Below, piece after piece: positions 1 through 64,000 of a DNA stretch of 64,000 nucleotides (positions within the stretch are counted from its first letter, which is position 1; each line of letters starts with the position of its first letter). This DNA is from an uncultured Bacteroidales bacterium. Its GTDB lineage: Bacteria > Bacteroidota > Bacteroidia > Bacteroidales > CAZLJX01. Under the pieces are notes generated by a model. That model saw only the letters and a program-made list of their open reading frames with translations, ran no database searches and was not told where the DNA came from. The stretch covers positions 24,571 to 88,570 of the forward strand of contig CAZLJX010000004.1 of NCBI GenBank assembly GCA_964559985.1. The letters are read 5' to 3'. The translations under genes and the position numbers were made by a program.

Positions 1-2007
1 GATAATATCCGGATTTTATCGGCTGCCATGGTCGAAAAAGCCAGATCCGGACATCCCGGCGGGGCTATGGGAGGTGCTGATTTTATACACATTTTGTATT
101 CCGAATTTCTCGATTTCGACCCCAGCGACCCAAAATGGTTTTTACGTGACCGGTTTTTTCTCGATCCCGGGCACATGTCTCCTATGCTGTACTCCATACT
201 TACCCTTTCAGGCCTGATGGATATTGAAAGCCTGAAAAATTTCAGACAGTGGGGAAGCATCACTCCCGGTCACCCCGAACTTGACCTGGAACACGGAATT
301 GAAAATACATCGGGCCCTTTGGGTCAAGGGCATGCCATGGCTGTCGGAGCTGCCATTGCTGAGCGTTTTCTGGCTGCAAGGTTTGGCGATATAGTTGCCC
401 ACAAAACCTATGCTTACATCTCGGATGGCGGAATTCAGGAAGAAATAAGCCAGGGAGCAGGACGCATTGCAGGACACCTGGGTTTATCGGGCCTTATCAT
501 GTTTTACGACTCAAACGACATTCAGCTGTCAACCGAGACCAATGCTGTTACCAGCGAAGATACAGCCTTGAAATACCAGTCATGGGGCTGGAAAGTAATT
601 ACAATAGACGGACACAACCACGACCAGATCAGAAAAGCCCTTTCAGATGCTAAAAACGAAAAGGAAAAACCAACCTTTATAATCGGAAAAACCATGATGG
701 GAAAAGGCGCTGTTACTGCCGACGAAAAAAATTTTGAACGGCAATGCGAAACCCATGGCCAGCCTTTAAGCGCAGCAGGTGCATCGTTCGAAAAAACCAT
801 TGAAAACCTGGGTGGTAACCCCAAAGATCCATTCATTATTTTTGACGAAGTAAAAAAATACTACCAGCAAAAACGTTCCGAAAAAATTGCTGCTGCTGAA
901 AACAGAAAAGCCATTACCAGGGATTGGGCAGCTCAGAATCCTGAAAAAGCCCTGATGCTCGAAGAATTTTTCAGCGGAAAACCTCCCAAAATAGATTATA
1001 CGGCCATTGCACAAAAAAATAACATTGCTACCCGTGTTGCTTCAGCCGTTGTTCTGGGCGAACTTGCAAAAAAAGCCGGGAACATGATAGTTTGCTCCGC
1101 TGATCTTGCCAATAGTGATAAAACAGATGGATTTTTAAAAAATACCCGGCCATTTACCAGAAATGATTTTTCAGGTGCGTTTCTTCATGCCGGTGTTTCT
1201 GAGCTAACCATGGCAGCTTTATGCAATGGAATGGCATTGCATGGAGGTGTTTTTGCAGCCTGTGGCACTTTCTTCGTTTTCAGCGATTACATGAAACCGG
1301 CTGTAAGGCTTTCAGCACTGATGCAACTTCCGGTAAAATATATCTGGACACACGATGCTTTCCGTGTTGGTGAAGACGGCCCTACTCACCAGCCAGTTGA
1401 ACATGAAGCACAAATCAGGCTGATGGAACAACTTAAAAACCATCATGGAAATATGAGCCTGCTGGCACTAAGGCCTGCAGACGCAGCAGAAACAAATATA
1501 GCCTGGGAAATGGCGCTTGAAAACACAAAATCACCCACTGCGCTCATACTTTCCCGCCAGAACATTAATGACCTGCCTGTGACAGGCGACTCTTCACGGA
1601 TAACCGAAGCAATGCAGGCCAGAAAAGGAGCTTATATAGTGGTAAAACATGACCATCCCGACGTGATTCTGATAGCTTCCGGATCAGAAGTGTCAACCCT
1701 CGTAGCTGCTTCCGGGTTATTGAAAAACAAAGGAATTCAATGCCAGGTGGTATCTGTGATCAGCGAAGGCCTTTTCAGGCAGCAACCACCTCAATACCAG
1801 GAAAATATTATACCAACATCGTTGCCAAAATTTGGACTCACTGCCGGATTACCCATTACCTTACGGAATTTATGCGGTGATAACGGCGTGATTCACGGCC
1901 TCGAAAGTTTTGGGTTTTCGGCACCGGCGGGCACACTTGATGATAAATTAGGTTTTATGCCACAAAATGTTGCCGATAAGATAGAAGAAATGCTTAAAAA
2001 GAAATAA
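1..2007 (+). CDS. tkt: Transketolase, 5'-truncated by the window edge
   Basis: The frame is open from base 1 (DNIRILSAAMVEKARSGHPGGAMG...). Motifs GHPGGAMG, YISDGG.QEE and GEDGPTHQPVEH are typical of transketolase TPP and pyrimidine-binding domains. Stop codon at 2005-2007. Confidence 0.95.
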   Translation, partial: DNIRILSAAMVEKARSGHPGGAMGGADFIHILYSEFLDFDPSDPKWFLRDRFFLDPGHMSPMLYSILTLSGLMDIESLKNFRQWGSITPGHPELDLEHGIENTSGPLGQGHAMAVGAAIAERFLAARFGDIVAHKTYAYISDGGIQEEISQGAGRIAGHLGLSGLIMFYDSNDIQLSTETNAVTSEDTALKYQSWGWKVITIDGHNHDQIRKALSDAKNEKEKPTFIIGKTMMGKGAVTADEKNFERQCETHGQPLSAAGASFEKTIENLGGNPKDPFIIFDEVKKYYQQKRSEKIAAAENRKAITRDWAAQNPEKALMLEEFFSGKPPKIDYTAIAQKNNIATRVASAVVLGELAKKAGNMIVCSADLANSDKTDGFLKNTRPFTRNDFSGAFLHAGVSELTMAALCNGMALHGGVFAACGTFFVFSDYMKPAVRLSALMQLPVKYIWTHDAFRVGEDGPTHQPVEHEAQIRLMEQLKNHHGNMSLLALRPADAAETNIAWEMALENTKSPTALILSRQNINDLPVTGDSSRITEAMQARKGAYIVVKHDHPDVILIASGSEVSTLVAASGLLKNKGIQCQVVSVISEGLFRQQPPQYQENIIPTSLPKFGLTAGLPITLRNLCGDNGVIHGLESFGFSAPAGTLDDKLGFMPQNVADKIEEMLKKK

Positions 2008-2032
2008 TCAAGGATAACTTTGCCATTTTTAA

Positions 2033-2040
2033 TATATTTG
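2033..2040 (+). promoter_or_regulatory. Candidate Bacteroidota -7 promoter box TAtaTTTG upstream of the receiver gene
   Basis: Exact match to TAnnTTTG, 27 nt upstream of the ATG at 2067. A second match, TAacTTTG, lies at 2015-2022. No well-spaced -33 TTTG was seen. Confidence 0.3.
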
Positions 2041-2066
2041 TTAACTTAGCAGGATAAAATTGTAAA

Positions 2067-2447
2067 ATGCCGGAATTACCTAAACATCACGTATTACTTG
2101 TCGAAGACGAAGAGTATAATTATTTATATCTAAAAGAAGTAATACTTAAAACAGGTGTCAAAGTAATAAGAGCTGTAAATGGTAACCAGGCCATTGAATT
2201 ATTTAAAAATAACCCTGATATCAGCCTTATTGTTATGGATATCAGGTTGCCCGATATGAACGGTTATAAAGTTACCAAACAAATAAGGGAAATAAACCCC
2301 AATGTACCTATTATTGCTCTAACAGCTTATGCTTTAAAAGGCGACCGCGAAGAAGCACTCCTGTCGGGCTGCACCGATTACATTCCCAAACCTGTTGAAC
2401 CAGCTTTGCTAAAAGAAAAAATAAAACAGTTTTTGCCCGGGCTTTAG
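2067..2447 (+). CDS. Stand-alone response regulator receiver (CheY-like) protein
   Basis: 126 aa. Acidic pocket LLVEDEE, phospho-acceptor VMDIRLPDMNG, ALTA and the conserved Lys in IPKP. Confidence 0.9.
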   Translation: MPELPKHHVLLVEDEEYNYLYLKEVILKTGVKVIRAVNGNQAIELFKNNPDISLIVMDIRLPDMNGYKVTKQIREINPNVPIIALTAYALKGDREEALLSGCTDYIPKPVEPALLKEKIKQFLPGL

Positions 2448-2758
2448 CTAAAAGACTAAAACAACGTCAGAAAAATTTCTTATCCTCAATTAATTTATAA
2501 GAAGGTATTTGTTGTTTATTTTTCAGGTTGACCAGATTAAATGGATACAATGCTGATAAACTACCACCTTTAACCTTAGTACTATTAAAAACATGGTGGT
2601 TTTGTGAAAGGGAAAATGTACTTTTTTTCAGGAAAACTATTATAAAATTTTAATTATAAATTATTTATTTATAATTATTTAGTATTGTTTTTATAAAAAC
2701 ATTTCCGGTTAAATATTATAATAAGATATCTGAAATTATCATTTTAAATAAAAATTAC

Positions 2759-2766
2759 TATTTTTG
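2759..2766 (+). promoter_or_regulatory. Candidate -7 promoter box TAttTTTG for the CheR operon
   Basis: TAnnTTTG match inside a 378-nt very AT-rich spacer, 60 nt upstream of the CheR1 ATG. Confidence 0.3.
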
Positions 2767-2780
2767 AAAGGATGAAGACC

Positions 2781-2811
2781 GGCTGTAAAACCGGGAAAAA
2801 AATTTACAGCC
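2781..2811 (+). promoter_or_regulatory. Perfect 9-bp inverted repeat (hairpin) in the putative 5' leader of the CheR operon
   Basis: GGCTGTAAA (2781-2789) pairs with TTTACAGCC (2803-2811) across a 13-nt A-rich loop. It ends 14 nt before the ATG at 2826, and no strong T-tract follows. Confidence 0.35.
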
Positions 2812-2825
2812 TTATTTAGGATAAT

Positions 2826-3668
2826 ATGTTTACAAACGAAGATCTGAACCGGTTTATTGCAACATTAAAAACTGCATCAAACTATGATTTTTCTGACTAT
2901 TCAGAGAAATCGTTCCGGCGCCGGGTTGAAAAAATTCTTACCGATTATAAATTGGATATCAATTTGTTAATTAGTAAGATTACCAAAGACCAGGTTTTTC
3001 TCGAAAGGGTTGTGAAAGATATTACCGTCAATACCACCGAGCTTTTCAGAGATCCCGAATTGTGGACAACCTTAAAATACAGAATTCTACCGAATTTCAA
3101 AAAAAATAAATCAATATTTATCTGGCATGCCGGCAGTTCAAGCGGACAGGAAATTTATTCGATGCTCATTTTGCTGGCTGAACTGGATTTATTTGAAAAA
3201 GCCAAGGTTTTTGCTACCGATATCAATACCGATATGCTTGAACTGGCCAAAAAAGGGGAATACCGCTACCGGTTTAATCTTAACTACCTTGATAATTTTG
3301 ACAAAGTGCTGAAAGAAAATCCCTATAACTATGAAGATAAAAAGGACGTTGATTACGGAAAATATTTCGATATCGATAAGGTGAAAGACTCCATCACCAT
3401 GAAAAAATTTCTGCGCGATAAAACCATTTTCCGAAAACACGACCTGGTAAACGATAAAAATATTTTCTATTCAAAATTCGATATTATTTTTTGCCGGAAT
3501 GTGATTATCTATTTCAACAATAACCTTCAGAACCGCGTTATAGAAATGTTTTGTAACAACCTTTACCGCGATGGTTACCTGATACTGGGTGCACATGAAA
3601 GCATTCTTGGCCCTATTGCCAACAATTTTGAGCGTACCAAAGGTTTGTATAAGAAAAAATCATTTTAA
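2826..3668 (+). CDS. cheR: CheR-type protein-glutamate O-methyltransferase (canonical motifs)
   Basis: 280 aa. Motifs TELFRD, IWHAGSSSGQEIYS (compare WSAGCSTGEEPYS), VFATDIN, DIIFCRNVIIYF and GYLILGAHES. Confidence 0.9.
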   Translation: MFTNEDLNRFIATLKTASNYDFSDYSEKSFRRRVEKILTDYKLDINLLISKITKDQVFLERVVKDITVNTTELFRDPELWTTLKYRILPNFKKNKSIFIWHAGSSSGQEIYSMLILLAELDLFEKAKVFATDINTDMLELAKKGEYRYRFNLNYLDNFDKVLKENPYNYEDKKDVDYGKYFDIDKVKDSITMKKFLRDKTIFRKHDLVNDKNIFYSKFDIIFCRNVIIYFNNNLQNRVIEMFCNNLYRDGYLILGAHESILGPIANNFERTKGLYKKKSF

Positions 3669-3677
3669 TAAGCAATA

Positions 3678-4505
3678 ATGATGGTTCAGGACATAGGCAT
3701 AGTCGATACGAAAAAAATTATCAGTGTTATCAAAGATATTCACAACTTTGACCTGAGTAATTTTGCCCTGACCACATTTAAACGCAGGGTGTTGAGAATT
3801 ATTCAGGTATTTAATTTCCAGAATGTTACAGTTTTAATTTCCAAGCTCGAAGAAGATAAAAGCTTTTTTGAAAAATTTCTGGATGAATTGCTGATTGAAC
3901 ATACTGAGTTATTTCGTGACCCTTCCCTGTGGCGTATTCTCAGAGATGTGTACATTCCTGAATTAAGACGCAACAGGGATGTGAAAGTCTGGTTTCCGAT
4001 CACCACCTCGGGAGATGAAGTGCATACTTTTACCATTGTTTTAAAAGAATTAGGATTACTTGATGAATTCAGAATTCTGGTAACAGGCTTTTCAGAGCGA
4101 ATCCTTAACCAGGTAAAGGCCGGTGGCCAGTACGATCTGAAAAAAATTGAAGCAAGTGAGGCAAATTATAAAAGGTATTCCGATCGTTTTGAATTATCTG
4201 ACTATTTTACATCAAGCAACAGTAAAGCTGTTTTCGGCAGTGAATTATTGAAAAATACCGAATTTAAAGTCATCGATTCGGTTGAAACAGAACCTCCGGG
4301 TGGTTTCAAACTTGTAATCTGCCGCAATCAGCTTCTCTATTTCAACCAGTCACTGCACGAAATAGTAGTTAAAAACCTGGCTGAATCGTTAATCGGCTCT
4401 GGTTATCTGGTTCTTGGTTCAAAAGAAAATATGGAAGGTTGCTCAGCTTCAAGCCGTTTTATTCTGATAAATCGTGAAGAAAAAATTTATAAAAAAAAGG
4501 CATAA
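3678..4505 (+). CDS. Divergent CheR paralogue with degenerate SAM-binding motifs
   Basis: 275 aa. It keeps TELFRD and ICRNQLLYF, but motif I reads VWFPITTSGDEVHT and the ATDI acidic post-I position reads VTGF. It starts 9 nt after CheR1. Confidence 0.75.
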   Translation: MMVQDIGIVDTKKIISVIKDIHNFDLSNFALTTFKRRVLRIIQVFNFQNVTVLISKLEEDKSFFEKFLDELLIEHTELFRDPSLWRILRDVYIPELRRNRDVKVWFPITTSGDEVHTFTIVLKELGLLDEFRILVTGFSERILNQVKAGGQYDLKKIEASEANYKRYSDRFELSDYFTSSNSKAVFGSELLKNTEFKVIDSVETEPPGGFKLVICRNQLLYFNQSLHEIVVKNLAESLIGSGYLVLGSKENMEGCSASSRFILINREEKIYKKKA

Positions 4506-4508
4506 ATA

Positions 4509-5069
4509 ATGATTAAAGCAATTATCATAGGTGGTTCAGCGGGAAGTTTCCAGGTAGTTACGCGCATTCTATCAGCCCTGCCTGCAGGTTATCCCATTCC
4601 GGTTTTTCTTTGCCTTCACCGGTTAAAACATGTCAGGTCAGGATTTACTGAAGCACTCTCTATAAAAGCCAACCTCCCGATTGTTGAACCCGATGACAAA
4701 GACCCGATCAAACCAGGGAAAATCTATCTTGCTCCGGCTAATTACCATATGTATATTGAGCTTGGCAACAAATTTGCCCTTTCAACCGAAGAGCCGGTAA
4801 ATCATTCGAGGCCATCGATAGATTTATCATTCTTTTCAGCTTCATATTCCTATAAAAACAAATTAATCGGAATAATTCTTTCAGGAGCCAACAAGGATGG
4901 TGCTTTGGGACTGAAAAGCGTCAAAGATTCGGGAGGTATTGCTATTGTTCAGGATCCCAAAGAATGCCAGGTGCCTACCATGACAACTGCATCGCTCAGG
5001 GCTACTAACGTTGATTATATCTTTAAAACCAATGAAATAATAAATTATCTGCTTAAATTGCAATTTTAA
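4509..5069 (+). CDS. cheB: CheB-type protein-glutamate methylesterase, catalytic domain only (no receiver)
   Basis: 186 aa. IIIGGSAGS (Ser nucleophile region), CLHRLKH (His region) and LSGANKDGALG (Asp region). There is no N-terminal REC domain. Confidence 0.85.
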   Translation: MIKAIIIGGSAGSFQVVTRILSALPAGYPIPVFLCLHRLKHVRSGFTEALSIKANLPIVEPDDKDPIKPGKIYLAPANYHMYIELGNKFALSTEEPVNHSRPSIDLSFFSASYSYKNKLIGIILSGANKDGALGLKSVKDSGGIAIVQDPKECQVPTMTTASLRATNVDYIFKTNEIINYLLKLQF

Positions 5070-5071
5070 TA

Positions 5072-5839
5072 ATGGAAACGCTGAGAAACCATAAAGCATT
5101 TATGTATTTTTTATACCTCATTTTTTTTGTGGTTGCAGTATGGCTGTTTTTTAAATTATTGCCTAACCATCAAACCGGTTCAAAGTTTGATAGTATAATG
5201 GTAATTATTCTTTGGTTGGCAGGAACAGCGTTTTTTATCTTTTCATTGTTAAACACTCAACCTGAAAAAGAGATACAGAATATTGATGACAGCCATGAGC
5301 AACTGGAATCAAAGGTTGAAGACATGGTGAAGGAAACCGCCCAGCAATTATCGCAGACACGAAAAATGCAACTGGAAAAAATTTCAAATCATATTTTCAA
5401 TTCACTCAACCATTTGACAAACCGGGAAACATTTGCTGAAAAATTCCTGATTAACCTGGCACGTGAATTCGAACTTGTTCAGGCACTGATATTCTGGAAT
5501 AAACCCGGAGAAGAACTTTACGAAGTATTAGCAACCTATTCATACTACCGCGAAGAAAAACCCGAAGCATTGCACCCGGGCATTGGCCTTTCGGGACAGG
5601 CTATCAAAGATAAGAAAGCAATGTTTGTCAGTGATGTTCCTGAAAAATACGGAAAAATCATTTCGGGTCTGGGAGCTTCAAAACCGCTTTTTTTAGGATT
5701 AATCCCAGCTATCGAAAATGAAACAGTAACTGGGTTGATTGAAGTAGCATCGTTTGTTGATTGGACTGAAGAACAACAATATATTCTGGAAGAACTGACC
5801 AATATAGCAGCAAAAAAAATTGCAGCATTAAATGCATAA
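5072..5839 (+). CDS. Membrane-anchored coiled-coil/GAF-domain protein
   Basis: 255 aa. Two N-terminal hydrophobic helices, a charged helical linker and a C-terminal GAF-like region (GLSGQAIKDKKAMFVSDV...TGLIEVASF). It starts 2 nt after the CheB stop. Confidence 0.7.
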   Translation: METLRNHKAFMYFLYLIFFVVAVWLFFKLLPNHQTGSKFDSIMVIILWLAGTAFFIFSLLNTQPEKEIQNIDDSHEQLESKVEDMVKETAQQLSQTRKMQLEKISNHIFNSLNHLTNRETFAEKFLINLAREFELVQALIFWNKPGEELYEVLATYSYYREEKPEALHPGIGLSGQAIKDKKAMFVSDVPEKYGKIISGLGASKPLFLGLIPAIENETVTGLIEVASFVDWTEEQQYILEELTNIAAKKIAALNA

Positions 5840-5846
5840 ATGAAAT

Positions 5847-8477
5847 ATGGGTTCAAATAAACATATAGATTTTTTTATTCGCAATGTCTTACTTAAAACC
5901 ATTGGAAAAATCCAATTCCCTATTGGCGGTGTATTGTTTGGTTTTCTGTTTATTCTGGCCGGTATTTTAATTGAATATTTCATCAGGGATTATCCTTTCA
6001 CTTTAAATGCCATAGCATTAATGCATGGTCAGAATCCGTTGCTTTATATAATTGATTTTGCACCCATTATTTTAGGCATGGCTAGCGTCTTTTTCAGGAG
6101 AAATTTTTATTTCCGTCTTTCTGAACAGGAAAAACTATTGGCCGAAAAAGAGGAGCTAATCAAGAAAAATGCACTCATTGCCCGTAAAATAGGCGAAGGT
6201 GATTTATCATTCAATAAAGAAGACATTGAAACTGATGACCAGATTGGCAATGCACTCCTGGTAATGCGTGATAATCTATTGACAACCAAGCTGAAAGAAA
6301 ACGAACAAAGCTGGATTGCTGCCGGCAAAGAAAAAATATCAAATATTTTACGACTTCATACAGACCTCAATGTTCTCTCATACGAAACCCTGGTGAACCT
6401 GATAAACTATATTAAAGTTATTCAAGGAGCCTTTTATATTTATGATGAAGAACAGAATATCCTGACCAATATGGCCACCTATGCCTATAACCGGCGCAAA
6501 TATATCAAACAGGAATTCCGCATAGGGCAAGGTCTTATAGGACAGGCAGCCTATGAAATGGGAACCATTTTCCGCCGGCAGATTCCAGAAGATTATATAA
6601 GCATTACTTCAGGAATTCTGGGTGACCAGAAACCTTCAGCCATATTGATAGTACCTTTAATCAGTGATGATAAACTTCAGGGTGCCCTCGAATTTGCCTC
6701 CATCAAAGACGATATTACTCCTTTAAAAATAAAATTTGTCGAAGAACTGAGCGATATCATAGCCCGTACTATTTTTAACCTGAAAGTCAGTGCCAAAACC
6801 ACCAAACTACTTCAGGATGCCCAGAAAATGACTGAAGAACTGAAGGAGAATGAAGAAGAGCTCAGGCAGAATGCAGAAGAAATGAGGGCTACTCACGAGG
6901 AACTTGAAAAATCGAACGTAAAACTTGAACACCAGGTTCTTGAAGTTGAAAATGCGCAGAAAAGGTTACATTCACTGCTCGAAAATGCCTCTGAAATTAT
7001 CTCTATCTACGACGAAAACCTGAAACTTACCTACGAAAGCCCGTCGGTTACCAATATCTTAGGGTACACCCCTGAAGAAATGATGGAAGGAAAAGACTTT
7101 GAACGTCTGTCGACCAAAGGGGAAACCGACATGAAAGAGATGTTCAATGAGCTGATTAAAAATCCCACCGAAACATATACCATCCAATACACTTACATGA
7201 AAAAGGATGGTAAAAAAATATTTATCGAAGCAACCGGACGAAATCTGCTGCATGACCCTGCAATAAACGGAATCATTATTAATTCGCGCGATATCACCGA
7301 ACGGAAAAGAGCCGAAAAAGAGGAGCGTATGAAAAGCAAAATGCAATCGCTCTCCGAAAACTCGCCCGACATGATTATCCGCCTGAGCCCCGCTGGTCAG
7401 TTTTTCTATGCCAACCCGATTGTAAAAATTTTTACCGGGGTCGATACCAACGAGGTAATGAATAAAACCATTGAAGAAGTTAACTTTAACGAACAGATTG
7501 TTACCTTTTTCAAAGATACCATCAAGCAAATAGTCAAGAACCAGACTAAAATCAATATTGAAATTACTTTTCCGACCAATTTCGGAAATCGTATCATGCA
7601 GGTAAATGCCATTCCGGAATTTAACGAAGAAAAAGAACTTGAAAGTGTACTTTTTGTAGCCCACGACATTACAGAGCGTAAAAATATTGAACTTGAAATA
7701 CAGGAAAAAAACAAAAAAATCACCGAAAGCATTAATTATGCCGAACGTATTCAAAGCTCAATACTGCCCGATACAAAATATATACAGGAATTTCTGCCAA
7801 AATCATTTATTTTTTACAAACCCCGCGATGTGGTAAGCGGCGATTTTCCATGGTTTTTCAAAAAAGAAGAAGACATTTACATAGCCGTTGTCGATTGCAC
7901 CGGGCATGGCGTTCCGGGAGCATTACTTTCATTTATAGGCTATTTCCTGCTCAATAATATTGTTGATCATGATTATGACTGGACTGCCGGAGAAGTGCTC
8001 GATCATCTGCATCAGAATGTAAGACGCACTTTGAAACAGGACCGTGCCGATGCCAATGCCCGTGATGGGATGGATATTGCCCTGGTAAAAATAAACCTGC
8101 AAAAAAACAAATTGCAGTATAGTGGTGCACACAGGCCTTTATATCTGCTGCGCAAAAGCGAGCTTACCGAATTTGAAGGCAACCGCAAAGCCATTGGTGG
8201 CATTCCGCATGCAAAAAAACCCGAAAGCAGTTTTGTTAATCATGTGATAGAAATTACCCCTGGCGATAAAGTATTTTTCTTTTCCGATGGCCTTACCGAC
8301 CAGTTGGGCGGACCCGACCGTCAGAAATATTCTCCCCGCCGGATAAGGGAAATAATTATTGAAAATTCAGATTTTTCAATGACACAATTTTCTAATTATT
8401 TTGCAAGAGATTTTAAAAAATGGAAAGGCGACAACAAACAAATTGATGATGTATTGCTTATTGGCATTGAATTTTAA
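5847..8477 (+). CDS. Membrane sensor PP2C (SpoIIE/RsbU-type) serine phosphatase with HAMP-like, GAF and two PAS domains (SiaA-like)
   Basis: 876 aa. N-terminal TM helices, GDLSF...DDQIGNAL..MRDNL (HAMP-like), a GAF domain (GLIGQAAYEMGTIF) and two PAS blocks each ending DIT(E)RK. The PP2C motifs are VSGDFPWF, VDCTGHGVPGALLS, DGMDIALV, FFFSDGLTDQ and DDVLLIGIEF. Confidence 0.9.
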   Translation: MGSNKHIDFFIRNVLLKTIGKIQFPIGGVLFGFLFILAGILIEYFIRDYPFTLNAIALMHGQNPLLYIIDFAPIILGMASVFFRRNFYFRLSEQEKLLAEKEELIKKNALIARKIGEGDLSFNKEDIETDDQIGNALLVMRDNLLTTKLKENEQSWIAAGKEKISNILRLHTDLNVLSYETLVNLINYIKVIQGAFYIYDEEQNILTNMATYAYNRRKYIKQEFRIGQGLIGQAAYEMGTIFRRQIPEDYISITSGILGDQKPSAILIVPLISDDKLQGALEFASIKDDITPLKIKFVEELSDIIARTIFNLKVSAKTTKLLQDAQKMTEELKENEEELRQNAEEMRATHEELEKSNVKLEHQVLEVENAQKRLHSLLENASEIISIYDENLKLTYESPSVTNILGYTPEEMMEGKDFERLSTKGETDMKEMFNELIKNPTETYTIQYTYMKKDGKKIFIEATGRNLLHDPAINGIIINSRDITERKRAEKEERMKSKMQSLSENSPDMIIRLSPAGQFFYANPIVKIFTGVDTNEVMNKTIEEVNFNEQIVTFFKDTIKQIVKNQTKINIEITFPTNFGNRIMQVNAIPEFNEEKELESVLFVAHDITERKNIELEIQEKNKKITESINYAERIQSSILPDTKYIQEFLPKSFIFYKPRDVVSGDFPWFFKKEEDIYIAVVDCTGHGVPGALLSFIGYFLLNNIVDHDYDWTAGEVLDHLHQNVRRTLKQDRADANARDGMDIALVKINLQKNKLQYSGAHRPLYLLRKSELTEFEGNRKAIGGIPHAKKPESSFVNHVIEITPGDKVFFFSDGLTDQLGGPDRQKYSPRRIREIIIENSDFSMTQFSNYFARDFKKWKGDNKQIDDVLLIGIEF

Positions 8478-8510
8478 TATGATGAAAATAATTACTAAAT
8501 AACAGGCACT

Positions 8511-9095
8511 ATGGATGGAAATAACATCGACGTAAAAGGATTCCTCGAATTCGTTTATAGCTTTTATAAAACGATGAAGGATCATGATATCATCCTGGTT
8601 TATGAAGGTGAAGTTACACACCAGATTACCAAGGCTTTTACATCATTAACTGAAACCAATATGGAACAACAGATGGAGGCCAGCTCCACCCAGAAAAAGG
8701 TTTTCCATGTCATGGTTGAAGCCTTGCAGAATATCAGCAAACATGCTGATAATCCGGATGGTAGTGTCAGAAATGACGGCAGAGGGATATTTATGCTGAG
8801 TAAAAACAGTGAAGAATATACCATCACTACAGGAAACGTTTGCGAACGTTCAAAAATTCCACGCATGACAGAAACCCTTGAAAAAATTAACAGCCTTGAC
8901 AAAGAAGGACTTAAAGAGATGTATAAAAGCCAGATAAAGGAAGGAATTATCTCAAACCGGGGTGGTGCGGGACTTGGGTTTATTGATATTGCAAAAAAAA
9001 CCGGTAATAAACTGCATTACTCATTTCTGACCATCAACAATGAATATTCGTTTTTTGTATTAATGACTAAGATATCAAGAAGTAGTAATTTATAA
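8511..9095 (+). CDS. SiaB-like / anti-sigma-factor-type (GHKL ATPase fold) serine-threonine protein kinase
   Basis: 194 aa. N-box-like EALQNISKHA and G-box GGAGLGFIDIAKK. Its size and its position after a PP2C gene and before a DUF1987 gene match the SiaB arrangement. Confidence 0.75.
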   Translation: MDGNNIDVKGFLEFVYSFYKTMKDHDIILVYEGEVTHQITKAFTSLTETNMEQQMEASSTQKKVFHVMVEALQNISKHADNPDGSVRNDGRGIFMLSKNSEEYTITTGNVCERSKIPRMTETLEKINSLDKEGLKEMYKSQIKEGIISNRGGAGLGFIDIAKKTGNKLHYSFLTINNEYSFFVLMTKISRSSNL

Positions 9096-9107
9096 AAACA
9101 TACAATT

Positions 9108-9491
9108 ATGGAAGTAATCAAAATTGTTGGCACCGACGACACTCCCAGTGTAACCCTTGATGCTGATAACGATATTTTCGAAATTAGCGGCAGATCATTG
9201 CCCGAAGACGTCTCGGCATTTTACGAGCCGATTCTCGATTGGCTTGAACGCTATGCAGAAAATACCAATCCGAAAACCATCTTCAATTTTAAACTGGTAT
9301 ATTTCAATACCGCCTCATCAAAAATGCTCCTCGATATTCTGCTGAAACTTGAAGAAATGTATGAAGGTGGCAAAGATGTGCTGGTTAGATGGCATTTCCC
9401 CGAAGATGATGAAGATATGGAAGAAGCAGGACAGGAATATGCTGATATTGTTGAGGTTCCGTTTGAACAGGTAAGCTATTCCATGGACTAA
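9108..9491 (+). CDS. DUF1987 / SiaC-like phosphoprotein (partner-switch substrate)
   Basis: 127 aa. TPSV.LD......EISGRSLPED, YEPILDWL, and the FNTASSKMLLDIL motif containing the Thr that is the phospho-site in the SiaC family. Confidence 0.75.
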   Translation: MEVIKIVGTDDTPSVTLDADNDIFEISGRSLPEDVSAFYEPILDWLERYAENTNPKTIFNFKLVYFNTASSKMLLDILLKLEEMYEGGKDVLVRWHFPEDDEDMEEAGQEYADIVEVPFEQVSYSMD

Positions 9492-9542
9492 CAGATGTCT
9501 TTTTATTGCAAAACCAATTTGCTATTTTAAACCGCTTAATGC

Positions 9543-12500
9543 ATGAGTGAAGAGATTCTAAAAGCGTTGATGCAACTGTTTGCCATCATTGCAAAACAAG
9601 ATGAAGGCGTTGAATCAAACGAAATTGAATATGTCAGTAATTTCCTGAATCAACAGTTAAATGCCGAAGCTGCCCGGGAATATCTTCAACTTTTTTATGA
9701 ACATGCCGGTTTAAAAGAAGGAAAAGAATCTGAAGGAAAAGAAAAAGACGAACCGAAACTTACCTCGGTAAAAGACTCGGTTAGAATTCTGGGTATTTGC
9801 AAAAAAATCAATAAAAAACTTACCCAGGAACAAAAAGTGGTTGTGCTTGTCCGCCTTTGGGAATTGGTGAATACCGACCGAAAATTTTCCGACCAGCGCA
9901 TGGCCATTATTAACACCGCAGCCGAAGTATTTAATATTACTACGGAAGAATTTAAAAGCGTTGAATCTTTTGTCATTAAAGATGATCCTGCTTCACTCGA
10001 CACCAGCAATATACTCATAATAAACGACAAAGAGAAAACCGGCGAGTTATCGAAACACATCCGTACCGAAGCACTCGACGGACTCCTGTTGATTTTACAG
10101 ATAAAAAGCGTTGATCTGTACTTTCTGCGATATACCGGACATGAAGAAATATTTCTGAATGGTTTACCTGTAAATTCAAAGCGTATTTATTTGTTTGCCA
10201 ACGGAAGTGCTATCCGCCTGCCAAAAGGCAAACCCATTTATTACAGCGACGTTGTTGCCCGGTTTATGGCCGATATTACTTCGGCGCATATTTCTTACAA
10301 TGTCAGAAACCTTGAATACCGCTTCCCAAATGGTGCTCTGGGATTGCGAAATATTAACCTTTCTGAAGAACACGGGAAACTTATTGGCATCATGGGTGCC
10401 AGCGGGGCAGGAAAAACTACCCTGCTGAATGTTTTAACCGGTATTGAAAATCCTTCTGCCGGCGAAGTGGTCATTAACAGTATTAACCTTCATACACAAC
10501 ACGATAAAATTGAAGGTGTTATCGGTTACATTCCACAGGACGATCTGCTTATTGAAGAACTTACTGTTTTCGAAAACCTGTATTATAACGCCAAACTTTG
10601 TTTTAAAGATAAAACCGAAGAAGAATTAATTTCGCTGGTCGATAAAACACTGGCCAGTTTGGGCCTGCTTGACCGTAAAATGCTCAAAGTGGGTTCACCC
10701 CTCAATAAAACCATCAGCGGCGGACAACGAAAAAGGCTTAATATTGCCCTTGAACTCATTCGTGAACCATCCATCCTGTTTGTCGATGAGCCTACTTCGG
10801 GGCTTTCGTCACGCGATTCGGAAAATGTAATGGACCTGCTGCGTGAACTTGCACTGAAAGGAAAATTGATTTTTGTTGTCATTCACCAGCCATCGTCCGA
10901 CATTTATAAAATGTTTGACAAAATGATTATTCTCGATACAGGTGGATACCTTATATATTATGGTAACCCCGTTGAAGCGGTAACATTTTTCAAAAAGGCT
11001 GATATGCAGATTAACAGCGATGTTGGCGAATGCCCGACCTGTGGTAGCGTAAATCCGGAACTTATTTTCAATATCATAGATGCACAGGTTGTAGATGAAT
11101 TCGGCCGTTACACCGACAAACGAAAGGTGATGCCCGAACAGTGGGAAAATCTTTATGGCAGTAAGATAAAACCAGAAATTATTGAAGATGCACATGAAGA
11201 ACCTCCACGGTCACTCGATATTCCAAACTGGATAAACCAGTTTAAAATATATACCATCCGCGACTTTGTTTCAAAAATCAGCAACCGGCAGTATATAATT
11301 CTTAACCTGCTCGAAGCACCCGTACTGGGCCTGATATTATCATTCCTTATCCGCTACATTGCCGATCCGAGTTCGAAAATTTATATTTTCAGGGATAACG
11401 AAAACATTCCTCCATATATCTTCATGAGCCTTATTGTTGCCATGTTTCTCGGATTTATGGTGAGTGCCGAAGAAATTTTCCGCGACCGTAAAATCCTTAA
11501 GCGGGAAGCATTTCTCAACCTGAGCCGGTCAAGTTATCTTGTCTCAAAAGTGCTTATTATGCTTATCATTTCTGCCATACAAAGTTTATTCTATGTCATG
11601 GTAGGCAATCTAATATTGGGCATCCACGGCTTGTGGTTCGAATACTGGTGGGCATTGTTTACCATTGCAGCTTTCTCGAATATGCAGGGACTCAATATTT
11701 CATCCGCTTTCAATTCGGCGGTTACCATTTATATTATGATTCCGCTGCTTATGATTCCGCAGATGGCCTTAGGAGGGGCTATGTTCAGTTTCGACAAACT
11801 AAACCGGGTTATCGGCAGCGTTGATAAAGTGCCCATGGTAGCTGAATTTATTGCCACTAGGTGGTCATACGAAGCCCTCATGGTTAGACAGTTCAAAGAC
11901 AATAAATTTGAAAAAAAATATTACGAGCTCGAAAAAGATATCAGTGTGTCTGACTTCAAGCAGGTATATTATTTTGCCGAAATTACCGAACGGCTCGACT
12001 TTGTTAGCCAGAATATTAAAAGCAAAGATCCCGAAATAAAAAAACAGGTACTCATGGACCTGGCACTTTTAAAACATGAACTTGCAAAAGAAAAAAGAAA
12101 AGTGCCCGAAATTCAGTTTAATTTTATTGATTCACTTACCTATGATGTTTTTAATGACTATGTTGCATACAATACCAATGATTATATAGAGAACCTGAAA
12201 TCATACTACAGCCAGAAATTTGAAGCTGCCACCGATAAAAAAGAAACTATCATAGAATACCTTAACGAAAACCGCCCTGGCCTGTATAACAAAACACGAA
12301 ATCATTACCATAATGAAGCCGTCCAGGAAATTGTTACCAATCTTTACGAAAAAAATAAAATCATCCGTTATAAAGAAAAACTGGTACAACAATCCGATCC
12401 CATTTTTCAGGACCCCGAACCGGAAGGATTTTTAAGTTTCAGGGCGCATTTTTATGCACCTAAAAAACATTTTGCCGGAAAATATTTCGATACATTCTGG

Positions 12501-12596
12501 TTTAACCAGGTTATTGTATGGATTATGACCATTTTACTTTATATTGCCCTTTATTATGATGCCCTGAAAAAACTATTAAATTTATCGGGAAAATAA
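9543..12596 (+). CDS. ABCG/ABC-2-type transporter (fused ATPase and permease) with a ~270-aa N-terminal non-transporter extension
   Basis: 1017 aa. Walker A GASGAGKTTLLN, signature SGGQRKRLNIA, Walker B ILFVDEPTSGLS, then a multi-TM ABC-2 region. The N-terminus (LMQLFAIIAKQDEGVESNEIEYV) looks TerB-like by eye, but this is unverified. Confidence 0.85.
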   Translation: MSEEILKALMQLFAIIAKQDEGVESNEIEYVSNFLNQQLNAEAAREYLQLFYEHAGLKEGKESEGKEKDEPKLTSVKDSVRILGICKKINKKLTQEQKVVVLVRLWELVNTDRKFSDQRMAIINTAAEVFNITTEEFKSVESFVIKDDPASLDTSNILIINDKEKTGELSKHIRTEALDGLLLILQIKSVDLYFLRYTGHEEIFLNGLPVNSKRIYLFANGSAIRLPKGKPIYYSDVVARFMADITSAHISYNVRNLEYRFPNGALGLRNINLSEEHGKLIGIMGASGAGKTTLLNVLTGIENPSAGEVVINSINLHTQHDKIEGVIGYIPQDDLLIEELTVFENLYYNAKLCFKDKTEEELISLVDKTLASLGLLDRKMLKVGSPLNKTISGGQRKRLNIALELIREPSILFVDEPTSGLSSRDSENVMDLLRELALKGKLIFVVIHQPSSDIYKMFDKMIILDTGGYLIYYGNPVEAVTFFKKADMQINSDVGECPTCGSVNPELIFNIIDAQVVDEFGRYTDKRKVMPEQWENLYGSKIKPEIIEDAHEEPPRSLDIPNWINQFKIYTIRDFVSKISNRQYIILNLLEAPVLGLILSFLIRYIADPSSKIYIFRDNENIPPYIFMSLIVAMFLGFMVSAEEIFRDRKILKREAFLNLSRSSYLVSKVLIMLIISAIQSLFYVMVGNLILGIHGLWFEYWWALFTIAAFSNMQGLNISSAFNSAVTIYIMIPLLMIPQMALGGAMFSFDKLNRVIGSVDKVPMVAEFIATRWSYEALMVRQFKDNKFEKKYYELEKDISVSDFKQVYYFAEITERLDFVSQNIKSKDPEIKKQVLMDLALLKHELAKEKRKVPEIQFNFIDSLTYDVFNDYVAYNTNDYIENLKSYYSQKFEAATDKKETIIEYLNENRPGLYNKTRNHYHNEAVQEIVTNLYEKNKIIRYKEKLVQQSDPIFQDPEPEGFLSFRAHFYAPKKHFAGKYFDTFWFNQVIVWIMTILLYIALYYDALKKLLNLSGK

Positions 12597-12653
12597 ACGG
12601 GTATTTTTTAATTCAAAAATATTATATACTTTTATGCTATAAAATGAATATCT

Positions 12654-13565
12654 ATGGATAAGCGTTTCATTTATCTTTTTTACAGTCTGCTGTTAATATT
12701 GTCTGCATATTCCTGTAACAATTCAGGCAGTTCTGATTCCGGAGATGTTGATATACCGGATTCCATTTTTGAGAAAAAACCTTTGCTGGTATCGAACGAA
12801 CAGATGGAAAACATCATCCAGAATATTTCGTCACCGGTTGAAATGGCTGCTTTGCTTAAAAATACAGGAGTTCCGTTTCAACGTAAAATTCTGGCATCAA
12901 CAAACAGGATTGATAAATTAAATACAAATTTCAAAAGAGCCCTTAACCTGGGTATTATGGGTGCCGATCTTGGATACCTGAATATGTATGAAAAAACAGG
13001 ATCAGTGATGGAAAACCTTTCATCTATCAAATCTTTATCGGAAGAATTAAAAATAGGGCAGTTTTTTGATTTCAGCACCATCAAGCGGCTTGCTATGAAT
13101 AGCGAAAACCTTGATTCATTGATGTATATTTCTGTTGCCAGTTTCAACAACATGGATGAATACCTGCGTAAGGTAAACCGTACAAACATCAGCTCACTGA
13201 TTGTAACCGGAATATGGATTGAAGGGATGTATCTTTCGACACAGGTGGCCAAAGAAGCACCAAAAAAAGAAATTGTTGAAAGGATAGGCGAACAGAAAAT
13301 CATACTAAACGACCTTTTAATTATTTTAAAAAATTACAGCAGCGACCGCAATTTTTATGAACTGGTACAGGATATTGAAAGAATAAAAAAAGAATACCAG
13401 GAGGTAAAAATTACTTATGAAGTTGGCGAGCCCGAATCAAAAGAGGTTGACGGGATGCTTATCATTGTTCAGAACGAAAAAAGTATTGTAACAATGAATG
13501 ACGAACAGCTCGTCAATATTACCCGCGTTGTTGAAGAAGTTCGTAACAAATTAATCAATATGTAG
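12654..13565 (+). CDS. Hypothetical lipoprotein
   Basis: 303 aa. Signal peptide with lipobox LSAYSC. No recognisable catalytic motif. Confidence 0.6.
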   Translation: MDKRFIYLFYSLLLILSAYSCNNSGSSDSGDVDIPDSIFEKKPLLVSNEQMENIIQNISSPVEMAALLKNTGVPFQRKILASTNRIDKLNTNFKRALNLGIMGADLGYLNMYEKTGSVMENLSSIKSLSEELKIGQFFDFSTIKRLAMNSENLDSLMYISVASFNNMDEYLRKVNRTNISSLIVTGIWIEGMYLSTQVAKEAPKKEIVERIGEQKIILNDLLIILKNYSSDRNFYELVQDIERIKKEYQEVKITYEVGEPESKEVDGMLIIVQNEKSIVTMNDEQLVNITRVVEEVRNKLINM

Positions 13566-13567
13566 TT

Positions 13568-13999
13568 ATGAGGAGTTTTCTACTTTCTATAATAGCCTTG
13601 TTTATAATCGGCACTATTCAGACGCAGGCACAGACCGATGAGTTGGTAAACACCTGTGCCCTGGATATCGGAAACGCTACCTACCTGAAAGATTTTAAAG
13701 TTAAACTTCAGCAAAGTAATGTAAAACCTGCTCCTTCAGCCAAATTTTCGGTGGTGCTTAACAAAGGCACTGTTTATAAAATAAATGTTTGCAATGCCCA
13801 GGGTTACGAAGGCAAAGCTGTTGTAAAGCTTATGGAAAACAATACCCTGCTTGGCACAAACCAGAAAACCGACGGTTCTTTCCTCGATGCATTAGGATTT
13901 GCCTGTCAGAAAACCGGAGTTTACCAGATACAGATTTCTTTTGATGATGGAAAAGAGGGAGCGGCTGTAGCTATTCTCTCATTCATTAATAAAAGCTAA
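13568..13999 (+). CDS. Hypothetical secreted protein
   Basis: 143 aa. N-terminal signal peptide (LFIIGTIQTQAQT). It starts 2 nt after the previous stop. Confidence 0.55.
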   Translation: MRSFLLSIIALFIIGTIQTQAQTDELVNTCALDIGNATYLKDFKVKLQQSNVKPAPSAKFSVVLNKGTVYKINVCNAQGYEGKAVVKLMENNTLLGTNQKTDGSFLDALGFACQKTGVYQIQISFDDGKEGAAVAILSFINKS

Positions 14000-14015
14000 A
14001 CAGATATTATATCTG

Positions 14016-14053
14016 AAAAAGAGGCTGCATTTTCAAAATGTGGCCTTTTTTTT
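14016..14053. terminator. Bidirectional rho-independent terminator between convergent genes
   Basis: A-run, then the stem AGGCTGCAT (14022-14030) / ATGTGGCCT (14038-14046; 9 bp including two G-T wobbles), a 7-nt loop and a T7 run. Confidence 0.55.
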
Positions 14054-15029
14054 ATGCAGGAAAAATCAGGTAAACATAACGGATTACCACCAGGCTTAGA
14101 ATAAATAATATAAACAAAAAATTTGCCCATCTGCCCGGCCTGATCGTACAAAATAAATATCCGACCAAAAATGATGAAGGTAAATTAAACAGATAGATAT
14201 ATCCGGCACTATAACCCGGAAGGAAATAATTGAGTAAAAATAAATATATGACCAGGAATATGAAAAGCCTGAAATATTTGCTGGTGACTATTTTCCTGAC
14301 ATTTTGCCTGTACAGTGAAAAAAGCATTGCCCCTGTCAATATGGCTGAAGGAAAAATTAAAACATACCATCCGGGCGATACAGCCGGGTAATAATTGTCA
14401 TTGCCATTGATCAGCTGTAAAAAAACAGAATAATCGAAAGGGATATCGAAAGTGAAAAAGACAGTAGCCAGAAAAATAAGAGGGACAAAAAAACCTAAAA
14501 AACCCGTTATCCATTCACGCCAGTTGAAAGGACGTAATACAATAATGATCAGTAAAAAAAACGGATAAATAAAAATTAACCCGGGATAGATGATAAATGC
14601 TAAAAAAAATAAAAAACTCCCTTCAAAATAATTGCCGATATACAGGCCGCCTTTATCGCTCACAAAGTACCGGTCAATGGCAAATAAGATGAAAAAATTA
14701 GCAATCAGTGCATTATTCAATCCGGATAGAAAATAAAAAATACTGCTGAAAAGGACATATAAAAATGATGGTAAATAAGTAGCTCCTTCAATAAAAATGT
14801 ACTTGTAGTTTAACCGGCTCAGATAAAATGCCTGGGTTATTATTAATAACGATCCAACAATGGCCGATAAAATACCATAACGCGTTGTAAATGAAACAAA
14901 AGTATCATTAAAAAAAAGCATCAATGGTTGATAGCTGCTTTCTGATAACGGAAAAGCCAGACCTATGCCCGATAAAACCATTACAAACAAAACAAGGATG
15001 CTGTCACTTCTGAAAAAACGTAGTATCAT
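14052..15029 (-). CDS. Polytopic membrane protein of unknown function
   Basis: About 325 aa and highly hydrophobic. I place the start at the ATG at 15029 (MILRFFRSD), 4 nt after the purD stop, rather than the track start at 15143, which overlaps purD by 110 nt. Confidence 0.65.
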   Translation of the reverse strand: MILRFFRSDSILVLFVMVLSGIGLAFPLSESSYQPLMLFFNDTFVSFTTRYGILSAIVGSLLIITQAFYLSRLNYKYIFIEGATYLPSFLYVLFSSIFYFLSGLNNALIANFFILFAIDRYFVSDKGGLYIGNYFEGSFLFFLAFIIYPGLIFIYPFFLLIIIVLRPFNWREWITGFLGFFVPLIFLATVFFTFDIPFDYSVFLQLINGNDNYYPAVSPGWYVLIFPSAILTGAMLFSLYRQNVRKIVTSKYFRLFIFLVIYLFLLNYFLPGYSAGYIYLFNLPSSFLVGYLFCTIRPGRWANFLFILFILSLVVIRYVYLIFPA

Positions 15030-15033
15030 GCCA

Positions 15034-16308
15034 TCAGTATTTAATGTCGAAACCAATATCGGGCCTGAAATATTTACCTTCGAACTGAATAAAACCGGCA
15101 TTGCGGTAACAAAGTTTAAGCGCCTGATTAAGGCCTGATGCAACAGAGGTTACTGCCATTACCCGCCCGCCGGAAGTTACTGTCTGTGCATTTTCAAGCG
15201 ATGTACCGGCATGAAAGATGACCGAATTGGCAACATGCTGCAAACCTGAAATAATGTATCCTTTTTGGTACTCGCCGGGATACCCCCCTGAAACAAGCAT
15301 TACAGTTGCTGCGGTATAGGGTGAAACCTGCACCTTAAATTTATGAAGTGACTGGTTTGAAACAGCGAGCATAAGTTCAATAATATCTGATTCGAGGCGT
15401 GGAATTATCACTTCCGTTTCAGGGTCCCCAAGCCGGCAATTATATTCAATTACAAAAGGATTACCTTCAACATTCATCAAGCCAAAAAAGATAAAACCCT
15501 GGTAATCAATCCCTTCAGCATGCAGGCCTTTTACAGTAGGTTCAATAATCCGGTTCACTACCTTTTCCATAAAAGCTTTATCAGCAAAACTTACCGGCGA
15601 AACAGCCCCCATGCCCCCGGTATTGGGACCTGTGTCGTTTTCGCCCACCTTTTTATAATCCTTGGCTTCGGGCAATAAAACATAATTTCTTCCGTCAATA
15701 GCAATAAAACACGACAGTTCAATTCCTTTTAAAAATTCTTCAATCACTATTTTTGAACTTGCATTTCCAAACATGCCATTAACCATTTCTTTTACCAGGC
15801 TTTTTGCCTCAACGAAATCTGAAGTTATAAGCACACCTTTTCCGGCAGCCAGCCCATCGGCTTTCAGCACATATGGAGGGTTGAGTTTGTCGATAAACCG
15901 AAAACCCTCTTCTATATTGTCGTTTGAAACGGTAATTGAAGCAGCTGTTGGAATATGATGCCTGTTCATAAAATGCTTGGCCCAGTCCTTACTCCCTTCA
16001 AGCCTTGCACCCATAGCTCCGGGACCTATCATTTTTACATGGGCTAAACCTGCTTGTTGTGAGAAATAATCGGTAATGCCATTTACCAGTGGATCTTCGG
16101 GACCGACGACCACCATATGGATATCGTATTCGGCAACAACATTTTTCACAAAATCAAAATCGAGTGGATTGCCTTTGATATTTTTACCATACTGCAGCGT
16201 ACCTGCATTGCCGGGTAAAATATACAACTGGTCAAGGTAGGGGCTTTTAGCCATTTTCCATGCCAGTGCGCTTTCACGGCCGCCACCGCCTATCAGTAAA
16301 ATATTCAT
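15034..16308 (-). CDS. purD: Phosphoribosylamine--glycine ligase
   Basis: 424 aa. MNILLIGGGGRESALAWK N-terminus, the ATP-grasp core (VLKADGLAAGKGV) and NCRLGDPE. Confidence 0.95.
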   Translation of the reverse strand: MNILLIGGGGRESALAWKMAKSPYLDQLYILPGNAGTLQYGKNIKGNPLDFDFVKNVVAEYDIHMVVVGPEDPLVNGITDYFSQQAGLAHVKMIGPGAMGARLEGSKDWAKHFMNRHHIPTAASITVSNDNIEEGFRFIDKLNPPYVLKADGLAAGKGVLITSDFVEAKSLVKEMVNGMFGNASSKIVIEEFLKGIELSCFIAIDGRNYVLLPEAKDYKKVGENDTGPNTGGMGAVSPVSFADKAFMEKVVNRIIEPTVKGLHAEGIDYQGFIFFGLMNVEGNPFVIEYNCRLGDPETEVIIPRLESDIIELMLAVSNQSLHKFKVQVSPYTAATVMLVSGGYPGEYQKGYIISGLQHVANSVIFHAGTSLENAQTVTSGGRVMAVTSVASGLNQALKLCYRNAGFIQFEGKYFRPDIGFDIKY

Positions 16309-16524
16309 AGTTACTGGTTTTTCGGCAAATTTAGGGCTTACATCGACATTTACAAAAATATAAACCTGTTTGTAACAATAAGCCTTCAGATCTGTATTGA
16401 AAATATATAAAATATGAATATTAATCCATGATTAAAACCTTCAATATACATCTGCCGGGTAAAACCGGTTGCACCGGTTTATTATCCGTAAATGAATAAT
16501 TATTGGCCTTGTACCAGAAGGTTT

Positions 16525-16677
16525 TTAATATTCTTCGTCTTCGTACTGATAATTTCGGAGTTTGCGGTATTTTTCCTTTTTAACCGGAGCCAGTTTTGAT
16601 GACTTACGCTTGCGTACCTGCACCTGCTCTGTGTCGTTTTGAAGATCGTGGCGTTCCTGTCCCTTCTTAAACTTCAT
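16525..16677 (-). CDS. Possible small basic protein (50 aa), absent from the ORF track
   Basis: ATG at 16677 to TAA at 16525-16527, translating to MKFKKGQERHDLQNDTEQVQVRKRKSSKLAPVKKEKYRKLRNYQYEDEEY. It lies in an otherwise empty 630-nt intergenic region and is followed by the palindrome AAACCGGT-TGC-ACCGGTTT at 16462-16480. I recognise no homologue. Confidence 0.25.
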   Translation of the reverse strand: MKFKKGQERHDLQNDTEQVQVRKRKSSKLAPVKKEKYRKLRNYQYEDEEY

Positions 16678-16940
16678 CTGAGTGATATTTTTTAACTGAT
16701 TTTAAAATGAGTTGATACATTTCATGCAGCAAAGAAAAAAAAAAATATTTTTTTTTCAAAAAACAGGAGCAAAAACGCTGGATTTTTTGTCATCTGTAAT
16801 AAGTAAATATTATCATCAAAAATGACTGAAAATTCATGTTAAAATAATGATAAACCAATCCACGATATTAAAATATTTCGTACTTTTGGGTATTATGCCA
16901 TCGTGTGCCGTTGAATGAAAAATCAGCAACAGAAAGAGAA

Positions 16941-17336
16941 ATGGATAACATTGTAGTAATAGCCCATGATAAAAAGAAGCCCGACATGGTCAGGTTTTTA
17001 AAAGATCGCAGCGACTGGATTCCTGAAATAAATCTCATTGCCACCGGCCGTACGGCAGAATTTATTGAAAAAGAAGGAATCAGGGTGAGCCATTTAAGCC
17101 CTGGGGCTACCGGTGGGTACACTAAAATTCACAAACTTATACGTAACAAAGAAGTTGCCATGGTAATTTTTTTCATGGATCCTGCCGTAAAACAACACCA
17201 CGAGGATATTGAGCAACTGATTGATTTATGCAATACCGATAATATCCCCCTGGCTACCAACCCCATGGCCGCCGAACTGATGATACTCGGGTATATCAGG
17301 CAAATGGTAGTGCGCCGTACCCGTGGCGAAATTTAA
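16941..17336 (+). CDS. Methylglyoxal synthase-like (MGS-like domain) protein
   Basis: Collinear with E. coli MgsA: VIAHDKKK (compare VAHDHCK), IATGRTAEF (compare ATGTTGN) and VIFFMDP (compare LIFFWDP). The GGD catalytic Asp position reads GGY. The start is taken at the ATG at 16941 (MDNIVV). Confidence 0.8.
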   Translation: MDNIVVIAHDKKKPDMVRFLKDRSDWIPEINLIATGRTAEFIEKEGIRVSHLSPGATGGYTKIHKLIRNKEVAMVIFFMDPAVKQHHEDIEQLIDLCNTDNIPLATNPMAAELMILGYIRQMVVRRTRGEI

Positions 17337-17348
17337 AACCTTTAACCT

Positions 17349-17591
17349 ATGACGCAAAACACCAACCGCATTGAATTTTATGTACCTGTTGAAAACATGG
17401 CTGAGTTTGTAACTATTCTTACCACAGCAGAGATTGACAATGAAATTATAGGCATTACCGACGAAAACGAAATTATTATTTACGCCGAATATGTCAACGA
17501 CCAGGACGAAGCCATTGCCCGCCTCACCGATCTGGTTGATTATTATGATTATGAGGAAGGCAGTGAAAATGATGAAATGAATTTAAACTGA
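17349..17591 (+). CDS. Small acidic hypothetical protein
   Basis: 80 aa, Asp/Glu-rich C-terminus. It starts 12 nt after the MGS-like gene. Confidence 0.5.
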   Translation: MTQNTNRIEFYVPVENMAEFVTILTTAEIDNEIIGITDENEIIIYAEYVNDQDEAIARLTDLVDYYDYEEGSENDEMNLN

Positions 17592-17610
17592 AACATTAAC
17601 TTTAAAATTT

Positions 17611-20600
17611 ATGCAAATGAGAAAAGTACTTTATTTATTGATTCTAGCTATAAATTGGCTGGATCTTTTTCCGCAATCGGCTACAGTGACACTAAGGCCT
17701 CAGTATATAGATCTATCGTCTGCAACAGCGCAAAGTGGTGTATTAATGACTTTGTCATCCTATTCCAGTAATGATGCAAAGTATAGGCTTTATAACGGTG
17801 CCAATCAATACAATTGCTGGGATGGAACCCAATATGTTACATCAACCGCATATGCCAGCGGACCTTCAGTGCCAGGTACACCTACTACTTCTACAACATT
17901 CTGGATATTATTCCAGAGAGGTGCAAATAATGCTACTGCCGCTTCGTATCGCGACAGGCTTGGACCTGCATATTCTTCAAATTATCAAACTGTAGCATTG
18001 TCGGCAGCAACTTCAATTACAACTCCCTTTACTCTTAGCGGTAATGTTACTGCCGGAGGTGGAAATAACCTTGACGTTAAATACGCAGTACTTGGATGGT
18101 CAACAACAAATTTAATTACGGTTACATCAACCGATTTAACGACAGGTTCTTTTTCATTGGTAGCTCCTGATGGTACGACAATCGATAAAATTGAAATCAG
18201 AAAAACTAATAATACCAGCATAACAGAAAAAACCGGCTCATGGACAAGTACAGGTTCAGTAGGTAACATTTCTCTTGGATCAGTTTCAGATCCCGAACCC
18301 ACTAACCATGTGGAAAATCTTGATGTCATTATGCCTAATCCGGGCACTATGACGGTTAGCTACACTGAAAATGACGGAGCCCAACCTCCGCACGGCTACC
18401 TGATTATTGTTAATACATTACCAATAACCCCGCCAACAGATGGTGTTCCACAATCAAACGATAATGACCTCAGTTCAACCGGTGGTGTTATGAATGTCAG
18501 TCATGGAGTAGTTTCGGTAAATTTTTACAATCCTCTGCCTGGCCAAACTTATAATGTTACTGTTTACCCATATACAAATACCGGAGTTAGTATTGACTAT
18601 AAAACCGGTGGAGATGTTCCTGAAATTCAATTTGAAGCGCCTGCATTTACCGTAGCAAAATATTTTGACGATAATACCCAGGGGAATGCCATTGTTAAAG
18701 ATGAAGAAGGTGCCCAGTCATGGGGATTTTCAAGTGGATTTGCACGTATGAACGGCTATTCGGGTGCTTCTATTCCGAATACCGACTGGCTTATTCTGCC
18801 ACAGGTAAATCTTAGTGCCACCAGTTACCTGACTTTTATTACCCGCTGGCATTTTGGCAGCCTGGATGCCGATGATTACCTGAAACTGATGTATTCGCAG
18901 GATTATGACGGGACGGGAGCTCCATCAGGATTTACATGGAATGAAGTCAGTTTTAACATAGGAGCCGATAATGCATGGACAAACTCTGGCCCGATAAAAA
19001 TACCAGTAACCGGAAACACTTATATCGCATTTAAATATAAAAGTAATGATGGCGCCCGCCAGTGGGATGTTGACGAAGTACTTATTGCTTCACAAGTCGT
19101 GTTTACAGGTGCTTCAAGCAATGATATGTCTGATCCGGCCAACTGGACTGGTGGTGTTTTCCCTGAAACATTTTCGGTTGTTAAAATTGAAAATACCCTT
19201 GGCGTTATCAGCGGAACACTTGAATGTCAGCACATGATGATTGAGCCTGCAGGTAAATTAACTGTTAACGGAGGAGGTACACTCACAGTAAATGGTGAAT
19301 TATATATCAAAGCCAACGGAACAGGCAGAGGTTCATTTATTCCTTTGGGAACAGCTACCTATTCTACCGGTACCGTAGAAATATTTTTTGAAAATATGCT
19401 TCAAAACTACCATTTCTCTATTCCTGTTACTACTGCCAAGGCTAGTGTAATGGGTGACCTTAATGTAAACTTCCTGTATGAATACAATACAGCTGGTTCT
19501 TCATGGTCGCGCATCACCGATGGCAATGCCGATCTGGTAGCGGGTAAAGGATATGTTTATAAAAATACATCCGGCAGTTATACCGCTAAATTTACCGGAA
19601 CTATTGCCAACGGGACCATCAATCCTCCAGTGCTAAGCAATACTGGTAACAACTGGTGGCTGGTAGGTAATTCTTATCCCTCGGCTATTGATCTTGGCTG
19701 TGGCGACACTCCCATAGGTGGCTGGGTAATGACAGACCTTAGACCAACATTTTATACCCGCACCAATGGTGCCGTAGTTACTTATAACTGGACAGGCCCG
19801 GGAGGCGGGGTTAACGGAGGTAGCAGGTATTTTGCCAACAACCATGCAATATGGATTAAAGTTACCGGTGCAAGCCCGGCATTTACCATGGCAAATACTG
19901 TCAGGGTACATAACGATGTTACTTTCCTGAAAGCATCTGAAATAATGCCTGTTTTAAGGCTTTCGGCTGTTAACGGAGATTTCAGCGACGAAACCCTTAT
20001 CCGTTTCCATAGCAATTCGCTAACAGGATTGGACGATTATGACAGTGAAAAAATGCTGACCGAAGATACACGTTATGCAGAAATTTATACGATTTCAGAA
20101 AATAGCAAACTGGCAATCAATACCTACCCCGAAACAGGAGACCGCCTTGAAATACCTGTAGGTTTCCGTTGTAAAGCTGATGGCCAATATACCATCAAGG
20201 TTTCTGAAATGGCAAATTTCCCCGCTGATGTAACCATATTACTGGCCGATAATCAATTAAACAAAATTGTTGACTTGAACATAACCCAATCCTATGCCTT
20301 TTTCAGCACAGTTACCGATAACAGTTCACGTTTTACCCTATATTTCATCAAAGGCCTGGTACCCGACGACCTTAGCGGAGATAATGGCATAGCTGCCGGA
20401 ATGGGTGAAAATAACCAGAACAAAATTAAAATATATGGTTACAACAACCAGATTCTGGTGAGCACGCCCGAAACTTCCGGTAAAATTATGGTTTACGATT
20501 TAACCGGCAAACTGGTAACCGATGTTACCATGAACGGGAATAATTACAGCATCAACGTTGAAAACAAAGGATATTATATGGTTAAAGTTGCAACCAGTCA

Positions 20601-20634
20601 ACAGGTTATTACACGTAAAGTGTTTGTAAAATAA
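17611..20634 (+). CDS. Large secreted protein with a T9SS C-terminal sorting domain
   Basis: 1007 aa. Signal peptide, a central region resembling the choice-of-anchor J / MAM-like module (DWLILPQVNL...WDVDEVLI), and a C-terminus KIMVYDLTGKLV...GYYMVKVATSQQVITRKVFVK typical of Por/T9SS tails. Confidence 0.85.
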   Translation: MQMRKVLYLLILAINWLDLFPQSATVTLRPQYIDLSSATAQSGVLMTLSSYSSNDAKYRLYNGANQYNCWDGTQYVTSTAYASGPSVPGTPTTSTTFWILFQRGANNATAASYRDRLGPAYSSNYQTVALSAATSITTPFTLSGNVTAGGGNNLDVKYAVLGWSTTNLITVTSTDLTTGSFSLVAPDGTTIDKIEIRKTNNTSITEKTGSWTSTGSVGNISLGSVSDPEPTNHVENLDVIMPNPGTMTVSYTENDGAQPPHGYLIIVNTLPITPPTDGVPQSNDNDLSSTGGVMNVSHGVVSVNFYNPLPGQTYNVTVYPYTNTGVSIDYKTGGDVPEIQFEAPAFTVAKYFDDNTQGNAIVKDEEGAQSWGFSSGFARMNGYSGASIPNTDWLILPQVNLSATSYLTFITRWHFGSLDADDYLKLMYSQDYDGTGAPSGFTWNEVSFNIGADNAWTNSGPIKIPVTGNTYIAFKYKSNDGARQWDVDEVLIASQVVFTGASSNDMSDPANWTGGVFPETFSVVKIENTLGVISGTLECQHMMIEPAGKLTVNGGGTLTVNGELYIKANGTGRGSFIPLGTATYSTGTVEIFFENMLQNYHFSIPVTTAKASVMGDLNVNFLYEYNTAGSSWSRITDGNADLVAGKGYVYKNTSGSYTAKFTGTIANGTINPPVLSNTGNNWWLVGNSYPSAIDLGCGDTPIGGWVMTDLRPTFYTRTNGAVVTYNWTGPGGGVNGGSRYFANNHAIWIKVTGASPAFTMANTVRVHNDVTFLKASEIMPVLRLSAVNGDFSDETLIRFHSNSLTGLDDYDSEKMLTEDTRYAEIYTISENSKLAINTYPETGDRLEIPVGFRCKADGQYTIKVSEMANFPADVTILLADNQLNKIVDLNITQSYAFFSTVTDNSSRFTLYFIKGLVPDDLSGDNGIAAGMGENNQNKIKIYGYNNQILVSTPETSGKIMVYDLTGKLVTDVTMNGNNYSINVENKGYYMVKVATSQQVITRKVFVK

Positions 20635-20636
20635 TA

Positions 20637-20930
20637 TTGACTATTAAAATGACGCGCATTTATAAACATACAGGCCAGATGATGGTGAAAGAAATAGGCA
20701 ATGAAAAAATTCTTGTCCCCCTGCGCAGCAATGTGGCCGATATGGAACAGATTTATACCCTCAACGAAACAGCAGCTTTTATATGGGAACGCATGAATGG
20801 CAAACATTCAACCGATGAAATTGCCAGTCAGCTTGCTGATGAATACGATGTAAAGCTTGAAACTGCTGTTACCGATGTGGAAGAATTTGTAACTGAAATG
20901 CGTGATTTTCTTGAATTGATAAACGGATAA
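20637..20930 (+). CDS. PqqD-family protein (RiPP recognition element, lasso B1-like)
   Basis: 97 aa. The pattern ...EKILVPL......IYTLNETAAFIWERMNGKHSTDEIASQLADEYDV....AVTDVEEFV matches the PqqD fold. The track start is TTG at 20637; ATG at 20649 (MTRIYK) is more likely. Confidence 0.8.
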   Translation: MTIKMTRIYKHTGQMMVKEIGNEKILVPLRSNVADMEQIYTLNETAAFIWERMNGKHSTDEIASQLADEYDVKLETAVTDVEEFVTEMRDFLELING

Positions 20931-20948
20931 TAAATAATTAAAAAACAA

Positions 20949-21098
20949 ATGCTTATGAAAATAGAAAAAAAGGCTTTAAAAAAGGTTTACTCAAAACCAG
21001 CCGTAGGTAAAATAAAAATCGACCGTGGTATTTCAATGGTGATGCAATCAGACCCTCCGGGCGACCCCGGGATGAAAACCGGAAACCCTTTTAAATAG
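20949..21098 (+). CDS. Candidate RiPP precursor peptide (49 aa), not in the ORF track
   Basis: ATG at 20949 to TAG at 21096-21098, translating to MLMKIEKKALKKVYSKPAVGKIKIDRGISMVMQSDPPGDPGMKTGNPFK. It starts 18 nt after the PqqD gene. The Lys-rich leader has a YSKPAV motif (compare the lasso-leader YxxPxL and the paeninodin YSKPSL). The C-terminal part is rich in Pro, Gly and Asp, and a strong hairpin follows. Confidence 0.55.
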   Translation: MLMKIEKKALKKVYSKPAVGKIKIDRGISMVMQSDPPGDPGMKTGNPFK

Positions 21099-21118
21099 AA
21101 TTTTTCAGGAATAAAAAC

Positions 21119-21151
21119 GGAGGTTTCGTCTTTGGCGAAACCTCTTTTTTT
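21119..21151 (+). terminator. Rho-independent terminator/attenuator directly after the precursor ORF
   Basis: GAGGTTTCG (21120-21128) pairs with CGAAACCTC (21136-21144). The 9-bp perfect stem has a 7-nt loop and is followed by T7 (21145-21151). Confidence 0.55.
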
Positions 21152-21175
21152 ATTTCTTTGCATATTATTAAAAAA

Positions 21176-22081
21176 ATGATCTGTTTCGAAAAAGCATTCC
21201 AACTCTGCATTGCCGGAGTAAATTTCAGGTTTAACCATGCTACGGGGCAATTCCGTCTTGCCCTGGAACAGTTTTACGAACATTTCGTTGTGCCCTGCGA
21301 TATTGCTCCGGATATTGTCATCGAAGTTAAACACGGAACTTCTGATTTTCTCAAAAACACCAGGCAAGTTTTCAGCGCTGAATTTGAACATGGTCTGCTT
21401 GAAAAAATTCAATACCGTTGGGCTATTTTTCAACCCGGGTATTGTATGGCATGCTATACCGATAAGAATGAACAAATACCTTATGTAACCTGCCTTCCGG
21501 GCAAGGATAATGAACCCTGGCAAATACAGGTTCAGACGCCCCGGATCATTTCCGGAAATTGCTGCCTTGAACCCCTGCCCTACCCTTTGGGCCCCCTGAT
21601 CATGTATCACTACTTTACACATCATAATGCTGTGATGCTTCATGCCTCAGGTATTTTTGACCAGGTTACGCAAAAAGGTTTCGTTTTCAGCGCTGTATCA
21701 GGAACTGGAAAAACTACCATGTCGCAATTGTGGGCTGAAAAAGGATGCACCGTGATAAACGACGACCGGCTGATCTTAAAAGCAGAAAATGAAAAAATTA
21801 CAATGTATAACAATCCGTTATATATCAAAGACATTCCAAGGAGTACACCGGTTTCGGCTATTTTTTTAATTCACCAGGCACCCGTTCACCAGATAAGGCG
21901 CATTGAAGGGGTTTCAGCCTTTGCCGGGCTGATGGCTTTCTGCATACAGCATCATTACGATAAAATTATGATGGAACTGCTGACCGGAACCCTTATACAA
22001 ATAATAGATAAAGTGCCGGTATATGAACTGGGTTTTGCATTGAACAGCAATATTGTTGATTATGTCAGAAACAATATCTGA
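21176..22081 (+). CDS. HPr-kinase-like (HprK C-terminal domain) putative peptide kinase
   Basis: MLHASGIFDQVTQKGFVFSAVSGTGKTTMSQLWAEKGCTVINDDRLIL matches the HprK-type P-loop and the following DD, as in lasso-peptide kinases and HprK-related kinases. ATG at 21176; the track start is TTG at 21158. Confidence 0.75.
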   Translation: MICFEKAFQLCIAGVNFRFNHATGQFRLALEQFYEHFVVPCDIAPDIVIEVKHGTSDFLKNTRQVFSAEFEHGLLEKIQYRWAIFQPGYCMACYTDKNEQIPYVTCLPGKDNEPWQIQVQTPRIISGNCCLEPLPYPLGPLIMYHYFTHHNAVMLHASGIFDQVTQKGFVFSAVSGTGKTTMSQLWAEKGCTVINDDRLILKAENEKITMYNNPLYIKDIPRSTPVSAIFLIHQAPVHQIRRIEGVSAFAGLMAFCIQHHYDKIMMELLTGTLIQIIDKVPVYELGFALNSNIVDYVRNNI

Positions 22082-22523
22082 AGGTACACTGGATTTGCTT
22101 GCCGTTGACCTGCTAAGGCAAGGCAGGAAATTGAAAATCAGGCTTTCGGGAGCCAGTATGTTTCCCTGCCTTGTAAGCAGCGATATGGCTGTTGTCATTC
22201 CGGCAGGCGAAAAAATTACCCGTGGCGATATAGTGGCATTTGCTTCTGGAGAAAAGGTTATTCTGCACAGGGTTAGAAAAATAACCAACAAAAACGTAAT
22301 CTGCAAAGGCGACAGCAATTGCTTTTATGACGAACCGGTTGAAACAGAAAATATTGCCGGAAAACTTCATCACATTGAGAGAAAGGGAAAAATCATGATG
22401 GTAAATAAACATCCATGGTTTATGTTTTGGAAATTTGTTACGGCTTTTTGCCCTTGTATTCCCCCTTTACTAAAAAAATGCTACCTTTATCTTCACAATG
22501 TCTATGGCAGAAAAACAGTATGA
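22062..22523 (+). CDS. S24/S26-family (signal-peptidase-I / LexA-like) serine peptidase
   Basis: LSGASMFPCL (Ser nucleophile motif GxSMxP), GDIVAF, HRVRKI...CKGDSN (Lys / GD motifs) and a hydrophobic C-terminal tail. It overlaps the kinase gene end by 20 nt. Confidence 0.7.
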   Translation: MSETISEGTLDLLAVDLLRQGRKLKIRLSGASMFPCLVSSDMAVVIPAGEKITRGDIVAFASGEKVILHRVRKITNKNVICKGDSNCFYDEPVETENIAGKLHHIERKGKIMMVNKHPWFMFWKFVTAFCPCIPPLLKKCYLYLHNVYGRKTV

Positions 22524-24288
22524 ACATATTTTGCGGTCAATAACACTGATCAGAAAACATAATCCATTTGTATTCAATTTTCTGGTTTTTTTATCTGTTA
22601 TTTCGGGTTTTGTTCCGTTGGTTACTGTATGGCTGATAAAACTTTTAATCGATTATTTGCTTAAAGCCATTGAAACACAGCATGGATTTGACACCACATT
22701 TTATTTTCTGATTGCAGCCACCACCCTAACTGTACTGCTGAGCCTGCTTCTTCACTCTTTGTTATTGTGGATAAGCGAGTTACATTCATCCAAACTTACA
22801 GGGAAGCTTTTTGATGAATTACATCGAAAATCAACCGGGCTTGGGTATCCGGTGTTTGAAAATCCGGGAGAGCAGGATGTGGCCTTTAGGGCACGTAACG
22901 AATTGGCATACAGACCTCATCGCCTTACCGGACAAATCATGAACTTTATTCAGGGTTTAACGGCATTTCTGACCTCTATATGGCTGGTAGCCTATCTTAA
23001 CCCATGGATGGCCATTGTTTTTTTTGCATTGATGATACCTGCCATCTGGGTAAGGTTAAATTATGCAAATCATGAATGGGAATGGAAAAGAAAAAAAACC
23101 CGCCTTGAGCGTAAAAATATGTATTTCGGGCGCATCCTTACCGATGCTGTATTTGCTAAAGAAATAAGGCTTTTCGGACTTTCTGATTACTTTACCCATG
23201 AATTTGGCAGGTCGTACAATACTTTATTAAAAGAAAAAAACCAGTTTTTGCGCCTGAAGAACCTGACTGAGCTCAAAGGTTATCTGTTTATTTCACTGGT
23301 TTTTATGGTTGCCTTGCTTTATGTGGCGCACAAAGCCATTCATAAATCCATTACTCCGGGCGATGCTGTGATGTATATGCTGGTGTTTCAACGAACATTA
23401 ACTTTTATAAGGACCATCATGACATCCATCACAGGCATTTATGAAGATACCCTGGGAATGAAAAACCTGTTTGAATTTTTAAGCCGTCCTGAGCCGGAAA
23501 AAACACCTGTCAATGAAACCAATCAACCACAACTCCATCATAATATTATTATTCAAAATGTTTCATTTACCTATACATCTCAAAAACAAACAGTTTTTAA
23601 AAATCTGAACCTTGAAATCCCGGCAGGGAAAACCACGATTCTTGTCGGGGAAAACGGCTCGGGAAAAACCACCCTGGTAAAATTGCTGGCCCGTTTATAT
23701 CATCCCGACTCAGGCACTATTTATTTTGATAACACCGATATCCGTTCATTTCCGGAAAAACAGTACCGCGAATTTGTGAGTGTTTTGTTTCAGGATTTTG
23801 TATTGTATCATCTTTCGGCACGCGAAAACATTGCTTTTGGTAAAATAAGTGAACTTAACAACGATGATCGCCTAAGACAGGCAGCTAAAAAAGCTGGTAT
23901 TTCAGATGCCATTGAATCAATGCCTTCATCCTATGAGACAACCCTTGGATTTCTTGATGAAAACAGTGTGGAGCTAAGTATGGGACAATGGCAGCGACTG
24001 GCTATGGCACGCAGTTTTTTTAAAGATTCGGAAATCATTTTATTAGACGAACCCACCAGTGCCTTGGATGCTTTTCATGAAGCCATGCTTTTTCAGACAT
24101 TAAAGGAACTTGTCAGGAATAAAACAGCCATTATTGTAAGCCACAGGCTTTCGCTGGCACGAAACGCCGATCATATTATCCTGCTGACCAGCCAGGGAGA
24201 TACTGAAACCGGAACCCACTCCCAGCTGATGCAAAAAAACGGAACTTATGCAAGAATGTTTTTATTGCAATCGCAATTATACATATAG
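22498..24288 (+). CDS. ABC exporter, fused permease and ATPase (type I exporter, McjD/MsbA-like); no C39 peptidase domain
   Basis: 596 aa. Six N-terminal TM helices, Walker A GENGSGKTTLVK, signature LSMGQWQRLAMAR and Walker B ILLDEPTSALD. It overlaps the peptidase gene by 26 nt. Confidence 0.9.
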   Translation: MSMAEKQYEHILRSITLIRKHNPFVFNFLVFLSVISGFVPLVTVWLIKLLIDYLLKAIETQHGFDTTFYFLIAATTLTVLLSLLLHSLLLWISELHSSKLTGKLFDELHRKSTGLGYPVFENPGEQDVAFRARNELAYRPHRLTGQIMNFIQGLTAFLTSIWLVAYLNPWMAIVFFALMIPAIWVRLNYANHEWEWKRKKTRLERKNMYFGRILTDAVFAKEIRLFGLSDYFTHEFGRSYNTLLKEKNQFLRLKNLTELKGYLFISLVFMVALLYVAHKAIHKSITPGDAVMYMLVFQRTLTFIRTIMTSITGIYEDTLGMKNLFEFLSRPEPEKTPVNETNQPQLHHNIIIQNVSFTYTSQKQTVFKNLNLEIPAGKTTILVGENGSGKTTLVKLLARLYHPDSGTIYFDNTDIRSFPEKQYREFVSVLFQDFVLYHLSARENIAFGKISELNNDDRLRQAAKKAGISDAIESMPSSYETTLGFLDENSVELSMGQWQRLAMARSFFKDSEIILLDEPTSALDAFHEAMLFQTLKELVRNKTAIIVSHRLSLARNADHIILLTSQGDTETGTHSQLMQKNGTYARMFLLQSQLYI

Positions 24289-24344
24289 GTTTTTAGCCGG
24301 CAATTTTATATCTTGTACCATGCTTTTCAGCCAAAATATTGACT

Positions 24345-25061
24345 ATGAAAATCAAATGCATTATTGTTGATGACGATCCGGCAGCACTTGCTGTTTTGGA
24401 AAATTATGTAAAAAAAATACCGGTGCTCGATTTGCTTGCCCGTTGCGAAAATGCCCTCGAAGCAATTGCTTTTCTCGGAAATAATAAGGTTGATTTAATC
24501 ATTCTCGATATCGAAATGCCCCATCTTACAGGAATTGATTTTTTAAAAACCCTTTCACATCCTCCTAAAGCTATCATTACTTCGGCCAATAAAGAATATG
24601 CACTCGAAGGTTTTGAACTCAATGTACTGGATTATTTGCTTAAACCTATCACCTTTGAGCGATTGCTGAGGGCTGTCAACCGATTCCCGTCTCCGGAAGC
24701 CGAACAAAAACCTGCATCTGGCGCTGATGAACAGGATTGCATCTATGTAAAAGAGAATAAAAAAATTGTCAAAATCTGTATTAAAGATATCCTTTATATC
24801 GAAAGCCTTAAAGATTATATCAAAATTCACCTTGCCGGAAAATCGGTTGTCACCAGACAAACCCTTTCATCTATTGAAGCAGCCCTTCCGGACGGAAAAT
24901 TTCTCCGCATTCATAAATCCTTTATTGTATCGCTCGAAAAAATTGATGCATATACCGCTGTGAGTATCGAAATAGCAAAGAAAGAACTTCCCGTTGGCCG
25001 TCAGTACAAAGAACAGGTACATCAGAAACTGGGAATTTCCATTTCTGGCCAGGAAGATTAA
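24345..25061 (+). CDS. LytTR-family DNA-binding response regulator
   Basis: Receiver motifs IIVDDD, ILDIEMPHLTG and LLKP, plus a C-terminal LytTR domain (IYVKENKKIVKI...ILYIESLKDYIKIHL...FLRIHKSFIV). ATG at 24345; the track start is TTG at 24339. Confidence 0.9.
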   Translation: MKIKCIIVDDDPAALAVLENYVKKIPVLDLLARCENALEAIAFLGNNKVDLIILDIEMPHLTGIDFLKTLSHPPKAIITSANKEYALEGFELNVLDYLLKPITFERLLRAVNRFPSPEAEQKPASGADEQDCIYVKENKKIVKICIKDILYIESLKDYIKIHLAGKSVVTRQTLSSIEAALPDGKFLRIHKSFIVSLEKIDAYTAVSIEIAKKELPVGRQYKEQVHQKLGISISGQED

Positions 25062-25185
25062 AACCTGTCATTAATTACTATCATTTTTACCGATTTTTTA
25101 TTAATTTTCAAAAAAATAAATAATGACATCCTTAGGGGAAAAAAATCGTTATTTATTTGATCCTTAAAAGGTTCATCTGTAAAAA

Positions 25186-28100
25186 ATGGTCAGAATTTTT
25201 GTAAATATCTTCATTTGCTTTATTCTTATTATCATTTCAGGATTTTCGGAAGCTGAAGGCCAGGAAAAAGGGAAACCTTTCAGCAGGCATTACGGCCCAA
25301 AAGATTATAAAGGAGGAACCCAGAACTGGGCTGTGGTGGAAGATAATCACGGAATGATATACATTGCCAACCAGCAAGGCGTGATACAATATGATGGTGC
25401 TGAATGGCATGCTATACCTAATAAAAATAAAAGTACAATCCGCTCACTTGCCCTTGACGACCATGGGCAAATTTGGGTAGGCGCCTATGGTGAAATGGGT
25501 TTTCTTGCTCCCGAAAAAAATGGCGCTCTGACATTTCAGTCCATCACCAGCCTGGTTGACAAAGAACACATTAACTTTGCTGAAGTCTGGAATATTCAAC
25601 CTGCCGACAGCAGCATTTATCTGCTTACCGACAATTATTTGTTCCGCTACCGTCAGCATACCCTCAAAGCATGGACATGTAAAGGAGAGTATTTCTATAC
25701 CGAAATGGCTTGTCGTAATCATTTTTTATTCCAGGAAATTGGAGGAGGCCTTCATGCCATTATCAACGACTCATTGGTTTCAGTTACCGGAAGCGATTTT
25801 TTCAGGCAAAGCCGTATTCATGCATTTTTCGACCTGGGCGGTGATACTGTGCTCATTGGAACAAGGTCGCAAGGTTTATTTACAGCCGTTGTTGAAATCG
25901 CTGGTTATAAAATCCATTTAAGACAACTTCATTCCATCGAAGGAGAGGCTACAGAATATTTTATAAAACATTCTTTATACCATGGAATAAAATTACTGAA
26001 TGGTGATATGGCATTTGCCACCATCAGGGGTGGTGTTATTTTGATCGATAAAAACTTCAGAATAAAAGAAATTTATACCAGCCAGACTGCCATCGGTCAC
26101 GAAGCCTGCTATTACCTTATCCAGGCCAAGGATAAATCTTTATGGGTAGCTTTAGATAACGGATTGGCGCATATCGAGTTAAACAGCCCATTTCGCTACT
26201 GGGACAATGAATCGGGATATAAAGGTACCATTACCGATATTAACCGTCACAATAAAACGCTATATATTTCCACCGCTTCGGGAGTTTACTATCTGGATGA
26301 AACTGCTGGTACCTATATTTCACGTTTTATACAAATTCCTGATTTCAGCCAGCAAACATGGTGTCTGCTTAAGGTTAACGACCTGAGATATAAAGGCGAT
26401 AGTGCTTTACTGGCCAGTACAAGCGAAAATATTTTCCTGATTGAAAACCACCGGGCACGTTCAATATATTCAAATAAAAGTAATTACGAAATTTTCCGTT
26501 CACCACGCAACCCCAGGTTGTTATATGCCGGAACACGTAACGGCCTGCAGGTCCTTGAATTTAAAACAGGAAAATATAGACTAAAAAGTCATATCAACGG
26601 CATTAATTATGAAGTGCGTGGCCTGGCCGAAGACAAATCAGGCGATTTATGGGCAAGTGTCAGTTATAAAGGAGTAGCACGGATATCGTTTACCGATAGT
26701 TCATTTTCACGTTATTCCATCGAATATTTCGATACTACCGACGGGTTGCCCGACCTGAAACAGGTTACACCGGTTTTCCTGGCAAACGACCTTGTATTTG
26801 CTTCGGATAGCGGAATTATGACTTTTGTGCCTGAAAACCGGAAGTTTACATTTTATCAGAAACTGGGCAGCAACCTTTCCAGGCTGCAGCTTAACCGCTT
26901 TGCCACCGGCAAAAACGGCCATATTTATATCAATGGGAATATCGTTTTAAAACCTTACGGAAACGGATATATTGCAGATAGTACCCCTTTCAGGCGCATT
27001 CCGGCAACCGAATCAGATGCTGTTTTTGCCGATCATGATGGAAAAATATGGATTGGAAATCCCGACGGCCTTTATGTTTATAAACCCGAGCTTTACAAAC
27101 CTTCCGAAATTGTATTTGAAGCACTTATCAGGGAAGCATCCCTTTCGAGCGGTCAAAAAATTTTTATGGGCCATGGAAAACCCGAAAAACCTGAAATCGA
27201 TTATAAAAACAATTCACTGATATTCAAATATGCTGCTCCGTTTTTCGATGTTGAAAATCAGACCCTGTACAGTTATATGCTTGAGGGTTTTGACCTGGGT
27301 TGGTCGGAATTTACAGGTGAAAAACGCAAGGAATATACCAATCTTTCTGAAGGGGAATATACTTTTAAAGTCAGGGCAAAAAATATTTACGGGCAAATCA
27401 GTACAACAGCAACCTACCATTTTATCATCCTTCCACCCTGGTTCAGGACAAACTGGGCTTTTGCCATTTATGCCATATTAATTATTCTGATTTTCAGGCT
27501 TTTTATCAAACTTCGTACCCGCCAGATTTTACGCGAAAAAGATAAACTGGAAAAAATAATCGAAGAACGGACTGCCCAGATTAACATGCAAAAAGAAGAA
27601 TTGCTTTCGCAGGCCGAACAACTTAAGGCCATTAATGCTGAACTTGAGAAACTCTCAATTGTTGTTCGCGAAACAGCCACGGCAGTTACCATGTTCGATA
27701 ATACCGGAAAATTTCTATGGGTCAATGAAGGTTTTACAAGAATGTATGGCTATACTTTCGACCAGTTTGTCACCGAAAGAAGTGATAATATTTTCAACTG
27801 CGACCTGGCTCCCAATATTAAAAGACTGATTGCGGGCTGCATTCAGAATAAAAAAACCATTATTTACGATTTCTTTACCACCACCAGAAGCGGAGAAGGG
27901 TTATGGGCACAAACAACCCTTACACCGGTTTTGAATGACCTTGGCGAAACCATCAGCCTTATTGCCATTGATTCTGATATTACAAGGCTCAAAGATGCAG
28001 AACAGGAAATATTTTACCAGAAAGATAAAATCGAAAAACAAACACAACTGCTTGAGCAAAAAAACATTGAACTCGAAAAACTTTCTATTGTTGCCCGCGA

Positions 28101-29157
28101 AACCGATAATGCCATCATTATTATGGATTCAAAAGGCAATTTTGAATGGGTAAACGAAGGTTTTACACGAATGTATGGCTACACCATTGATCGTTTGATT
28201 GCCGAAAAAAGTCATAACATTGTCGGCGCCAGTGCCAACCTGAACATCAAAGACCTGATCAACGTATGGTTTGGTAACAAAAAGCCTATTGTTTACGAAT
28301 CAATGAATTCAACACGCGATGGCCGTTTAATCTGGACACAGACTACCCTGACGCCAATCCTCGATCGCAGCGGAAACCTGGTAAAGATGGTTGCTATCGA
28401 TACCGATATCACTAAACTGAAAGAAGCACAGAAACAAATTGAGGAACAACGTAATGAGCTTGAAAAAGCCAATGCCACAAAAGATAAATTCTTCAGTATT
28501 ATTGCCCATGATTTACGAAGCCCTTTTGCCTCACTGCTCAGTCTGATCAATATTCTCAACGATGAATTTGATAATCTGGATGAGGCGCTAAAGAAAAAAT
28601 ATATCGGTTCGGTACAGGAAGGGGCCAAACGTACATTCAGCCTGCTCGAAAACCTGTTAGACTGGTCGCGGATCCAGAAAGGGCACATCAAATTTACCCC
28701 GGCGCACCTCGAAATGGCTTTTCTCATTCAGGAAAGTATTTCGTTACATGCTGAAATTATCACCAAGAAAAATATTGCAGTACAAACGGATATTCCCGAT
28801 CAGGTGACCGTTTTTGCCGATGAAAATATGATTCGCACCATACTGCGTAATTTAATTTCAAATGCTATAAAATTCAGTTTCCCGGAAGGAAAAATTGAAA
28901 TTTCGTACCAAAAAAACGAAAAGGAAATTGTTTTCATGGTTCGCGATCATGGTACAGGTATTCAGCCCGATGACCTGCAAAAACTTTTCCGCATTGATAT
29001 ACATCATACCACCCTGGGCACGGCTAAAGAACGTGGCACGGGTCTTGGACTGGTTTTATGCCGCGAATTTGCCGAACGCAACAACGGACGCATCTGGGTT
29101 GAAAGCGAACCGGGGGAAGGCAGTACTTTCTATTTCTCACTGCCGTTATCGGAATAA
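25186..29157 (+). CDS. Sensor histidine kinase with a periplasmic two-component-regulator propeller/Y_Y_Y region, TM helix, two PAS domains, HisKA and HATPase_c
   Basis: 1323 aa. Repeated beta-propeller-like segments (IWVGAYGEMGF, LWVALDNGLAHI, IWIGNPDGLYVY) and YSYMLEGFDLGWSE..EYTNLSEGEYTFKVRAKN (Y_Y_Y). A TM helix (WAFAIYAILIILIF) is followed by the H-box FFSIIAHDLRSP and the ATPase boxes NLISNAIKFS, DHGTGI and GTGLGL. Confidence 0.9.
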   Translation: MVRIFVNIFICFILIIISGFSEAEGQEKGKPFSRHYGPKDYKGGTQNWAVVEDNHGMIYIANQQGVIQYDGAEWHAIPNKNKSTIRSLALDDHGQIWVGAYGEMGFLAPEKNGALTFQSITSLVDKEHINFAEVWNIQPADSSIYLLTDNYLFRYRQHTLKAWTCKGEYFYTEMACRNHFLFQEIGGGLHAIINDSLVSVTGSDFFRQSRIHAFFDLGGDTVLIGTRSQGLFTAVVEIAGYKIHLRQLHSIEGEATEYFIKHSLYHGIKLLNGDMAFATIRGGVILIDKNFRIKEIYTSQTAIGHEACYYLIQAKDKSLWVALDNGLAHIELNSPFRYWDNESGYKGTITDINRHNKTLYISTASGVYYLDETAGTYISRFIQIPDFSQQTWCLLKVNDLRYKGDSALLASTSENIFLIENHRARSIYSNKSNYEIFRSPRNPRLLYAGTRNGLQVLEFKTGKYRLKSHINGINYEVRGLAEDKSGDLWASVSYKGVARISFTDSSFSRYSIEYFDTTDGLPDLKQVTPVFLANDLVFASDSGIMTFVPENRKFTFYQKLGSNLSRLQLNRFATGKNGHIYINGNIVLKPYGNGYIADSTPFRRIPATESDAVFADHDGKIWIGNPDGLYVYKPELYKPSEIVFEALIREASLSSGQKIFMGHGKPEKPEIDYKNNSLIFKYAAPFFDVENQTLYSYMLEGFDLGWSEFTGEKRKEYTNLSEGEYTFKVRAKNIYGQISTTATYHFIILPPWFRTNWAFAIYAILIILIFRLFIKLRTRQILREKDKLEKIIEERTAQINMQKEELLSQAEQLKAINAELEKLSIVVRETATAVTMFDNTGKFLWVNEGFTRMYGYTFDQFVTERSDNIFNCDLAPNIKRLIAGCIQNKKTIIYDFFTTTRSGEGLWAQTTLTPVLNDLGETISLIAIDSDITRLKDAEQEIFYQKDKIEKQTQLLEQKNIELEKLSIVARETDNAIIIMDSKGNFEWVNEGFTRMYGYTIDRLIAEKSHNIVGASANLNIKDLINVWFGNKKPIVYESMNSTRDGRLIWTQTTLTPILDRSGNLVKMVAIDTDITKLKEAQKQIEEQRNELEKANATKDKFFSIIAHDLRSPFASLLSLINILNDEFDNLDEALKKKYIGSVQEGAKRTFSLLENLLDWSRIQKGHIKFTPAHLEMAFLIQESISLHAEIITKKNIAVQTDIPDQVTVFADENMIRTILRNLISNAIKFSFPEGKIEISYQKNEKEIVFMVRDHGTGIQPDDLQKLFRIDIHHTTLGTAKERGTGLGLVLCREFAERNNGRIWVESEPGEGSTFYFSLPLSE
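27640..28497 (+). repeat. Internal tandem duplication (2 x 429 nt) encoding two paralogous coiled-coil+PAS units
   Basis: Unit 1 (27640-28068) begins ELEKLSIVVRET...WVNEGFTRMYGYT...QTTLTPVL...IAIDSDITRLKDAEQEI. Unit 2 (28069-28497) begins ELEKLSIVARET...WVNEGFTRMYGYT...QTTLTPIL...VAIDTDITKLKEAQKQI. By eye, roughly half of the residues are identical. Confidence 0.7.
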
Positions 29158-29189
29158 AATTATAAAAACGTAACCCGTTGTAAGCGTCA

Positions 29190-30086
29190 TTATTTTTTTA
29201 ATTTTTTAGCTTCTTTATAATAATAATCAGCTTTTTCCTTATTATCAAAACGGGTATAAATATTTCCCAGGAAAGTGGCATAGCGCTCGTCGGGTTTTAT
29301 TTTATATAATTTCAGAAAATAATCGCGCGAAATTTTGAAATTTTCGTTTAGTATTTTAAATGCCTTCATCATTTTGTCATACTGGGCTTTTGACTTGTTT
29401 TTTTCGTATGCTTTGGTTTCTGTCTGATAGGAGTTTTCGGCCAGGTAATAGTATTTTTCGGCCAGGTATTCAAGTGCTGCAACATTTTCTTTTTCTGCTT
29501 TCAGAATTTGTTTTGCCAGGCTTTCGAGGTCATTTTTCTTTTCAAGTTTTTTATTAACAGCAAAGATTTTTTCAGCAACCCTGATATCTTTTTTGATTTC
29601 CGGGTCAAGTTTTGCCCATAACTCATTGGCCTGTTCCCAGTTTTCGCTTTCAACATAAGCTATAAAAAGCTGCTGGCGCACTTGTTTCAGATAATCGCCT
29701 TCCGGAAATTTTGAAATATATAATTCAAGATTGGTAATTTCTTTTGAGAGGTTATTAATTTCCTTATATCCCTGTGCCAGTATATAATAAACTTTTTGTT
29801 CAAGAATGCCTCCTCGTTTGGCATTTTCAAGATAATCAAGTGCTTTGGGATGCTGGTTCAGTTCCCAGGCAGCAATACCGGCCATAGAATAAACTTTTGG
29901 ATCGACTTCCTGATTTTTCTTTTTTTGCAAAGCAATAAGATCTTCGCTTGCCTGCAGTGCTTTCTGATGGTCGCCCTGCTGGCTTGCTGTTTCAATATCG
30001 GTTTTAAGCTGTGTTGTTTTTTGCGTACCTGCACATGCCCAAAACATAACCGACCATGCTATAATGCAATAAATGGTTGTTTTCAT
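29190..30086 (-). CDS. TPR-like repeat lipoprotein
   Basis: 298 aa. Signal peptide with lipobox FWAC, then helical repeats rich in A/L/Y/K (ALDYLENA, AEKYYYLAE, GNIYTRFDNKEKADYYYKEA). Confidence 0.7.
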   Translation of the reverse strand: MKTTIYCIIAWSVMFWACAGTQKTTQLKTDIETASQQGDHQKALQASEDLIALQKKKNQEVDPKVYSMAGIAAWELNQHPKALDYLENAKRGGILEQKVYYILAQGYKEINNLSKEITNLELYISKFPEGDYLKQVRQQLFIAYVESENWEQANELWAKLDPEIKKDIRVAEKIFAVNKKLEKKNDLESLAKQILKAEKENVAALEYLAEKYYYLAENSYQTETKAYEKNKSKAQYDKMMKAFKILNENFKISRDYFLKLYKIKPDERYATFLGNIYTRFDNKEKADYYYKEAKKLKK

Positions 30087-30263
30087 CGGGATTTTTTTTT
30101 TACAAAATTAATTTTTTGGAGGAAATACCATAATTTTTATTTATCCCGTACTTTACTAATAATGGTTTATAAACAAGTACTGTGTACTTATTTAATATAA
30201 ATACTTTACGTACAATAAAATCAAATATTTAACAATTTAATTTTTTAATTTGGTTTTGAATTT

Positions 30264-30271
30264 TACCTTTG
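30264..30271 (+). promoter_or_regulatory. Candidate -7 promoter box TAccTTTG upstream of the ferredoxin gene
   Basis: TAnnTTTG match 30 nt upstream of the ATG at 30301. TTTG elements lie at 30249-30252 and 30255-30258, but their spacing is shorter than the consensus. Confidence 0.3.
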
Positions 30272-30300
30272 CAGCAGATTAATCATAAAATTTTATTGCC

Positions 30301-30468
30301 ATGGCATACAAAATTACTGAAGATTGTGTAGCATGCGGAACATGCATCAGCGAATGCCCGGTCGAAGCTATTTCTGAAGGCGATATTTATAAAATCGATC
30401 CTGATAAATGCACCGATTGCGGAGCATGCGCAAGTGTTTGCCCGGTTGAAGCCATTCTTCCGGCCTGA
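30301..30468 (+). CDS. 2x[4Fe-4S] ferredoxin (55 aa), not in the ORF track
   Basis: MAYKITEDCVACGTCISECPVEAISEGDIYKIDPDKCTDCGACASVCPVEAILPA carries two CxxCxxCxxxCP clusters. TGA at 30466-30468. Confidence 0.85.
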   Translation: MAYKITEDCVACGTCISECPVEAISEGDIYKIDPDKCTDCGACASVCPVEAILPA

Positions 30469-30488
30469 TAAAATGCTTAACTTACAGT

Positions 30489-30522
30489 AAAGCCGCTCTT
30501 ACAGGGCGGCTTTTATTTTTTT
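30489..30522 (+). terminator. Rho-independent terminator after the ferredoxin gene
   Basis: AAAGCCGC (30489-30496) pairs with GCGGCTTT (30506-30513) across a 9-nt loop, followed by a T-rich run to 30522. Confidence 0.6.
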
Positions 30523-30633
30523 ATACATGGAGCTTTCATTTGAAAAGATTTTTAAAATTGAAACCGTTATTATGTAAAAACACCTATTTTTACCTGTTTG
30601 TGAATAAAAACGTTGGGATATTATCAAAGCAGT

Positions 30634-32151
30634 ATGCTCAAATATAAATTTATATTGGGTTTTGTATCGCGCATTTTCGTACAGATGCTTCAGCTGGTAG
30701 CCACTATTTTTATTGCCCGTATTGCAGGTCCTTCGGTGTTAGGCACCATCGCTTTCGGAATGGCTTTTGTTGATATGTTTTCATTTATTGGCAGCCTTGG
30801 ACTTGGTTCAGCACATACAAAACTCATCAATGAAGGAGAAAACATTGACGATTGCACAACCACTTATGCCATTCTTCATATTATCACCAAATTTATATTT
30901 TTTATCACGGTGCTGACGTATTTTATTTTACAGAAATACGTTTTTCATTTTCCGTTTGAAAGCAGGGAGCATGAATATGTGATCATCATCAGCATGGTTA
31001 CAGTTTTGATTAATACCATGATTGACATTCCGGTAAGCAATTTTGCAGCACGAATGGAACAAGCCAAATCGGATATTCCCGAAATGTTTCGTAATATTTT
31101 TCTTGCACCATCCCGGATTATAACGGTCATTGTTGGGGGGGCTGCTGTAGCATTGGCTTTTGTCAATTTTTTATCTTACCTCATCATCATTCCTTTTTAC
31201 TGGTATCTGTTCTTTAAAACATACCATTTTGGAAAATTCAGTTTTCCACTTGCAGGAAAATATTTCAGATATGGTATTCCATTGATTGTTTTAAGCCTAT
31301 CTGTGTCTTTTTCAAATACATTAGATAAGGTATTATTGCAATACTTTACCAACAGCGAAATGGTTGGCATTTACACTGCCGGATTCCGCATAGGGGGCTA
31401 TTTTCTGCTTATCGGACAATCGGCAGGTTTAATCTTTTTCCCGTTATTTTCAAAAGCAGTAAGTGAGCACAATATTCAGATGATTGATGATGCAATAGCG
31501 CGTTATCACAGGTTTGTTTTTCTATTTGTCATGCCTGTTATGATATTGCTGGCATTGCTCAGCAGCCCGATTGTGAGTATTATGCTTGGCGAAAAATATT
31601 ACCAAAGCATCCCTGTATTGACCATTATCACAATCGCACAACTGATATACCTGGTTCATATTCCGTACGGTAATTTAATCAGCGGCATGGGAAAATTCAG
31701 ACTGGCAGCCCTGATCAATATCATCAATGTGCTGGTAATATCCTTAGCGCTACTAATGCTGGTGCATCCCGCCTTTGCTGGATTGGCTTCAAAAGGAGCA
31801 GCGTGGTCATTCCTGATTTCCAATATTTTTCTTGCAGCCTGTTTTGTTTATTATGCAAAAAAATTTGCCCCGGGTATTCAACTCAAAACTTATTTCCGAT
31901 TTTTACTGATTGGCATTATACTATTTGTTGGTTTTTATTATTCATACTGCTGGTGGGTTGGAAGCAAAACCCTCCATCAAATCATTTTTGTTTTCCTATA
32001 TTTTACGGTAGTGTACAGCATTTTTAATTATTCAGGAATTATGAGAAATTCAGATTGGAAGTACCTGTTATCTTTGGGCCGCATGGATGAGTTATTTAAA
32101 TATGTGCGATCAGAAATTTTTTACCGGAAAAAAGAAGAACAAAAACATTGA
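30634..32151 (+). CDS. Polysaccharide flippase (Wzx / MOP superfamily)
   Basis: About 505 aa and about 12 or more hydrophobic helices. The N-terminus LQLVATIFIARIAGPSVLG is typical of polysaccharide-biosynthesis (Wzx) proteins. ATG at 30634; the track start is TTG at 30613. Confidence 0.8.
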   Translation: MLKYKFILGFVSRIFVQMLQLVATIFIARIAGPSVLGTIAFGMAFVDMFSFIGSLGLGSAHTKLINEGENIDDCTTTYAILHIITKFIFFITVLTYFILQKYVFHFPFESREHEYVIIISMVTVLINTMIDIPVSNFAARMEQAKSDIPEMFRNIFLAPSRIITVIVGGAAVALAFVNFLSYLIIIPFYWYLFFKTYHFGKFSFPLAGKYFRYGIPLIVLSLSVSFSNTLDKVLLQYFTNSEMVGIYTAGFRIGGYFLLIGQSAGLIFFPLFSKAVSEHNIQMIDDAIARYHRFVFLFVMPVMILLALLSSPIVSIMLGEKYYQSIPVLTIITIAQLIYLVHIPYGNLISGMGKFRLAALINIINVLVISLALLMLVHPAFAGLASKGAAWSFLISNIFLAACFVYYAKKFAPGIQLKTYFRFLLIGIILFVGFYYSYCWWVGSKTLHQIIFVFLYFTVVYSIFNYSGIMRNSDWKYLLSLGRMDELFKYVRSEIFYRKKEEQKH

Positions 32152-33608
32152 ATGCTGAATTAACCATATTAGAAACACAAGGTAAAACTACATTAAGCAG
32201 AGATATACCTGAATTTCTGTTGGTCATTGGATTGGCCTTTCTCGGTATTTTTTATCTGCCAAAATTTCTGACATATACCATTTTCGTTATATTTTTTATC
32301 CTTGCATGGAGGACAAAACGTGATTATTTCTGGTTTGCTGTTTGCCTGGTATTTTTTGCCAATCCGGCTGATTTTTTTAACCAGGGCGCTTCGGATGCAC
32401 CATACAGGTTGCCTTTATTTACTTTTGCGCAGGGACTTTCATTTAATGCAACCGATAGCTTTCTCATTATCTTTTTTTTAAAGGCAATATTCAAATCACC
32501 ACCATATCCCATCCTGATAAGGCCGGTTTTTTATATTTTTTTCTTCCTGATGTTTATCGGAATTCTTATGGCCATTTTTTATGGTACCGATATGGATATT
32601 CTTGTAATGAACCTGAGAATATATTTTACGGTAACAGCCGTTTATTCATTCATCAGGCTGGTCAGGAACCGCGAAAATATTTACCGGTTTTTTATTTTAA
32701 TTTCGCTGCTTATGCCCCTGGTACTGCTTGAACAGATTCTAAACAATAATGACAGTTCTGTTTTAAGCGAACTTGGAAAATCGAATGTACTGAAATTTAT
32801 GATTTTTGAAGATACTGAGGCTAAACGGCTTACCATGAAAGGTGTTCTCATCAATTTTTTCTGTATTTTCCTTCCTTTTGCCTTTTTAAAATATAATAGA
32901 ATTGCTGCTATCTGGTTCTATTTTATTATATTAGTTGTTGTGATAAGTAATTTTTTATCGGCTACCCGTTTCTGGATTTATTCGCTTACAGGTTTTATTG
33001 CACTGCTGACTCTTTTTTCGTTCAGAAATATTTCTTTTTCCTTCAGGATGCTGACTATTTCAGGTTTGATAATCATTGTAGCCTTACAGGTCGAAATTCC
33101 TTCGGAGCAGTTTCAGGCAATACTGAACCGGATAGTGCCGGCAGCAGGCTCACTGATTGAAGGAAATATTGAAGAAGTGGATTCCGGTCTTACCCGTCTC
33201 GAAAAAATAAAAACCTATAAAGCAAAAATTGACGAAAGTAAAATTATCGGATACGGCTTCAGTTCAGGCAATTTCAACGACAATGACCTGGGATTCTGGA
33301 ATACCTTGATTGCATTCGGATGGGTTGGTGTTGCAGCATACTCTGTTATGTTGCTGTACATCATTTATATCATCACCGGCACTTTGAAAAGTTCAATCTG
33401 TACAGCCGAATCAAAAAATTTACTTGTTGTTTTATTACTCGGTTGGCTGATCATTGTACTTGGGTACCTTACCGTATGGGATTTTTTTCACGTAGGAGCC
33501 GACCGGCTTTTTGCAGCCATGTGCTTAATGGGAATGATTCATATTGTAGTGGTTGAAACTCGGCTCATGTCCATTAACTTTTTGAAAAATACAATAAATG
33601 GAATCTAA
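32148..33608 (+). CDS. O-antigen polymerase/ligase-like (Wzy-type) polytopic membrane protein
   Basis: 486 aa with many TM helices and one larger loop (EIPSEQFQAILNRIVPAAGSL...RLEKIK), sitting next to Wzx. The only in-frame start near the 5' end is TTG at 32148, which overlaps the Wzx stop. Confidence 0.65.
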   Translation: MNAELTILETQGKTTLSRDIPEFLLVIGLAFLGIFYLPKFLTYTIFVIFFILAWRTKRDYFWFAVCLVFFANPADFFNQGASDAPYRLPLFTFAQGLSFNATDSFLIIFFLKAIFKSPPYPILIRPVFYIFFFLMFIGILMAIFYGTDMDILVMNLRIYFTVTAVYSFIRLVRNRENIYRFFILISLLMPLVLLEQILNNNDSSVLSELGKSNVLKFMIFEDTEAKRLTMKGVLINFFCIFLPFAFLKYNRIAAIWFYFIILVVVISNFLSATRFWIYSLTGFIALLTLFSFRNISFSFRMLTISGLIIIVALQVEIPSEQFQAILNRIVPAAGSLIEGNIEEVDSGLTRLEKIKTYKAKIDESKIIGYGFSSGNFNDNDLGFWNTLIAFGWVGVAAYSVMLLYIIYIITGTLKSSICTAESKNLLVVLLLGWLIIVLGYLTVWDFFHVGADRLFAAMCLMGMIHIVVVETRLMSINFLKNTINGI

Positions 33609-34545
33609 AGTCGCTGTCCTTTTGCTCAATTATAACCAGAGCAACATGACCCTTGAATGTGTGGCTTCGGTCTTAAACACTGATTACCCCGATTTCGAAA
33701 TTTTTGTTATCGATAACGGATCAAAAACCGAAGACAGGGAAAATCTGAAAAATAAATTACCCGGAAACATCCATTTTGCAGTTATAGAAAAAAACCGTGG
33801 CTATGTGGGTGGTATGAACTTTGCGCTTGAAACAGCATCGAAACACAACCCCGCTTATTTCCTGGTGATGAATAATGATACCCTGATTGATCCTCATGCC
33901 ATAAAATCATTGGTTGTAACTTCCCAAAAATATCAGGATCATTGCATTGTAACCGGTAAGGTTTATCATTTCGACCAGCCAGCAATCATTCAGCATATAG
34001 GATGGGAATTTACCAACAAAAAAATGCTGAAGATGAGGCGAATTGGCGATAACGTCCCCGACCAGGGACAATTTGACCAGGAAACGGTTATGGACATGAT
34101 TGACGATATTTTCTGGCTGCTTCCGGCACAGGTTTATAAGCAGGTTGGAGGCTATTCAACCTATTTCTGGTTCAACGCCGAGCAGGCCGACCTTGCCCTG
34201 CGGGCAGTAAAACAGGGAAATAAACTGATTTATACTCCCAATGCAAAACTTTGGCATAAAGGAAGTTTGAGTATCGGGGGAAGGGATAATAATCCCCGCT
34301 TAATCTATTACAATTTGTACAGTCATTTATTATTTTTGTTCCTGCATATTACCTGGTACCGTTTTATATGGGTTTTTATTGTTGTAAAAGGGCATTTCAT
34401 ATTGCATCTTGTAAAAAATATAATAAAACTCATCATTGGCAGAAAAACCAATTTTCTTTGCACTTTTGCGGAATTCAGGGCAATCATCTCTTTTGTGAAG
34501 TGGATAATAATACGGAACAAAAACAGTGGATTTAATCCGTTTTAG
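33598..34545 (+). CDS. Family 2 glycosyltransferase
   Basis: VAVLLLNYNQSNMTLECVASVLNTDYPDFEIFVIDNGS and a DxD-like MNNDT. Confidence 0.85.
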   Translation: MESKVAVLLLNYNQSNMTLECVASVLNTDYPDFEIFVIDNGSKTEDRENLKNKLPGNIHFAVIEKNRGYVGGMNFALETASKHNPAYFLVMNNDTLIDPHAIKSLVVTSQKYQDHCIVTGKVYHFDQPAIIQHIGWEFTNKKMLKMRRIGDNVPDQGQFDQETVMDMIDDIFWLLPAQVYKQVGGYSTYFWFNAEQADLALRAVKQGNKLIYTPNAKLWHKGSLSIGGRDNNPRLIYYNLYSHLLFLFLHITWYRFIWVFIVVKGHFILHLVKNIIKLIIGRKTNFLCTFAEFRAIISFVKWIIIRNKNSGFNPF

Positions 34546-34546
34546 T

Positions 34547-35854
34547 ATGGAGAAGTTTTTAAAAAAAAATCTCTGGCTTCCTTATCATTTCAGAGGATAT
34601 AAAAAAGAAACCCTTGATCTGCTTAAAGAAAGCCAGTGGTGGCCGGAAGTAACTAAAAATAAATATATATCTGAGCAACTGGCTGAAATTATTATATTTT
34701 CCCAGCAGCAAGTACCTTATTACAAAACGTATCCAGCAATTTCAGAAACTGATATGATGCAGGCCATAAAAAGCCTTCCGGTGATAACCAAAGATATTCT
34801 GAAAAAAAATGCTGATCAGTTCAATCCGCAAATTCCTGAAAAAAAATACACTATCGAAAAATCGGGAGGAACAACCGGCGATCCGGTAATACTGAAACGT
34901 TCGATGCTTTCTTCAAAGTTTATAGCAGCATCATTTTATCGTTTTCACAGCTGGCATGGAATTGGCCCCGAAGCAAGGCATGTACTTATCTGGGGTGGTA
35001 AAAGGCCTGTAAAGCCTGAAAAAAATATTTACAGCGGGTTGAGAGATCTGGTTCTGGCGCCACCTCTTGTTATCTACTCCTCAGAATTTGAAACCAAAAA
35101 ACCAAAAGAATGGATAAAAATAATTACAAATTACAAACCTGAATATTTCAGAGGATATCCATCTGCTTTAATACAGTTTGCCGAATATATTGGTAATGAA
35201 ACACATCATATTAAAAAATTAAAATTAAAAGCGGTAATACTGACAGCCGAAATGGTTTTTCAGCAGGATAATGTAGAAATTTCAAGTCATTATCATACAA
35301 AGACCATCAGGGAATACGGTGCACGCGACGGAGGGCTGATTGCCCTGGAATGCGAAAAAGGGAACCTGCATCTGCAGGACGAATCGGTATTTGCTTTTAC
35401 CCGCCCCGACCATTCCATAGTGATTACCGAGATGCATAATTTTGCCATGCCTGTTATTAATTATGAATTAGGTGATTGTATAACATTTAGCAATGAAAAA
35501 TGTAGTTGCGGGAGGACATCAAAAGTAATTTCACAAATCCTCGGACGGAAATCAGATATGGTTCGTTTATCAGATGGTACATTAAAAAGCCCTTATCTGA
35601 TTGATGAAATCGTACAAAAAATCAGATCTCGTTATGGAATAGCCTGTATCAAAAAATACATGGCCATTCAAAATGAAGAGGGAATCACCTTTCAGATTAT
35701 TCCAGGAACTGAGCATAACAATCATATTGACAATGGAATCATTGCCGAAACAATTGAAGCAACCGGAATTAATCATGTTTCAGTGTTGCATGTTGATTCC
35801 CTGGAAACAACTTCGGCAGGCAAATACCGCAATTTCAAATCGGCCATTTTATGA
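34547..35854 (+). CDS. Phenylacetate-CoA-ligase-like (PaaK/CapK family) adenylate-forming enzyme
   Basis: EKSGGTTGDPV (adenylation P-loop-like motif) and an overall layout like the CapK-type proteins of capsule loci. ATG at 34547, directly after the GT2 stop; the track start is GTG at 34526. Confidence 0.75.
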   Translation: MEKFLKKNLWLPYHFRGYKKETLDLLKESQWWPEVTKNKYISEQLAEIIIFSQQQVPYYKTYPAISETDMMQAIKSLPVITKDILKKNADQFNPQIPEKKYTIEKSGGTTGDPVILKRSMLSSKFIAASFYRFHSWHGIGPEARHVLIWGGKRPVKPEKNIYSGLRDLVLAPPLVIYSSEFETKKPKEWIKIITNYKPEYFRGYPSALIQFAEYIGNETHHIKKLKLKAVILTAEMVFQQDNVEISSHYHTKTIREYGARDGGLIALECEKGNLHLQDESVFAFTRPDHSIVITEMHNFAMPVINYELGDCITFSNEKCSCGRTSKVISQILGRKSDMVRLSDGTLKSPYLIDEIVQKIRSRYGIACIKKYMAIQNEEGITFQIIPGTEHNNHIDNGIIAETIEATGINHVSVLHVDSLETTSAGKYRNFKSAIL

Positions 35855-37086
35855 AAACACGATTTATATACCTTGCCACGCTCGATTTTGGGAATGTGTT
35901 TAAAACGCAGATTATAAGCTGGTTGAACTTATACCGGCAAAACGGAATTGATTTCAGCCTGATCAGGATTTATGATATCAGAAAACTATTGCGTTTTAAT
36001 AAAGTTACAGATGAAAATAACAAAATCAGGAATCTGTTTCCCTTTGTTTTATATAACCGCTGGTTTATTCCGGGGAAAAACATAGTCAGCCGGATTTTAT
36101 CTTTTTTATTTGTTACAATCCAATTTTTGAGCATCCTGTTTTCTCGTAAAAAAACTGTTTTTCAGACCCGAAGTCCGCAATTTTGGAGAGAGTTTAAGTT
36201 TTTAAAGACCCTGTTTGGCAACAGGTGTATTGTCATTTTCGATTCAAGGGCGGCGGCGGCTGAAGAATTAAAATATCAGCATAAGCATCATCTTACCAAC
36301 CACATGATAAAAAGAATCAAAAATACCGGGGAAGATGAAAAACAAATGAATATTGTATCCGATAAAGTTTTTTGCGTCTCAAACCATCTGATTGCATACC
36401 ATTTGGAGCAAAACCCACAGCTTACACCCGCTAAAATGGTTTATTATCCATGCAGTGCGGATTCAAAATATTTCTTTTACTCGTCCGAAGAACGACAAAT
36501 AATGAGAAATAAACTCGGTTTAAACGATAAGATTATCATTGTATATAGCGGCAGTCTTGACCTTCCGTGGCATATGGCAGAAGAAATATTCGGGTTTTTC
36601 AAATTGTTGAACCAGCAAAATTCCGGAACTTTCCTTTTGGTGTTGAGTTATGAAACAGAAATTGCCGGGAAACTAAGCCTGAAATGTGAATTAACAGAAA
36701 ACAATTACTTATGTAAGGCAATAGAAAACAACGAAATAAGAAAATATCTGAACGCTGCCGATGCAGGAATTATTATGCGTGAAGATGTACCTATGAACCA
36801 GGTAGCATCGCCTACCAAATTTGCCGAATACCAGTTGTGTGGTTTACCTGCAATACTGACTCCCGGTGTAGGCGATTTTTCAGATTTTGTTGTCAGGCAT
36901 CAAACCGGTGGTTGTTACAATCTGCTTCATCCCGATGAATCAATATTATGCCAGGTTACCAGCGATTTAAAATCTTGGTTTAACAATGAGAATCTCAGGA
37001 AAACAATATCTGAAACCGGATACAACCATTTTTCCAAACAAATTGTTTTAAATCATATTTTAGAAATATATTCGTCCTTTAAATAA
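35851..37086 (+). CDS. GT-B fold (GT4-like) glycosyltransferase
   Basis: The C-terminal half, IIIVYSGSLD...ASPTKFAEYQLCGLPAILTPGVGD, resembles the GT4 nucleotide-sugar binding region. ATGA overlap with the upstream gene. Confidence 0.65.
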   Translation: MKTRFIYLATLDFGNVFKTQIISWLNLYRQNGIDFSLIRIYDIRKLLRFNKVTDENNKIRNLFPFVLYNRWFIPGKNIVSRILSFLFVTIQFLSILFSRKKTVFQTRSPQFWREFKFLKTLFGNRCIVIFDSRAAAAEELKYQHKHHLTNHMIKRIKNTGEDEKQMNIVSDKVFCVSNHLIAYHLEQNPQLTPAKMVYYPCSADSKYFFYSSEERQIMRNKLGLNDKIIIVYSGSLDLPWHMAEEIFGFFKLLNQQNSGTFLLVLSYETEIAGKLSLKCELTENNYLCKAIENNEIRKYLNAADAGIIMREDVPMNQVASPTKFAEYQLCGLPAILTPGVGDFSDFVVRHQTGGCYNLLHPDESILCQVTSDLKSWFNNENLRKTISETGYNHFSKQIVLNHILEIYSSFK

Positions 37087-37097
37087 CGGATTATACC

Positions 37098-38234
37098 ATG
37101 AAAATCATCTTTTCCGGCGATTTGGCCCCGGTCGGGCGAGTTGAAACCCTGCTCACAGCAGGACAAACCAGCATGGTTTTCGGTGAGGTAATTCCATTGT
37201 TTCAGCAAGCCGGTTTTGTTGTTGCAAACCTCGAATGCCCTGTTTGTGGCAGCGATAAGTCAATTGTCAAATCCGGACCACATTTAAAGGCAAATCCGGC
37301 AGTTATAAAAGCAATCCGCGAGGCTGGCATTGGTGTTGTAAGCCTTGCCAACAACCATATCAGGGATTTTGGAGATGATGGGGTAAAAGAAACCTTGGAT
37401 AACTGCCACATAAATAATATACTGATTGTGGGTGCCGGGAAAAATAATGATGACGCCTCAAAACCAATTATTCTGGAAAAAGACGGGATCAGAACCGCTT
37501 TGATATCATCGTGCGAGGAAGAATTCTCGGCCTCAGCACAAAACCGCGCCGGAGCAAATATTTTTAACCCATATACATTTTTCAGCAGCATCAAACAATT
37601 AAAGGCTGAAGTTGATTTTATCATCAGCATCTTTCATGGTGGCACCGAAGGCTATCCCCTGCCCGACCCCGAAATGGTGCAGATTTGCCGTTTTATGATT
37701 GCTGCAGGGGCCGATGCCGTTATCTGCCACCATAGCCATTGTTTCAGCGGTAATGAAACCTGGAACGAAAAACCCATTTACTACGGACTGGGAAATTTTG
37801 TATTTGATGATGCTGAAATGACTGGAAAAGAATGGAATACAGGAATTCTGGCCGAAATTACCTTAGGACAAGGTCATATTGAAACGGTAAACCACTTCAT
37901 CAGCCAGCATGATTATAACCGTGGCATTATACTCCTTTCTGGAGAAGACCTGACGGATGCCCAACATAAATTCAAAAATTTGTCTCAAACCATTGCCAAC
38001 CATGAATTACTCGAAAAAGAATGGAACCGGTTTGCCGGGAAAAATGCTTATGGATATTTCAAAAACATCATAAAACCCGGAATTTTCAGAAAAATTTTAT
38101 ATAAATTTGGTTTGGCCGATTACAAAAAATTTCCGGCTACAAAGGTTGCCAATACATTAAATCTGCTGCGATGCCGTTCGCATAACCGGCTTGCAGTAAA
38201 AACACTTGAAAACATTTTGAATCATGACCATTAA
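37098..38234 (+). CDS. CapA / PGA_cap family metallophosphoesterase-like protein
   Basis: FSGDLAPVGR, SLANNHIRDFG, IFHGGTEGYP and CHHSHC are the metal-ligand motifs seen in poly-gamma-glutamate CapA-family proteins. Confidence 0.8.
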   Translation: MKIIFSGDLAPVGRVETLLTAGQTSMVFGEVIPLFQQAGFVVANLECPVCGSDKSIVKSGPHLKANPAVIKAIREAGIGVVSLANNHIRDFGDDGVKETLDNCHINNILIVGAGKNNDDASKPIILEKDGIRTALISSCEEEFSASAQNRAGANIFNPYTFFSSIKQLKAEVDFIISIFHGGTEGYPLPDPEMVQICRFMIAAGADAVICHHSHCFSGNETWNEKPIYYGLGNFVFDDAEMTGKEWNTGILAEITLGQGHIETVNHFISQHDYNRGIILLSGEDLTDAQHKFKNLSQTIANHELLEKEWNRFAGKNAYGYFKNIIKPGIFRKILYKFGLADYKKFPATKVANTLNLLRCRSHNRLAVKTLENILNHDH

Positions 38235-39312
38235 AGTTGGAATACATAAAGCATGGCACAACAAAGTTGACCCCGAGCTGGAAATATACCGCAAAATATT
38301 GTCGCACAACAATATTCATTTTATCGATATGGATTCGAGCCAACCCGGATTCTGGGATGAAGTTAAAACCATTACCCATTTCATTTTCAAATGGGGACAT
38401 ATCGACAATCACCACCAACTGGCATTGACCATTATTCCCATCATCGAAAAAGAATATGGCATTCCCTGTTTTCCAAATACAGCCACCTGCTGGCATTATG
38501 ACAACAAAATACGGCAGGACCTGCTGTTGAAAGCCCATGGATTCCCGTTTTGCGAAAGCTTTATATGCTGGGAAAAAGCTCCGGCCATGAAATGGGCCGA
38601 AACTGCCCGGTTACCGCTGGTTTTTAAATTAACCAAAGGAGCCAGTTCACACAATGTGGTTCTGGTAAAATCAAGGTACCATCTGAAAAAAATAATCCGC
38701 CGTATGTTTGGCCGGGGAGTCAACCAGGATAAAATTGGTTTTTTTAAAAGATTAAAAGTTTTTAATTACAGCCTGAAAAAATTATATATCCATTACGGCA
38801 TCATCATCAGAAATTTTTTATACGGACGCGACCTTACCCACTGGTGGATGAAACATAAAAACTATGTGTATTTTCAGAAGTTCATGCCCGGCAACGAATA
38901 CGACACCCGGGTAACCATCAGTGGCGGTAAACGCGCCTATGCCCTGATAAGGTACAACCGTAAAGGCGATTTCAGGGCATCGGGCAGTAATATGTGGAGC
39001 CTCGACCACGATAAAATTGATATGCAGTTTGTTAAACTGGCTTTTGAAATCTCAAAAAAACTCGGATTTCAGTCTATGGCTTTCGATTTCATGTATGACC
39101 AAAACCGTAAACCTGTTATTGGCGAAATTACCTATTGCTTTGGCGACTGGCCCGAATTTTCTGACGGTCACTGGGACGAAAACCTGGTATGGCACACCGG
39201 AAATCATTGCCCCCAGTATTTCGAACTGGTTGACCTGCTGGATATGCCTGATCTGAAAATGCCCAAAATAGACTATACCTCGCCCTACCTGAAAGCAAAA
39301 ATCAAAAAATAA
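38224..39312 (+). CDS. ATP-grasp-like ligase (RimK-like pattern), function unknown
   Basis: LPLVFKLTKGASSHNVVLVKS, VYFQKFMPGNEYDTRVTISG and MAFDFMYDQNRKPVIGEITYCF follow the ATP-grasp strand/loop pattern. Confidence 0.6.
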   Translation: MTIKVGIHKAWHNKVDPELEIYRKILSHNNIHFIDMDSSQPGFWDEVKTITHFIFKWGHIDNHHQLALTIIPIIEKEYGIPCFPNTATCWHYDNKIRQDLLLKAHGFPFCESFICWEKAPAMKWAETARLPLVFKLTKGASSHNVVLVKSRYHLKKIIRRMFGRGVNQDKIGFFKRLKVFNYSLKKLYIHYGIIIRNFLYGRDLTHWWMKHKNYVYFQKFMPGNEYDTRVTISGGKRAYALIRYNRKGDFRASGSNMWSLDHDKIDMQFVKLAFEISKKLGFQSMAFDFMYDQNRKPVIGEITYCFGDWPEFSDGHWDENLVWHTGNHCPQYFELVDLLDMPDLKMPKIDYTSPYLKAKIKK

Positions 39313-39318
39313 ACCCCC

Positions 39319-39774
39319 ATGAAACCATCAAACCTCGGCAATTATTTTGAAGATTTTGAAAAAGGTCAAATTATTAATCATGCTTTATCAAAAACCATTT
39401 TTGAAAGCGACAACAACCTGTTTTCGCTGCTTACCATGAACCATCACCCGCTGCATACAAACGCCGATTTTGCCATGAAGGAACAACACGGAAAAATACT
39501 GGTGGTTGGTACATTGGTTTTTAGTATCGTCGTTGGAATGACAGTACCTGATATCAGTGGAAAAGCCATTGCAAACCTGGGTTATGAAAAGGTTGAACAC
39601 CTTGCCCCTGTTTTTATCAACGATACTTTATATGCCCGCACCACCATTCTTGATGTCAAGGAATCAAAAACCAAACCCGACAGGGGATTGGTATATGTAG
39701 AAACCGTTGCTTATAATCAAAATGGAGTTGATGTGTTAAGATTCCGAAGGACTGTATTGATAAAGAAAAAATAA
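39319..39774 (+). CDS. MaoC-like (R-specific enoyl-CoA hydratase, hot-dog fold) dehydratase
   Basis: 151 aa. FSLLTMNHHPLHTNADFA and GLVYVETVAYNQNGVDVLRFRRTVLI are typical of MaoC dehydratase domains. Confidence 0.8.
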   Translation: MKPSNLGNYFEDFEKGQIINHALSKTIFESDNNLFSLLTMNHHPLHTNADFAMKEQHGKILVVGTLVFSIVVGMTVPDISGKAIANLGYEKVEHLAPVFINDTLYARTTILDVKESKTKPDRGLVYVETVAYNQNGVDVLRFRRTVLIKKK

Positions 39775-39778
39775 CAAC

Positions 39779-40060
39779 ATGCATTCAATCCAAATGAAGC
39801 AGTTTTTAAGGGAATATGCTTATCTATTCTGGCACACCCCGGCTCATAAAAAAGAGAATATCAGTGATGAGTTACTAGTGGAAATAATATTGAATTATGG
39901 CGATTTTTCAGCCATCAGAAAACTATTTGCTATATTAGGCAGGCAAAAGATAGCAGAGATTTTTTACAGAGCAGAAGGAAGAAAGAAACTTAATTATTAT
40001 CCGGAGATTTATAATTTTTTTAATCTTTACTTTGGCAAATATGCACATCGAAATTCTTGA
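39779..40060 (+). CDS. Small protein, putative cognate partner (antitoxin-like) of the downstream nucleotidyltransferase
   Basis: 93 aa. It overlaps the NTase gene by 20 nt. I recognise no motif; the assignment is by position only. Confidence 0.45.
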   Translation: MHSIQMKQFLREYAYLFWHTPAHKKENISDELLVEIILNYGDFSAIRKLFAILGRQKIAEIFYRAEGRKKLNYYPEIYNFFNLYFGKYAHRNS

Positions 40061-40661
40061 CAACAATCAGGTTAAATTGTTGCCATTGTTAAATACTTTC
40101 AAAAGAGAGTTTTATATGGTTGGTGGTACTGCCATTGCGTTATATATTGGCCATCGCAGATCAGTTGATTTTGATTTATTTAAACCAACCCCAATACATG
40201 CAAATAAAATTCTTCAAAAAGTTCGTGGTTTTTCACAACAAATTACAGTAACAAGGAATGTTCACGAGCAGGTCAATCTGATTGTGAACGATGTTAAAAT
40301 GACTTTTTATGAATTTCCATACCAGGTTAAAGCTTCTTTCTCCTTTAATGGCTACATCAAACTGCCACACCTGCTTACGCTTGCCGCCATGAAATCATTT
40401 GTACTTGGAAGACGTTCCAAATGGAAGGATTACGTTGATTTATATTTCATTATCCGGGATTATTACTCCATAGAGGAAATTGCTATTGAAGCACAGAATA
40501 TTTTCGGAGATCTTTTTTCTGAAAAGTTATTCAGAGCCCAATTATGTTATTTTGAAGATGTTGATTATACAGAAGAAATTGATTTTATGCCTGGTTATGA
40601 AACTTGTAGTAATAAAATTAAAAGCTTTCTTACCGAGAATTCATTGAGCATTGATTTGTAA
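40041..40661 (+). CDS. Nucleotidyltransferase of the AbiEii/AbiGii toxin-like (DUF1814-type) family
   Basis: MVGGTAIALYIGHRRSVDFDLF matches the pol-beta NTase signature G[GS]...D.D and the GGTAL..HR.S.D.D motif of AbiEii-type proteins. ATG at 40041; the track start is TTG at 40032. Confidence 0.7.
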   Translation: MHIEILDNNQVKLLPLLNTFKREFYMVGGTAIALYIGHRRSVDFDLFKPTPIHANKILQKVRGFSQQITVTRNVHEQVNLIVNDVKMTFYEFPYQVKASFSFNGYIKLPHLLTLAAMKSFVLGRRSKWKDYVDLYFIIRDYYSIEEIAIEAQNIFGDLFSEKLFRAQLCYFEDVDYTEEIDFMPGYETCSNKIKSFLTENSLSIDL

Positions 40662-40700
40662 GAAGTATTTTTAGAAATACATTTACATAAATATATATCT

Positions 40701-41585
40701 ATGACCCAGTACCTGATGAGGAGCCTGATGTTTGTTCCCGGACACAATGAAAGGCTCATGGCCAGCGCGGCAAAAAGCGATGCCGATGTTTTACTCCCCG
40801 ACCTGGAGGATTCTGTACAACCTGTAGGAAATAAACAAGTTGCCAGAGAAACTATTAAAAAATATATCGAAAACAACCAGTTTAAAAACCATATCGTTTT
40901 TCCAAGGGTAAACGACCGTGAAAGCGGACAACTGCTCAAAGATGTTGATTCATTGACCATTCCGGGCGTTCATGGCTTTATGTATCCCAAATCGAAAACC
41001 GGTCAGGATGTATATTTTTTTGATAAACTGCTCGAAACCATTGAATATGAAAAAAATATACCCGTTGGCACTTATAAGATTATTCCACTGATAGAAACAT
41101 CGGCAGCGGTATTAAATGCACAGGATATCTGCAGGGCTTCATCAAGGGTGGTGGCCATTGCCTATGGTTGCGAAGATTTTATTGCCGACCTGGAGGGAAT
41201 TCATGACCCAGAACACCAGAGCCTTTTCACTCCGCGGGCCATTATTGCCATGGCAGCCCGTGCCAATGGTGTAATACCCATTGATACTGTTCACATTAAC
41301 GTTCACGATCTTGTTGACCTTGAAAAAAACCTAATTCTGGCCAAAAACCTCGGATTTGAAGGCATGTTGGTGTTAAACCCGAAAGAACTGCCACTGGTAC
41401 ACCGCTATTTTACTCCCTCAGAAAAAGAAGTAGCAGAAGCCCGCGAAATGCTAAGACTGGCCGAAGAAGCACAAAAAGACGGCAAAGGCGTTGCCATCAT
41501 GAACGGAAAATTTATAGGGCCGCCGATGATAATCAGTGCTAAGAAAATCATTCAGAAACATCAGCTTGAAAATAAAAACAGGTAA
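40701..41585 (+). CDS. HpcH/HpaI aldolase / citrate lyase beta-subunit-like (CitE-like) acyl-CoA lyase
   Basis: RSLMFVPGHNERLMASAAKSDADVLLPDLEDSV and PLIETSAAVLNA are typical CitE-family motifs. Confidence 0.85.
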   Translation: MTQYLMRSLMFVPGHNERLMASAAKSDADVLLPDLEDSVQPVGNKQVARETIKKYIENNQFKNHIVFPRVNDRESGQLLKDVDSLTIPGVHGFMYPKSKTGQDVYFFDKLLETIEYEKNIPVGTYKIIPLIETSAAVLNAQDICRASSRVVAIAYGCEDFIADLEGIHDPEHQSLFTPRAIIAMAARANGVIPIDTVHINVHDLVDLEKNLILAKNLGFEGMLVLNPKELPLVHRYFTPSEKEVAEAREMLRLAEEAQKDGKGVAIMNGKFIGPPMIISAKKIIQKHQLENKNR

Positions 41586-41654
41586 ATTCTGTACAAATCT
41601 GATTATTTTTCCATGGTTAAACTATTCTATTTTTCAATTAAATAAGGAGATAAA

Positions 41655-42647
41655 GTGAATATCAGAAAAAAGTTTACCATTTTTTTTAAAATTCTGATAA
41701 CCGGATTTATTTTGTATTTTATTACCAGGTTTTTTAATGTCGATTTTATAAATGCATTAAAAGGAATTCAAAACCCGTTCTTTATCATAATATCATTGAT
41801 TATTCCTTTGTTCATCAATCCATTGATCGGTAATAACCGATGGAAACTTTTTTTAGCGGTTCAGAATATACACGAACCATTTCTTTCACTGGTAAAAATA
41901 AATTTTACTTCCATTTTTTTTGGTTTTATGCTCCCCTCATCAACCGGTTATGACACAATACGGGCCTATCAGATTGAAAAAAGACACAGGAATAATACCG
42001 GTTCAGGTATTGCATCTGTTATTATTGAACGATTACTTGGATTTCTTCTTTTATCTTTTCTTGGTTTAACAGGTTCTGTAATCTCACTTTTTTATGGAAT
42101 ATCTTTCAACCTTGTTATTATAGTAGCATTTATACATCTAAGTATTCTTGCGCTAATAATAATCCTTAAAAACGACAGAATTCATCAATATTTTTCAGTC
42201 AGGTTACTAAAAATGTCTAAAGGGAAAAGAATAATTCAATACTTTATATCAACATATCTGGCTATCAATAAATTTCCATTAAAAAAAATACTTCTTCCGT
42301 CCATTCCTTTGATATTCGGTTTTCAGCTTACAACCATATTATGCGGATATTTACTTTTTCTTTCTTTTAATATTCATATTCCATTTTTTTACCATCTGGC
42401 ATTCATCCCATTAATACAAATCTTATCAATAATTCCGGTTTCTTTATCGGGTTTTGGTCTGCGCGAAGGAGGTTTTGTTTATTTTTACAGCCTGCTTAAT
42501 GTGGACGGGAATATTTCTTTTATGGTTTCTTTACTTTATTTTGCCGTTATCACGCTTACCCCAGCATTTATAGGTATGTTAATATTTCTATTTGACAGAC
42601 AATATAATTCAGAAATGATTAAAGAAATTCAAAAAGATGAAAAATAA
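41655..42647 (+). CDS. Flippase-like polytopic membrane protein (LPG-synthase-TM / UPF0104-like)
   Basis: 330 aa with about 8 TM helices. The N-terminal region with NNRWKLFL resembles the lysylphosphatidylglycerol synthase TM-region family. GTG start. Confidence 0.6.
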   Translation: MNIRKKFTIFFKILITGFILYFITRFFNVDFINALKGIQNPFFIIISLIIPLFINPLIGNNRWKLFLAVQNIHEPFLSLVKINFTSIFFGFMLPSSTGYDTIRAYQIEKRHRNNTGSGIASVIIERLLGFLLLSFLGLTGSVISLFYGISFNLVIIVAFIHLSILALIIILKNDRIHQYFSVRLLKMSKGKRIIQYFISTYLAINKFPLKKILLPSIPLIFGFQLTTILCGYLLFLSFNIHIPFFYHLAFIPLIQILSIIPVSLSGFGLREGGFVYFYSLLNVDGNISFMVSLLYFAVITLTPAFIGMLIFLFDRQYNSEMIKEIQKDEK

Positions 42648-43569
42648 CGCTATTACCATCCTTATCCCCGTTTACAACGATTTTGAAGTGCTTGACGAGC
42701 TTACCCGTCGCCTGATGACAGTTTTACCAACCCTCTCCGATAACTTCGAGATTGTGCTGATTGATGATGGCAGTAAAGACAATTCTTGGAAAAAAATTCA
42801 GGAACTTGCTAACCAAAATAAACATATCACAGGCATGAAGCTGATGCGTAATTTTGGCCAGCAGAATGCTATTGCAGCAGGGCTTGATTATGCTACAGGT
42901 GATATAGTAGTAATAATGGATTCTGATCTGCAGGACCGGCCCGAAGATATTCCTTTACTCATCGAAGCCCTTGAAAAAACCAATGCCTCAATGGCCATTT
43001 CGAAATGGACAGGCCGGAAAGATGGTTTGTTCAAACGAATGGTTTCTAAATTATTTTTCAATGTATCAAAACGTATTACCCATATCCACCATCAGCCCAA
43101 CCTTGGCGTTTTCAGGGCCATACGCAAAGAAATAGTGGAAGAACTGAAAAAATACCCTGAAAAAACTTCTACCTCACTAAGCCTGCTTTATTGGATTGGT
43201 GTAGATTATGTTACTGTTGAGTTAAAACGTGATGCCCGTTTTGCCGGTAAAAGTGGTTACACCATCCGTAAAATGCTGAAACTGACTTTCGACCGGATTT
43301 TTTCTTTTTCGATGTTCCCTATCAGGCTGGCTTCATATATGGGATTTAGCATTGCCCTTGTCAGCTTTTTGTCGGGATTGATATTGATTATTCGTTGGTT
43401 TTTTGATAAAGTTGCACCCGGGTGGACTTCTATCTTTGTCTTAATGTTGTTCTTATTTGGCTTAAACTTCCTGTTTTTAGGAATTATTGGCGAATATCTT
43501 GGCAGAATTTTTATCGAATCAAAAAAAAGGCCTAAATATATCATACAAAAAATTATCAGGAAAAAATGA
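42637..43569 (+). CDS. GT2 polyprenol-phosphate glycosyltransferase (ArnC/GtrB-like)
   Basis: ITILIPVYNDFE, EIVLIDDGSKDNSW and MDSDLQDRPEDIP, plus two C-terminal TM helices. This is the architecture typical of ArnC/GtrB/DPM1-like enzymes. Confidence 0.85.
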   Translation: MKNNAITILIPVYNDFEVLDELTRRLMTVLPTLSDNFEIVLIDDGSKDNSWKKIQELANQNKHITGMKLMRNFGQQNAIAAGLDYATGDIVVIMDSDLQDRPEDIPLLIEALEKTNASMAISKWTGRKDGLFKRMVSKLFFNVSKRITHIHHQPNLGVFRAIRKEIVEELKKYPEKTSTSLSLLYWIGVDYVTVELKRDARFAGKSGYTIRKMLKLTFDRIFSFSMFPIRLASYMGFSIALVSFLSGLILIIRWFFDKVAPGWTSIFVLMLFLFGLNFLFLGIIGEYLGRIFIESKKRPKYIIQKIIRKK

Positions 43570-44222
43570 AAAAAGTGATTATTATCGGCGGACTTGGCAA
43601 TGGCAGTGTAATTGCCAATGCCATGATTGATGCCAAAAAAAGAGGAGGTTGTGAATGGGAATTTGCCGGGTATCTAAACGATCGCACAAAGCCCGGCGAT
43701 ACTATTGAAGGCCTTCCCGTGCTGGGGCCATTGTCAGATACCCGGAAATTTCTTGAACAGGGGTATTATTTCATCAACACCATTTTGCGCATTGATGGCC
43801 AAAACGAAAGAATAAAATTATTTGAAAATCTGAATATACCCGATGAAAAACTTGCTACGTTTATTCATCCGCTCTCGTATGTTGCTCCTGATGTTAAATT
43901 CGGACCAGGCTGTGTTATCATGCCAAATGTATCGGTATCTTCAGGAACGGTATTCGGAAAATGCTGTCTGGTGATGGTTGGTGCCACCATCGGCCATAAT
44001 GACCAAATTGGGAATTACTGCCATTTTGCTGCCCAGTGCTGTACAGGAGCCTATCTGAAAATAGCCGATGGCGTTCATATAGGCTTAAATGCTACTATTC
44101 GCGAAGACCTTACCATTGGTAAAAATGCCACCCTAGGCATGGGTTCGGTTTTGACCAAAAATATCGGCGAAAATGAAATATGGGTTGGCAACCCGGCAAA
44201 GTATTTACGCCATGCCCAATAA
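43566..44222 (+). CDS. NeuD/PglB-type sugar N/O-acyltransferase (left-handed beta-helix)
   Basis: An N-terminal Rossmann-like KVIIIGGLGNGSVIA followed by hexapeptide repeats (IGHNDQIGNYCHF, IADGVHIGLNATI). Confidence 0.8.
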   Translation: MKKVIIIGGLGNGSVIANAMIDAKKRGGCEWEFAGYLNDRTKPGDTIEGLPVLGPLSDTRKFLEQGYYFINTILRIDGQNERIKLFENLNIPDEKLATFIHPLSYVAPDVKFGPGCVIMPNVSVSSGTVFGKCCLVMVGATIGHNDQIGNYCHFAAQCCTGAYLKIADGVHIGLNATIREDLTIGKNATLGMGSVLTKNIGENEIWVGNPAKYLRHAQ

Positions 44223-45375
44223 AAAACTGATTATTATCGGAGCAAATAATTTCCAGCTTCCGCTGATAAAAAAAGCGAATGAGATGGGGCTTGAAACCCA
44301 TGTTTTTGCTTGGGAAAACGGAGCCGTGGGCAAACCGTTTGCACACCGTTTTTATCCTGTTTCCATCACCGAAAAAGAGAAAATTTCAGCGATTTCGAAA
44401 AGTATAAAACCTGATGGTGTTATCTCCATTGGTTCAGACCTGGCAAGTGTAACGGTAAATTATGTTGCCGCTCAGTTTGGCCTTACATGCAACTCGTTGC
44501 ATTGCACAAATCTGACCACCAACAAACTGGCTATGCGGCAAGCCCTCAGCCGGGCCGGACTTCCCTGCCCCGCCTTTGTCAAATCAGAAAATTCTGATGA
44601 AATCATTTCATATTGTGGCTCTTTTCCATTGATTGTAAAACCTGCAGACAGGTCGGGGAGCAGGGGCGTAACCCGGGTCGACACAAGGAATGAACTTATC
44701 AAAGCCATAGAAAGAGCACGTAGCGAATCATTTTGCCATGAATTTATTGCAGAACAGTTTATTGAAGGTGATGAATTCAGTATTGAAATGATATCGTGGA
44801 AGGGAGAACACCATTTTATTGAAATAACAGAGAAAGAAACAACCGGAGCCCCCTATTTTGTTGAAAAAGGCCAGCATCAGCCTGCTATGACCGATCAAAA
44901 ACTTAAAAATTCCATGATCAGCATCATCGGTTCAGCGCTTACGGCTTTGGGTGTTGAATATGGCGCTTCGCATTCCGAAGTACTTGTTACCAAAAATAAA
45001 GAAATATACATTGTTGAAATCGGAGCACGGATGGGTGGCGATTATATTGGCTCACACCTTGTGCGGCTGTCAACAGGTTATGATTTTGTAAAAGCAGTGA
45101 TTGAAGTTTCTCTCGGGGAATTTTTTCCGGTGATCAAAACCCATCAGAAATATGCCGGTGTTTATTATTTTACCCCAAAGCCCGGCAAAATAGCAGGTAT
45201 TACAGACCATTCGGGGAGGTATCCTGAAATTGTGGAAACTGAAATATACTGTAAACCAGGAGATTTGATCAGAGAAACCCGCGAAAGTAACGACAGGGCA
45301 GCCTGCATTATTTACCAATCAGATAAAGGGAAAATGAAATTCTCTGATAAAATAATTGATTTTCAAATAATTTGA
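44212..45375 (+). CDS. ATP-grasp domain ligase
   Basis: KKLIIIGANNFQLPLIKKANEMGLETHVF, PLIVKPADRSGSRGV, IAEQFIEGDEFSIE and VEIGARMGGD. The start is taken at ATG 44212, overlapping the upstream stop. Confidence 0.8.
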   Translation: MPNKKLIIIGANNFQLPLIKKANEMGLETHVFAWENGAVGKPFAHRFYPVSITEKEKISAISKSIKPDGVISIGSDLASVTVNYVAAQFGLTCNSLHCTNLTTNKLAMRQALSRAGLPCPAFVKSENSDEIISYCGSFPLIVKPADRSGSRGVTRVDTRNELIKAIERARSESFCHEFIAEQFIEGDEFSIEMISWKGEHHFIEITEKETTGAPYFVEKGQHQPAMTDQKLKNSMISIIGSALTALGVEYGASHSEVLVTKNKEIYIVEIGARMGGDYIGSHLVRLSTGYDFVKAVIEVSLGEFFPVIKTHQKYAGVYYFTPKPGKIAGITDHSGRYPEIVETEIYCKPGDLIRETRESNDRAACIIYQSDKGKMKFSDKIIDFQII

Positions 45376-45378
45376 ATT

Positions 45379-46527
45379 ATGATCCCCTTCAACAAACCAT
45401 ACCTGACAGGCAAGGAAGTGCATTATATTTATGATGCAGTGGCTTCAGGAAAAATTTCGGGCAACGGAAAATATACCAAAATGTGCCAGCAGTTTTTTGA
45501 AGAAAAATACGGATTTAAAAAGATCCTGCTTACCACCAGTTGTACCGATGCGCTCGAAATGTGTGCATTGTTACTCGATATAAAGCCCGGCGATGAGGTA
45601 ATTGTGCCTTCTTATACTTTTGTCAGTTCTGCCCTTGCTTTTGCCAGGCAGGGAGCAAAAATTGTATTTGCCGACAGCCGGCCTGACCATCCAGGGATTG
45701 ACGAAGAGGCCATTGAAAATTTAATTACCGGCAACACCCGGGCTATTGTTGTTGTTCATTATGCCGGGATAGCATGTAACATGGATAAAATAACAGAAAT
45801 AGCACGAAAACATGACATTTTTGTGGTTGAAGATGCCGCCCAGGCCATCGACAGTTATTTTACAGTTAAAAACGGAGTCAAAACCCCTTTAGGTACGATT
45901 GGCCACCTGGCAGCCTTTTCGTTTCATGAAACCAAAAATATTCAATGTGGTGAAGGGGGCATGCTGGCCATCAACGACCAGAGGTTTATAAAACGCGCTG
46001 AAATTATCTGGGAAAAAGGTACTAACCGGGCAGCATTTTTCAGGGGCGAAATCGATAAATACGGATGGGTAGATACCGGTTCATCGTTTTTACCTTCCGA
46101 TATTATTGCAGCATTTCTTTTTGCACAAGCCGAAAACCTTGAACCAATACAGGATCGCCGCAAATCGATTACTGAAAGGTATTTCAGAAATCTTGGTAAT
46201 ATTCAGTCAAAAGGAAGGGTGCATTTGCCCTACATTCCGTATTTTGCTACCAACAACGGACATATGTTTTACATCCTGTGCAAAAACCTTTATCAGCGTA
46301 CACAACTCATGCAATTTTTGCGTGAAAAACAGATACAAACGGTATTTCATTACCAGAGCCTGCATCGCAGCAGCTATTACAAAGAAAAATACCACGGACT
46401 CCCGCTCCCAAATGCCGATATTTATACCGATTGCCTCGTGCGTTTACCTTTATTTTTTGAACTTGCCGACAGCCAGGTCGATTATATCACCACCTCCATC
46501 AACCAGTTTTTCGAAAATCATGAATAA
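45379..46527 (+). CDS. wecE: dTDP-4-amino-4,6-dideoxygalactose transaminase (DegT/WecE family)
   Basis: Near-collinear with E. coli WecE by eye: MIPFNKPYLTGKE, SGK.SGNGKYT, LLTTSCTDALEMCALLLDIKPGDEVIVPSYTFVS, and the PLP-Lys motif SFHETKN. Confidence 0.9.
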   Translation: MIPFNKPYLTGKEVHYIYDAVASGKISGNGKYTKMCQQFFEEKYGFKKILLTTSCTDALEMCALLLDIKPGDEVIVPSYTFVSSALAFARQGAKIVFADSRPDHPGIDEEAIENLITGNTRAIVVVHYAGIACNMDKITEIARKHDIFVVEDAAQAIDSYFTVKNGVKTPLGTIGHLAAFSFHETKNIQCGEGGMLAINDQRFIKRAEIIWEKGTNRAAFFRGEIDKYGWVDTGSSFLPSDIIAAFLFAQAENLEPIQDRRKSITERYFRNLGNIQSKGRVHLPYIPYFATNNGHMFYILCKNLYQRTQLMQFLREKQIQTVFHYQSLHRSSYYKEKYHGLPLPNADIYTDCLVRLPLFFELADSQVDYITTSINQFFENHE

Positions 46528-47941
46528 AAAGTTCCTGATATTTATCTTTCTCCTTAACCTGCTTTTAGCGCTGATTGCAACACCTATAACCGATTTTGGC
46601 GACACCTCAGCATATATTATACTGGCAAGGCAATTTACAGGACAGCAAACCGGCATTGATCTTTCGCACCGCTCTCCGCTTTTTTCCATTTTAATGGCCG
46701 GCCTGATGATGCTGTTTGCTGAAAAAACAGTTTTTTCATTGATGATTTTTATTCATTACCTGATGATTGCAGCCACATCGTGGATAATTTACCTGATGAT
46801 GAAAAAACTTACCGGAAAAAACAGTCTGGCTATTGACGCATCGCTGCTTTTCAATCTTTCACTGGCAACCATTTTTTATGCCAATATCCTGATAACCGAG
46901 ACCTTGTCGGTATTCCTGATGGTTGTTTCAACATGGTACCTGCTTAAACTGTACGAAAAAGAATCGCTGAAATTTGCCGTTTTTTCAGGCACCGGAATCG
47001 GGTTGCTTTCGCTTGCACGCTTCAGCGCAGTACCGCTGATTGTGACTTTTATTGCTATGATGATATATATTGCCGTATTGAAAAAATCTGACCTGAAAAG
47101 CACTTTAAAACTTTTGGCTGTATTTACAGTACCTTACCTGATTATCATTAATTTATGGTGTTTCTACAATTATTCCCATCATGGCTATTACCGGTTTTTT
47201 CATGCTTCAGGAATGGGTGTCCCCCGCAATATCACCGTAAGTTCCATTAAACCCGGCATGATAATTTCAGATGAAAACAAACCTGTTTATAATATCTTTC
47301 TGCAGGCACGCCGCGAATACCTGGAGGGCGATACAGTAAAAACCAAAGGCAGTTTCCGGTCGCTTGACCGGCTGAATATTACCGCTGACCTTTACAGTGG
47401 TTTTCTGATATGGCGCAAGGCATTACCTGTACTGAAACAGCACTTTGGCATTGCTGAGCATGAACATGAAAGCAAACTGAATACGCATCTGAAAAGTTTT
47501 TTCTCTGAAATATCGGCTCAGAATAAATCATACATTATGAAATTCCGTTTCTACTCGTTGCTGAGCAGTTTCAGGGCATCGGCCAGCCCGGCACTTCCCG
47601 ACAGCTATGGAAAAATCAACCTCAACATTTTACCTTCGATGGTAATTAAATTTTATAAGATCAGCATTCCGCTCATTTCACTGATCGTTTTTTTTGCATT
47701 TTTTGTATTTATTTTCAAAGCATTATTAAAATTGAAATGGCCCGGGTTTTATCAAACTGTCATGTTCAGTATTATTCTTTCATTTTATGGCATTAACTTT
47801 GTTTTTGCAACCGCCGGCGATGCCGACCGGTTTAAATATCCGGCCGATCCGTTTATTTTCTGCCTTTTTGTAATCACCGGCTGGAATTTGTTCACCTTTT
47901 TTCAAAAAAAGCTGCCAGCAATAGATTTTAAAAAATCATGA
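46520..47941 (+). CDS. GT-C fold (GT39/ArnT-like) polytopic glycosyltransferase
   Basis: About 473 aa with 10 or more TM helices and an acidic first-loop motif DFGDTSAY. The start is taken at ATG 46520 (MNKKFLIFIFLL), overlapping the wecE stop. The track ORF start at 46106 would overlap wecE by about 420 nt. Confidence 0.65.
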   Translation: MNKKFLIFIFLLNLLLALIATPITDFGDTSAYIILARQFTGQQTGIDLSHRSPLFSILMAGLMMLFAEKTVFSLMIFIHYLMIAATSWIIYLMMKKLTGKNSLAIDASLLFNLSLATIFYANILITETLSVFLMVVSTWYLLKLYEKESLKFAVFSGTGIGLLSLARFSAVPLIVTFIAMMIYIAVLKKSDLKSTLKLLAVFTVPYLIIINLWCFYNYSHHGYYRFFHASGMGVPRNITVSSIKPGMIISDENKPVYNIFLQARREYLEGDTVKTKGSFRSLDRLNITADLYSGFLIWRKALPVLKQHFGIAEHEHESKLNTHLKSFFSEISAQNKSYIMKFRFYSLLSSFRASASPALPDSYGKINLNILPSMVIKFYKISIPLISLIVFFAFFVFIFKALLKLKWPGFYQTVMFSIILSFYGINFVFATAGDADRFKYPADPFIFCLFVITGWNLFTFFQKKLPAIDFKKS

Positions 47942-49005
47942 AGGTACTCTATATCATTGATACATTGACATCAGGAGGCAAAGAGCGGCAACTGGTCGAG
48001 ATCATTAAAAAGCTGCCTGCCAATTATATTGCCGGGGTACTGACTTTTGACGGCCAGCAACATTATACTGAACAAGTCAGACAGTTATGCCCGTTTTACC
48101 GCGAACTGAAAAAAAGGCCCACCCGTTTGGAACCTTTTTTTACCATCTGGAAAATTTTCAGGGATTTTAAACCCGACCTGGTACATACCTGGGACCCTTT
48201 GTCATCGCTATATTGCTTTTTGCCCTGCCGGTGGCACGGAATTCCTTACATCGAAGGTTCTGTCAGGGATGCAGGAATTGAAAAAGGATGGGAATACCAT
48301 TACAAACGTTTCTTTTTAAAAATGGCCAATGGCGTGATTGCCAACTCACAGGCCGGACTCAATTATTACAGGGTTAAAGGCAATATTGTGTATAACCTGA
48401 TTGACATCAACCGCTTCACACTTGCTGAAAACACAAAAGAGAACAACCTGGTGAATGTTTCAAATTTTACGGATTATAAAGACCATACAACATTTTTCAA
48501 AGCGGTGGTTCCGCTGGTTAAGAATGGTCTGCTTGACCATGTTTTTGTGATTGGCACCGGCAAATATGAAGCTTACTGGCGGCAGAAAATTGCAGAAGAA
48601 GGGGTTACAGTTGCTTCAAAAATAATTTTTACCGGCCGGACTCACGATATTGAACAATACCTTGCCCAATGCAAAATTGGGGTATTATGTTCAACCCGCA
48701 AATATTCTGAAGGCATTTCAAATTCGGTGCTTGAATATATGGCTTCGGGGCTGATAGCCGTTGCTGCACGTACAGGGGCCATACCCGAAATGATTGAAAA
48801 CGGGAAAAACGGATTTCTTTACCAGCCCGGCAATGCCGATGACCTGAGACAAAAAATTGAACTTATTCTCTTGGGAAATGTTCATCATGAAGAGATTAAA
48901 AAAGAAGCTTTCAACATCCTGTCAGAGAAATTTGGTTTTGAAAACAATATGAAAAAATTGCTTGAAATTTATGAAACTACCAAGGCCAGTACAAAACACC
49001 CTTAG
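47938..49005 (+). CDS. Family 4 glycosyltransferase
   Basis: MKVLYIIDTLTSGGKERQ and EGISNSVLEYMASGLIAVAARTGAIPEMIENGKNGFL (EX7E region). Confidence 0.85.
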   Translation: MKVLYIIDTLTSGGKERQLVEIIKKLPANYIAGVLTFDGQQHYTEQVRQLCPFYRELKKRPTRLEPFFTIWKIFRDFKPDLVHTWDPLSSLYCFLPCRWHGIPYIEGSVRDAGIEKGWEYHYKRFFLKMANGVIANSQAGLNYYRVKGNIVYNLIDINRFTLAENTKENNLVNVSNFTDYKDHTTFFKAVVPLVKNGLLDHVFVIGTGKYEAYWRQKIAEEGVTVASKIIFTGRTHDIEQYLAQCKIGVLCSTRKYSEGISNSVLEYMASGLIAVAARTGAIPEMIENGKNGFLYQPGNADDLRQKIELILLGNVHHEEIKKEAFNILSEKFGFENNMKKLLEIYETTKASTKHP

Positions 49006-49978
49006 CAAAATAAACTTTGCCCTGGGCCGAAACCCGGTAATAGAAAAACCGACAGCATGGCAACGTTTCATCCCATCGGGATATCAGTCGGTTTGCCTCA
49101 TTTCGGCCGATTTTGAGCTGGCATGGGCATGGCGGTATTCGAAAAAATATGCCGATCCAATGGTTATGGCTATTGAAAATGCACGTCGTGAACGACAGAA
49201 TATTCCCGGCCTGCTTAAGCTGTTTGAAAAATATAAAACCCCTGTAACATGGGCTACCGTGGGGCACCTGTTTTTGTCGTCGTGCAGCAGCACCAACGGA
49301 AAAGCACATCCTGAAATTCCACAGCTGCAACCTTTCGAAAACCAGTTCTGGAAATATACAGGCAGCGACTGGTTTGAACATGACCCCTGCACCAGTCTGG
49401 AACAAAATCCTGAATGGTATGCCCCCGACCTGATTAAACAAATTCTCAGTTCACAGGTTAAACACGAAATAGCCTGCCATACTTTTTCGCATATTGATTG
49501 TACCGACCATGTTTGCCCTGCCGAAGTGCTTGAAAATGAAATTAAAGCATCGCGAGAAGCTGCCCGGCCGTTTGGTGTTGAACTTACCTCTTTTGTCCAC
49601 CCGGGATTTACTATTGGTAATCTGCCATTGATTGAAAAACTGGGATTTACAAATTTCAGAACCGACTATGGCAACACACTTGGTTATCCCGAAAAACACG
49701 GTAACAGCCTTTGGCAGCTTAAGGGCACTATGGAACTGGCATGGCGCGAAGGATGGACCGCAAAATACCAGGCCTGCCGCTATAAAACCATCATTGACAG
49801 GGCCATAAAAAACCATAGTGTGTGTGTTTTCTGGTTTCACCCATCGATGGATAAAAGATTTACCGGACTGGTTTTGCCTGAAATACTTGAACATCTCCAG
49901 CATAACACAAACCGGATTGCAAAAATGACCCATCGTGAGTATATTGCCTTTCTGAATAAAAGCCTGAAAAAACCTTGA
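48971..49978 (+). CDS. NodB-homology polysaccharide deacetylase (ArnD-like position)
   Basis: ISADFELAW, TWATVGHLF and HEIACHTFSH (the H-x-x-x-H metal motif). Confidence 0.75.
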   Translation: MKLPRPVQNTLSKINFALGRNPVIEKPTAWQRFIPSGYQSVCLISADFELAWAWRYSKKYADPMVMAIENARRERQNIPGLLKLFEKYKTPVTWATVGHLFLSSCSSTNGKAHPEIPQLQPFENQFWKYTGSDWFEHDPCTSLEQNPEWYAPDLIKQILSSQVKHEIACHTFSHIDCTDHVCPAEVLENEIKASREAARPFGVELTSFVHPGFTIGNLPLIEKLGFTNFRTDYGNTLGYPEKHGNSLWQLKGTMELAWREGWTAKYQACRYKTIIDRAIKNHSVCVFWFHPSMDKRFTGLVLPEILEHLQHNTNRIAKMTHREYIAFLNKSLKKP

Positions 49979-49980
49979 CC

Positions 49981-51219
49981 ATGAAAAAGCCTGAAAATCC
50001 TGCATTTGTTCTCGGAATGTTTGAAACAGGGCTGGGCGTTGCGCGCAGTTTGGGCATGACAGGAATTAAAGTTTTCGGGCTTGACCATAAAAAAGACATC
50101 GGTTTTTATTCAAGGTTTGTAAAAGCAGTTAGCTGCCCCCACCCGGCTTTGGATAATGAAAATTTTATAGATTTTCTGGCAGAAAAAGCAAAAAAAATGA
50201 AAGCAAAACCGGTACTTTTTATCACTTCCGATGATTTTTTAAAATCTGTTTCAGAAAACCGCGAAAAACTGAGTCAATATTTTTATTTTAACCTGCCTGA
50301 CGACCGTCTTCTGCAGCAGATATCTGACAAATACAATCAGTTCAGACTGGCCCGGCAGGCTGGCATTGATGTACCTGAAACTGTACTTGTTTACCAAGAC
50401 TTTAACGACGAAAATGAAATAAGTAAACTCAGGTTTCCGGTAATCATCAAGGCAAAAGATGTAACTACCTGGCGAAAAAAAATCAGTGCCACACAGAAAG
50501 GCTTTATTGCCCAATCTGCGGCAGACCTGTTGCCTGTTCTTGATCAAATACGCAACAGTGGGGTTGAAGCCGTAATTCAGGAAATTATACCCGGCCCCGA
50601 TACAAATCATTTTAAATTTTGCGGTTACTACGATAGCCAGGGCAGCCTTGTTGCGGGGTTTACCCTTCAAAAACTCAGGCAGAACCCCGTCAGGTTTGGC
50701 GTGGGAAGCCTGGTGCAAAGCATTGATTATAAAGAACTATTTGAAACCGGCGACCGGCTTTTCAGGAATATCGGATATAAAGGTATTGGTTCGGCCGAAT
50801 TCAAACTCGATGCCAACAACCAACAGCTTAAGCTGATTGAAATTAACCCCAGGTACTGGCAGCAGAATTTCCTGTCGACCCGCTGCGGGATTAATTTCCC
50901 GGCATTAGACTATTCCTGCTCACTCGGAGATGCACCAGAAAATCAGTTATATTTTAAAACCCATGTCAAATGGGTAAATATTTACATGGATTTTGATTCG
51001 TTCAACACTTACCGGAAAGAAAAAAGCATCACGTACGGCCAGTGGATAAAAAGCCTGAAAGGGAAAAAAGTTTTTTCCGATTGGTGGTATAAAGACCCTT
51101 TGCCCGGATTTTACGAAATCAGGTTTGGGCTGAGACTTTTTAAAATATTCCCAGTTATACTGAAAAAAATTAAAAAAAACGCCATTGGAAAAACTCGGAC
51201 TAAAGTTTCTGATTTTTAA
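49981..51219 (+). CDS. ATP-grasp superfamily carboxylate-amine ligase
   Basis: FVLGMFETGLGVARSLGMTGIKVFGLD, FPVIIKAKD, VIQEIIPGPD and SAEFKLD...LKLIEINPR. Confidence 0.75.
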   Translation: MKKPENPAFVLGMFETGLGVARSLGMTGIKVFGLDHKKDIGFYSRFVKAVSCPHPALDNENFIDFLAEKAKKMKAKPVLFITSDDFLKSVSENREKLSQYFYFNLPDDRLLQQISDKYNQFRLARQAGIDVPETVLVYQDFNDENEISKLRFPVIIKAKDVTTWRKKISATQKGFIAQSAADLLPVLDQIRNSGVEAVIQEIIPGPDTNHFKFCGYYDSQGSLVAGFTLQKLRQNPVRFGVGSLVQSIDYKELFETGDRLFRNIGYKGIGSAEFKLDANNQQLKLIEINPRYWQQNFLSTRCGINFPALDYSCSLGDAPENQLYFKTHVKWVNIYMDFDSFNTYRKEKSITYGQWIKSLKGKKVFSDWWYKDPLPGFYEIRFGLRLFKIFPVILKKIKKNAIGKTRTKVSDF

Positions 51220-51241
51220 CCGAAAAATTACAGATAAAAAA

Positions 51242-52063
51242 ATGAAAAAATATATTTGCCCGTCCTGCGAAAATTCAGATTTCAATAAAATTTCTTTTTT
51301 CTTCGATGGACACCAGAAACTTGTAAAATGCAAAATCTGCAAATTAATTTTCAGAATCAGACTGGAGTCATTCAATGAAGAAATTAATTATTCAGCCGAA
51401 ACTTTAAACGAAAGTTATAAAAAGGACTTGCTCGATAGTATCAGTTTCAGGAAGGAGTATAAATCATACATACTGAATTTGTTGAAAAAATATGTAGCAT
51501 CCCCTGTTTCATTTTTAGACATTGGTTGTTCCATAGGATCTTTTTTAAATATTGCCGGTGAAATATTTCCTGGGACAAAATTGATTGGTATTGAGCCATC
51601 ATTGGCAGAAGTAAATTTGGGAAAGAGCCTCTTTGCGAATATCACATTTATAAATACACTCTACAGAAAAGAATTATTTAATCATGAAGAATTTGATATT
51701 ATACATCATTCTCACGTTATTGAACATATTGTTCACCCAAAAGATTTCATAGAAAATAATTATTATCATTTAAAAAAAGGAGGGATATTGCTTATAACCT
51801 ATCCAAGTGCAAAATCATTCTATTTTTTCTGGGACCTTATTACAAGGAAGAATCCGGGACATATTATACAGAATCAGCATTTTAACTATTTTACATCATC
51901 AAGTATGAGGAATTTATTACAAAATAATGGTTTTGATATTTTAGAAGAGTTATATGGCCTGACTTACATTAAACGAAAAAGTGCATTTTATAAATTTTCG
52001 ATAGATCCGGTGTTTAAATTCTTTAAAATCGGAGAGCCCTATTTTATCTGCAGAAAAAGGTGA
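51242..52063 (+). CDS. Class I SAM-dependent methyltransferase with an N-terminal Cys4 zinc-ribbon
   Basis: CPSCEN...CKICK, then motif I FLDIGCSIGSF, followed by FDIIHHSHVIEHI and GGILLITYP. Confidence 0.8.
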   Translation: MKKYICPSCENSDFNKISFFFDGHQKLVKCKICKLIFRIRLESFNEEINYSAETLNESYKKDLLDSISFRKEYKSYILNLLKKYVASPVSFLDIGCSIGSFLNIAGEIFPGTKLIGIEPSLAEVNLGKSLFANITFINTLYRKELFNHEEFDIIHHSHVIEHIVHPKDFIENNYYHLKKGGILLITYPSAKSFYFFWDLITRKNPGHIIQNQHFNYFTSSSMRNLLQNNGFDILEELYGLTYIKRKSAFYKFSIDPVFKFFKIGEPYFICRKR

Positions 52064-52219
52064 AAACCATTAATATCCCGATAATAAAAATCAATTGTAT
52101 CAATTACATTTTCTGTCGGTATTAATTAGCATTTAACCCGGCATAATAATATTTGATTTTAGTTCGGCCATTATAAGTTTTTAGCTATTTTTGAAAAAAA
52201 ATTGGTTCATTAATAATAA

Positions 52220-52227
52220 TATATTTG
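52220..52227 (+). promoter_or_regulatory. Candidate internal -7 promoter box TAtaTTTG within the glycan locus
   Basis: TAnnTTTG match in the only sizeable (177-nt) AT-rich gap of the locus, 14 nt upstream of the GTG at 52241. Confidence 0.3.
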
Positions 52228-52240
52228 AAATCACCCATTT

Positions 52241-52975
52241 GTGGCTATTATTAAAAATATAAAAAACGGAGCTTTAAAAGTTAAAATTCTTATTACAGGT
52301 ATCAATGGAACATTGGGACAGATAATTGCAAAAGAGTTGTGCAATAATCCTGATTATGAATTGATTGGCACTGATTATCATTCTTGCCTTGAATGCACAT
52401 CTGCTGGTAAAATTGAATACTATCCGTGCGATTTGTCCGATTTTGAGCAGGTTAACAAACTTGCTGATTTAATTTTGCAAATCTACGGTGGTGTCCATGT
52501 ACTGATAAACAACGCAGCCATCAAAGATTTTGACAATTTTGACTTATACCCGCCATCAAGAATTGTAAACGCCGTTCATGTAAACCTGCTGGCACCCATG
52601 GTTTTAACCAACCATTTTATCCGTTTTATGAAAACTGAAAAATTCGGAAAAATCATTCATATTTCTTCTCCGTCGGCATTTGAGTATTACGAAAAAGGCT
52701 GGCTTTACTGCACCACCAAAGCTGCTCTTGCCGGATTACCAAACTACACCGGAGACGAAACCTTCAGATCGGGTATTACCATGCATACCATTTACCCGCA
52801 ATCGTTTATAAAGCGTAACGGAATAAAACTTCAAGGTTATCATTATATTACACTCAAAGTGGCAAAATACATCACCGGAATTATCAAAGGCGATAGAAAG
52901 AAAAAATGGTATGCAGCCGGGAGTTTTTTATTTACTCTTAAAATAAATATCCTCAACTGGCTCAGGTATGTTTGA
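52241..52975 (+). CDS. Short-chain dehydrogenase/reductase (SDR)
   Basis: ILITGINGTLGQ (Rossmann), NNAA, and a Ser with YCTTK (the YxxxK catalytic motif). GTG start. Confidence 0.75.
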   Translation: MAIIKNIKNGALKVKILITGINGTLGQIIAKELCNNPDYELIGTDYHSCLECTSAGKIEYYPCDLSDFEQVNKLADLILQIYGGVHVLINNAAIKDFDNFDLYPPSRIVNAVHVNLLAPMVLTNHFIRFMKTEKFGKIIHISSPSAFEYYEKGWLYCTTKAALAGLPNYTGDETFRSGITMHTIYPQSFIKRNGIKLQGYHYITLKVAKYITGIIKGDRKKKWYAAGSFLFTLKINILNWLRYV

Positions 52976-54797
52976 TTTGTTTATTGATTATTGCTTTACG
53001 CCGGAACAACCCCGTGAAATTGATTTTTCACGGTTATCAAGGTATAAAGATATAAAAGGAAAAACCGGAAGTTTTAGAACCCCGTCATTATCTGTTTCAT
53101 GGCTCGAACGGGAATCGACATTAAAAAAAATGCACCATTCCGGAAATTTAACTTTTATGGTTTTCGGTTCGGTTTTTACCAATCAGAAATATGCCTTACA
53201 GACAGGAATTAAGCCACATGCAGCCGGAGCCGATTTTATTGAAAACCTTTACCTGAATTATCACCACCGGTTTATAAAATGGATAAAAGGTTCATTTATC
53301 ATCATCATCATCAATCATCACGATAGCAGCATTCAAATGTTTACCGACCAGTTGAATGTATTACCACTCTATTATTTTCATCCGGCAGAAAGAGTGGTTA
53401 TCACCTCTAATACAGCTTTGTTTGCTGAATTGGGCATTTGTGATATAAAACCCAATATGACTGCCCTTGCCGAACAGGCTATTTTTGATTATCCCCTGTC
53501 AGACTCTCATTTTATTTCAGGAATAAAACAAACCCTTCCGGCCAGCCACTATACTTTTAGCAAGGGGCAAACACAGATTCAACCATACTGGGACGTATCT
53601 GAACTAATTTCGCAGGAACTGCTTCCCCGCCGCCAATCGCTCGACCTGCTGGCTGAGCAGTTATTTGAAAATGTTGCCCTGTACACTTCCGATACCGAAA
53701 AATTACTGGTTTCGCTCACAGGCGGATTTGACGGACGAACCAACCTGGCTATGCTGCGTAAACCAGCAGGTGATTTTCTTTGTTACTCTTACGGCATGCC
53801 CGGCAGCCTGCAGATTGAAATCCCTCAGCAAATCAGTAAAAAGCTCGGCATACCATATAAACCTGTTTACCTTGACCAGACTTTTGAACAACAATATGGC
53901 ACTCTTGCGGGTAAAGCCATATATTTTTCAAACGGTATGGCACCATTAATGCGGGCCAATTATCCTTATGCCTACCAGCAACTTAATTCCTTTGCCGATA
54001 CCATTCTCACAGGCCTGTTTGGCTCAGAAATTCTGCGGCCCATTTTCAGCATGGGTATTTTTTATAACGACGATACCATTGATATTTTTCTTTCGGGCAA
54101 TCCTGAATCAGCCTTGAAAAATACCATCAGAAAAATTAAATCATTCCAACTGATTGATGACGATATTTTAGACCAGGCTGAACCCGCCATTCTTGAAAAA
54201 CTGAAAAAAAACTATTTCGACAAATATAAAGACATTGACCCTGTTATGCGGTTTTTCCTTTTTATTATCAACGAAGGGCTGAGAAAATATTTTATGCAGG
54301 AAATTCAGATTGAACGGGTTTATGTTACCACCCGTTTTCCGTATTTTGATATCGATTTTGTTGAACTGATTCACAAAACTCCATATGCAGGTATGTACAA
54401 TGGTTTTCTGGGCAACAGCAAAATAAAACGACGCAAAGGGCAGTTGCTGTATGCACACATATTTAAACGTTATAACCCTGAACTAGGAAAAATAACACTC
54501 GACCGTGGCTACACCCCCGACACCCTGCTGCAGCCTTTCCCTGCAAATTATATCAATATTTATAGAGGTGTTCTGAAAATGAAACAATACTATAAACAAA
54601 AAGGGAATGAAACCTTTAACAGCGAGGTTTGGAGCATTCCATTCATAACCAATGTATTAAAAAATTATGAACCCAAAAAAACCTGGGGCACCGGGATAAA
54701 AAGCCTTTTTGAAAACAAACAGCACCGGCAGATATTTTTAAAATATGCGCACATACTGTCAGTATATCAATATTTTAATATGATTGCTAAAAAATAA
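52968..54797 (+). CDS. Asparagine-synthase-like protein lacking the N-terminal Cys nucleophile and carrying a degenerate PP-loop
   Basis: 609 aa. The N-terminus is MFDLFIDY (no Cys2). An Ntn-like segment reads GSFIIIIINHHDSSIQMFTDQLNVLPLYYF. The PP-loop position reads SLTGGFDGR instead of SGG.DS. Confidence 0.75.
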   Translation: MFDLFIDYCFTPEQPREIDFSRLSRYKDIKGKTGSFRTPSLSVSWLERESTLKKMHHSGNLTFMVFGSVFTNQKYALQTGIKPHAAGADFIENLYLNYHHRFIKWIKGSFIIIIINHHDSSIQMFTDQLNVLPLYYFHPAERVVITSNTALFAELGICDIKPNMTALAEQAIFDYPLSDSHFISGIKQTLPASHYTFSKGQTQIQPYWDVSELISQELLPRRQSLDLLAEQLFENVALYTSDTEKLLVSLTGGFDGRTNLAMLRKPAGDFLCYSYGMPGSLQIEIPQQISKKLGIPYKPVYLDQTFEQQYGTLAGKAIYFSNGMAPLMRANYPYAYQQLNSFADTILTGLFGSEILRPIFSMGIFYNDDTIDIFLSGNPESALKNTIRKIKSFQLIDDDILDQAEPAILEKLKKNYFDKYKDIDPVMRFFLFIINEGLRKYFMQEIQIERVYVTTRFPYFDIDFVELIHKTPYAGMYNGFLGNSKIKRRKGQLLYAHIFKRYNPELGKITLDRGYTPDTLLQPFPANYINIYRGVLKMKQYYKQKGNETFNSEVWSIPFITNVLKNYEPKKTWGTGIKSLFENKQHRQIFLKYAHILSVYQYFNMIAKK

Positions 54798-54802
54798 ATG
54801 GA

Positions 54803-55978
54803 ATGAAAAAGAGGGTTTTACATATTACCCGCAGGGCTACCGAACTGAAAGCGACGTTTATTAAAATTCAATACGAAAATCATATCGAATACGAAGCATT
54901 GGCCGCATTCCGCATCAATGATCTTTCAACTGACGATGGCCGCTTTCCTGAATTGCAGCTCAAAAATGAAAATTTGCTCAATTTATCTGAAAATGAAACC
55001 TTAAAAGAAAAAATCTTTTATAAGCTTTTTAAAATAATATCAAACAGGCAGGTGAAAATGCTGAGTGACTTTATTAATAAAAACGATATCCGACTTTGTC
55101 ATTTTCATTTCGGTTCTGATTGCGGTGTTTTTTACCCGTTTACCAAACATTTACCTGTTCCGGCAGTAGTTTCATATTATGGTTACGATACATCATCATT
55201 CCCGAAGATGTTATCCGGATATGGCGCAAAGTACCTTCAAAACAGGGTTTTCAAACATGTTAACCTCTCATTGGCTATGAGTCCCGACATGCAGACCGAC
55301 CTTGAAAAAGCAGGTTGCCCGGCCGGAAAAATCAAAGTGCATTATTACGGTATTGAAACCGAAAAATTTTTTATGCAGCGACAGTACAACACGCAAAACA
55401 AAATCAACATACTGATCATTGCCAGCCTGGTCCCTCAAAAAGGACATGAATTCCTGTTAAAAGCCATCCAATTGTTAAAAAATGAAAATAGCTGCCATTT
55501 TGAACTCAGAATTGTTGGTGGAGGAGAATTGGAAAACCATCTTAAAAATCTGGTAAAAAAACTTCATTTACAAGATGTTGTAATTTTCCCCGGCGTTGTA
55601 AGGTATGGTTCACAGTCTATGATGGATGAACTGAAAAACGCCGATATATTTGTTCATCCGAGTGTTACGGCTCCTAACGGAGATAAGGAAGGAATTCCCG
55701 GTACCATCGTTGAAGCCATGGCTGCAGGTCTGCCGGTTGTTTCTACTTTTCATGCAGGTATACCTTTTATTATTGAACCCGGAAAATCAGGTGAACTGGT
55801 AAAAGAGTATGATTATCACGGCTTGAAAAATGCTTTGTCAAACCTGATAGCCAGCAAAGATTTACGCGAAAAATATGGCAAAGCAGGACAGGAATTTGTA
55901 ATGCAAAACCTGAACCATAAAAGGAAAATCATTCAGCTTGAAAATACGTATGACAATCTGATAAATAACATTCAATGA
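54803..55978 (+). CDS. Family 4 glycosyltransferase
   Basis: EGIPGTIVEAMAAGLPVVSTFHAGIPFIIEPGKSGELV (EX7E region) and IIASLVPQKGHEFLL. Confidence 0.85.
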   Translation: MKKRVLHITRRATELKATFIKIQYENHIEYEALAAFRINDLSTDDGRFPELQLKNENLLNLSENETLKEKIFYKLFKIISNRQVKMLSDFINKNDIRLCHFHFGSDCGVFYPFTKHLPVPAVVSYYGYDTSSFPKMLSGYGAKYLQNRVFKHVNLSLAMSPDMQTDLEKAGCPAGKIKVHYYGIETEKFFMQRQYNTQNKINILIIASLVPQKGHEFLLKAIQLLKNENSCHFELRIVGGGELENHLKNLVKKLHLQDVVIFPGVVRYGSQSMMDELKNADIFVHPSVTAPNGDKEGIPGTIVEAMAAGLPVVSTFHAGIPFIIEPGKSGELVKEYDYHGLKNALSNLIASKDLREKYGKAGQEFVMQNLNHKRKIIQLENTYDNLINNIQ

Positions 55979-56035
55979 ATTTTTAATGCCGACACACATT
56001 ATGGCCTTATTTTATGAATAAACGGTTTGACAACA

Positions 56036-56983
56036 ATGAACAATGAAAAAATAATTCCGCTATTACGTGGCACTGTTACACATCTTCCCGGAATAAAAAA
56101 AGTAATACCAAACCGCACAGGGGGTACCATTGAAAGCAGGTATTGTTATTCGGTATGGATGAGGCATTTAATATACCTGAGCCATTTTAAAAATGAAATT
56201 CCAGAAAATTGTGCCGAACTCGGTCCCGGTGATTCATTCGGAATCGGTTTGGCTGCGCTATTATCAGGTTGTCAGTGTATTCATGCTTTAGATGTTGTTA
56301 AATACGGCTCAAACAAAAACAACCTCAGAATTTTTAACGAACTGGTTGAACTCTTCAGAAATAAGGCAGACATTCCTGACGAAACGGAATACCCAAATGT
56401 AAAACCCAAAATAGAAAACTATCATTTCCCATCCGGGATAATTTCCGATAAAATCTTACATGAATCTTTATTGGAAAACCGGCTTAATGCCATTAGAAAG
56501 GAAATCTCTGACCTTTATAATCCACAGAACTCGTTCATAAAAGTTTACATACCCTGGAACAATGCCGGTATTATTCAAAATGAAAGTATAGATTTTATTT
56601 ATTCCCAGGCGGTTCTTGAACACGTTGAAAATCTGGAAGATACCTATCTGGCAATGAAAAAATGGCTTAAGCCATTGGGATTCATGTCACATACTATTGA
56701 TTTTAAATCGCATGGTATAACAAAAAGCTGGAATGGGCATTGGTTATTCAGCGATTTTGAATGGAATATTGTAAAAGGTGGTAAACCTTTTCTCATCAAC
56801 AGGCAGCCACAATCAAAACATATTGAACTACATTTAAAGTTCGGATTTGAGATTGCAGTTGCTCTTCCTGTAAAACTGAAAAATAACCTGAAAATAAAAG
56901 ACATATCCGATAAATTCAAAAACTTATCTGAAACTGATCTGACGACCAGTGGTATTTATATCTTATCAAAAAAAATGATCTGA
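56036..56983 (+). CDS. Putative class I SAM-dependent methyltransferase
   Basis: Motif I-like AELGPGDSFGIG, and post-motif FIYSQAVLEHVENL. ATG at 56036; the track start is TTG at 56027. Confidence 0.6.
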   Translation: MNNEKIIPLLRGTVTHLPGIKKVIPNRTGGTIESRYCYSVWMRHLIYLSHFKNEIPENCAELGPGDSFGIGLAALLSGCQCIHALDVVKYGSNKNNLRIFNELVELFRNKADIPDETEYPNVKPKIENYHFPSGIISDKILHESLLENRLNAIRKEISDLYNPQNSFIKVYIPWNNAGIIQNESIDFIYSQAVLEHVENLEDTYLAMKKWLKPLGFMSHTIDFKSHGITKSWNGHWLFSDFEWNIVKGGKPFLINRQPQSKHIELHLKFGFEIAVALPVKLKNNLKIKDISDKFKNLSETDLTTSGIYILSKKMI

Positions 56984-57047
56984 TTTCTGCTTAGCTGGCA
57001 TAATTTGCATTTCCGCCATTGCATTAAAACGATCTGATAAAATAAAT

Positions 57048-57055
57048 TAACTTTG
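57048..57055 (+). promoter_or_regulatory. Candidate -7 promoter box TAacTTTG upstream of asnB
   Basis: TAnnTTTG match 31 nt upstream of the ATG at 57086, in a 100-nt gap. Confidence 0.3.
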
Positions 57056-57085
57056 CTAACCTTGGTTTGTTACAAAAGAATAAAC

Positions 57086-58960
57086 ATGTGCGGCATTTGC
57101 GGAATATTGAACTATAACGGGCAGGATACCGGCGAAATCATAAAAAAAATGACCGCCATCATGGCTCACCGCGGGCCCGATGATGAAGGAACCTGGCATA
57201 ACAATCATATAGCACTGGGACAGCGGCGGCTTTCCATTATAGACCTGTCGCCGGCCGGGCATCAGCCGATGTGGACTGCCGATAACCGCTTTGTGATTGT
57301 ATTCAACGGTGAAATCTACAATTTCCCCGAGCTCCGCAAAAACCTCATCAAAGAAGGAATGGTTTTCCGCAGCCAGTCCGACACCGAAGTGATTCTGTAC
57401 CTCTACAGCAAATATAAAACCAACACTCCTAAATACCTTAACGGCATTTTTGCATTTGCCATATACGACACCTTTGAAAAAGAACTTTTTATTGCCCGCG
57501 ACCATTTTGGTGTAAAACCGTTATATTATTCGGTACACAACAACTGTCTTGCTTTTGCATCCGAAATAAAATCGTTGCTGCAGGCACCCGGTTTCAGTGC
57601 ATCGTTAAACCTGCAGGCGCTCGACAGCCTGCTTACCTTCCGTCATGTGCCATCGCCCGACACCTTGTTTAATGGCATTTTTAAACTTCCGCCTGCCTCC
57701 GGTATGCTTGTAAAGCAGAATGTTGATATGACGATTGAATGTTACTGGGACTACACCCCACAGATAGACTACAAAAGAACCGAAAACGATACCGTTGCCA
57801 GGCTCAGGTTGCTATATGAAGAAGCCATACAACGACAAATGATAAGCGATGCACCGGTTGGCCTGTCGCTCAGCGGAGGTGTTGATTCGGGCGTGCTGAT
57901 GGCCCTGATGTCACAGTTTTCGGGTGCACCCGTAAAAGCATTTACCGTAGGATTTGAAGACGGTGAACAATACAATGAAATTGAAAAAGCCCGGGAGACA
58001 GCAAAAATGTTTGGAGCCGGTTTTTACCCATACCTGATCAAAACCAACGATTATATTGATTTTTTTGAAAAATATATCTGGCATCTCGAGGAACCCATGG
58101 GTAACGAATCGGCAGCTGCCTATTATTTTGTGGCACGCGAAGCCGGGAAACAGGTAAAAGTATTGCTCAACGGACAGGGAATTGACGAAACCATGGCCGG
58201 ATACGACCGCTACCTGGGTGCGGCCTACGGCAGATATTACAGAATGGTGCCGGCTATGATCCGCAACAGTGTTGTGAAACCGCTGGCTTTGCAGCTCAAA
58301 GGCAGGGAACAGCTGAAAAGAAGTGTATTGTCGCTGGGGATAAAAGACGAAAAAGAAAGGCTCCGGCATATTTATTCCATCCTGCCCGGAACCATGAAAC
58401 ATCAACTTTACAATCCCGGGTTCATCCATGCATTAACTGAAAAGAAAGACGATTATTTTTCGGCTTACTATCAACGTACCGGGCATCTGACTGAGCTGGA
58501 GAAAATGCTGTATATTGATGCCCGTACATCTTTGTCCGACAACCTGTTGCTGTGCGAAGACAAAATGGCCATGGCTTCATCGGTCGAGGCAAGGGTACCC
58601 TTCCTTGATGTGCCGTTGGCAGAATTTATCGAAACCATTCCGGGAACTTTGAAGCTGAAAGGATTAAACAGAAAATACATGCATAAAAAAGCGGTTGAAA
58701 AATGGTTGCCCAAAGAAAAAATATACCATAAGAAAATAGGGTTTGACATACCGATGGACTTATGGCTGAAAACAAAACTAAAACCGCTTTTTATGGAACT
58801 CACCGGCAATGCCTCATCAGTAACACACAATTACCTGGACCACAATATGATTGAGCGCATTTATTGCCAGCATGAAACAGGCAGGGAAAATCATACCCGT
58901 TTCCTTTTCCTGCTGCTGAGCATTGAGTTGTGGAACAAAAAATTCCTGATTGATGGCTGA
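57086..58960 (+). CDS. asnB: Asparagine synthase (glutamine-hydrolysing), canonical
   Basis: MCGICGIL (Cys2 nucleophile), RGPDDEG, HRRLSIIDL, ARDHFGVKPLYY and an intact PP-loop SLSGGVDS. The start is taken at ATG 57086. Confidence 0.9.
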   Translation: MCGICGILNYNGQDTGEIIKKMTAIMAHRGPDDEGTWHNNHIALGQRRLSIIDLSPAGHQPMWTADNRFVIVFNGEIYNFPELRKNLIKEGMVFRSQSDTEVILYLYSKYKTNTPKYLNGIFAFAIYDTFEKELFIARDHFGVKPLYYSVHNNCLAFASEIKSLLQAPGFSASLNLQALDSLLTFRHVPSPDTLFNGIFKLPPASGMLVKQNVDMTIECYWDYTPQIDYKRTENDTVARLRLLYEEAIQRQMISDAPVGLSLSGGVDSGVLMALMSQFSGAPVKAFTVGFEDGEQYNEIEKARETAKMFGAGFYPYLIKTNDYIDFFEKYIWHLEEPMGNESAAAYYFVAREAGKQVKVLLNGQGIDETMAGYDRYLGAAYGRYYRMVPAMIRNSVVKPLALQLKGREQLKRSVLSLGIKDEKERLRHIYSILPGTMKHQLYNPGFIHALTEKKDDYFSAYYQRTGHLTELEKMLYIDARTSLSDNLLLCEDKMAMASSVEARVPFLDVPLAEFIETIPGTLKLKGLNRKYMHKKAVEKWLPKEKIYHKKIGFDIPMDLWLKTKLKPLFMELTGNASSVTHNYLDHNMIERIYCQHETGRENHTRFLFLLLSIELWNKKFLIDG

Positions 58961-60113
58961 TAGAAAGAAAAATATTCTGTTTATTGTTGAAAACGATTAT
59001 TTCCCTCAGGATATCAGGGTTTTGAACGAAGTGGTTTCTCTTTCGCAATGTTTTAATTGCTATGTTATTGCCCCTCGCGGAAAAAATCAGCAATGGATTG
59101 AAAAGTATTCCGGATCAACCTGCTACCGGTTTCCGCATATTGAAGCCCGGCAAATACATTTTATTTTTATTGAATATTTAATTGCAGCTTTTTGGATAGC
59201 ATTTTATGTTCCTTTTATTTCCCTTATTAAAAGAATTCGTGTAATTCATGTTGCCAACCCGCCTGATTTTATCATCCCAATAATATGCTGGCTCCGGATT
59301 TCAGGGATAAAAATCATTTTTGACATGCATGACCTTTCGGTCGAGACATTTAAAGGAAAATCAATCAGCCGGACATTAACAGGAAAAATTTTTCAGGCTT
59401 TCCTGGTTTTCTTTGAAAAATTAAGCGTTAAAAGCAGCCATAGAATCATTGCCACCAATCATTCTATTAAAAATTATGCACTGGAGAAAACCAACAAACC
59501 GGTTTTTGTAGTCAGGAACAGTAATCGGGTTATTTACAATAATTTGAATGAAATTAATAAAACCGCATCTGAAAAAATGATCATCGGTTACTTTGGGGTA
59601 TTATCTGACGATGAAGCTTCAGGACTGGAAAATCTGGTTACACTTGCTGATTCTCTGTTAAAAAAAAATATTTCCTTCGAGTTACAAATAATTGGGAGAG
59701 GAACCGGAATAAAAGTTTTGCAGCAAATTCTGGTTACCAGAGGTTTGACAGAATATTTTAAATTTTATGGTTTTATTCCACTTCCTGAAGCTTTTAAATT
59801 TATCAGAAATTTTGATTTCGGACTGGTTACCTGGGGATATATGCCTAAAAACCATCTTCATACTGCCATGAAAATTATGGATTATATGTGTTGTGGCGTT
59901 CCGGTTTGTTCGCTCAGATTAAAAGAACAAATTTATTCAACAAATGGTATTGGAATCCATACAGATGATTTTACAATGATGGCAGATGAGTTAATTAAAA
60001 TATACCGTGATTCAAATATTTATGAAATGTTAAGGCAAAAAACCCTTGATCATTTTAACCAGAATCTGGCCTGGGAAATTCAGGAAAAAAACCTTTTTGA
60101 AGCATATCAATAA
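58953..60113 (+). CDS. GT-B fold (GT4-like) glycosyltransferase
   Basis: NILFIVENDYFPQDIRV and IIGYFGVLSDDE...KIMDYMCCGVPVCS resemble WbuB-like GT4 enzymes. It overlaps the asnB stop. Confidence 0.65.
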   Translation: MADRKKNILFIVENDYFPQDIRVLNEVVSLSQCFNCYVIAPRGKNQQWIEKYSGSTCYRFPHIEARQIHFIFIEYLIAAFWIAFYVPFISLIKRIRVIHVANPPDFIIPIICWLRISGIKIIFDMHDLSVETFKGKSISRTLTGKIFQAFLVFFEKLSVKSSHRIIATNHSIKNYALEKTNKPVFVVRNSNRVIYNNLNEINKTASEKMIIGYFGVLSDDEASGLENLVTLADSLLKKNISFELQIIGRGTGIKVLQQILVTRGLTEYFKFYGFIPLPEAFKFIRNFDFGLVTWGYMPKNHLHTAMKIMDYMCCGVPVCSLRLKEQIYSTNGIGIHTDDFTMMADELIKIYRDSNIYEMLRQKTLDHFNQNLAWEIQEKNLFEAYQ

Positions 60114-60278
60114 TAACTATTGTGAAAAGTTAAAATATCCATTCATATTTTAACCCATTAATAAATAAAGGACTTAATTGATTATCTATTTTACAAATAA
60201 TGATTATACATAAAAGACATATAACTTCTAATATATTGCCCTAATAAAAGATATAATCAGACTTTTTTTAAAATCAGC

Positions 60279-60286
60279 TATATTTG
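60279..60286 (+). promoter_or_regulatory. Candidate -7 promoter box TAtaTTTG upstream of the FemAB-like gene
   Basis: TAnnTTTG match in a 199-nt AT-rich gap, 27 nt upstream of the TTG at 60313. Confidence 0.3.
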
Positions 60287-60312
60287 CCCTGATAATAAAT
60301 GTATTCAGTATT

Positions 60313-61332
60313 TTGATAACGATCATCAATCCTTTAACTGATTCCCGCTGGCTTTCCTTTATATCGGGGAATTCCGGTTCGTGCATTTTTCATCACCCGG
60401 CATGGCTGGTTTTGCTTGAAAAACAATATGGATTTGAAACGAAAGCAGCAGTTTTAACAGAAAATGACAACATTACTGCCGGAATACCCTATGCTGTTAT
60501 TAAAGGTAAAAAATGGATTTCGCTGCCTTTTTCCGATTACTGTAACCCGCTTTTTAACAGCGATGAACAAAAAACATTGCTATGGAGCGAGCTTCATGAT
60601 TTTTTCGGAATAAATTCCGTTACGGCCGAAATCAGGTGGCGTGCGCCTGGTGAAATACCTTTCGCAAGTGTTACTGAGCACTGGCTTCATATAAAAAATA
60701 TTGAAGCGACAGAAAATGAGCTTTTTAGAAGTCTAAAAACCACCCGGGTGCAGCAACCCATACAAAAAGCCATCAAAAATAACCTCACTTTCGAAACCAG
60801 AACCGACCAGGAAGCCATGCAGTATTTTTACCGGCTGCATCTTCAAAACAGGCGCAGGCTGGGTGTTCCGGTGCAACCCCGCAACTACTTTACCCATTTC
60901 AATAACCTGATTATTGAGCCCGGGCTTGGTTTTACCGGTCTGGTAAAAAAAGACGATACAATGATTGCAGCAGCCATTTTCTGCGGTTTCAACCAGACTA
61001 TGACCTATAAATACGGAGCATCTGACCCTGCTTACCATCACCTGTCGCCCAACCATTTTATGCTGTGGAAAGCCATGCTGTTTGCAAAAGAAAAAGGTTT
61101 CAAGGTATTTGATTTTGGCAAAACATCGTTCTCAACACCAGGCCTGCGTGATTTTAAAGCCGGTTTTGGCTGCACAGAAAGCGAACTGTCATTTTCTTAT
61201 TTTCCCCGGCCACCTGCAAAAAATTTTATGGAAAAAACAAACCATTATGTTGTAAAACCCATCCTGAAAAACTCGCCTTTATGGGTCTGCCGCTTTACAG
61301 GGGAGCTTTTTTACAAACGATTCGGAACCTGA
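60313..61332 (+). CDS. FemAB-family / GNAT-fold aminoacyl- or acyl-transferase
   Basis: 339 aa. FHHPAWLVLLEKQYGFE, FYRLHLQNRRRLGVPVQPRNYF and YKYGASDPAYHHLSPNHFMLWKAMLFAKEKGFKVFDFG are typical of FemAB-like proteins found in EPS loci. TTG start. Confidence 0.7.
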   Translation: MITIINPLTDSRWLSFISGNSGSCIFHHPAWLVLLEKQYGFETKAAVLTENDNITAGIPYAVIKGKKWISLPFSDYCNPLFNSDEQKTLLWSELHDFFGINSVTAEIRWRAPGEIPFASVTEHWLHIKNIEATENELFRSLKTTRVQQPIQKAIKNNLTFETRTDQEAMQYFYRLHLQNRRRLGVPVQPRNYFTHFNNLIIEPGLGFTGLVKKDDTMIAAAIFCGFNQTMTYKYGASDPAYHHLSPNHFMLWKAMLFAKEKGFKVFDFGKTSFSTPGLRDFKAGFGCTESELSFSYFPRPPAKNFMEKTNHYVVKPILKNSPLWVCRFTGELFYKRFGT

Positions 61333-61337
61333 GATGG

Positions 61338-64000
61338 CTATTTCACCACTTTCAGGTGGTATATTCCGCCCCCCAGCCTCACTGTGATAAAATATACGCC
61401 GCTGCATTGCAAAAAGCACTGATACTGGTTATTCCCCGGTTCAACTTCAAAGCATAAGTGTTTCACAACTTTGCCGTTTACATCGTTCATTTCCATGTCG
61501 GCCAGCAACCGGTTATTGGTATAATTGACAATAACCAGGGCATCATTAGTTAATGAATAATACATTTTAAAAGCCTCTGTACTGGTAATTATATTTACCG
61601 GTTTAACGGCCAGAAACTGATATATGCCGTTAAAGTCAAACTGTTGCAAACGGTAATAGGATAAACCATAAAAAGGATTTTGGTCGGTGATGGAGTAATC
61701 CGTTCTGACTTGTGAATTTCCGGCCCCTTCAACAAAATCAACCCTGATCCAGTTTTTACAGTCGGTGCTTTTTTCAACCATAAACCCGCTGTTTTCCGAT
61801 TCACTGGCTGTAGCCCAGTGTATTATCACTTTTCCCTGATGCGGATATGGTGTAAAATAAAGCAGTTCAACCGGTAGTGGAGATTCTCCCTGTTCAAGGG
61901 TAAAATCGCTGAAACCAATTACAGAACTTGCCGTTACGGTATTGGCGCTGATATCACGGGTACATGGATATGACCTCCATGCATTCTCAGGCGTTGAGGT
62001 GGGTAAAGGATAGATATACGGGTTTTTTGCAATATTCATCGCCGATTCATCATCAATGGTCTGCATCATACTTTCATCGTAATAAAGGGTCAGGTCGTAG
62101 GTATAATTCGCGATGTCGCCACCAGTGGCTGTAATCCGCCAGAAACCATTTCCAAACCTTGTTCCGGCTAATGTACCAAGTGCATCATCGGCAGGATTTT
62201 TACCAATAAAACCTTTCAGGTCAACGGTTGGGAAATCACTTCCGTGCCAGGTAATAGCAGCATAGGTTTTGCCTGCAAAGGTATAGGTAGTGGTATTTCC
62301 ATCAGCGATGGAACCGGTCTGGTCGGCCGAAACAGGATCGACCGAAGGGGTAAACTCATAGGCTCCGATATCGGTTGCCCCGCTGGTAATTGCTGTATAG
62401 CGTACATTTCCGGCATAATCAGTGGCAATAGTCAGTTGGGTTCCCTGTCCGTTCAGAAACCAGCATTCTGTATTGGCTGACTTTACCGACAAATCGCCGC
62501 CGGCAATATTGGTAAACAGGTTCCCGGCATTGAGCTGGCTTGCTGTGGTAGAGGCAGCTGTATAAACAGCTGACAAACTTCTTGCATCACAGCCTGTTAC
62601 GCTTTTCCATTGGGTAAAAGTACGGGCAAAACCTCCAAAGTAACCAATCTGAGATGATGAATTGGATACCAACAGGTTGTAATTCGATGTATTACCCCAT
62701 CCGGTTGATGCTCCCTGGTTGCTGATGGCATAATGCCCCCCTGTGCCACCGCTCCTGAAATTGATAAAAGCATTGTTTTTATAATTCATGACAAAATTTT
62801 CCGGTGTTGTGCCTCCAAATTGTCCCCTGATAAGGCCAAAAGATGAAATAGCCCCTGAAGATACAGTTCCGGAAATAACAACGGTATTATAAAAAATATT
62901 GGTACTCACCGATGCCGAAGGATTTGTATTGAGCCAGATTCCGGCAAACTGAGTGTTGGTAGTTGTTCCGTTGCCCAGCGAAATGACATTGTTGGCCACA
63001 TCAATACCGGCAACTACAGCTCCGGCAGTGATTCCCGAGGCAGTTGCAGGGGTGCCGGTATTGTTCCTTGTTGATAAATTGGTCAGGTTATAAATTTTAT
63101 TTTTTGATATCTGTGGCGATGTAGCTGCTGTAACAACAATACCGCTGACATTGGTCTGAACAGTGCCCGTATTGGTGGCAGACAGATTATAAATGGTATT
63201 GCCATTGATAGTAACGCCTGAAGTACTTGCACCATAGGCATTTATTCCGGAGATGGTTTGATTCAGCACATCGGTTTGTACCGACGAAGCAGTAAAATTA
63301 TAAATCAGATTGTCAGAAATGATGGCCATCCCTGTTCCGGTATGATGAATTCCCCTGAGCTGTGCATTGCCTGTTGAGGTAGCGGAAAAATCATGAATCT
63401 GGTTATTGCGGCAGGTAAAATAAGATGAACCTTCGTGTCTGATTCCCGAAATATCGGTAGCTCCTGAAGTTATATCCGAAATGATATTGCCCGAAGTTGT
63501 ACCTACCAGATTATTTCCGCCGGCAACCAGAATTCCGTAGAAAGCAGTGCCTGATGTTCCCTGAACATCGAAATGCTGAATGGTATTATTATCTATACGG
63601 GATGGATTTGTCGTTCCTGAATAGATGTATATGCCCCTGATTGAAGTTCCTGAAGCATTTTGCCAGTTGCCTCCGCCACAACTGGTGGTCCTGCCGCCGA
63701 TAAAATTACCTGAAACCGTCAGGGCATTACCATCGATAATGATGATGGCAGTTTGTGAACCTGTTGGTGCAGGCGACTGGTTATCGAAAAAATGATTGGA
63801 TACCACCGACGATGAATCGCCAATATACCTGAAATATATCCCAGTGCGGCTGAAGTTATAAATACTGTTCCCGGAAACAGTAATTTTTTTATTCCCTGTA
63901 CTATATGAATAAAGCAGGTAATAAGGAATTCCAATGGTTCCGCCCGTTGAGGCCGTAATATTATTGTTTGAAATGGTAATTTTCTGATTTGTGCCTGTTG
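61338..64000 (-). CDS. Large secreted right-handed beta-helix repeat protein with a T9SS C-terminal sorting domain, 5'-truncated by the window edge
   Basis: Repeated N.I.N/D..(S/A)..G(I) turns (NNTIQHFDVQG, GNIISDITSG, NNQIHDFSAT, DNLIYNFTAS, GNTIYNLSAT, KNKIYNLTNL) and a C-terminus ending GVYFITVRLGGGIYHLKVVK. The same frame has no stop between 63806 and 64000, so the GTG at 63806 is not the true start. Confidence 0.85.
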   Translation of the reverse strand, partial: TGTNQKITISNNNITASTGGTIGIPYYLLYSYSTGNKKITVSGNSIYNFSRTGIYFRYIGDSSSVVSNHFFDNQSPAPTGSQTAIIIIDGNALTVSGNFIGGRTTSCGGGNWQNASGTSIRGIYIYSGTTNPSRIDNNTIQHFDVQGTSGTAFYGILVAGGNNLVGTTSGNIISDITSGATDISGIRHEGSSYFTCRNNQIHDFSATSTGNAQLRGIHHTGTGMAIISDNLIYNFTASSVQTDVLNQTISGINAYGASTSGVTINGNTIYNLSATNTGTVQTNVSGIVVTAATSPQISKNKIYNLTNLSTRNNTGTPATASGITAGAVVAGIDVANNVISLGNGTTTNTQFAGIWLNTNPSASVSTNIFYNTVVISGTVSSGAISSFGLIRGQFGGTTPENFVMNYKNNAFINFRSGGTGGHYAISNQGASTGWGNTSNYNLLVSNSSSQIGYFGGFARTFTQWKSVTGCDARSLSAVYTAASTTASQLNAGNLFTNIAGGDLSVKSANTECWFLNGQGTQLTIATDYAGNVRYTAITSGATDIGAYEFTPSVDPVSADQTGSIADGNTTTYTFAGKTYAAITWHGSDFPTVDLKGFIGKNPADDALGTLAGTRFGNGFWRITATGGDIANYTYDLTLYYDESMMQTIDDESAMNIAKNPYIYPLPTSTPENAWRSYPCTRDISANTVTASSVIGFSDFTLEQGESPLPVELLYFTPYPHQGKVIIHWATASESENSGFMVEKSTDCKNWIRVDFVEGAGNSQVRTDYSITDQNPFYGLSYYRLQQFDFNGIYQFLAVKPVNIITSTEAFKMYYSLTNDALVIVNYTNNRLLADMEMNDVNGKVVKHLCFEVEPGNNQYQCFLQCSGVYFITVRLGGGIYHLKVVK

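Follow-up and report, generated by a model that had tools for sequence, protein, structure and literature searches.

We propose that a locus conserved in Bacteroidales and Cytophagales joins three layers, namely a SiaABC-like phosphorylation switch, an exporter that forms its output, and a CheR/CheB pair that adapts the coiled coil of the switch's sensor. We regard this composite reading as credible, though at slightly less than even confidence. The linkage of its genes recurs in nearly all related loci with sufficient flank, and the placing of methylation on the sensor coil is a hypothesis drawn from sequence motifs.

Layout and conservation of the locus

In an uncultured Bacteroidales bacterium (contig CAZLJX010000004.1), seven co-directional open reading frames (ORFs) occupy positions 2826-9491 on the plus strand of the window, by which we mean the whole 64-kb stretch of DNA analysed. 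A preliminary description placed all seven ORFs correctly, with gaps of 9, 3, 2, 7, 33 and 12 nt between them, and every one of its domain assignments agrees with Pfam and NCBIfam matches. Its treatment of the seven genes as a complete unit was too narrow, as a TerB-ABCG exporter and two exported proteins extend the unit to approximately position 13999. The Bacteroidota host that it suggested is borne out: the nearest relatives are MAGs of Bacteroidales, Salinivirgaceae among them, and just upstream the contig encodes a GldD lipoprotein. The features are as follows.

2826-3668, + strand: CheR1 (280 aa; Pfam CheR, 8.4e-39)
3678-4505, + strand: CheR2 (275 aa; Pfam CheR, 2.3e-20)
4509-5069, + strand: receiver-less CheB (186 aa; CheB_methylest, 1.5e-47)
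5072-5839, + strand: TM-GAF protein with two TM segments (255 aa; GAF_2, 1.9e-7)
5847-8477, + strand: SiaA-like sensor phosphatase (876 aa; GAF_2, two PAS, SpoIIE 2.4e-21)
6852-6905, + strand: post-GAF coiled coil EEELRQNAEEMRATHEEL (sensor residues 336-353), candidate methyl-acceptor segment
8511-9095, + strand: SiaB-family (GHKL-type) Ser/Thr kinase (NF038262; Pfam DUF6272, 5.7e-41)
9108-9491, + strand: SiaC (DUF1987) phosphoprotein (Pfam SiaC, 1.8e-41; Thr68 codon at 9309-9311)
9543-12596, + strand: TerB-ABCG-type half transporter (TerB 1e-8, ABC_tran 4.9e-31, ABC2_membrane 5.4e-19)
12654-13565, + strand: conserved lipoprotein g303 (invariant Cys21 after a hydrophobic leader)
13568-13999, + strand: small secreted protein g143 (N-terminal signal-like hydrophobic segment)

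The synteny on which the preliminary description had staked its interpretation is present: 58 of the 61 related loci whose flanks reach 7 kb or more, drawn from different species, carry CheR2-CheB-TMGAF-PP2C-SiaB-SiaC. These loci span the two orders, Bacteroidales and Cytophagales, at 35-50% CheR2 identity, and recurrence across so many species indicates that the gene arrangement is not due to chance. Starting instead from the far end, the loci of g303 homologues (56-65% identity) again hold the whole cluster. We found no description of this cluster in the literature.

The same loci could in principle hold two independent neighbours, a CheR/CheB/TM-GAF module and a SiaABC-like switch controlling the exporter. 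The two halves are inverted relative to each other in L017 and L054, L083 has the first half but lacks the second, and in L080 and L084 only CheR2 accompanies the second half. However, the halves stay adjacent even when inverted, they co-occur in the great majority of loci counted above, and the same GAF subtype is found in the TM-GAF protein, the sensor and the extra receptors described below. We therefore consider two separate systems to be distinctly improbable.

The phosphorylation switch and its likely output

The last three genes of the seven had been read as a SiaA/SiaB/SiaC-type partner switch, and SpoIIE, NF038262 and Pfam SiaC matches uphold this reading. The sensor phosphatase comprises two TM segments (residues 24-42 and 65-83 in a hydropathy scan), a HAMP-like segment, a GAF domain, the coiled coil, two PAS domains and a PP2C domain. 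Pfam makes no HAMP call in the window sensor, so the label 'HAMP-like' rests on the weak HAMP matches of its orthologues. The SpoIIE score is 77 bits against a cut-off of 25, and the PP2C motifs DCTGHG, SD and DD are invariant in 61 of 61 sensor sequences. The NCBIfam SiaA model matches C-terminal residues 609-874 only (2.3e-50), scoring 171.8 bits against an equivalog cut-off of 700, and we consequently call the sensor SiaA-like, not an equivalog.

The kinase belongs to the SiaB family (169.9 bits with NF038262, cut-off 85) and can be aligned with SiaB in 6KKO (2.4e-13), while falling short of the strict kinase_SiaB equivalog (79.8 against 225). The SiaC protein scores 141 bits against a Pfam cut-off of 24.5 and aligns to P. 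aeruginosa SiaC (6KKO/7E6G; 2.5e-18), such that T68 of its FNTASS motif falls on the threonine of LNTSS. T68 is invariant in 64 of 64 orthologues, and the surrounding YFNTASS is invariant or nearly so. The LNTSS threonine is the phospho-site of the P. aeruginosa protein. The window protein is a DUF1987 member with a threonine at the corresponding position, making T68 the candidate phospho-site. Pfam found no GGDEF domain, as in a SiaD-type target, among the cluster genes or the window ORFs that reach 150 aa.

In place of such a target, the gene directly after SiaC encodes the exporter in 51 of the 54 loci whose flank extends 9.5 kb or more, and on gene order only it is the likely output of the switch. 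It matches TIGR00955 at 3.2e-76 and has the ABCG order of nucleotide-binding then membrane domain (ABC_tran 268-419, ABC2_membrane 566-756). Its longest solved match is ABCG1 (residues 241-754). The N-terminus adds a TerB domain of roughly 240 residues, and some 260 further residues extend the C-terminus and include one more TM segment. Neither g303 nor g143 has a Pfam match. The g303 family exceeds 6000 members and is present in every related locus whose flank reaches that far; its AF2 model (mean pLDDT 76) comprises a helical domain and a small sheet, with no fold match in the PDB. The g143 gene begins 2 nt past g303, and the two co-occur in related loci.

By homology to P. aeruginosa SiaABC, phosphate on Thr68 of the SiaC-like protein would be added by the SiaB-like kinase and removed by the membrane sensor phosphatase. 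Unphosphorylated SiaC would then bind and regulate a partner, most likely the ABCG-type exporter with its cytoplasmic TerB domain, which in turn probably cooperates with g303 and g143.

Methylation enzymes and their candidate substrates

The SAM-site residues of CheR1 are canonical when aligned to B. subtilis CheR 5FTW (IWHAGSSSGQE, ATDI, CRNVIIYF), and CheR1 is predicted to be an active methyltransferase. It is present in 29 of 80 related loci, exclusively in Bacteroidales-type clusters. CheR2 of the window instead carries P-I-T-G at 5FTW positions 100/101/102/130, where 5FTW itself reads A-A-C-D. Because of these degenerate residues it is probably a pseudoenzyme or adaptor, although its TELFRDP motif is invariant. 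The preliminary description had called CheR2 degenerate, which is true of the window. In the family as a whole, CheR2 is the ancestral methyltransferase that every cluster shares, and its residues are canonical in all loci lacking CheR1. Across the 50 scored loci that lack CheR1, the four residues are A-G-C-D in 49 and A-A-C-D in one, and degenerate residues occur in 29/29 loci with CheR1 against 0/50 without it. This suggests that one active methyltransferase is always kept, which would be CheR2 in Cytophagales and CheR1 in Bacteroidales, with Bacteroidales CheR2 likely a non-catalytic partner.

The CheB_methylest match spans residues 5-180 of the 186 in CheB, effectively the whole protein, and a Pfam scan finds no Response_reg domain in it. 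The Ser-His-Asp triad (S10, H37, D130) is invariant in 77 of 77 sequences and aligns with GASTGG / QHM / DDG of a receiver-containing CheB. As this CheB has no receiver, any feedback on its activity would have to come from the conformation of its substrate.

Two substrates had been put forward earlier, the small GAF protein and the sensor coiled coil. The first is a poor candidate. The TM-GAF protein has two TM segments (residues 9-27 and 42-60 in a hydropathy scan), conservation among its orthologues is confined to the GAF domain, and they share no conserved EE or Glu/Gln pair outside that domain. It remains with CheR/CheB in the split clusters (L017, L054 and L083) and is possibly an adaptor, which may tether or present CheR/CheB at the membrane.

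The second candidate fares better, owing to near-invariant EE-x-x-A-T heptads of the Tsr methylation-helix type. The motif LRQNAEEMxATQEEL is aligned over 61 sensor orthologues, and the window sensor carries NAEEMRAT at residues 342-349 in an E-[EQ]-x-x-A-[ST] context on the coiled coil, which is a motif match only. The pattern EE..A[ST] is found in 51 of the 61 sensors, in 25 of the 33 upstream receptors but in only 7 of 569 other ORFs, and is nearly absent from TM-GAF (2/60), SiaB (0/63), CheB, the ABC exporter (2/59) and g303, in a count that left out the SiaC orthologues (<150 aa). A two-heptad version matched, among 4808 ORFs, only the cluster sensors and one genuine MCP. The methylation helix of Tsr (EQQAAS/EETAAS/EQLTAT) follows the same EE-x-x-A-S/T pattern as the sensor coil, yet sequence comparison detects no homology between the coil and MCP methylation helices, so that the likeness consists of one short motif. 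The coil also gives a sub-threshold HisKA_3 match (17.5 bits; cut-off 24).

Conservation alone does not single the coil out. At 0.86, EEELRQNAEEMRATHEEL ranks fourth among the sensor's 18-aa stretches; the inter-domain helices are all highly conserved, and the linker between PAS1 and PAS2 exceeds the coil. Further, the EE pairs are lost in orthologues from L037, L065 and L079, which retain CheR2 and CheB, and in L080 and L084, where CheR2 is kept and CheB is absent, the PP2C protein has no sensor region.

Similar coils occur beyond the sensor. Many clusters add an output-less Cache/PilJ-HAMP-GAF receptor, and of the 27 full-length receptors of this kind listed from the clusters, 26 carry the corresponding motif AQEEEMRQNMEELxATQEE. 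The post-GAF coil is common to a large family of output-less HAMP-GAF receptors, mostly unlinked to the cluster; in about 70 of 80 metagenome loci, neither CheR nor CheB lies within 8 kb of the coil-bearing HAMP-GAF receptor or PAS kinase. In favour of the coil, CheR/CheB genes are also associated with EE-heptad coils in other, independent settings. There are pairings of receptor with CheB or CheR beyond the full cluster (L088, L091, L096, L128, L148). In L080 a CheR gene adjoins a TM-GAF-EEL-coil hybrid kinase, and in L168 an EEL-heptad coil and PAS_10 come directly after a CheB or CheB-CheR gene, a combination that also appears in JGI names.

An alternative is that CheR and CheB act within the system on some other target, such as TM-GAF, the HAMP-to-GAF helix, SiaB, SiaC or the exporter's TerB domain, with the coil serving as a signalling helix only. 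The retention of TM-GAF in split clusters, the wide occurrence of the coil motif away from CheR/CheB, the equal conservation of other linkers, and the loci that keep CheR2 beside a PP2C protein devoid of the coil would all fit. We nevertheless judge another target unlikely, since TM-GAF offers no conserved Glu/Gln pair beyond its GAF domain and the coil is the sole MCP-like acceptor pattern among the cluster proteins counted, SiaC orthologues lying outside that count.

Methylation of the coil is our best hypothesis. CheR would methylate Glu/Gln pairs in the sensor's post-GAF coil, the receiver-less CheB would demethylate or deamidate them, and the same modification would occur on the paralogous output-less Cache/PilJ-HAMP-GAF-coil receptors. 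Methylation would reset the set-point of the phosphatase, as MCP methylation resets CheA.

A more conventional explanation is that CheR/CheB serve MCPs encoded elsewhere, their adjacency to SiaABC-like genes reflecting co-regulation or historical accident. MCPs do exist in some Bacteroidota (PMC7390727). Among related loci, L082 encodes, immediately upstream of the cluster, an MCP-CheR-HATPase-CheD-CheB(REC) set, and L083 (like L082, a genome locus) and L136 (metagenome) have MCP genes within a few kb. Against this, 58 of 61 loci in two orders preserve the linkage, with gaps of a few nt, the cluster's CheB has no receiver to couple it to CheA, and the L082 MCP has its own CheR and receiver-CheB, separate from those of the cluster. 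The preliminary description had reported no MCP, CheA, CheW or flagellar gene in the window, and Pfam indeed finds no MCPsignal, CheW, CheA or flagellar domain in its ORFs of at least 150 aa. MCP, CheA and CheW are likewise absent from 77 of 80 CheR2-anchored genome loci, and the flanks of about 160 loci, 2.09 Mb in total, hold only three MCP ORFs. Service to distant MCPs thus appears quite unlikely.

A broader version of the coil hypothesis is a chemosensory-like pathway free of MCP, CheA, CheW and CheY, in which a large family of output-less Cache/PilJ-HAMP-GAF-coil receptors, dispersed through the genome as MCP genes are, would be methyl-accepting, would be served in trans by one CheR/CheB set, and would signal via the paralogous sensor PP2C and SiaB/SiaC to the exporter. 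We offer this as a possibility that we are inclined to doubt. If true, it would represent a second, independent receptor class for CheR/CheB. More generally, the cluster could reveal what CheR/CheB do when the chemotaxis machinery is not encoded alongside them. The original interpretation thus survives in part: its domains, its window lacking MCP, CheA and CheW, and its synteny stand, while the extent of the unit, the history of CheR2 and the TM-GAF acceptor required revision.

Relation to known systems

The cluster resembles P. aeruginosa SiaABCD (PMC8457831; bioRxiv 10.1101/674879) in its gene order, with the PP2C phosphatase first, then a kinase of the SiaB family and a DUF1987 SiaC that keeps the conserved Thr; in both systems the membrane/sensor part of the phosphatase is N-terminal. 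The cluster differs in having no SiaD diguanylate cyclase, with the TerB-ABCG exporter and two exported proteins following SiaC, in the GAF-coil-PAS-PAS region that replaces the sensor part of SiaA, and in the CheR, CheB and TM-GAF genes upstream. Its proteins fall below the SiaA, SiaB and SiaC equivalog cut-offs. The exporter is like ABCG (White-type) half transporters, for example ABCG1, in its NBD-then-TMD order and ABC-2 type membrane domain. Unlike ABCG1, it is bacterial, has the TerB N-terminus and C-terminal extension, and is linked to a partner switch.

CheR/CheB adaptation modules are typified by those acting on Tar and Tsr in E. coli, and the Wsp and Frz systems are examples with other outputs. 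With chemosensory pathways the cluster shares the CheR SAM-site motifs, the CheB Ser-His-Asp triad and, in its membrane receptors, Cache/PilJ periplasmic domains, HAMP and an EE-x-x-A-S/T coiled coil. Unlike them, it encodes no MCP signalling domain, CheA, CheW or CheY, its CheB is receiver-less, the helix presumed to accept methyl groups comes after a GAF domain and shows no detectable homology to the methylation helices of MCPs, and its downstream chemistry would be Ser/Thr phosphorylation of a STAS-like protein.

The CheB/CheR fusion PAS kinases (KEGG K13924-type) likewise place CheB and CheR outside the classical Che pathway, alongside an EEL-heptad coil and PAS domains. We found no functional study of these kinases in the literature, and the MCP-free pathway, if true, would also account for them. 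Pfam detects neither PAS_10 nor HATPase_c in the cluster, and no fused CheB-CheR ORF occurs in the 80 genome loci. In the fusion kinases, enzymes and sensor share one polypeptide and signal through a histidine kinase with PAS_10, whereas the cluster has separate genes, a GAF sensor and a PP2C output.

Gene content and extent of the cluster

The seven co-directional ORFs at 2826-9491 of the window, separated by 9, 3, 2, 7, 33 and 12 nt, had been read from inspection as one operon joining CheR, a second CheR and CheB to a SiaA-SiaB-SiaC-type switch. Pfam and NCBIfam searches confirmed each of the seven assignments. The preliminary description ended the unit at the seventh gene, SiaC, and in this respect it needs extending, as related genomes show.

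Genes of the cluster in the window, in order (the first seven within 2826-9491)
CheR1, 280 aa, Pfam CheR (8.4e-39)
CheR2, 275 aa, Pfam CheR (2.3e-20)
CheB, 186 aa, CheB_methylest (1.5e-47) spanning the whole protein, no receiver
TM-GAF protein, 255 aa, two hydrophobic segments and a GAF domain
Sensor phosphatase, 876 aa, two TM segments, GAF, two PAS, SpoIIE/PP2C
SiaB-family kinase, 169.9 bits against an NCBIfam cut-off of 85
SiaC/DUF1987 protein (1.8e-41)
9543-12596, TerB/ABC_tran/ABC-2 protein (the TerB-ABCG exporter), 1017 aa, gene after SiaC
12654-13565, g303 lipoprotein, 303 aa
13568-13999, g143 secreted protein, 143 aa

The C-terminal part of the sensor phosphatase matches the NCBIfam SiaA model at 2.3e-50, and its PP2C metal-site motifs are invariant in 61 sequences. 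The Ser10-His37-Asp130 triad of CheB is likewise invariant (77 sequences), as is Thr68 of SiaC (64 orthologues), which lies in FNTASS and aligns to the LNTSS Thr of the P. aeruginosa SiaC structure. The HAMP-like segment proposed for the sensor survives as a weak HAMP match in longer orthologues; Pfam calls none in the window protein. For no window ORF of 150 aa or longer did Pfam return an MCPsignal, CheW, CheA or flagellar domain, in agreement with the earlier view that the window holds no such genes. Rfam and tRNA scans of the window gave no matches, and promoter and terminator counts over 2000-14400 equalled the shuffled expectation and are therefore uninformative.

A search with CheR2 recovered about 125 protein clusters, mostly from Bacteroidales, Salinivirgaceae and 'Bacteroidetes' MAGs. 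Scanning one genome per species with an alignment of CheR2 proteins yielded 80 loci, in which ORFs were called and compared with the window proteins. These loci belong to Bacteroidales (Salinivirgaceae, Rikenellaceae-labelled MAGs, Paludibacter) and to Cytophagales, including the cultured hosts Marivirga, Flexithrix, Ohtaekwangia, Chryseolinea, Flammeovirga and Bernardetia, together with Cyclobacteriaceae, Fulvivirga, Algivirga and Microscilla. Carriers of the cluster include Bernardetia sp. OM2101 (NZ_CP170094), Marivirga lumbricoides, Flexithrix dorotheae DSM 6795, Ohtaekwangia kribbensis, Chryseolinea lacunae and Flammeovirga aprica. CheB directly follows CheR2 in 72 of the 75 loci with room for it. 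Where the downstream flank reaches 7 kb or more, 58 of 61 loci also have PP2C, SiaB and SiaC, so that the proposed association of CheR/CheB with the switch holds across both orders. Where it reaches 9.5 kb or more, the TerB/ABC_tran/ABC-2 gene comes next in 51 of 54 loci, and g303 and g143 follow in every locus whose flank extends that far. Searching from the far end gave the same picture, with g303 homologues (56-65% identity) at the end of complete clusters. Because synteny runs past SiaC and is also seen from the g303 end, the conserved unit comprises nine core genes plus accessories, stopping near 13999, where a convergent gene starts. The cluster is widespread, occurring in at least 80 species-level genomes and represented by thousands of metagenome proteins.

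Reduced forms also occur. One locus (L083) carries CheR1, CheR2, CheB and TM-GAF followed by unrelated genes, another (L060) CheR2 alone, and a third (L029) only CheR2 and CheB; L080 and L084 combine CheR2 with a sensor-less PP2C, CheB and TM-GAF being absent. In two further loci (L017, L054) the two halves of the cluster are mutually inverted, yet adjacent, and TM-GAF is always kept with CheR/CheB. With the inverted halves still adjacent, and with the counts for intact clusters, we regard it as very improbable that the methylation genes and the switch are two independent systems that are merely neighbours.

Several other features were recorded around the cluster. The stand-alone receiver gene has no counterpart beside the cluster in the 80 related loci, and for this reason is probably unrelated to it. 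One related locus (L061) has an additional pair of SiaB-like (374 aa) and SiaC genes at 1536-3040, upstream of CheR1 and besides its regular SiaB-SiaC. Three of the window ORFs had no Pfam match at E <=1e-5.

Other features of the window
2067-2447 (+), stand-alone receiver-domain response regulator, 380 nt upstream of CheR1
17611-20634 (+), ORF of 1007 aa, no Pfam match
22053-29157 (+), S24-peptidase-like fragment, ABC_membrane/ABC_tran exporter, LytTR response regulator and 1323-aa Reg_prop/Y_Y_Y/PAS/HisKA kinase, consecutive
30613-61332 (+), long co-directional polysaccharide/capsule biosynthesis locus: flippase, GT2 and GT4 glycosyltransferases, PGA_cap, ATP-grasp ligases, DegT aminotransferase, asparagine synthase, FemAB-like protein, methyltransferase
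40032-40661, AbiEii-like fragment inside the capsule locus
52968-54797 (+), ORF of 609 aa, no Pfam match
61338-63806 (-), ORF of 822 aa, no Pfam match

The two CheR genes and a candidate acceptor coil

Both CheR families were aligned to B. subtilis CheR (5FTW) and scored at positions 100, 101, 102 and 130, which we take to be SAM-site positions, the last being the Asp of the ATDI motif. CheR1 is canonical at this site. Among 50 scored loci that lack CheR1, CheR2 reads A-G-C-D in 49 and A-A-C-D in one; the 29 loci with CheR1 all carry a degenerate version (P-E-V-S, P-G-V-S, A-G-E-C and similar, with P-I-T-G in the window). Judged from this distribution, CheR2 is the ancestral, universal methyltransferase of the system, and it was kept but stripped of its cofactor-site residues where a second CheR was acquired, in Bacteroidales-type clusters such as that of the window. 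Its retention despite the loss of these residues points to a non-catalytic role for the degenerate form. The constant presence of one CheR that is active by motif argues that methylation is important to the system. Degeneration of one gene exactly where the other is present makes the pair a clean natural example of the origin of a pseudoenzyme.

Roughly half of the Cytophagales clusters carry a gene for a 450-900-aa receptor directly upstream of CheR2, and several Bacteroidales clusters have one between CheR1 and CheR2. These proteins consist of a periplasmic PilJ or Cache domain, a TM segment, HAMP, GAF and in some cases two PAS domains, and have no output domain. From its domain order this layout looks MCP-like, with a GAF-coil replacing the MCP signalling domain. 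A dCache domain and HAMP are present in Cytophagales PP2C sensors too. Common to sensor phosphatases and upstream receptors is a near-invariant helix immediately after GAF, which reads LRQNAEEMxATQEELxxxN in 61 PP2C orthologues and AQEEEMRQNMEELxATQEE in 26 of the 27 full-length upstream receptors listed. Its EE pairs are spaced seven residues apart and its central heptad is E-E-x-x-A-[S/T], giving a short candidate acceptor segment of two or three Glu pairs, among them E344/E345 and E351/E352 of the sensor. The E. coli Tsr heptads EQQAAS, EETAAS and EQLTAT are methylation sites of that receptor. Their pattern, in the Tsr sequence of PDB 6S1K, is matched by the central heptad of the coil.

Counts of the motif EE..A[ST] set sensors (51 of 61) and upstream receptors (25 of 33) apart from unrelated ORFs (7 of 569) and from TM-GAF (2 of 60), SiaB (0 of 63) and ABC proteins (2 of 59), orthologues being non-independent samples in such counts. 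A stricter two-heptad pattern was found, among 4808 ORFs, only in these sensors and in one genuine MCP (at L082), and within the window only in the PP2C gene. In conservation the coil ranks only fourth among the stretches of the sensor, other inter-domain helices being equally or more conserved. No homology to MCP methylation helices was detected: phmmer of the coil against the PDB returned only generic coiled coils (E >=0.29). That the substrate is another protein of the cluster strikes us as unlikely. The small TM-GAF protein, earlier named as an alternative acceptor, is an improbable one, since it is conserved only in its GAF domain and has no conserved EE pair.

A phmmer search with the 62-aa coil against 1.84 billion representatives found 247 proteins, in nearly all of which one to six motif copies come after the same GAF subtype, usually with no output domain; a few are kinases. 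No CheR or CheB fused to a coil-bearing protein was found among the best 150 of the 247 matches or in the 80 genome loci. A GAF-coil alignment retrieved 80 metagenome loci, of which only about 10 have CheR or CheB within 8 kb, and general adjacency of HAMP-GAF-coil receptors to these enzymes is therefore unusable as proof. In these loci the receptors are often in tandem, one assembly having three paralogues. Scattered in this way, the receptors resemble MCP genes around a single che operon, but the pattern fits equally well with the coil being a generic signalling helix. Four loci (L090, L106, L125, L136) hold tandem arrays of three or four such receptor genes with no CheR/CheB nearby, and in L136 a 4HB-HAMP MCP adjoins the array. 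The 925-aa library protein P0254 is receptor-like and almost wholly candidate acceptor coil: TM-HAMP-GAF, then six near-identical repeats of about 100 aa, each with (S/A)QEEEMRQN(M/L)EELQATQE.

Three observations favour a real link between the coil and CheR/CheB. The first is the existence of receptor-CheB and receptor-CheR pairs apart from the full cluster, at five loci (L088, L091, L096, L128, L148). The second is the L080 locus, where at 203-5630 (-) a CheR gene adjoins that of a 1154-aa TM-GAF-EEL-coil hybrid histidine kinase, on the strand opposite the reduced cluster of CheR2 and a 276-aa PP2C. The third is L168, a CheB/CheR fusion type in which CheB-CheR is directly followed by a heptad coil (EELKSAN EELQSMN EELQSTN...) and PAS_10; it was reached with a consensus query that retrieved 2467 proteins, for which JGI gives the name 'CheB/CheR fusion protein'.

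A proposed pathway and its relation to known systems

We tentatively propose a composite system of partner switch, methylated coil and exporter output, a reading that falls somewhat short of probable; within it, the partner switch stands on far firmer ground than either methylation or output. P. aeruginosa SiaABCD provides the model for the Thr phospho-switch and for partner binding by SiaC (PMC8457831). By homology, the SiaB-like kinase would phosphorylate SiaC at Thr68, PP2C would dephosphorylate it, and free SiaC would bind a partner. Gene order suggests that this partner may be the TerB-ABCG exporter, whose closest solved full-length relative is ABCG1, and which would act together with the g303 lipoprotein and the g143 secreted protein. 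No PDB fold matches the AF2 model of g303 (pLDDT 76) at E <0.9. In both the sensor and its paralogous receptors, the EE pairs of the post-GAF coil would be methylated by CheR and demethylated or deamidated by the receiver-less CheB. Coil methylation could then set phosphatase activity and provide adaptation, with TM-GAF perhaps tethering the enzymes.

It could be argued instead that CheR and CheB act on conventional MCPs encoded elsewhere in the genome. MCP genes do lie near cluster-related loci in three cases, and at L082 a full conventional set stands directly upstream of the cluster. However, the tight linkage of CheR/CheB to the cluster is conserved, the cluster CheB lacks a receiver, and L082 possesses a separate CheR and receiver-CheB of its own, which leaves this explanation distinctly unlikely. 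The set at L082 (37-5826), from one MAG that also has two SiaB paralogues, runs MCP, CheR, HATPase, CheD, an unknown gene and CheB with receiver.

If the composite reading is true, a Ser/Thr partner switch can be fitted with adaptation by methylation, the reach of SiaABC-type switches can extend from c-di-GMP synthesis to transporters, and the large 'output-less' HAMP-GAF family would represent the receptors of a new pathway. CheR/CheB are encoded outside Che pathways in many genomes, CheB/CheR fusion kinases being one example. To our knowledge, the only established substrates of these enzymes are MCP-type receptors. The locus offers a tractable, well-defined case for studying their role outside MCP pathways: the enzymes are small and encoded separately, the candidate acceptor segment is short, the SiaC phospho-Thr provides a read-out, and cultured hosts exist. 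Within literature that covered few subscription journals, we found no report linking CheR/CheB with a SiaABC-type switch; CheB/CheR fusions were mentioned there only at the level of annotation, with no functional study.

The cluster differs from SiaABCD in lacking its defining GGDEF output, and from the Che pathway in that MCP, CheA, CheW and the CheB receiver are all missing. Nor is it a CheB/CheR fusion kinase. All of its parts come from known families; their combination matches no described system.

Follow-up and report, generated by a model that had tools for sequence, protein, structure and literature searches.

In chemotaxis, adaptation is the textbook task of CheR and CheB, and to our knowledge every experimentally proven substrate of the two is an MCP. 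The window analysed here, a 64,000-nucleotide stretch of DNA from an uncultured Bacteroidales bacterium, encodes both enzymes upstream of a PP2C sensor phosphatase. It carries no MCP signalling domain, as the original prediction had it: phmmer with Tsr residues 261-520 against all window ORFs of at least 60 aa returned nothing at E ≤ 10, and Pfam gave no match to MCPsignal (PF00015) at E ≤ 0.01. Which protein do the enzymes then modify? Judged from sequence, the most likely target of the adjacent chemotaxis-type methylation enzymes is a Glu-rich segment of the sensor itself. We think it probable, though well short of certain, that this segment is the core of a "methyl-accepting coiled-coil" (MAC)-type module, a predicted substrate of separately encoded CheR and CheB that feeds a PP2C partner switch.

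The gene cluster around the sensor

The sensor (5847..8477, + strand; 876 aa) has, by Pfam and NCBIfam, the architecture TM-helical region-GAF-module-PAS-PAS-PP2C and is SpoIIE/SiaA-like. Its C-terminal domain is SpoIIE/PP2C, with a SpoIIE match of 77 bits, and the same databases detect neither HisKA nor HATPase, the kinase domains sought. Precomputed annotations of some sensors and of CheB/CheR fusion proteins also contain PF28175 and PF28159. Sensor orthologues number 120, with identities of 62-99%. Cultivable carriers include Chryseolinea lacunae, Ohtaekwangia kribbensis, Marivirga spp. and Bernardetia sp.

Two CheR genes and one CheB gene lie 1.8-4.0 kb upstream of the segment, in agreement with the 2-4 kb first given. 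CheR1 (2826..3668, +; Pfam CheR, 133.5 bits) is a protein-glutamate O-methyltransferase with intact SAM-binding motifs. Aligned to B. subtilis CheR (5FTW), it keeps ATDI, the GxGxE-like motif and CRNVIIYF. Its paralogue CheR2 (3678..4505, +) has degenerate SAM-binding motifs, with VTGFS replacing ATDID, and is possibly non-catalytic. CheB (4509..5069, +; Pfam CheB_methylest, 162 bits) consists of the catalytic domain only, with no receiver domain, and retains the Ser/His/Asp catalytic triad positions when aligned to T. maritima CheB (3SFT). Always placed between CheB and the sensor is a small TM-GAF protein (5072..5839, +), which is poorly conserved (0.35) and contains no conserved Glu pairs.

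Downstream, a SiaB-family protein kinase (DUF6272; 8511..9095, +; NCBIfam SiaB_fam_kinase, 169.9 bits against a cutoff of 85) follows directly, as a SiaB-family gene does in related loci. Next, in a conserved position, comes a SiaC-family regulatory phosphoprotein (9108..9491, +; Pfam SiaC, 141 bits, cutoff 24.5), the presumed substrate of both PP2C and SiaB. The conserved next gene encodes a TerB-domain ABC-2 transporter (9543..12596, +; Pfam), a possible output of the partner switch; it follows SiaC in 45 of 45 loci among the matches listed, at a median gap of 47 nt. The cluster ends with two small ORFs of 303 and 143 aa with signal-peptide-like N-termini (12654..13999, +), found downstream in 44 of 45 loci among the matches listed; the first has no Pfam match. 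No gene of the cluster encodes GGDEF. A REC gene at 2067-2447 was considered as part of the system and rejected, a homologue being present in one of 54 loci among the matches listed.

The conserved order is CheR(-CheR)-CheB-TMGAF-sensor-SiaB-SiaC-TerB/ABC. Counting PP2C-type loci whose upstream sequence extends over 3.5 kb or more, 57 of the 58 among the matches listed have CheR and CheB directly upstream, in this fixed order. Loci with two CheR genes have one intact copy, and where there is a single CheR that copy is intact. In Bacteroidales CheR2 has lost the SAM-ribose Asp motif, and the gene is nonetheless retained; Cytophagales loci have no second CheR and keep the module. One orthologue, that of Draconibacterium orientale (L024), retains ENEEELRQNAEEMRATQEEL, although neither CheR nor CheB is found in the 9 kb before it or the 7.6 kb after it.

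The Glu-rich segment and its conservation

The segment (6828..6914, +) translates, exactly as the original prediction stated, to MTEELKENEEELRQNAEEMRATHEELEKS, residues 328-356. It was correctly placed between the GAF domain (173-309) and the first PAS domain (PAS1, 373-485). Its four Glu pairs, E330/331, E337/338, E344/345 and E351/352, are spaced by seven residues. In our register assignment L332/L339/M346/L353/L360 occupy heptad position d, the pairs fall at b and c, and positions a and g are small or polar. Hydrophobic residues (L/M) thus occur at d only, with the Glu pairs on the exposed b/c face. The third pair belongs to EEMRAT (E344-T349; 6876..6893, +), which fits EExxA[ST] and is the best candidate methyl-accepting site, at E345 or else E344. 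This fit was noted at the outset, as was the lack of small residues upstream, where R340-Q341 are found; the A-T tail follows only one of the four pairs. The full conserved module (NLKV...QKRLHS; 6777..6974, +; residues 311-376) forms the GAF-to-PAS1 linker helix. It matches its profile at 76.8 bits and is the only copy that the profile search detects in the window. An AF2 model, computed as a monomer and with low pLDDT along the helix (79 falling to 38), places it within one continuous helix from 292 to 374, between GAF and PAS1.

Among 121 orthologues, whose overall identity is only about 63%, the module core is near-invariant. Across 59 species-level sensors from Bacteroidales and Cytophagales, only two 30-aa windows of the protein are better conserved than the segment. 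The expectation that the EE register is conserved held, with one qualification. All four pairs are kept within Bacteroidales orthologues. Across the 59 sensors, only E331, E337, E344, E345, E351 and E352 are near-invariant, and two positions drift: E330 (N in 18, E in 14, Q in 14) and E338 (E in 31, V in 21, Q in 6). Strict conservation as pairs is thereby confined to the third and fourth. At the EEMRAT position EE is present in 56 of the 59, A at +4 in 47 and T at +5 in 57. The register, and EEMRAT most of all, is almost invariant where CheR and CheB adjoin (57/58 loci among the matches listed), as had been anticipated.

MCP methylation sites also show exchange between E and Q. Here E336 is Q in 21 of 59 sensors, position 331 is Q in 53 of 310 module copies, and E338 is Q in only 18 of 121 orthologues. 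The whole sensor has four conserved [EQ][EQ] pairs. Three are inside the module, and the fourth is an EE pair in the PAS1-PAS2 linker (EERMKS, residues 492-497). Considering every protein of the conserved cluster, EEMRAT is the sole conserved [EQ][EQ] pair with small residues after it.

A module family and the competing explanations

The original prediction treated the segment as a feature of one protein. It is instead part of a widespread conserved module, which matches the MAC idea. The module is about 65 aa long, and at E ≤ 1e-3 its profile finds no fewer than 1,231 cluster representatives, mostly from Bacteroidota, with the shared core EEL-x-x-EEELRQN-x-EEL-x-ATQEE. It always lies immediately N-terminal to a PAS domain and occurs in up to nine copies per protein. 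EE occupies the EEMRAT position in 294 of 310 module copies family-wide, and the full EExxA[ST] is found in 207 of 310. None of the best 150 module proteins carries a fused CheR or CheB, and we found no solved structure that contains the module. The sensor's PAS1-PAS2 (EERMKS) and PAS2-PP2C linker helices were also considered as module copies and rejected, since they are not detectable as such. Even should methylation fail to be confirmed, the module would stand as a signalling helix not described before, very widely distributed and strongly conserved, and one that merits definition as a family.

Could the pattern be accidental, an ordinary Glu-rich coiled coil whose EE pairs happen to fall in phase? 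With a Glu content of 38% in residues 328-356, finding in-phase pairs in one sequence would be no great surprise, and the bare hexapeptide EExxA[ST] is common, at 0.157 per 1,000 aa. The signal is thus the register together with its conservation. The early caution was that Glu-rich heptads are ordinary; this segment is not a random coil of that sort. ORF segments of 82 related loci add up to 750,752 residues. All 119 of their three-pair runs and all 36 four-pair runs lie inside the module, and not one multi-pair EE run lies outside it. Within the window, the EE-x5-EE-x5-EE run occurs once in all six frames. An accident, hardly credible to begin with, would also have to produce a segment near-invariant across orthologues and at least 1,231 protein clusters with the specific RQN...ATQ core, and the conservation data already refute it. 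A more serious contender, though in our view an unlikely one, is that the helix is conserved for signalling only. It would transmit a conformational change of GAF/PAS to the next PAS, or set dimer geometry, while CheR and CheB act on another protein in trans or on a site outside the segment, such as EERMKS at 492-497. The constant position ahead of PAS, like that of a cap helix, would suit such a role, as would the undetectable homology to MCP methylation helices and the additional conserved EE pair in the PAS1-PAS2 linker. It would leave the linkage with CheR and CheB in nearly all of the PP2C-type loci listed unexplained, however, and pure packing would not fix exposed b/c glutamates so strictly. 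Nor is an alternative substrate visible. The window has no MCP, and we examined the TM-GAF protein along with the rest of the cluster and rejected them as candidates, since no conserved Glu pair followed by small residues occurs in any of them.

Loss of the motif where the enzymes are absent had been expected, and at the level of gene neighbourhoods this is not what we see. L024 keeps the motif with neither gene adjacent. Among module proteins without PP2C, only 3 of 19 to 5 of 25 are flanked by CheR/CheB, so that about 80% of them have neither enzyme nearby, and the motif is equally intact there; module proteins of this kind run to hundreds. These observations favour a helix for signalling only, and they qualify the claim that the segment is the best candidate substrate. 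That claim stands in so far as EEMRAT is the sole conserved pair with a small tail, and is weakened in so far as the motif also persists where no CheR or CheB adjoins. MCP genes are likewise scattered in genomes, and because of this a lack of adjoining CheR/CheB does not refute action in trans. The Glu face might instead be a docking surface that recruits the degenerate CheR2, the TM-GAF protein, SiaB or SiaC, with methylation taking place elsewhere or not at all. An exposed acidic face is a plausible binding surface, CheR2 is retained without its SAM-ribose motif, and the TM-GAF protein is always co-encoded. We nevertheless regard docking as quite improbable: Cytophagales loci keep the module without a second CheR, module proteins lacking all such partners keep the motif, and the TM-GAF protein shows little of the conservation seen in its supposed docking site.

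Returning to methylation of the module, we propose the following course of events. The module would be a single long helix, presumably in a parallel dimeric coiled coil, linking GAF to the first PAS. The co-operonic CheR1 would methylate at least one of its glutamates, most likely E345, then E352, E337 or E331, and the receiver-less CheB would take the methyl groups off. Methylation could neutralise as many as eight negative charges on each helix and break i/i+4 salt bridges with R340, R347 and K333, and both effects would change the stability or register of this marginal coiled coil. Transmission of the TM/GAF input to PAS-PAS-PP2C would be altered as a result, and phosphatase activity toward SiaC would be reset against the SiaB kinase. 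The TerB-ABC transporter, which always adjoins, is probably under the control of SiaC. In this way a Ser/Thr partner switch would gain a layer of adaptation or memory, in a locus without MCP, CheA or CheW.

Of the full picture we are less sure, and hold it as a possibility just short of an even one: CheR/CheB methylation of a dimeric coiled-coil linker would adapt the PP2C-SiaB-SiaC switch, with TerB-ABC as the controlled transporter, in Bacteroidota that seemingly lack MCP, CheA and CheW. The module would then be a general, portable cassette for methylation memory, served in trans by these enzymes and carried, with as many as nine copies in one protein, by hundreds of GAF/PAS proteins scattered through these genomes. 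If this is true, methylation adaptation extends beyond chemotaxis receptors and is a portable device for phosphatase partner switches and generic GAF/PAS proteins. The retention of cheR and cheB in Bacteroidota without flagella would then have an explanation as well. The locus itself is a compact system, with one predicted active CheR, one CheB and one sensor with a single module; it offers one best-fit candidate site, EEMRAT, and SiaC phosphorylation as output.

Comparison with known systems

The MH1 methylation helix of Tsr likewise has consecutive heptads with [EQ][EQ] pairs in the same phase (296/297, 303/304 and 310/311), laid out as x-EE-x-x-x-x in T-EQQAAS/L-EETAAS/M-EQLTAT. The EExxA[ST] hexapeptide and the E/Q interchange at sites are further features in common with MH1 of E. 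coli Tsr and Tar. The extended MCP consensus, [ASTG][ASTG]xx[EQ][EQ]xx[ASTG][ASTG], is matched by half, at one pair of the sensor, the upstream small residues at -4 and -3 being absent. Unlike an MCP, the sensor has no MCPsignal domain, CheA/CheW-binding tip or C-terminal pentapeptide, and its module is predicted as a single helix (in the low-pLDDT AF2 monomer) rather than an antiparallel hairpin or four-helix bundle. On Tsr the module HMM scores about 0 bits, and homology to that protein's methylation helix was rejected on this score.

The output half of the locus resembles the SiaA/SiaB/SiaC/SiaD partner switch of Pseudomonas aeruginosa (Chen et al. 2020, as cited in PMC9239204), with a PP2C sensor phosphatase, a SiaB-family kinase and a SiaC phosphoprotein in the same order. 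The two differ in that the sensor input here is TM-GAF-module-PAS-PAS in place of HAMP, no SiaD diguanylate cyclase is present, a TerB-ABC transporter follows, and CheR and CheB are co-encoded. The locus also falls below the SiaA and SiaC equivalog cutoffs (prot_phos_SiaA, 171.8 against 700 bits; phos_prot_SiaC, 88.9 against 150 bits). Our literature searches found no work linking CheR, CheB, SiaA and PP2C, and nothing relevant on the motif strings EELRQN and NEELQS or on CheR/CheB in Bacteroidetes.

CheB/CheR fusion proteins (MAC1; in KEGG, 'two-component system, chemotaxis family, CheB/CheR fusion protein') offer a closer parallel in layout. A heptad-EE coil is found in 120 of 120 of them, directly ahead of PAS, just as the module is directly N-terminal to PAS. 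In both, heptads start with EE and then L, with EE at b/c, Leu at d and small or polar residues at g and a. hhalign aligns module and fusion coil at a probability of 83%, with EE pairs in register. In the fusions the enzymes are part of the same protein, whereas at the sensor locus they are separate genes, and every fusion heptad fits EExx[AS][ST], against one in the sensor. The fusion coil also lacks the RQN...ATQ signature. We do not count it as a Rosetta-stone homologue, since its similarity to the module (HMM median 14 bits) is no better than that to a designed EELKAIK coiled coil (23-24 bits). What the two coils have in common is, as far as their sequences tell, heptad grammar and pre-PAS position only.

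Wuichet and Zhulin reportedly made, in 2010, a genomic prediction of non-MCP "methyl-accepting coiled-coil" proteins associated with CheB/CheR. We found no experimental test of MAC proteins in the accessible literature. One preprint describes MAC proteins as combining receptor and kinase functions (bioRxiv 10.1101/2022.05.07.491037). The best reading of the sensor, compared by description with a 2010 set that may include such an architecture, is a MAC of the separate-CheR/CheB type (MAC2). Like these, it has a non-MCP coiled coil with MCP-like heptad Glu pairs and is associated with separately encoded CheR and CheB in a locus without MCP, CheA or CheW. It differs in having no kinase: its output is a PP2C that feeds a SiaB/SiaC switch and a TerB-ABC transporter.

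The sensor and its gene neighbourhood

The coil core (6828-6914, plus strand) translates as MTEELKENEEELRQNAEEMRATHEELEKS, residues 328-356 of an 876-aa sensor encoded on the same strand at 5847-8477. Pfam and NCBIfam divide the sensor into a TM region, a GAF domain (173-309), two PAS domains (373-485 and 498-612), and a SiaA-like SpoIIE/PP2C domain (675-875). The translation confirms the four heptad-spaced Glu-Glu pairs of the original prediction, at residues 330/331, 337/338, 344/345, and 351/352, seven residues apart, in heptads reading T-EELKEN / E-EELRQN / A-EEMRAT / H-EELEKS. EEMRAT (6876-6893) matches the methylation motif EExxA[ST], and the small residues said to be missing upstream of it are indeed replaced by R340 and Q341.

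Methylation enzymes were predicted upstream and are found there at 2826-5069: CheR1 (2826-3668), CheR2 (3678-4505), and a CheB without a receiver domain (4509-5069). A small TM-GAF protein (5072-5839) separates CheB from the sensor. Downstream lie a SiaB-family kinase (8511-9095), SiaC (9108-9491), an ABC-2 transporter with a TerB domain, TerB-ABC (9543-12596), and, closing the cluster, two small ORFs whose N-termini resemble signal peptides (12654-13565 and 13568-13999), the first without a Pfam match. No MCP signalling domain was found anywhere in the 64-kb window, in line with the reported absence of an MCP nearby. A stand-alone receiver-domain gene (2067-2447) precedes CheR1; because only 1 of 54 related loci has a homologue, it is probably outside the CheR/CheB-sensor system, although CheB has no receiver domain of its own. 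Elsewhere, at 25186-29157, the window encodes a 1,323-aa sensor kinase (Reg_prop/Y_Y_Y-PAS-PAS-HisKA-HATPase) that lacks the module, the conserved Glu-rich helix containing the coil. The long same-strand ORF run that follows this kinase gene (about 30600-60100) includes a Wzx-like polysaccharide-synthesis protein as well as an asparagine synthase and has the look of a gene cluster for polysaccharide biosynthesis.

Conservation of the register and linkage to CheR and CheB

The coil is 38% Glu, and in-phase EE pairs could arise by accident in one such helix; on its own, the hexapeptide EExxA[ST] turns up at 0.157 per 1,000 residues. The register, however, occurs once among the six frames of the window, and across 82 related loci, whose ORF segments total 750,752 residues, the module contains every three-pair run (119/119) and every four-pair run (36/36), with none outside it. 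In 121 orthologues, about 63% identical overall, the segment is nearly unchanged (M-T-x-E-L-x-E-N-E-E-E-L-R-Q-N-A-E-E-M-R-A-T-H-E-E-L-E-x-S/T-N). When 59 species-level sensors (Bacteroidales and Cytophagales) are compared, the core ranks third in conservation of all 30-residue windows of the sensor; the PP2C catalytic motif and PAS1's end rank higher. Only E331, E337, E344, E345, E351, and E352 are near-invariant in this set; since E330 drifts to N/Q and E338 to V/Q, strict conservation as a pair is limited to pairs 3 and 4. The pattern is far from random, conservation decides the matter, and we give chance little weight.

We scanned one genome per GTDB species and took the 80 best loci, all from Bacteroidota bar one 2-kb Muiribacteriota contig. 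A PP2C sensor of the window type is present in 61 of these, and in 57 of the 58 whose upstream sequence extends to 3.5 kb or more, CheR and CheB lie directly upstream in fixed order. Beside CheR/CheB the EE register is almost invariant, as anticipated. The conserved cluster extends further than originally described: TerB-ABC lies 3' of SiaC in 45/45 loci (median gap 47 nt), and the two small signal-peptide-like ORFs follow in 44/45. CheR1 retains its SAM-binding motifs and CheB its Ser/His/Asp positions. In CheR2, SAM binding is probably lost, judging from VTGFS in place of ATDI(D) and WFPITTSGDE in place of the W(S/H)AGCS(T/S)GEE of active CheRs. Such degeneration, with loss of the ATD motif, is common to the CheR next to CheB in Bacteroidales loci; in Cytophagales there is just one CheR per locus, and its motifs are intact.

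Many orthologous operons carry, between CheR1 and CheR2, a second module protein of about 790 aa (N-terminal region-GAF-module-PAS-PAS, no output domain), as in L002 (3428-5803) and, at the same position, L003-L006, L010, L011, L015, L016, L021, L023, L028, L034, L039, and L053. The window is without it and has only a 380-bp gap (2448-2825) 5' of CheR1. In the first 6 kb or so of L031, L035, L059, and L060, an extra CheR-HK-CheB-(GAF-module protein) cluster lies directly 5' of the CheR-CheR-CheB-PP2C operon, so that two sets of CheR/CheB and two types of module protein are neighbours there.

The module family and the candidate methylation site

Searched against 1.84 billion proteins, a profile of residues 311-376 (66 residues; 6777-6974) matched 1,231 cluster representatives at E<=1e-3. 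The best 150 of these fall into GAF-module-PAS(-PAS)-PP2C sensors like that of the window; GAF-(module-PAS)n proteins, in which the copy number reaches nine (P0122) or copies stand in tandem every ~72 residues (P0123); and a few with a histidine kinase C-terminus (P0229, P0260) or Reg_prop/Y_Y_Y input and PP2C output (P0155). The core consensus of 310 in-register copies is x-E-E-L-[KR]-x-Q-E-E-E-[LM]-R-Q-N-x-E-E-[LM]-x-A-T-Q-E-E, with EE at pair 2 in 279, EE at pair 3 in 294, and EExxA[ST] in 207, a family-wide conservation that is partly circular because the copies were picked by similarity to the profile. A PAS domain is always immediately C-terminal to the module.

AlphaFold2, run with 46 orthologues, predicts one unbroken helix (292-374) running from the final GAF helix to PAS1, with no hairpin; confidence declines along its length, as it would if a coiled coil that is dimeric were modelled as a single chain. 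L332, L339, M346, L353, and L360 occupy heptad position d, the EE pairs exposed b/c, and small or polar residues a/g. No solved structure containing the module was found. Some proteins (P0121, P0122, P0123, and P0126) have 4-9 module copies, which alternate with PAS domains; P0123 differs in having six tandem modules about 72 residues apart with no PAS in between. P0122 (L084, 10001-15970, on the 100-kb record CP111063.1) adjoins a small HisKA-HATPase protein, and its available flanks contain no CheR/CheB. Precomputed annotations list the Pfam accessions PF28175 for some sensors (within P0052-P0112) and PF28159 for some CheB/CheR fusions (within P0299-P0389); these might be recent families covering the module and fusion coils.

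The sensor has only four conserved [EQ][EQ] pairs, three of them inside the module. The fourth, EERMKS (residues 492-497; 7320-7337), lies in the PAS1-PAS2 linker helix just past a DITERK motif; it resembles EELEKS of the module and is undetected by the module HMM. No other cluster protein has a conserved [EQ][EQ] pair with a small-residue tail. If the co-encoded enzymes target a protein of the cluster, the module helix, above all EEMRAT, is therefore the best candidate.

That CheR/CheB may act on this segment, as first proposed, draws partial support from the strong, specific genomic linkage and the site-level conservation; against it, the motif persists away from the enzymes. Loss of the motif where CheR/CheB are missing was expected and is not seen at the scale of gene neighbourhoods. 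L024 (Draconibacterium orientale MAG; sensor 9071-11701), the only PP2C-type locus with ample flanks to miss CheR, CheB, and the TM-GAF gene upstream, retains ENEEELRQNAEEMRATQEEL and the SiaB-SiaC genes, although CheR/CheB are missing from the 9 kb upstream and the 7.6 kb downstream. Non-PP2C module proteins have CheR/CheB close by in only 4 of 21 genome loci and, where metagenome loci have long enough flanks, in only 3/19 to 5/25; the motif is equally intact where the enzymes are not close by. Several of the positives are the second module protein of the same operon or adjoin a CheB-CheR-HK fusion. This 15-20% proximity, by our estimate, is well above the roughly 1% for a random gene and resembles the way MCP genes are scattered in chemotactic bacteria. 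Just the same would be seen with a signalling helix that works independently of methylation, the CheR/CheB substrate being another; we hold this explanation to be possible but the less probable one, and assign small weight to the helix as a docking surface. We favour, with some reserve, a module helix that is putatively methylated.

Under methylation, CheR1 would modify exposed b/c glutamates of a parallel coiled-coil linker, E345 being the first candidate, and CheB would take the methyl groups off. Neutralised charge and lost i/i+4 salt bridges to R340, R347, and K333 could alter the stability or register of this coil, whose core is hydrophobic at position d only. Transmission from TM/GAF to PAS-PAS-PP2C would thereby be retuned and the balance of SiaC phosphorylation against SiaB shifted. 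The conserved cluster contains no diguanylate cyclase and TerB-ABC is invariably the next gene, so the transporter may be the output of the SiaC switch. The locus offers a compact, testable system for asking whether CheR/CheB have non-MCP substrates.

Comparison with Tsr, CheB/CheR fusions, and MAC proteins

E. coli Tsr has the same heptad layout as the coil (T-EQQAAS / L-EETAAS / M-EQLTAT; pairs 296/297, 303/304, and 310/311), the classical methylation sites being Q297, E304, and Q311. Full-length CheB/CheR fusion proteins, fetched with a fragment seen in L018, have, in 120/120 cases, a Glu-pair heptad coil flanked on one side by the fused enzymes and on the other by a PAS_10 domain. Homology of the module to either is not demonstrable: its HMM gives Tsr about 0 bits and the fusion coil a median of 14 bits, no better than a designed EELKAIK coiled coil, which reaches 23-24 bits from either profile. 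The likeness is therefore one of grammar and position, with ancestry not proven.

The accessible text dealing with proteins of the methyl-accepting coiled-coil type (MAC) describes them as combining receptor and kinase functions, MAC1 carrying CheB and CheR as a fusion and MAC2 going with a CheB and a CheR that are separate, and as "not experimentally characterized in any respect" (PMC6943060; bioRxiv 10.1101/2022.05.07.491037). It makes no mention that we found of a PP2C or partner-switch output. Compared by description only, the window sensor is like MAC2 in its non-MCP coil and separate CheR and CheB, but its output is a PP2C phosphatase feeding the SiaB/SiaC partner switch and not a kinase. 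The module is best classed as a predicted MAC type with phosphatase partner-switch output, MAC proteins being a kind already known, as a prediction only.

Follow-up and report, generated by a model that had tools for sequence, protein, structure and literature searches.

A lasso-like peptide maturation system with a proposed new leader peptidase in the Bacteroidota

The 64,000-nucleotide stretch of DNA analysed here (hereafter, the window) contains a compact group of genes that raises the question of whether a small ribosomal peptide can be matured and exported with lasso-peptide parts (a leader-binding chaperone, a kinase and an exporter) in the absence of the lasso cyclase and protease. An earlier note had interpreted positions 20637-24288 as a lasso-like cluster lacking these two enzymes, with a hidden precursor gene and a Ser/Lys peptidase occupying the place of a leader protease. 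The analyses reported here confirm the observation and support this interpretation, albeit with several corrections. They outline a real, conserved and apparently undescribed Bacteroidota gene set, in which the missing lasso enzymes appear to be replaced by a signal-peptidase-like enzyme that is often fused to the exporter. No publication describing the system was found.

All five open reading frames are present on the + strand. The first (20649-20930, 93 aa; the longest ORF starts at TTG 20637) encodes a PqqD-family RRE, the leader-peptide chaperone, matching Pfam PF05402 with 67.4 bits against a cut-off of 23.4, with sub-threshold hits to the lasso B1, ScmD and PqqD models at about 36-39 bits. 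It is followed by a small ORF (20955-21098, 47 aa; 49 aa from ATG 20949), by a P-loop kinase-like gene (21176-22081, 301 aa; the longest ORF starts at TTG 21158), by a gene for a 153-aa peptidase (22053/22062-22523) and by a gene encoding a 596-aa type I ABC exporter (22498-24288). The kinase and peptidase genes overlap by 20-29 nt and the peptidase and ABC genes by 26 nt. The LHASG, SGTGKTT, NDD and GASMFP motifs were all confirmed.

To assess whether this arrangement is conserved, relatives of the kinase were searched for in a collection of species genomes. The same gene set recurs in 80 genome loci from the 224 kinase relatives found, far more than chance would give. These loci are essentially all from the Bacteroidota (one bin labelled Alphaproteobacteria looks misbinned) and present the gene order [T9SS]-precursor-PqqD-kinase-peptidase-ABC, with the last two genes either separate or fused. 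A PqqD gene was present in 60 of the 86 sources clustered (85 loci plus a window segment). In addition, a distant, Firmicutes-like locus carries the same set, comprising an ABC gene, NTP_transf_5, the kinase, PqqD, an S26-like peptidase and a 35-aa YSKPxL-type peptide.

The small ORF, MKIEKKALKKVYSKPAVGKIKIDRGISMVMQSDPPGDPGMKTGNPFK, is a genuine conserved gene. It is not truly hidden, since gene callers report it as a 47-aa product on several public contigs, and a single-sequence phmmer search returned 19 small-protein relatives in 1.84 billion representatives. A profile built from it identified homologues beside the kinase gene in 50 of 86 related loci, with E-values of 1e-27 to 1e-5, whereas 36 of the 86 loci show no precursor within +/-8 kb, and the closest relative (L003) lacks both PqqD and a precursor nearby. 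Among 55 precursor sequences, Y14 is conserved in 53, P17 in 53, D25 in 54 and Ser/Thr34 in 54. The spacing is fixed, which places S/T29 at -2 if Y is at -17. The resulting leader, Y(-17)xxP(-14)x[IVL](-12)...[ST](-2), matches the YxxPxL...T(-2) register described for lasso leaders (PMC10368454). In the window, the leader presents Y14, P17, V19, D25, I28 and S29, and is followed by S34, a PPxDP motif and a C-terminal NPF motif. A strong terminator- or attenuator-like hairpin (21119-21145; 12-bp stem, 6 GC pairs), followed by a T-run up to 21155, lies directly after the small ORF, between it and the kinase gene. About half of the homologous precursor genes are followed within 70 nt by a similar hairpin, with a mean best 40-nt MFE of -11.8 kcal/mol, against -7.4 for random windows of the same loci.

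The absence of a lasso cyclase holds for every related locus, as no Asn-synthase homolog was found within +/-8 kb in any of them. Similarly, no recurring gene family beyond PqqD, kinase, peptidase/ABC, NTP_transf_5 and the T9SS protein was detected, and no B2-like family recurs among these loci, although B2 was not searched for with a profile. The lasso counterparts of PqqD, the kinase, NTP_transf_5, the ABC exporter and the leader register could also be explained by a decayed lasso cluster that has lost its C and B2 genes and no longer makes a product, with the peptidase and the small ORF being incidental. This possibility appears very unlikely, given that the same C-less, apparently B2-less set is conserved among the relatives from 224 species-level genomes, with intact catalytic motifs, overlapping reading frames, peptidase-exporter fusions and selection on the peptide, and that no locus retains a cyclase within +/-8 kb.

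The kinase-like protein has the HprK/PEPCK fold, as predicted with AF2 (pLDDT 93.6), with residues 1-140 forming a beta-rich N-terminal domain and residues 145-307 the nucleotide-binding domain. A precomputed hit assigns it to Pfam ScmC (PF27840). H162, S181-G-x-G-K-T187 and N201-D-D-R204 (ORF numbering from 21158) are invariant in 18-30 homologs. Foldseek searches matched PEPCK (4e-7) and HprK/P (7.6e-5), and a profile search against PDB matched PEPCK (2e-4) and L. casei HprK/P (2.9e-4). The protein scores, however, far below the cut-offs of all named NCBIfam kinase families (HprK_rel_B, 33.8 bits against 200; ScmC TIGR04249, 12.5 against 125). A hit to PEPCK_ATP scores 24.6 bits. It is only a superfamily-level HprK/PEPCK relative, and its resemblance to PEPCK, at least as strong as that to HprK in both sequence and fold, does not exclude a non-peptide substrate. 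The suggestion in the earlier note that PqqD and HprK-related pairs occur near EPS and PEP-CTERM loci is also borne out. The NCBIfam models HprK_rel_A and HprK_rel_B exist and hit weakly, and a distant kinase relative sits in a PqqD/radical-SAM/NTP_transf_5 cassette next to Wzy, GNVR and flippase genes.

The peptidase matched Peptidase_S24 with 25.8 bits against a cut-off of 23.3, and sigpep_I_arch with 50.4 bits against 51.85. Multiple sequence alignment revealed that its second catalytic residue is an invariant His (H72 in ILHRV), and not the Lys proposed in the earlier note. In a 35-sequence alignment, G33, S35, M36, P38, G58, H72, R73, G86, D87 and D93 are invariant, and in a 66-sequence alignment they are conserved in 95-100% of sequences. 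A profile search against PDB identified human SEC11C (6.8e-11) and SEC11A (1.6e-10) as the best solved relatives, followed by bacterial SPase I (5e-4), with LexA at 0.2 or weaker. The protein is an ER/archaeal/SipW-type (S26B) Ser-His enzyme. HMM and structure searches did not reassign either the kinase or the peptidase to housekeeping families. No N-terminal transmembrane segment was detected in the peptidase, and in 32 of 68 homologs it constitutes the N-terminal domain of the ABC exporter, which strengthens the idea that it stands in for the leader protease. The exporter itself (PF00664 and PF00005) presents six hydrophobic segments and an NBD, but no C39 domain. Its best NCBIfam similarities are to MsbA, HlyB and NHLM-type exporters, all below their cut-offs.

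A salient feature not mentioned in the earlier note is that the precursor gene usually sits directly after a gene encoding a T9SS cargo protein. In the window, this gene (17611-20634, + strand) ends 2-14 nt before PqqD and encodes a 1007-aa protein with a variable N-terminal part (choice-of-anchor J domain) and a conserved ~500-residue C-terminal module (about 19078-20634) that ends in a type A T9SS sorting domain, as indicated by choice_anch_J and Por_Secre_tail hits. Residues ~500-1007 align to the proteins encoded directly upstream of the precursor gene in 29 loci. The AF2 model (pLDDT 79.5) is all-beta, and only its CTD matches known T9SS CTDs. The unit is hence larger than 20637-24288, because this cargo gene belongs to it. 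Elsewhere, the same module is followed by small Sec/PID-CTERM (exosortase-sorted) Pro-rich proteins.

Downstream of the exporter, the window encodes a LytTR response regulator (24345-25061, + strand) and a 1323-aa sensor histidine kinase (25186-29157, + strand), suggesting that the small exported, processed peptide might be a pheromone sensed by this pair, as in Gram-positive Agr, Com and Blp systems. A LytTR regulator with a PAS histidine kinase also lies upstream in L003. Nonetheless, the pair was found only in the window and its two nearest relatives, and not in the other ~80 loci, and probably reflects lineage synteny. Furthermore, the most conserved partner is a T9SS cargo gene, and the leader and the start of the core are conserved across orders, unlike strain-specific pheromones. 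The association of the pair with the system is doubtful, and a pheromone role appears very unlikely.

Taken together, the data support, with reasonable confidence, an operon for the maturation and export of a small ribosomally made peptide, built from the accessory half of a lasso-peptide pathway, even though its chemistry is inferred. In this proposed scheme, the PqqD protein would bind the leader of the precursor and the ScmC/HprK-like kinase, presented with the bound precursor, would phosphorylate a hydroxyl residue. The best candidate is the nearly invariant Ser/Thr34, position 4 of the core in the lasso register. There is precedent for an RRE-assisted HprK-type kinase acting on a linear precursor in BsfK, which phosphorylates Ser3 of its core and is accelerated by BsfB1, and further precedents in the Paenibacillus kinases and the nucleotidyltransferase PsmN. 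In about a quarter of related loci an NTP_transf_5 enzyme, absent from the window, may further decorate that phosphate. The cytoplasmic S26B peptidase would then remove the leader at the mouth of the exporter, which would move the Pro/Asp/Gly-rich product across the inner membrane. No outer-membrane export component is encoded. No lactam ring would be made, because there is no cyclase, and the product probably acts together with the co-encoded T9SS surface protein.

The cleavage site in this scheme is ambiguous. The product would be VMQSDPPGDPGMKTGNPFK if cleavage follows residue 30, or DPPGDPGMKTGNPFK if it follows S34. The lasso register predicts cleavage after L/M30, which breaks the small-residue (-1) rule of signal peptidases, whereas the (-3,-1) rule would fit cleavage after S34, with M/L at -3, but several homologs have Pro at +1. 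Furthermore, one locus (L033) encodes three tandem precursors that end at, or 1-2 residues after, the conserved Ser (...LVMTS, ...TSI and ...TSVG), which fits poorly with a C-terminal core. These copies differ almost only at synonymous sites within the conserved 3' core (DSDISLVMTS, with one non-synonymous V/I change just upstream) but are less alike at their N-termini, indicating purifying selection on that core. An alternative model is hence that the conserved N-terminal ~34 residues are the product, with the peptidase trimming the variable C-terminal tail after Ser/Thr34 and the kinase phosphorylating the exposed C-terminal Ser, to yield a cationic phosphopeptide ending in ...ISMVMQS(P). 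Characterised lasso kinases do act on the C-terminal Ser of linear precursors, with little other specificity, as in Paenibacillus. This alternative appears nonetheless unlikely. The conserved N-terminal part of RiPP precursors is normally the leader, the lasso register places the cut after residue 30 and Pro directly after the cleavage site, as would occur in several homologs, is generally disfavoured by signal peptidases. Moreover, the Pro-rich tails keep their own motifs (PPxDP, NPF[K], PFGGxxPDY) and resemble the mature part of the PID-CTERM partner proteins, which suggests that the tail is functional.

The closest known systems include the phosphorylated and phosphoglycosylated lasso-peptide clusters (paeninodin Pade, pseudomycoidin Psm and Bradymonas Bsf). 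These share a PqqD-type B1/RRE, an HPr-kinase-like K acting on the linear precursor, an optional "uncharacterised nucleotidyltransferase" N, an ABC exporter D and the leader register, Y(-17)xxP(-14)xL(-12)...[T/I](-2), and in Bsf the phospho-site lies near the start of the core. In contrast, the window cluster has no Asn-synthetase-like cyclase C and no transglutaminase-like B2, and neither is conserved in related loci, as far as the searches above extend. Core position 1 is V/Q/I/L rather than G/A/S/C, the acidic residue at core positions 7-9 is not conserved and leader removal is assigned to an S26B peptidase. The product is therefore expected to be linear.

The coupling of a leader peptidase to a type I ABC exporter, often by fusion at its N-terminus, is shared with peptidase-containing ABC transporters (PCATs; C39 bacteriocin exporters such as ComA, LagD and NHLM exporters) and implies cleavage at the time of export. 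The protease here is, however, a Ser-His signal-peptidase fold and not a papain-like C39 Cys protease, there is no double-glycine leader and, in the window, the two proteins are encoded by separate, overlapping genes. With the S26B signal peptidases (SEC11A/C, Sec11, SipW), the peptidase shares the SM.P Ser box, the HR His box and the GD....D box, aligning with SEC11A/C at E about 1e-10, and the family is one step below the sigpep_I_arch cut-off. It differs in lacking an N-terminal membrane anchor and a signal peptide, so that the catalytic domain is most likely cytoplasmic, in being embedded in a peptide-maturation operon and in having a substrate with no classical signal peptide.

The SynChlorMet (Scm) cassette and the HPr-rel-A system (TIGR04249, TIGR04352-55), themselves uncharacterised, also have a PqqD-like protein with a ScmC/HprK-related P-loop protein, often with NTP_transf_5 and near EPS or exosortase loci, but no radical-SAM/SPASM enzymes are present here and all scores are far below the cut-offs of those families. 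Finally, the PID-CTERM/exosortase-sorted small proteins are likewise small Pro/Gly/Asp/Asn-rich peptides encoded directly after a T9SS protein carrying the same ~500-aa C-terminal module, but they use a Sec signal peptide and a C-terminal sorting signal, and not a cytoplasmic leader with RRE, kinase and peptidase-ABC.

ORF listing of the window and the public gene calls on an identical contig confirmed the earlier note in its description of five co-directional genes encoding a PqqD-family protein, a small ORF, an HprK-like kinase, a serine peptidase and an ABC exporter. On the + strand, a gene for a 1007-aa T9SS cargo protein (17611-20634) ends only 2-14 nt before the gene for the PqqD-family protein (20649-20930, 93 aa), which is followed by the small ORF (20955-21098, 47 aa, or 49 aa from 20949), a terminator-like hairpin (21119-21145) with a T-run, and the genes for the kinase-like protein (21176-22081, 301 aa), the peptidase (22062-22523, 153 aa) and the ABC exporter (22498-24288, 596 aa). 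The kinase and peptidase genes overlap, as do the peptidase and ABC genes, the latter by 26 nt. A LytTR response regulator (24345-25061) and a 1323-aa sensor kinase (25186-29157) are encoded downstream. Base composition is unremarkable, no Rfam families or tRNAs were detected in the window, and a long antisense ORF (20987-21643, 218 aa) and other overlapping ORFs had no support. Other notable genes in the window include those for a 1017-aa protein combining an N-terminal TerB domain with an ABC ATPase and an ABC-2 membrane domain (9543-12596), an unusual architecture, and for an 876-aa GAF-PAS-PAS-SpoIIE (PP2C) phosphatase that is probably a partner-switching regulator (5847-8477).

Domain searches assigned the PqqD-family protein to PF05402 (67.4 bits), whereas its best NCBIfam matches, lasso B1 (38.8), ScmD (37.9), lasso B1 Bac (35.9) and PqqD (35.7), are below their cut-offs and cannot be told apart. 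The kinase-like protein matched HprK_rel_B at 33.8 bits (cut-off 200), PEPCK_ATP at 24.6, HprK_rel_A at 17.0 (cut-off 200) and ScmC at 12.5 (cut-off 125), and the precomputed Pfam assignment, shared by most of its homologs, is PF27840 (ScmC). Residues H162, S181-G-x-G-K-T187 and N201-D-D-R204 (ORF numbering from 21158), corresponding to the upstream His, the P-loop G.SG.GK[ST] and the downstream DDR, are invariant or nearly so in 18-30 homologs. An AlphaFold model (pLDDT 93.6) matched PEPCK (E = 4e-7) and HprK/P (3tqf at 7.6e-5; 1kkl) in Foldseek searches, and a sequence profile identified PEPCK (2e-4; HaSa...FfGLSGTGKTT) and L. casei HprK/P (2.9e-4; GdSGvGKS...iaDDRv). The data hence indicate that this protein is a catalytically intact member of the PEPCK/HprK P-loop superfamily, but not a member of any curated kinase family.

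The peptidase matched Peptidase_S24 (25.8 bits), sigpep_I_arch (TIGR02228; 50.4 bits against a cut-off of 51.85), SipW (23.1), bacterial SPase I (20.2) and LexA (15.3). Multiple sequence alignments highlighted ten positions (G33, S35, M36, P38, G58, H72, R73, G86, D87 and D93) that are invariant among 35 sequences and kept in 95-100% of a larger set of 66. The family profile matched human SEC11C (6.8e-11) and SEC11A (1.6e-10), with the SM.P, HR and GD....D boxes aligned, while bacterial SPase I scored 5e-4 and LexA 0.2 or weaker. Given that a Ser-His pair with two Asp six residues apart is generally the signature of ER-type (S26B) signal peptidases such as Sec11, SPC18/21 and SipW, the Ser/Lys peptidase proposed in the earlier note is not correct. 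The protein has no N-terminal hydrophobic anchor, and only a weak C-terminal hydrophobic segment (KD 1.3). The ABC exporter is a classical 6-TM type I exporter without a C39 domain.

To assess the conservation of this gene set, we searched for relatives of the kinase, identifying 83 in the protein database and 224 in 185,579 species genomes, from which 80 loci were retrieved. Essentially all are Bacteroidota, encompassing Paludibacter, Marinilabiliaceae, Bacteroidales, Flavobacteriales, Sphingobacteriia-like bins, 'Chlorobiota' bins and one bin labelled Alphaproteobacteria that looks misbinned. Locus L057, from the record labelled Alphaproteobacteria bacterium INTA.CYC.164, is nearly identical in gene order and peptide sequence to the Bacteroidales locus L067, and its label is probably a binning error. 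Cultured carriers include Anaerophaga thermohalophila, Alkaliflexus imshenetskii, Thermophagus xiamenensis, Marinilabilia salmonicolor and Geofilum rubicundum, as well as Carboxylicivirga. Clustering of all ORFs from 85 loci plus a window segment (86 sources in all) outlined only five families recurring in 20 or more of them: the kinase (85), the peptidase/ABC (65), PqqD (60), the T9SS protein (29) and NTP_transf_5 (PF14907; 20). Other recurrent families, in Marinilabiliaceae loci, correspond to lineage-specific housekeeping synteny and, by inspection of representative sequences, look like TsaD, SmpB, MiaA, ExbB/D, a TamB-like protein and an ECF sigma factor. No NTP_transf_5 gene and no second precursor copy are present anywhere in the 64-kb window.

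The earlier note had also pointed to the absence of the two defining lasso enzymes, and the comparative analysis extends this description to the family as a whole, within the limits of the searches. None of the five genes or their neighbors has an Asn_synthase domain. The only AsnB in the window (57053-58960) has an intact GATase domain and lies 33 kb away in a long co-directional polysaccharide-biosynthesis locus (30613-61332), which also contains a Wzx-like flippase (30613-32151), a PMT_2-like glycosyltransferase (46106-47941) and a second protein, of 609 aa, with only a weak glutamine-amidotransferase (GATase_7) match (52968-54797). A phmmer search with this AsnB against all ORFs of the 85 loci gave no hit at E<=1, although the sensitivity of a single-sequence search is limited. 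Likewise, Pfam and NCBIfam scans of all window genes from 17611 to 29157 revealed no transglutaminase-like B2 protease, and no B2-like family was apparent among the recurrent families, although the loci were not searched with a B2 profile.

The ORFs next to pqqD in two related loci, L004 and L005, are visibly homologous to the small ORF of the window, and a profile search identified members of this family in 50 of 86 loci (E from 1e-27 to 1e-5), nearly all lying just upstream of the kinase module and on the same strand. Among 55 sequences, K/R11-12 are conserved in 50 and 46, Y14 in 53, P17 in 53, I/V/L19 in 49, I/L24 in 49, D25 in 54, I28 in 47, S/T29 in 44, L/M30 in 48, S/T34 in 54, P36-P37 in 40 each, P40 in 38, and the C-terminal N-P-F in 31, 41 and 38, respectively. 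Marinilabiliaceae carry a C-terminal PFGGxxPDY variant instead of NPF. A single-sequence phmmer search against 1.84 billion representatives returned 19 hits at E<=1e-3, all but two of which are 44-82-aa proteins with the same motifs; a 473-aa hit to the precursor is an unrelated low-complexity repeat protein. About half of the precursor genes are followed by a strong hairpin with a U-run, even though the downstream genes are co-directional. The mean best MFE is -11.8 kcal/mol against -7.4 for random windows of the same loci. This is the usual way in which RiPP operons over-express the precursor. Overall, these results indicate that the small ORF is a genuine precursor family.

Lasso leaders carry YxxPxL at -17 to -12 and a conserved Thr (sometimes Ile or Val) at -2 (PMC10368454). 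In this family the spacing from Y14 to S/T29 is fixed at 15 residues, and Y(-17), P(-14), I/V/L(-12) and S/T(-2) therefore all coincide if the leader ends at residue 30. The core in the window would then be VMQSDPPGDPGMKTGNPFK, and the nearly invariant Ser/Thr34 would be core position 4. The precedents are direct. BsfK phosphorylates Ser3 of its core on the linear precursor, and this is accelerated by the RRE BsfB1 (PMC10368454); Paenibacillus-type kinases phosphorylate the C-terminal Ser; and PsmN, an 'uncharacterised nucleotidyltransferase', adds hexoses to that phosphate.

Evidence linking the peptidase to the exporter was obtained from gene fusions. In L004 the exporter is 747 aa long and begins with the peptidase domain, with Pfam placing S24 at residues 33-104 and BLASTP with the window peptidase yielding E = 4e-11. 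Across the loci, 32 of 68 peptidase homologs are such fusions, 735-790 aa in length, providing Rosetta-stone evidence that the peptidase processes the exported substrate. The segment linking the two parts is only weakly hydrophobic and contains Arg and Lys, suggesting that the peptidase domain is most likely on the cytoplasmic side, as C39 domains are in PCATs.

The position of the cleavage site is ambiguous. The lasso register predicts a cut after L/M30, whereas the (-3,-1) rule generally accepted for signal peptidases fits S34 better (-1 is S/T and -3 is M/L), which would yield DPPGDPGMKTGNPFK in the window, but some homologs have Pro at +1. Locus L033 encodes three tandem 30-32-aa precursors (7251-7607) that end at, or 1-2 residues after, the conserved Ser (...DSDISLVMTS, TSI, TSVG). 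These copies differ almost only at synonymous sites within the conserved 3' core, with one non-synonymous V/I change just upstream, while their N-terminal thirds are less alike. The locus nevertheless keeps PqqD, the kinase, a peptidase hidden in a longer ORF, NTP_transf_5 and a MatE/Wzx-like transporter, used instead of the ABC exporter. This keeps alive an alternative core-follower scheme, in which the conserved N-terminal part is the product and the exposed C-terminal Ser is phosphorylated. We regard the overall RiPP-like explanation as likely and, within it, the leader-core scheme as somewhat more probable than not, whereas the core-follower scheme appears unlikely.

A salient feature not recognized in the earlier note was the association with the upstream T9SS gene. 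The protein upstream of the module in 29 loci shares residues ~500-1007 of the window T9SS protein (17611-20634) at 22-36% identity, while the N-terminal parts differ. The T9SS-then-precursor pair is kept when it is detached from the enzymes or convergent with them (L032, L042, L079, L085), when it is duplicated (L004) and when PqqD is inserted between the two genes (window, L006, L008, L038). Starting from the T9SS module, we looked at four unrelated contexts, none of which had the kinase. In three of them, a small gene directly downstream encodes a Sec signal peptide, a Pro/Gly/Asp/Asn-rich stretch and a C-terminal sorting signal: L091 (7624-7911; NCBIfam PID_CTERM at 41.8 bits against a cut-off of 26), L087 (8664-8897) and L088 (8689-8919), where the gene lies one gene (273 aa) upstream of an exosortase X/Y-like gene. 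Such a pair is also present in a kinase locus, L041 (downstream of 9338-10783, minus strand). These observations point to a possible functional pairing of T9SS cargo with exosortase substrates. The mature parts of these small proteins resemble the precursor tails in composition, as illustrated by GPSGPGGPPSTGNEVGNETNS compared with APPGGPSESIGLTGENNCNNPF. Furthermore, a distant, Firmicutes-like locus (L086, 4558-9224) has ABC, NTP_transf_5, kinase, PqqD, an S26-like peptidase and a 35-aa MKKEYSKPELQIIKIE...GNEGPDAPLD peptide, lying between two giant surface proteins (a BspA-type LRR protein and one with Flg_new repeats). The 35-aa precursor and an upstream 109-aa membrane protein share the C-terminal motif NEGPDAPL[DE].

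These pairings led us to propose, tentatively, that the peptide is a dedicated partner of the co-encoded T9SS surface protein. Under this hypothesis, a short Pro/Asp/Gly-rich (phospho)peptide would be delivered to the periplasm, join the conserved ~500-residue C-terminal module of the cargo, either non-covalently or covalently, and reach the cell surface by riding the T9SS. The operon encodes no outer-membrane component. Bacteroidota would then have two interchangeable ways to supply this partner, a Sec signal with a PID-CTERM/exosortase tail or the lasso-derived RRE-kinase-S26B::ABC route, and the system would define a new RiPP class of linear phosphopeptides matured by a signal-peptidase-type PCAT. 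The AF2 model of the module is an all-beta multi-domain string, for which a fold search gave only generic beta-sandwich or Ig-like matches plus T9SS CTDs, with no functional clue. This reading is possible but remains the less probable outcome. If the overall RiPP-like explanation is correct, it would establish a genetic link between small processed peptides and a specific family of T9SS cargo proteins, with PID-CTERM proteins as an alternative partner, making PID-CTERM, exosortase X/Y and this T9SS module, which have no known function, experimentally approachable. A pheromone circuit involving the downstream LytTR regulator and sensor kinase is also possible but weakly supported, since these genes are adjacent only in the window and its nearest relatives, and they are probably not part of the system.

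In the literature searched, reviews and primary papers describe the kinase and the nucleotidyltransferase only inside complete lasso clusters. No paper in that collection links PqqD to T9SS or describes an S26-type leader peptidase or PCAT, and none mentions PID-CTERM, the papers returned on that subject matching only XrtF or exosortase F. Public records give these proteins no names. What appears to be new is the combination, in an RRE-dependent RiPP-like pathway, of a new precursor family, a new class of exporter-coupled leader peptidase and an unexpected T9SS pairing. The gene anatomy is solid, whereas the chemistry is inferred and the biology could be considerably more novel.

Compared with lasso peptide clusters, the system shares the PqqD-type RRE and the leader register, but no lactam synthetase or B2 protease was detected in the searches described, and the core does not look like a lasso core. 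In the lasso register its first residue is V/Q/I/L/A, against G/A/S/C in lasso cores, and no acidic residue is conserved at positions 7-9, with D at position 9 in only 18/55 sequences (G in 12, N in 6). If the proposed scheme is correct, this would be a lasso-derived pathway that has dropped the lasso, and RRE, kinase and nucleotidyltransferase modules would constitute a portable toolkit for linear phosphopeptides. Compared with C39 PCATs, the peptidase domain is S24/S26 and no conserved GG/GA/GS pair sits at a fixed leader position; in the window the peptidase and exporter are separate, overlapping genes, but in 32 of 68 homologs the peptidase is the N-terminal domain of the exporter. Compared with S26B signal peptidases, the window peptidase has the catalytic Ser, His and GD....D box, but scores just below the curated family cut-off and lacks an N-terminal anchor. 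A cytoplasmic, anchor-less member of the ER-type signal peptidase family working as, or fused to, an ABC exporter would, if confirmed, represent a third solution to leader removal at an exporter, widening both the PCAT concept and the known biology of S26 enzymes. Finally, in contrast to the SynChlorMet cassette, in which the radical SAM/SPASM maturases ScmE and ScmF lie next to ScmC and ScmD, no radical-SAM gene is present in the window cluster or in the conserved module. Such genes are present only with a distant ScmC relative (P0077), in a cassette of PqqD, B12-radical SAM, TPR, PqqD, radical SAM, ScmC and a GNAT::NTP_transf_5 fusion directly upstream of GNVR, Wzy and flippase genes. This links the ScmC/PqqD/NTP_transf_5 trio to EPS loci, and the proposed pathway would provide a testable substrate for the large, uncharacterized ScmC, HprK-related, NTP_transf_5 and PqqD gene families that sit next to EPS and exosortase loci.
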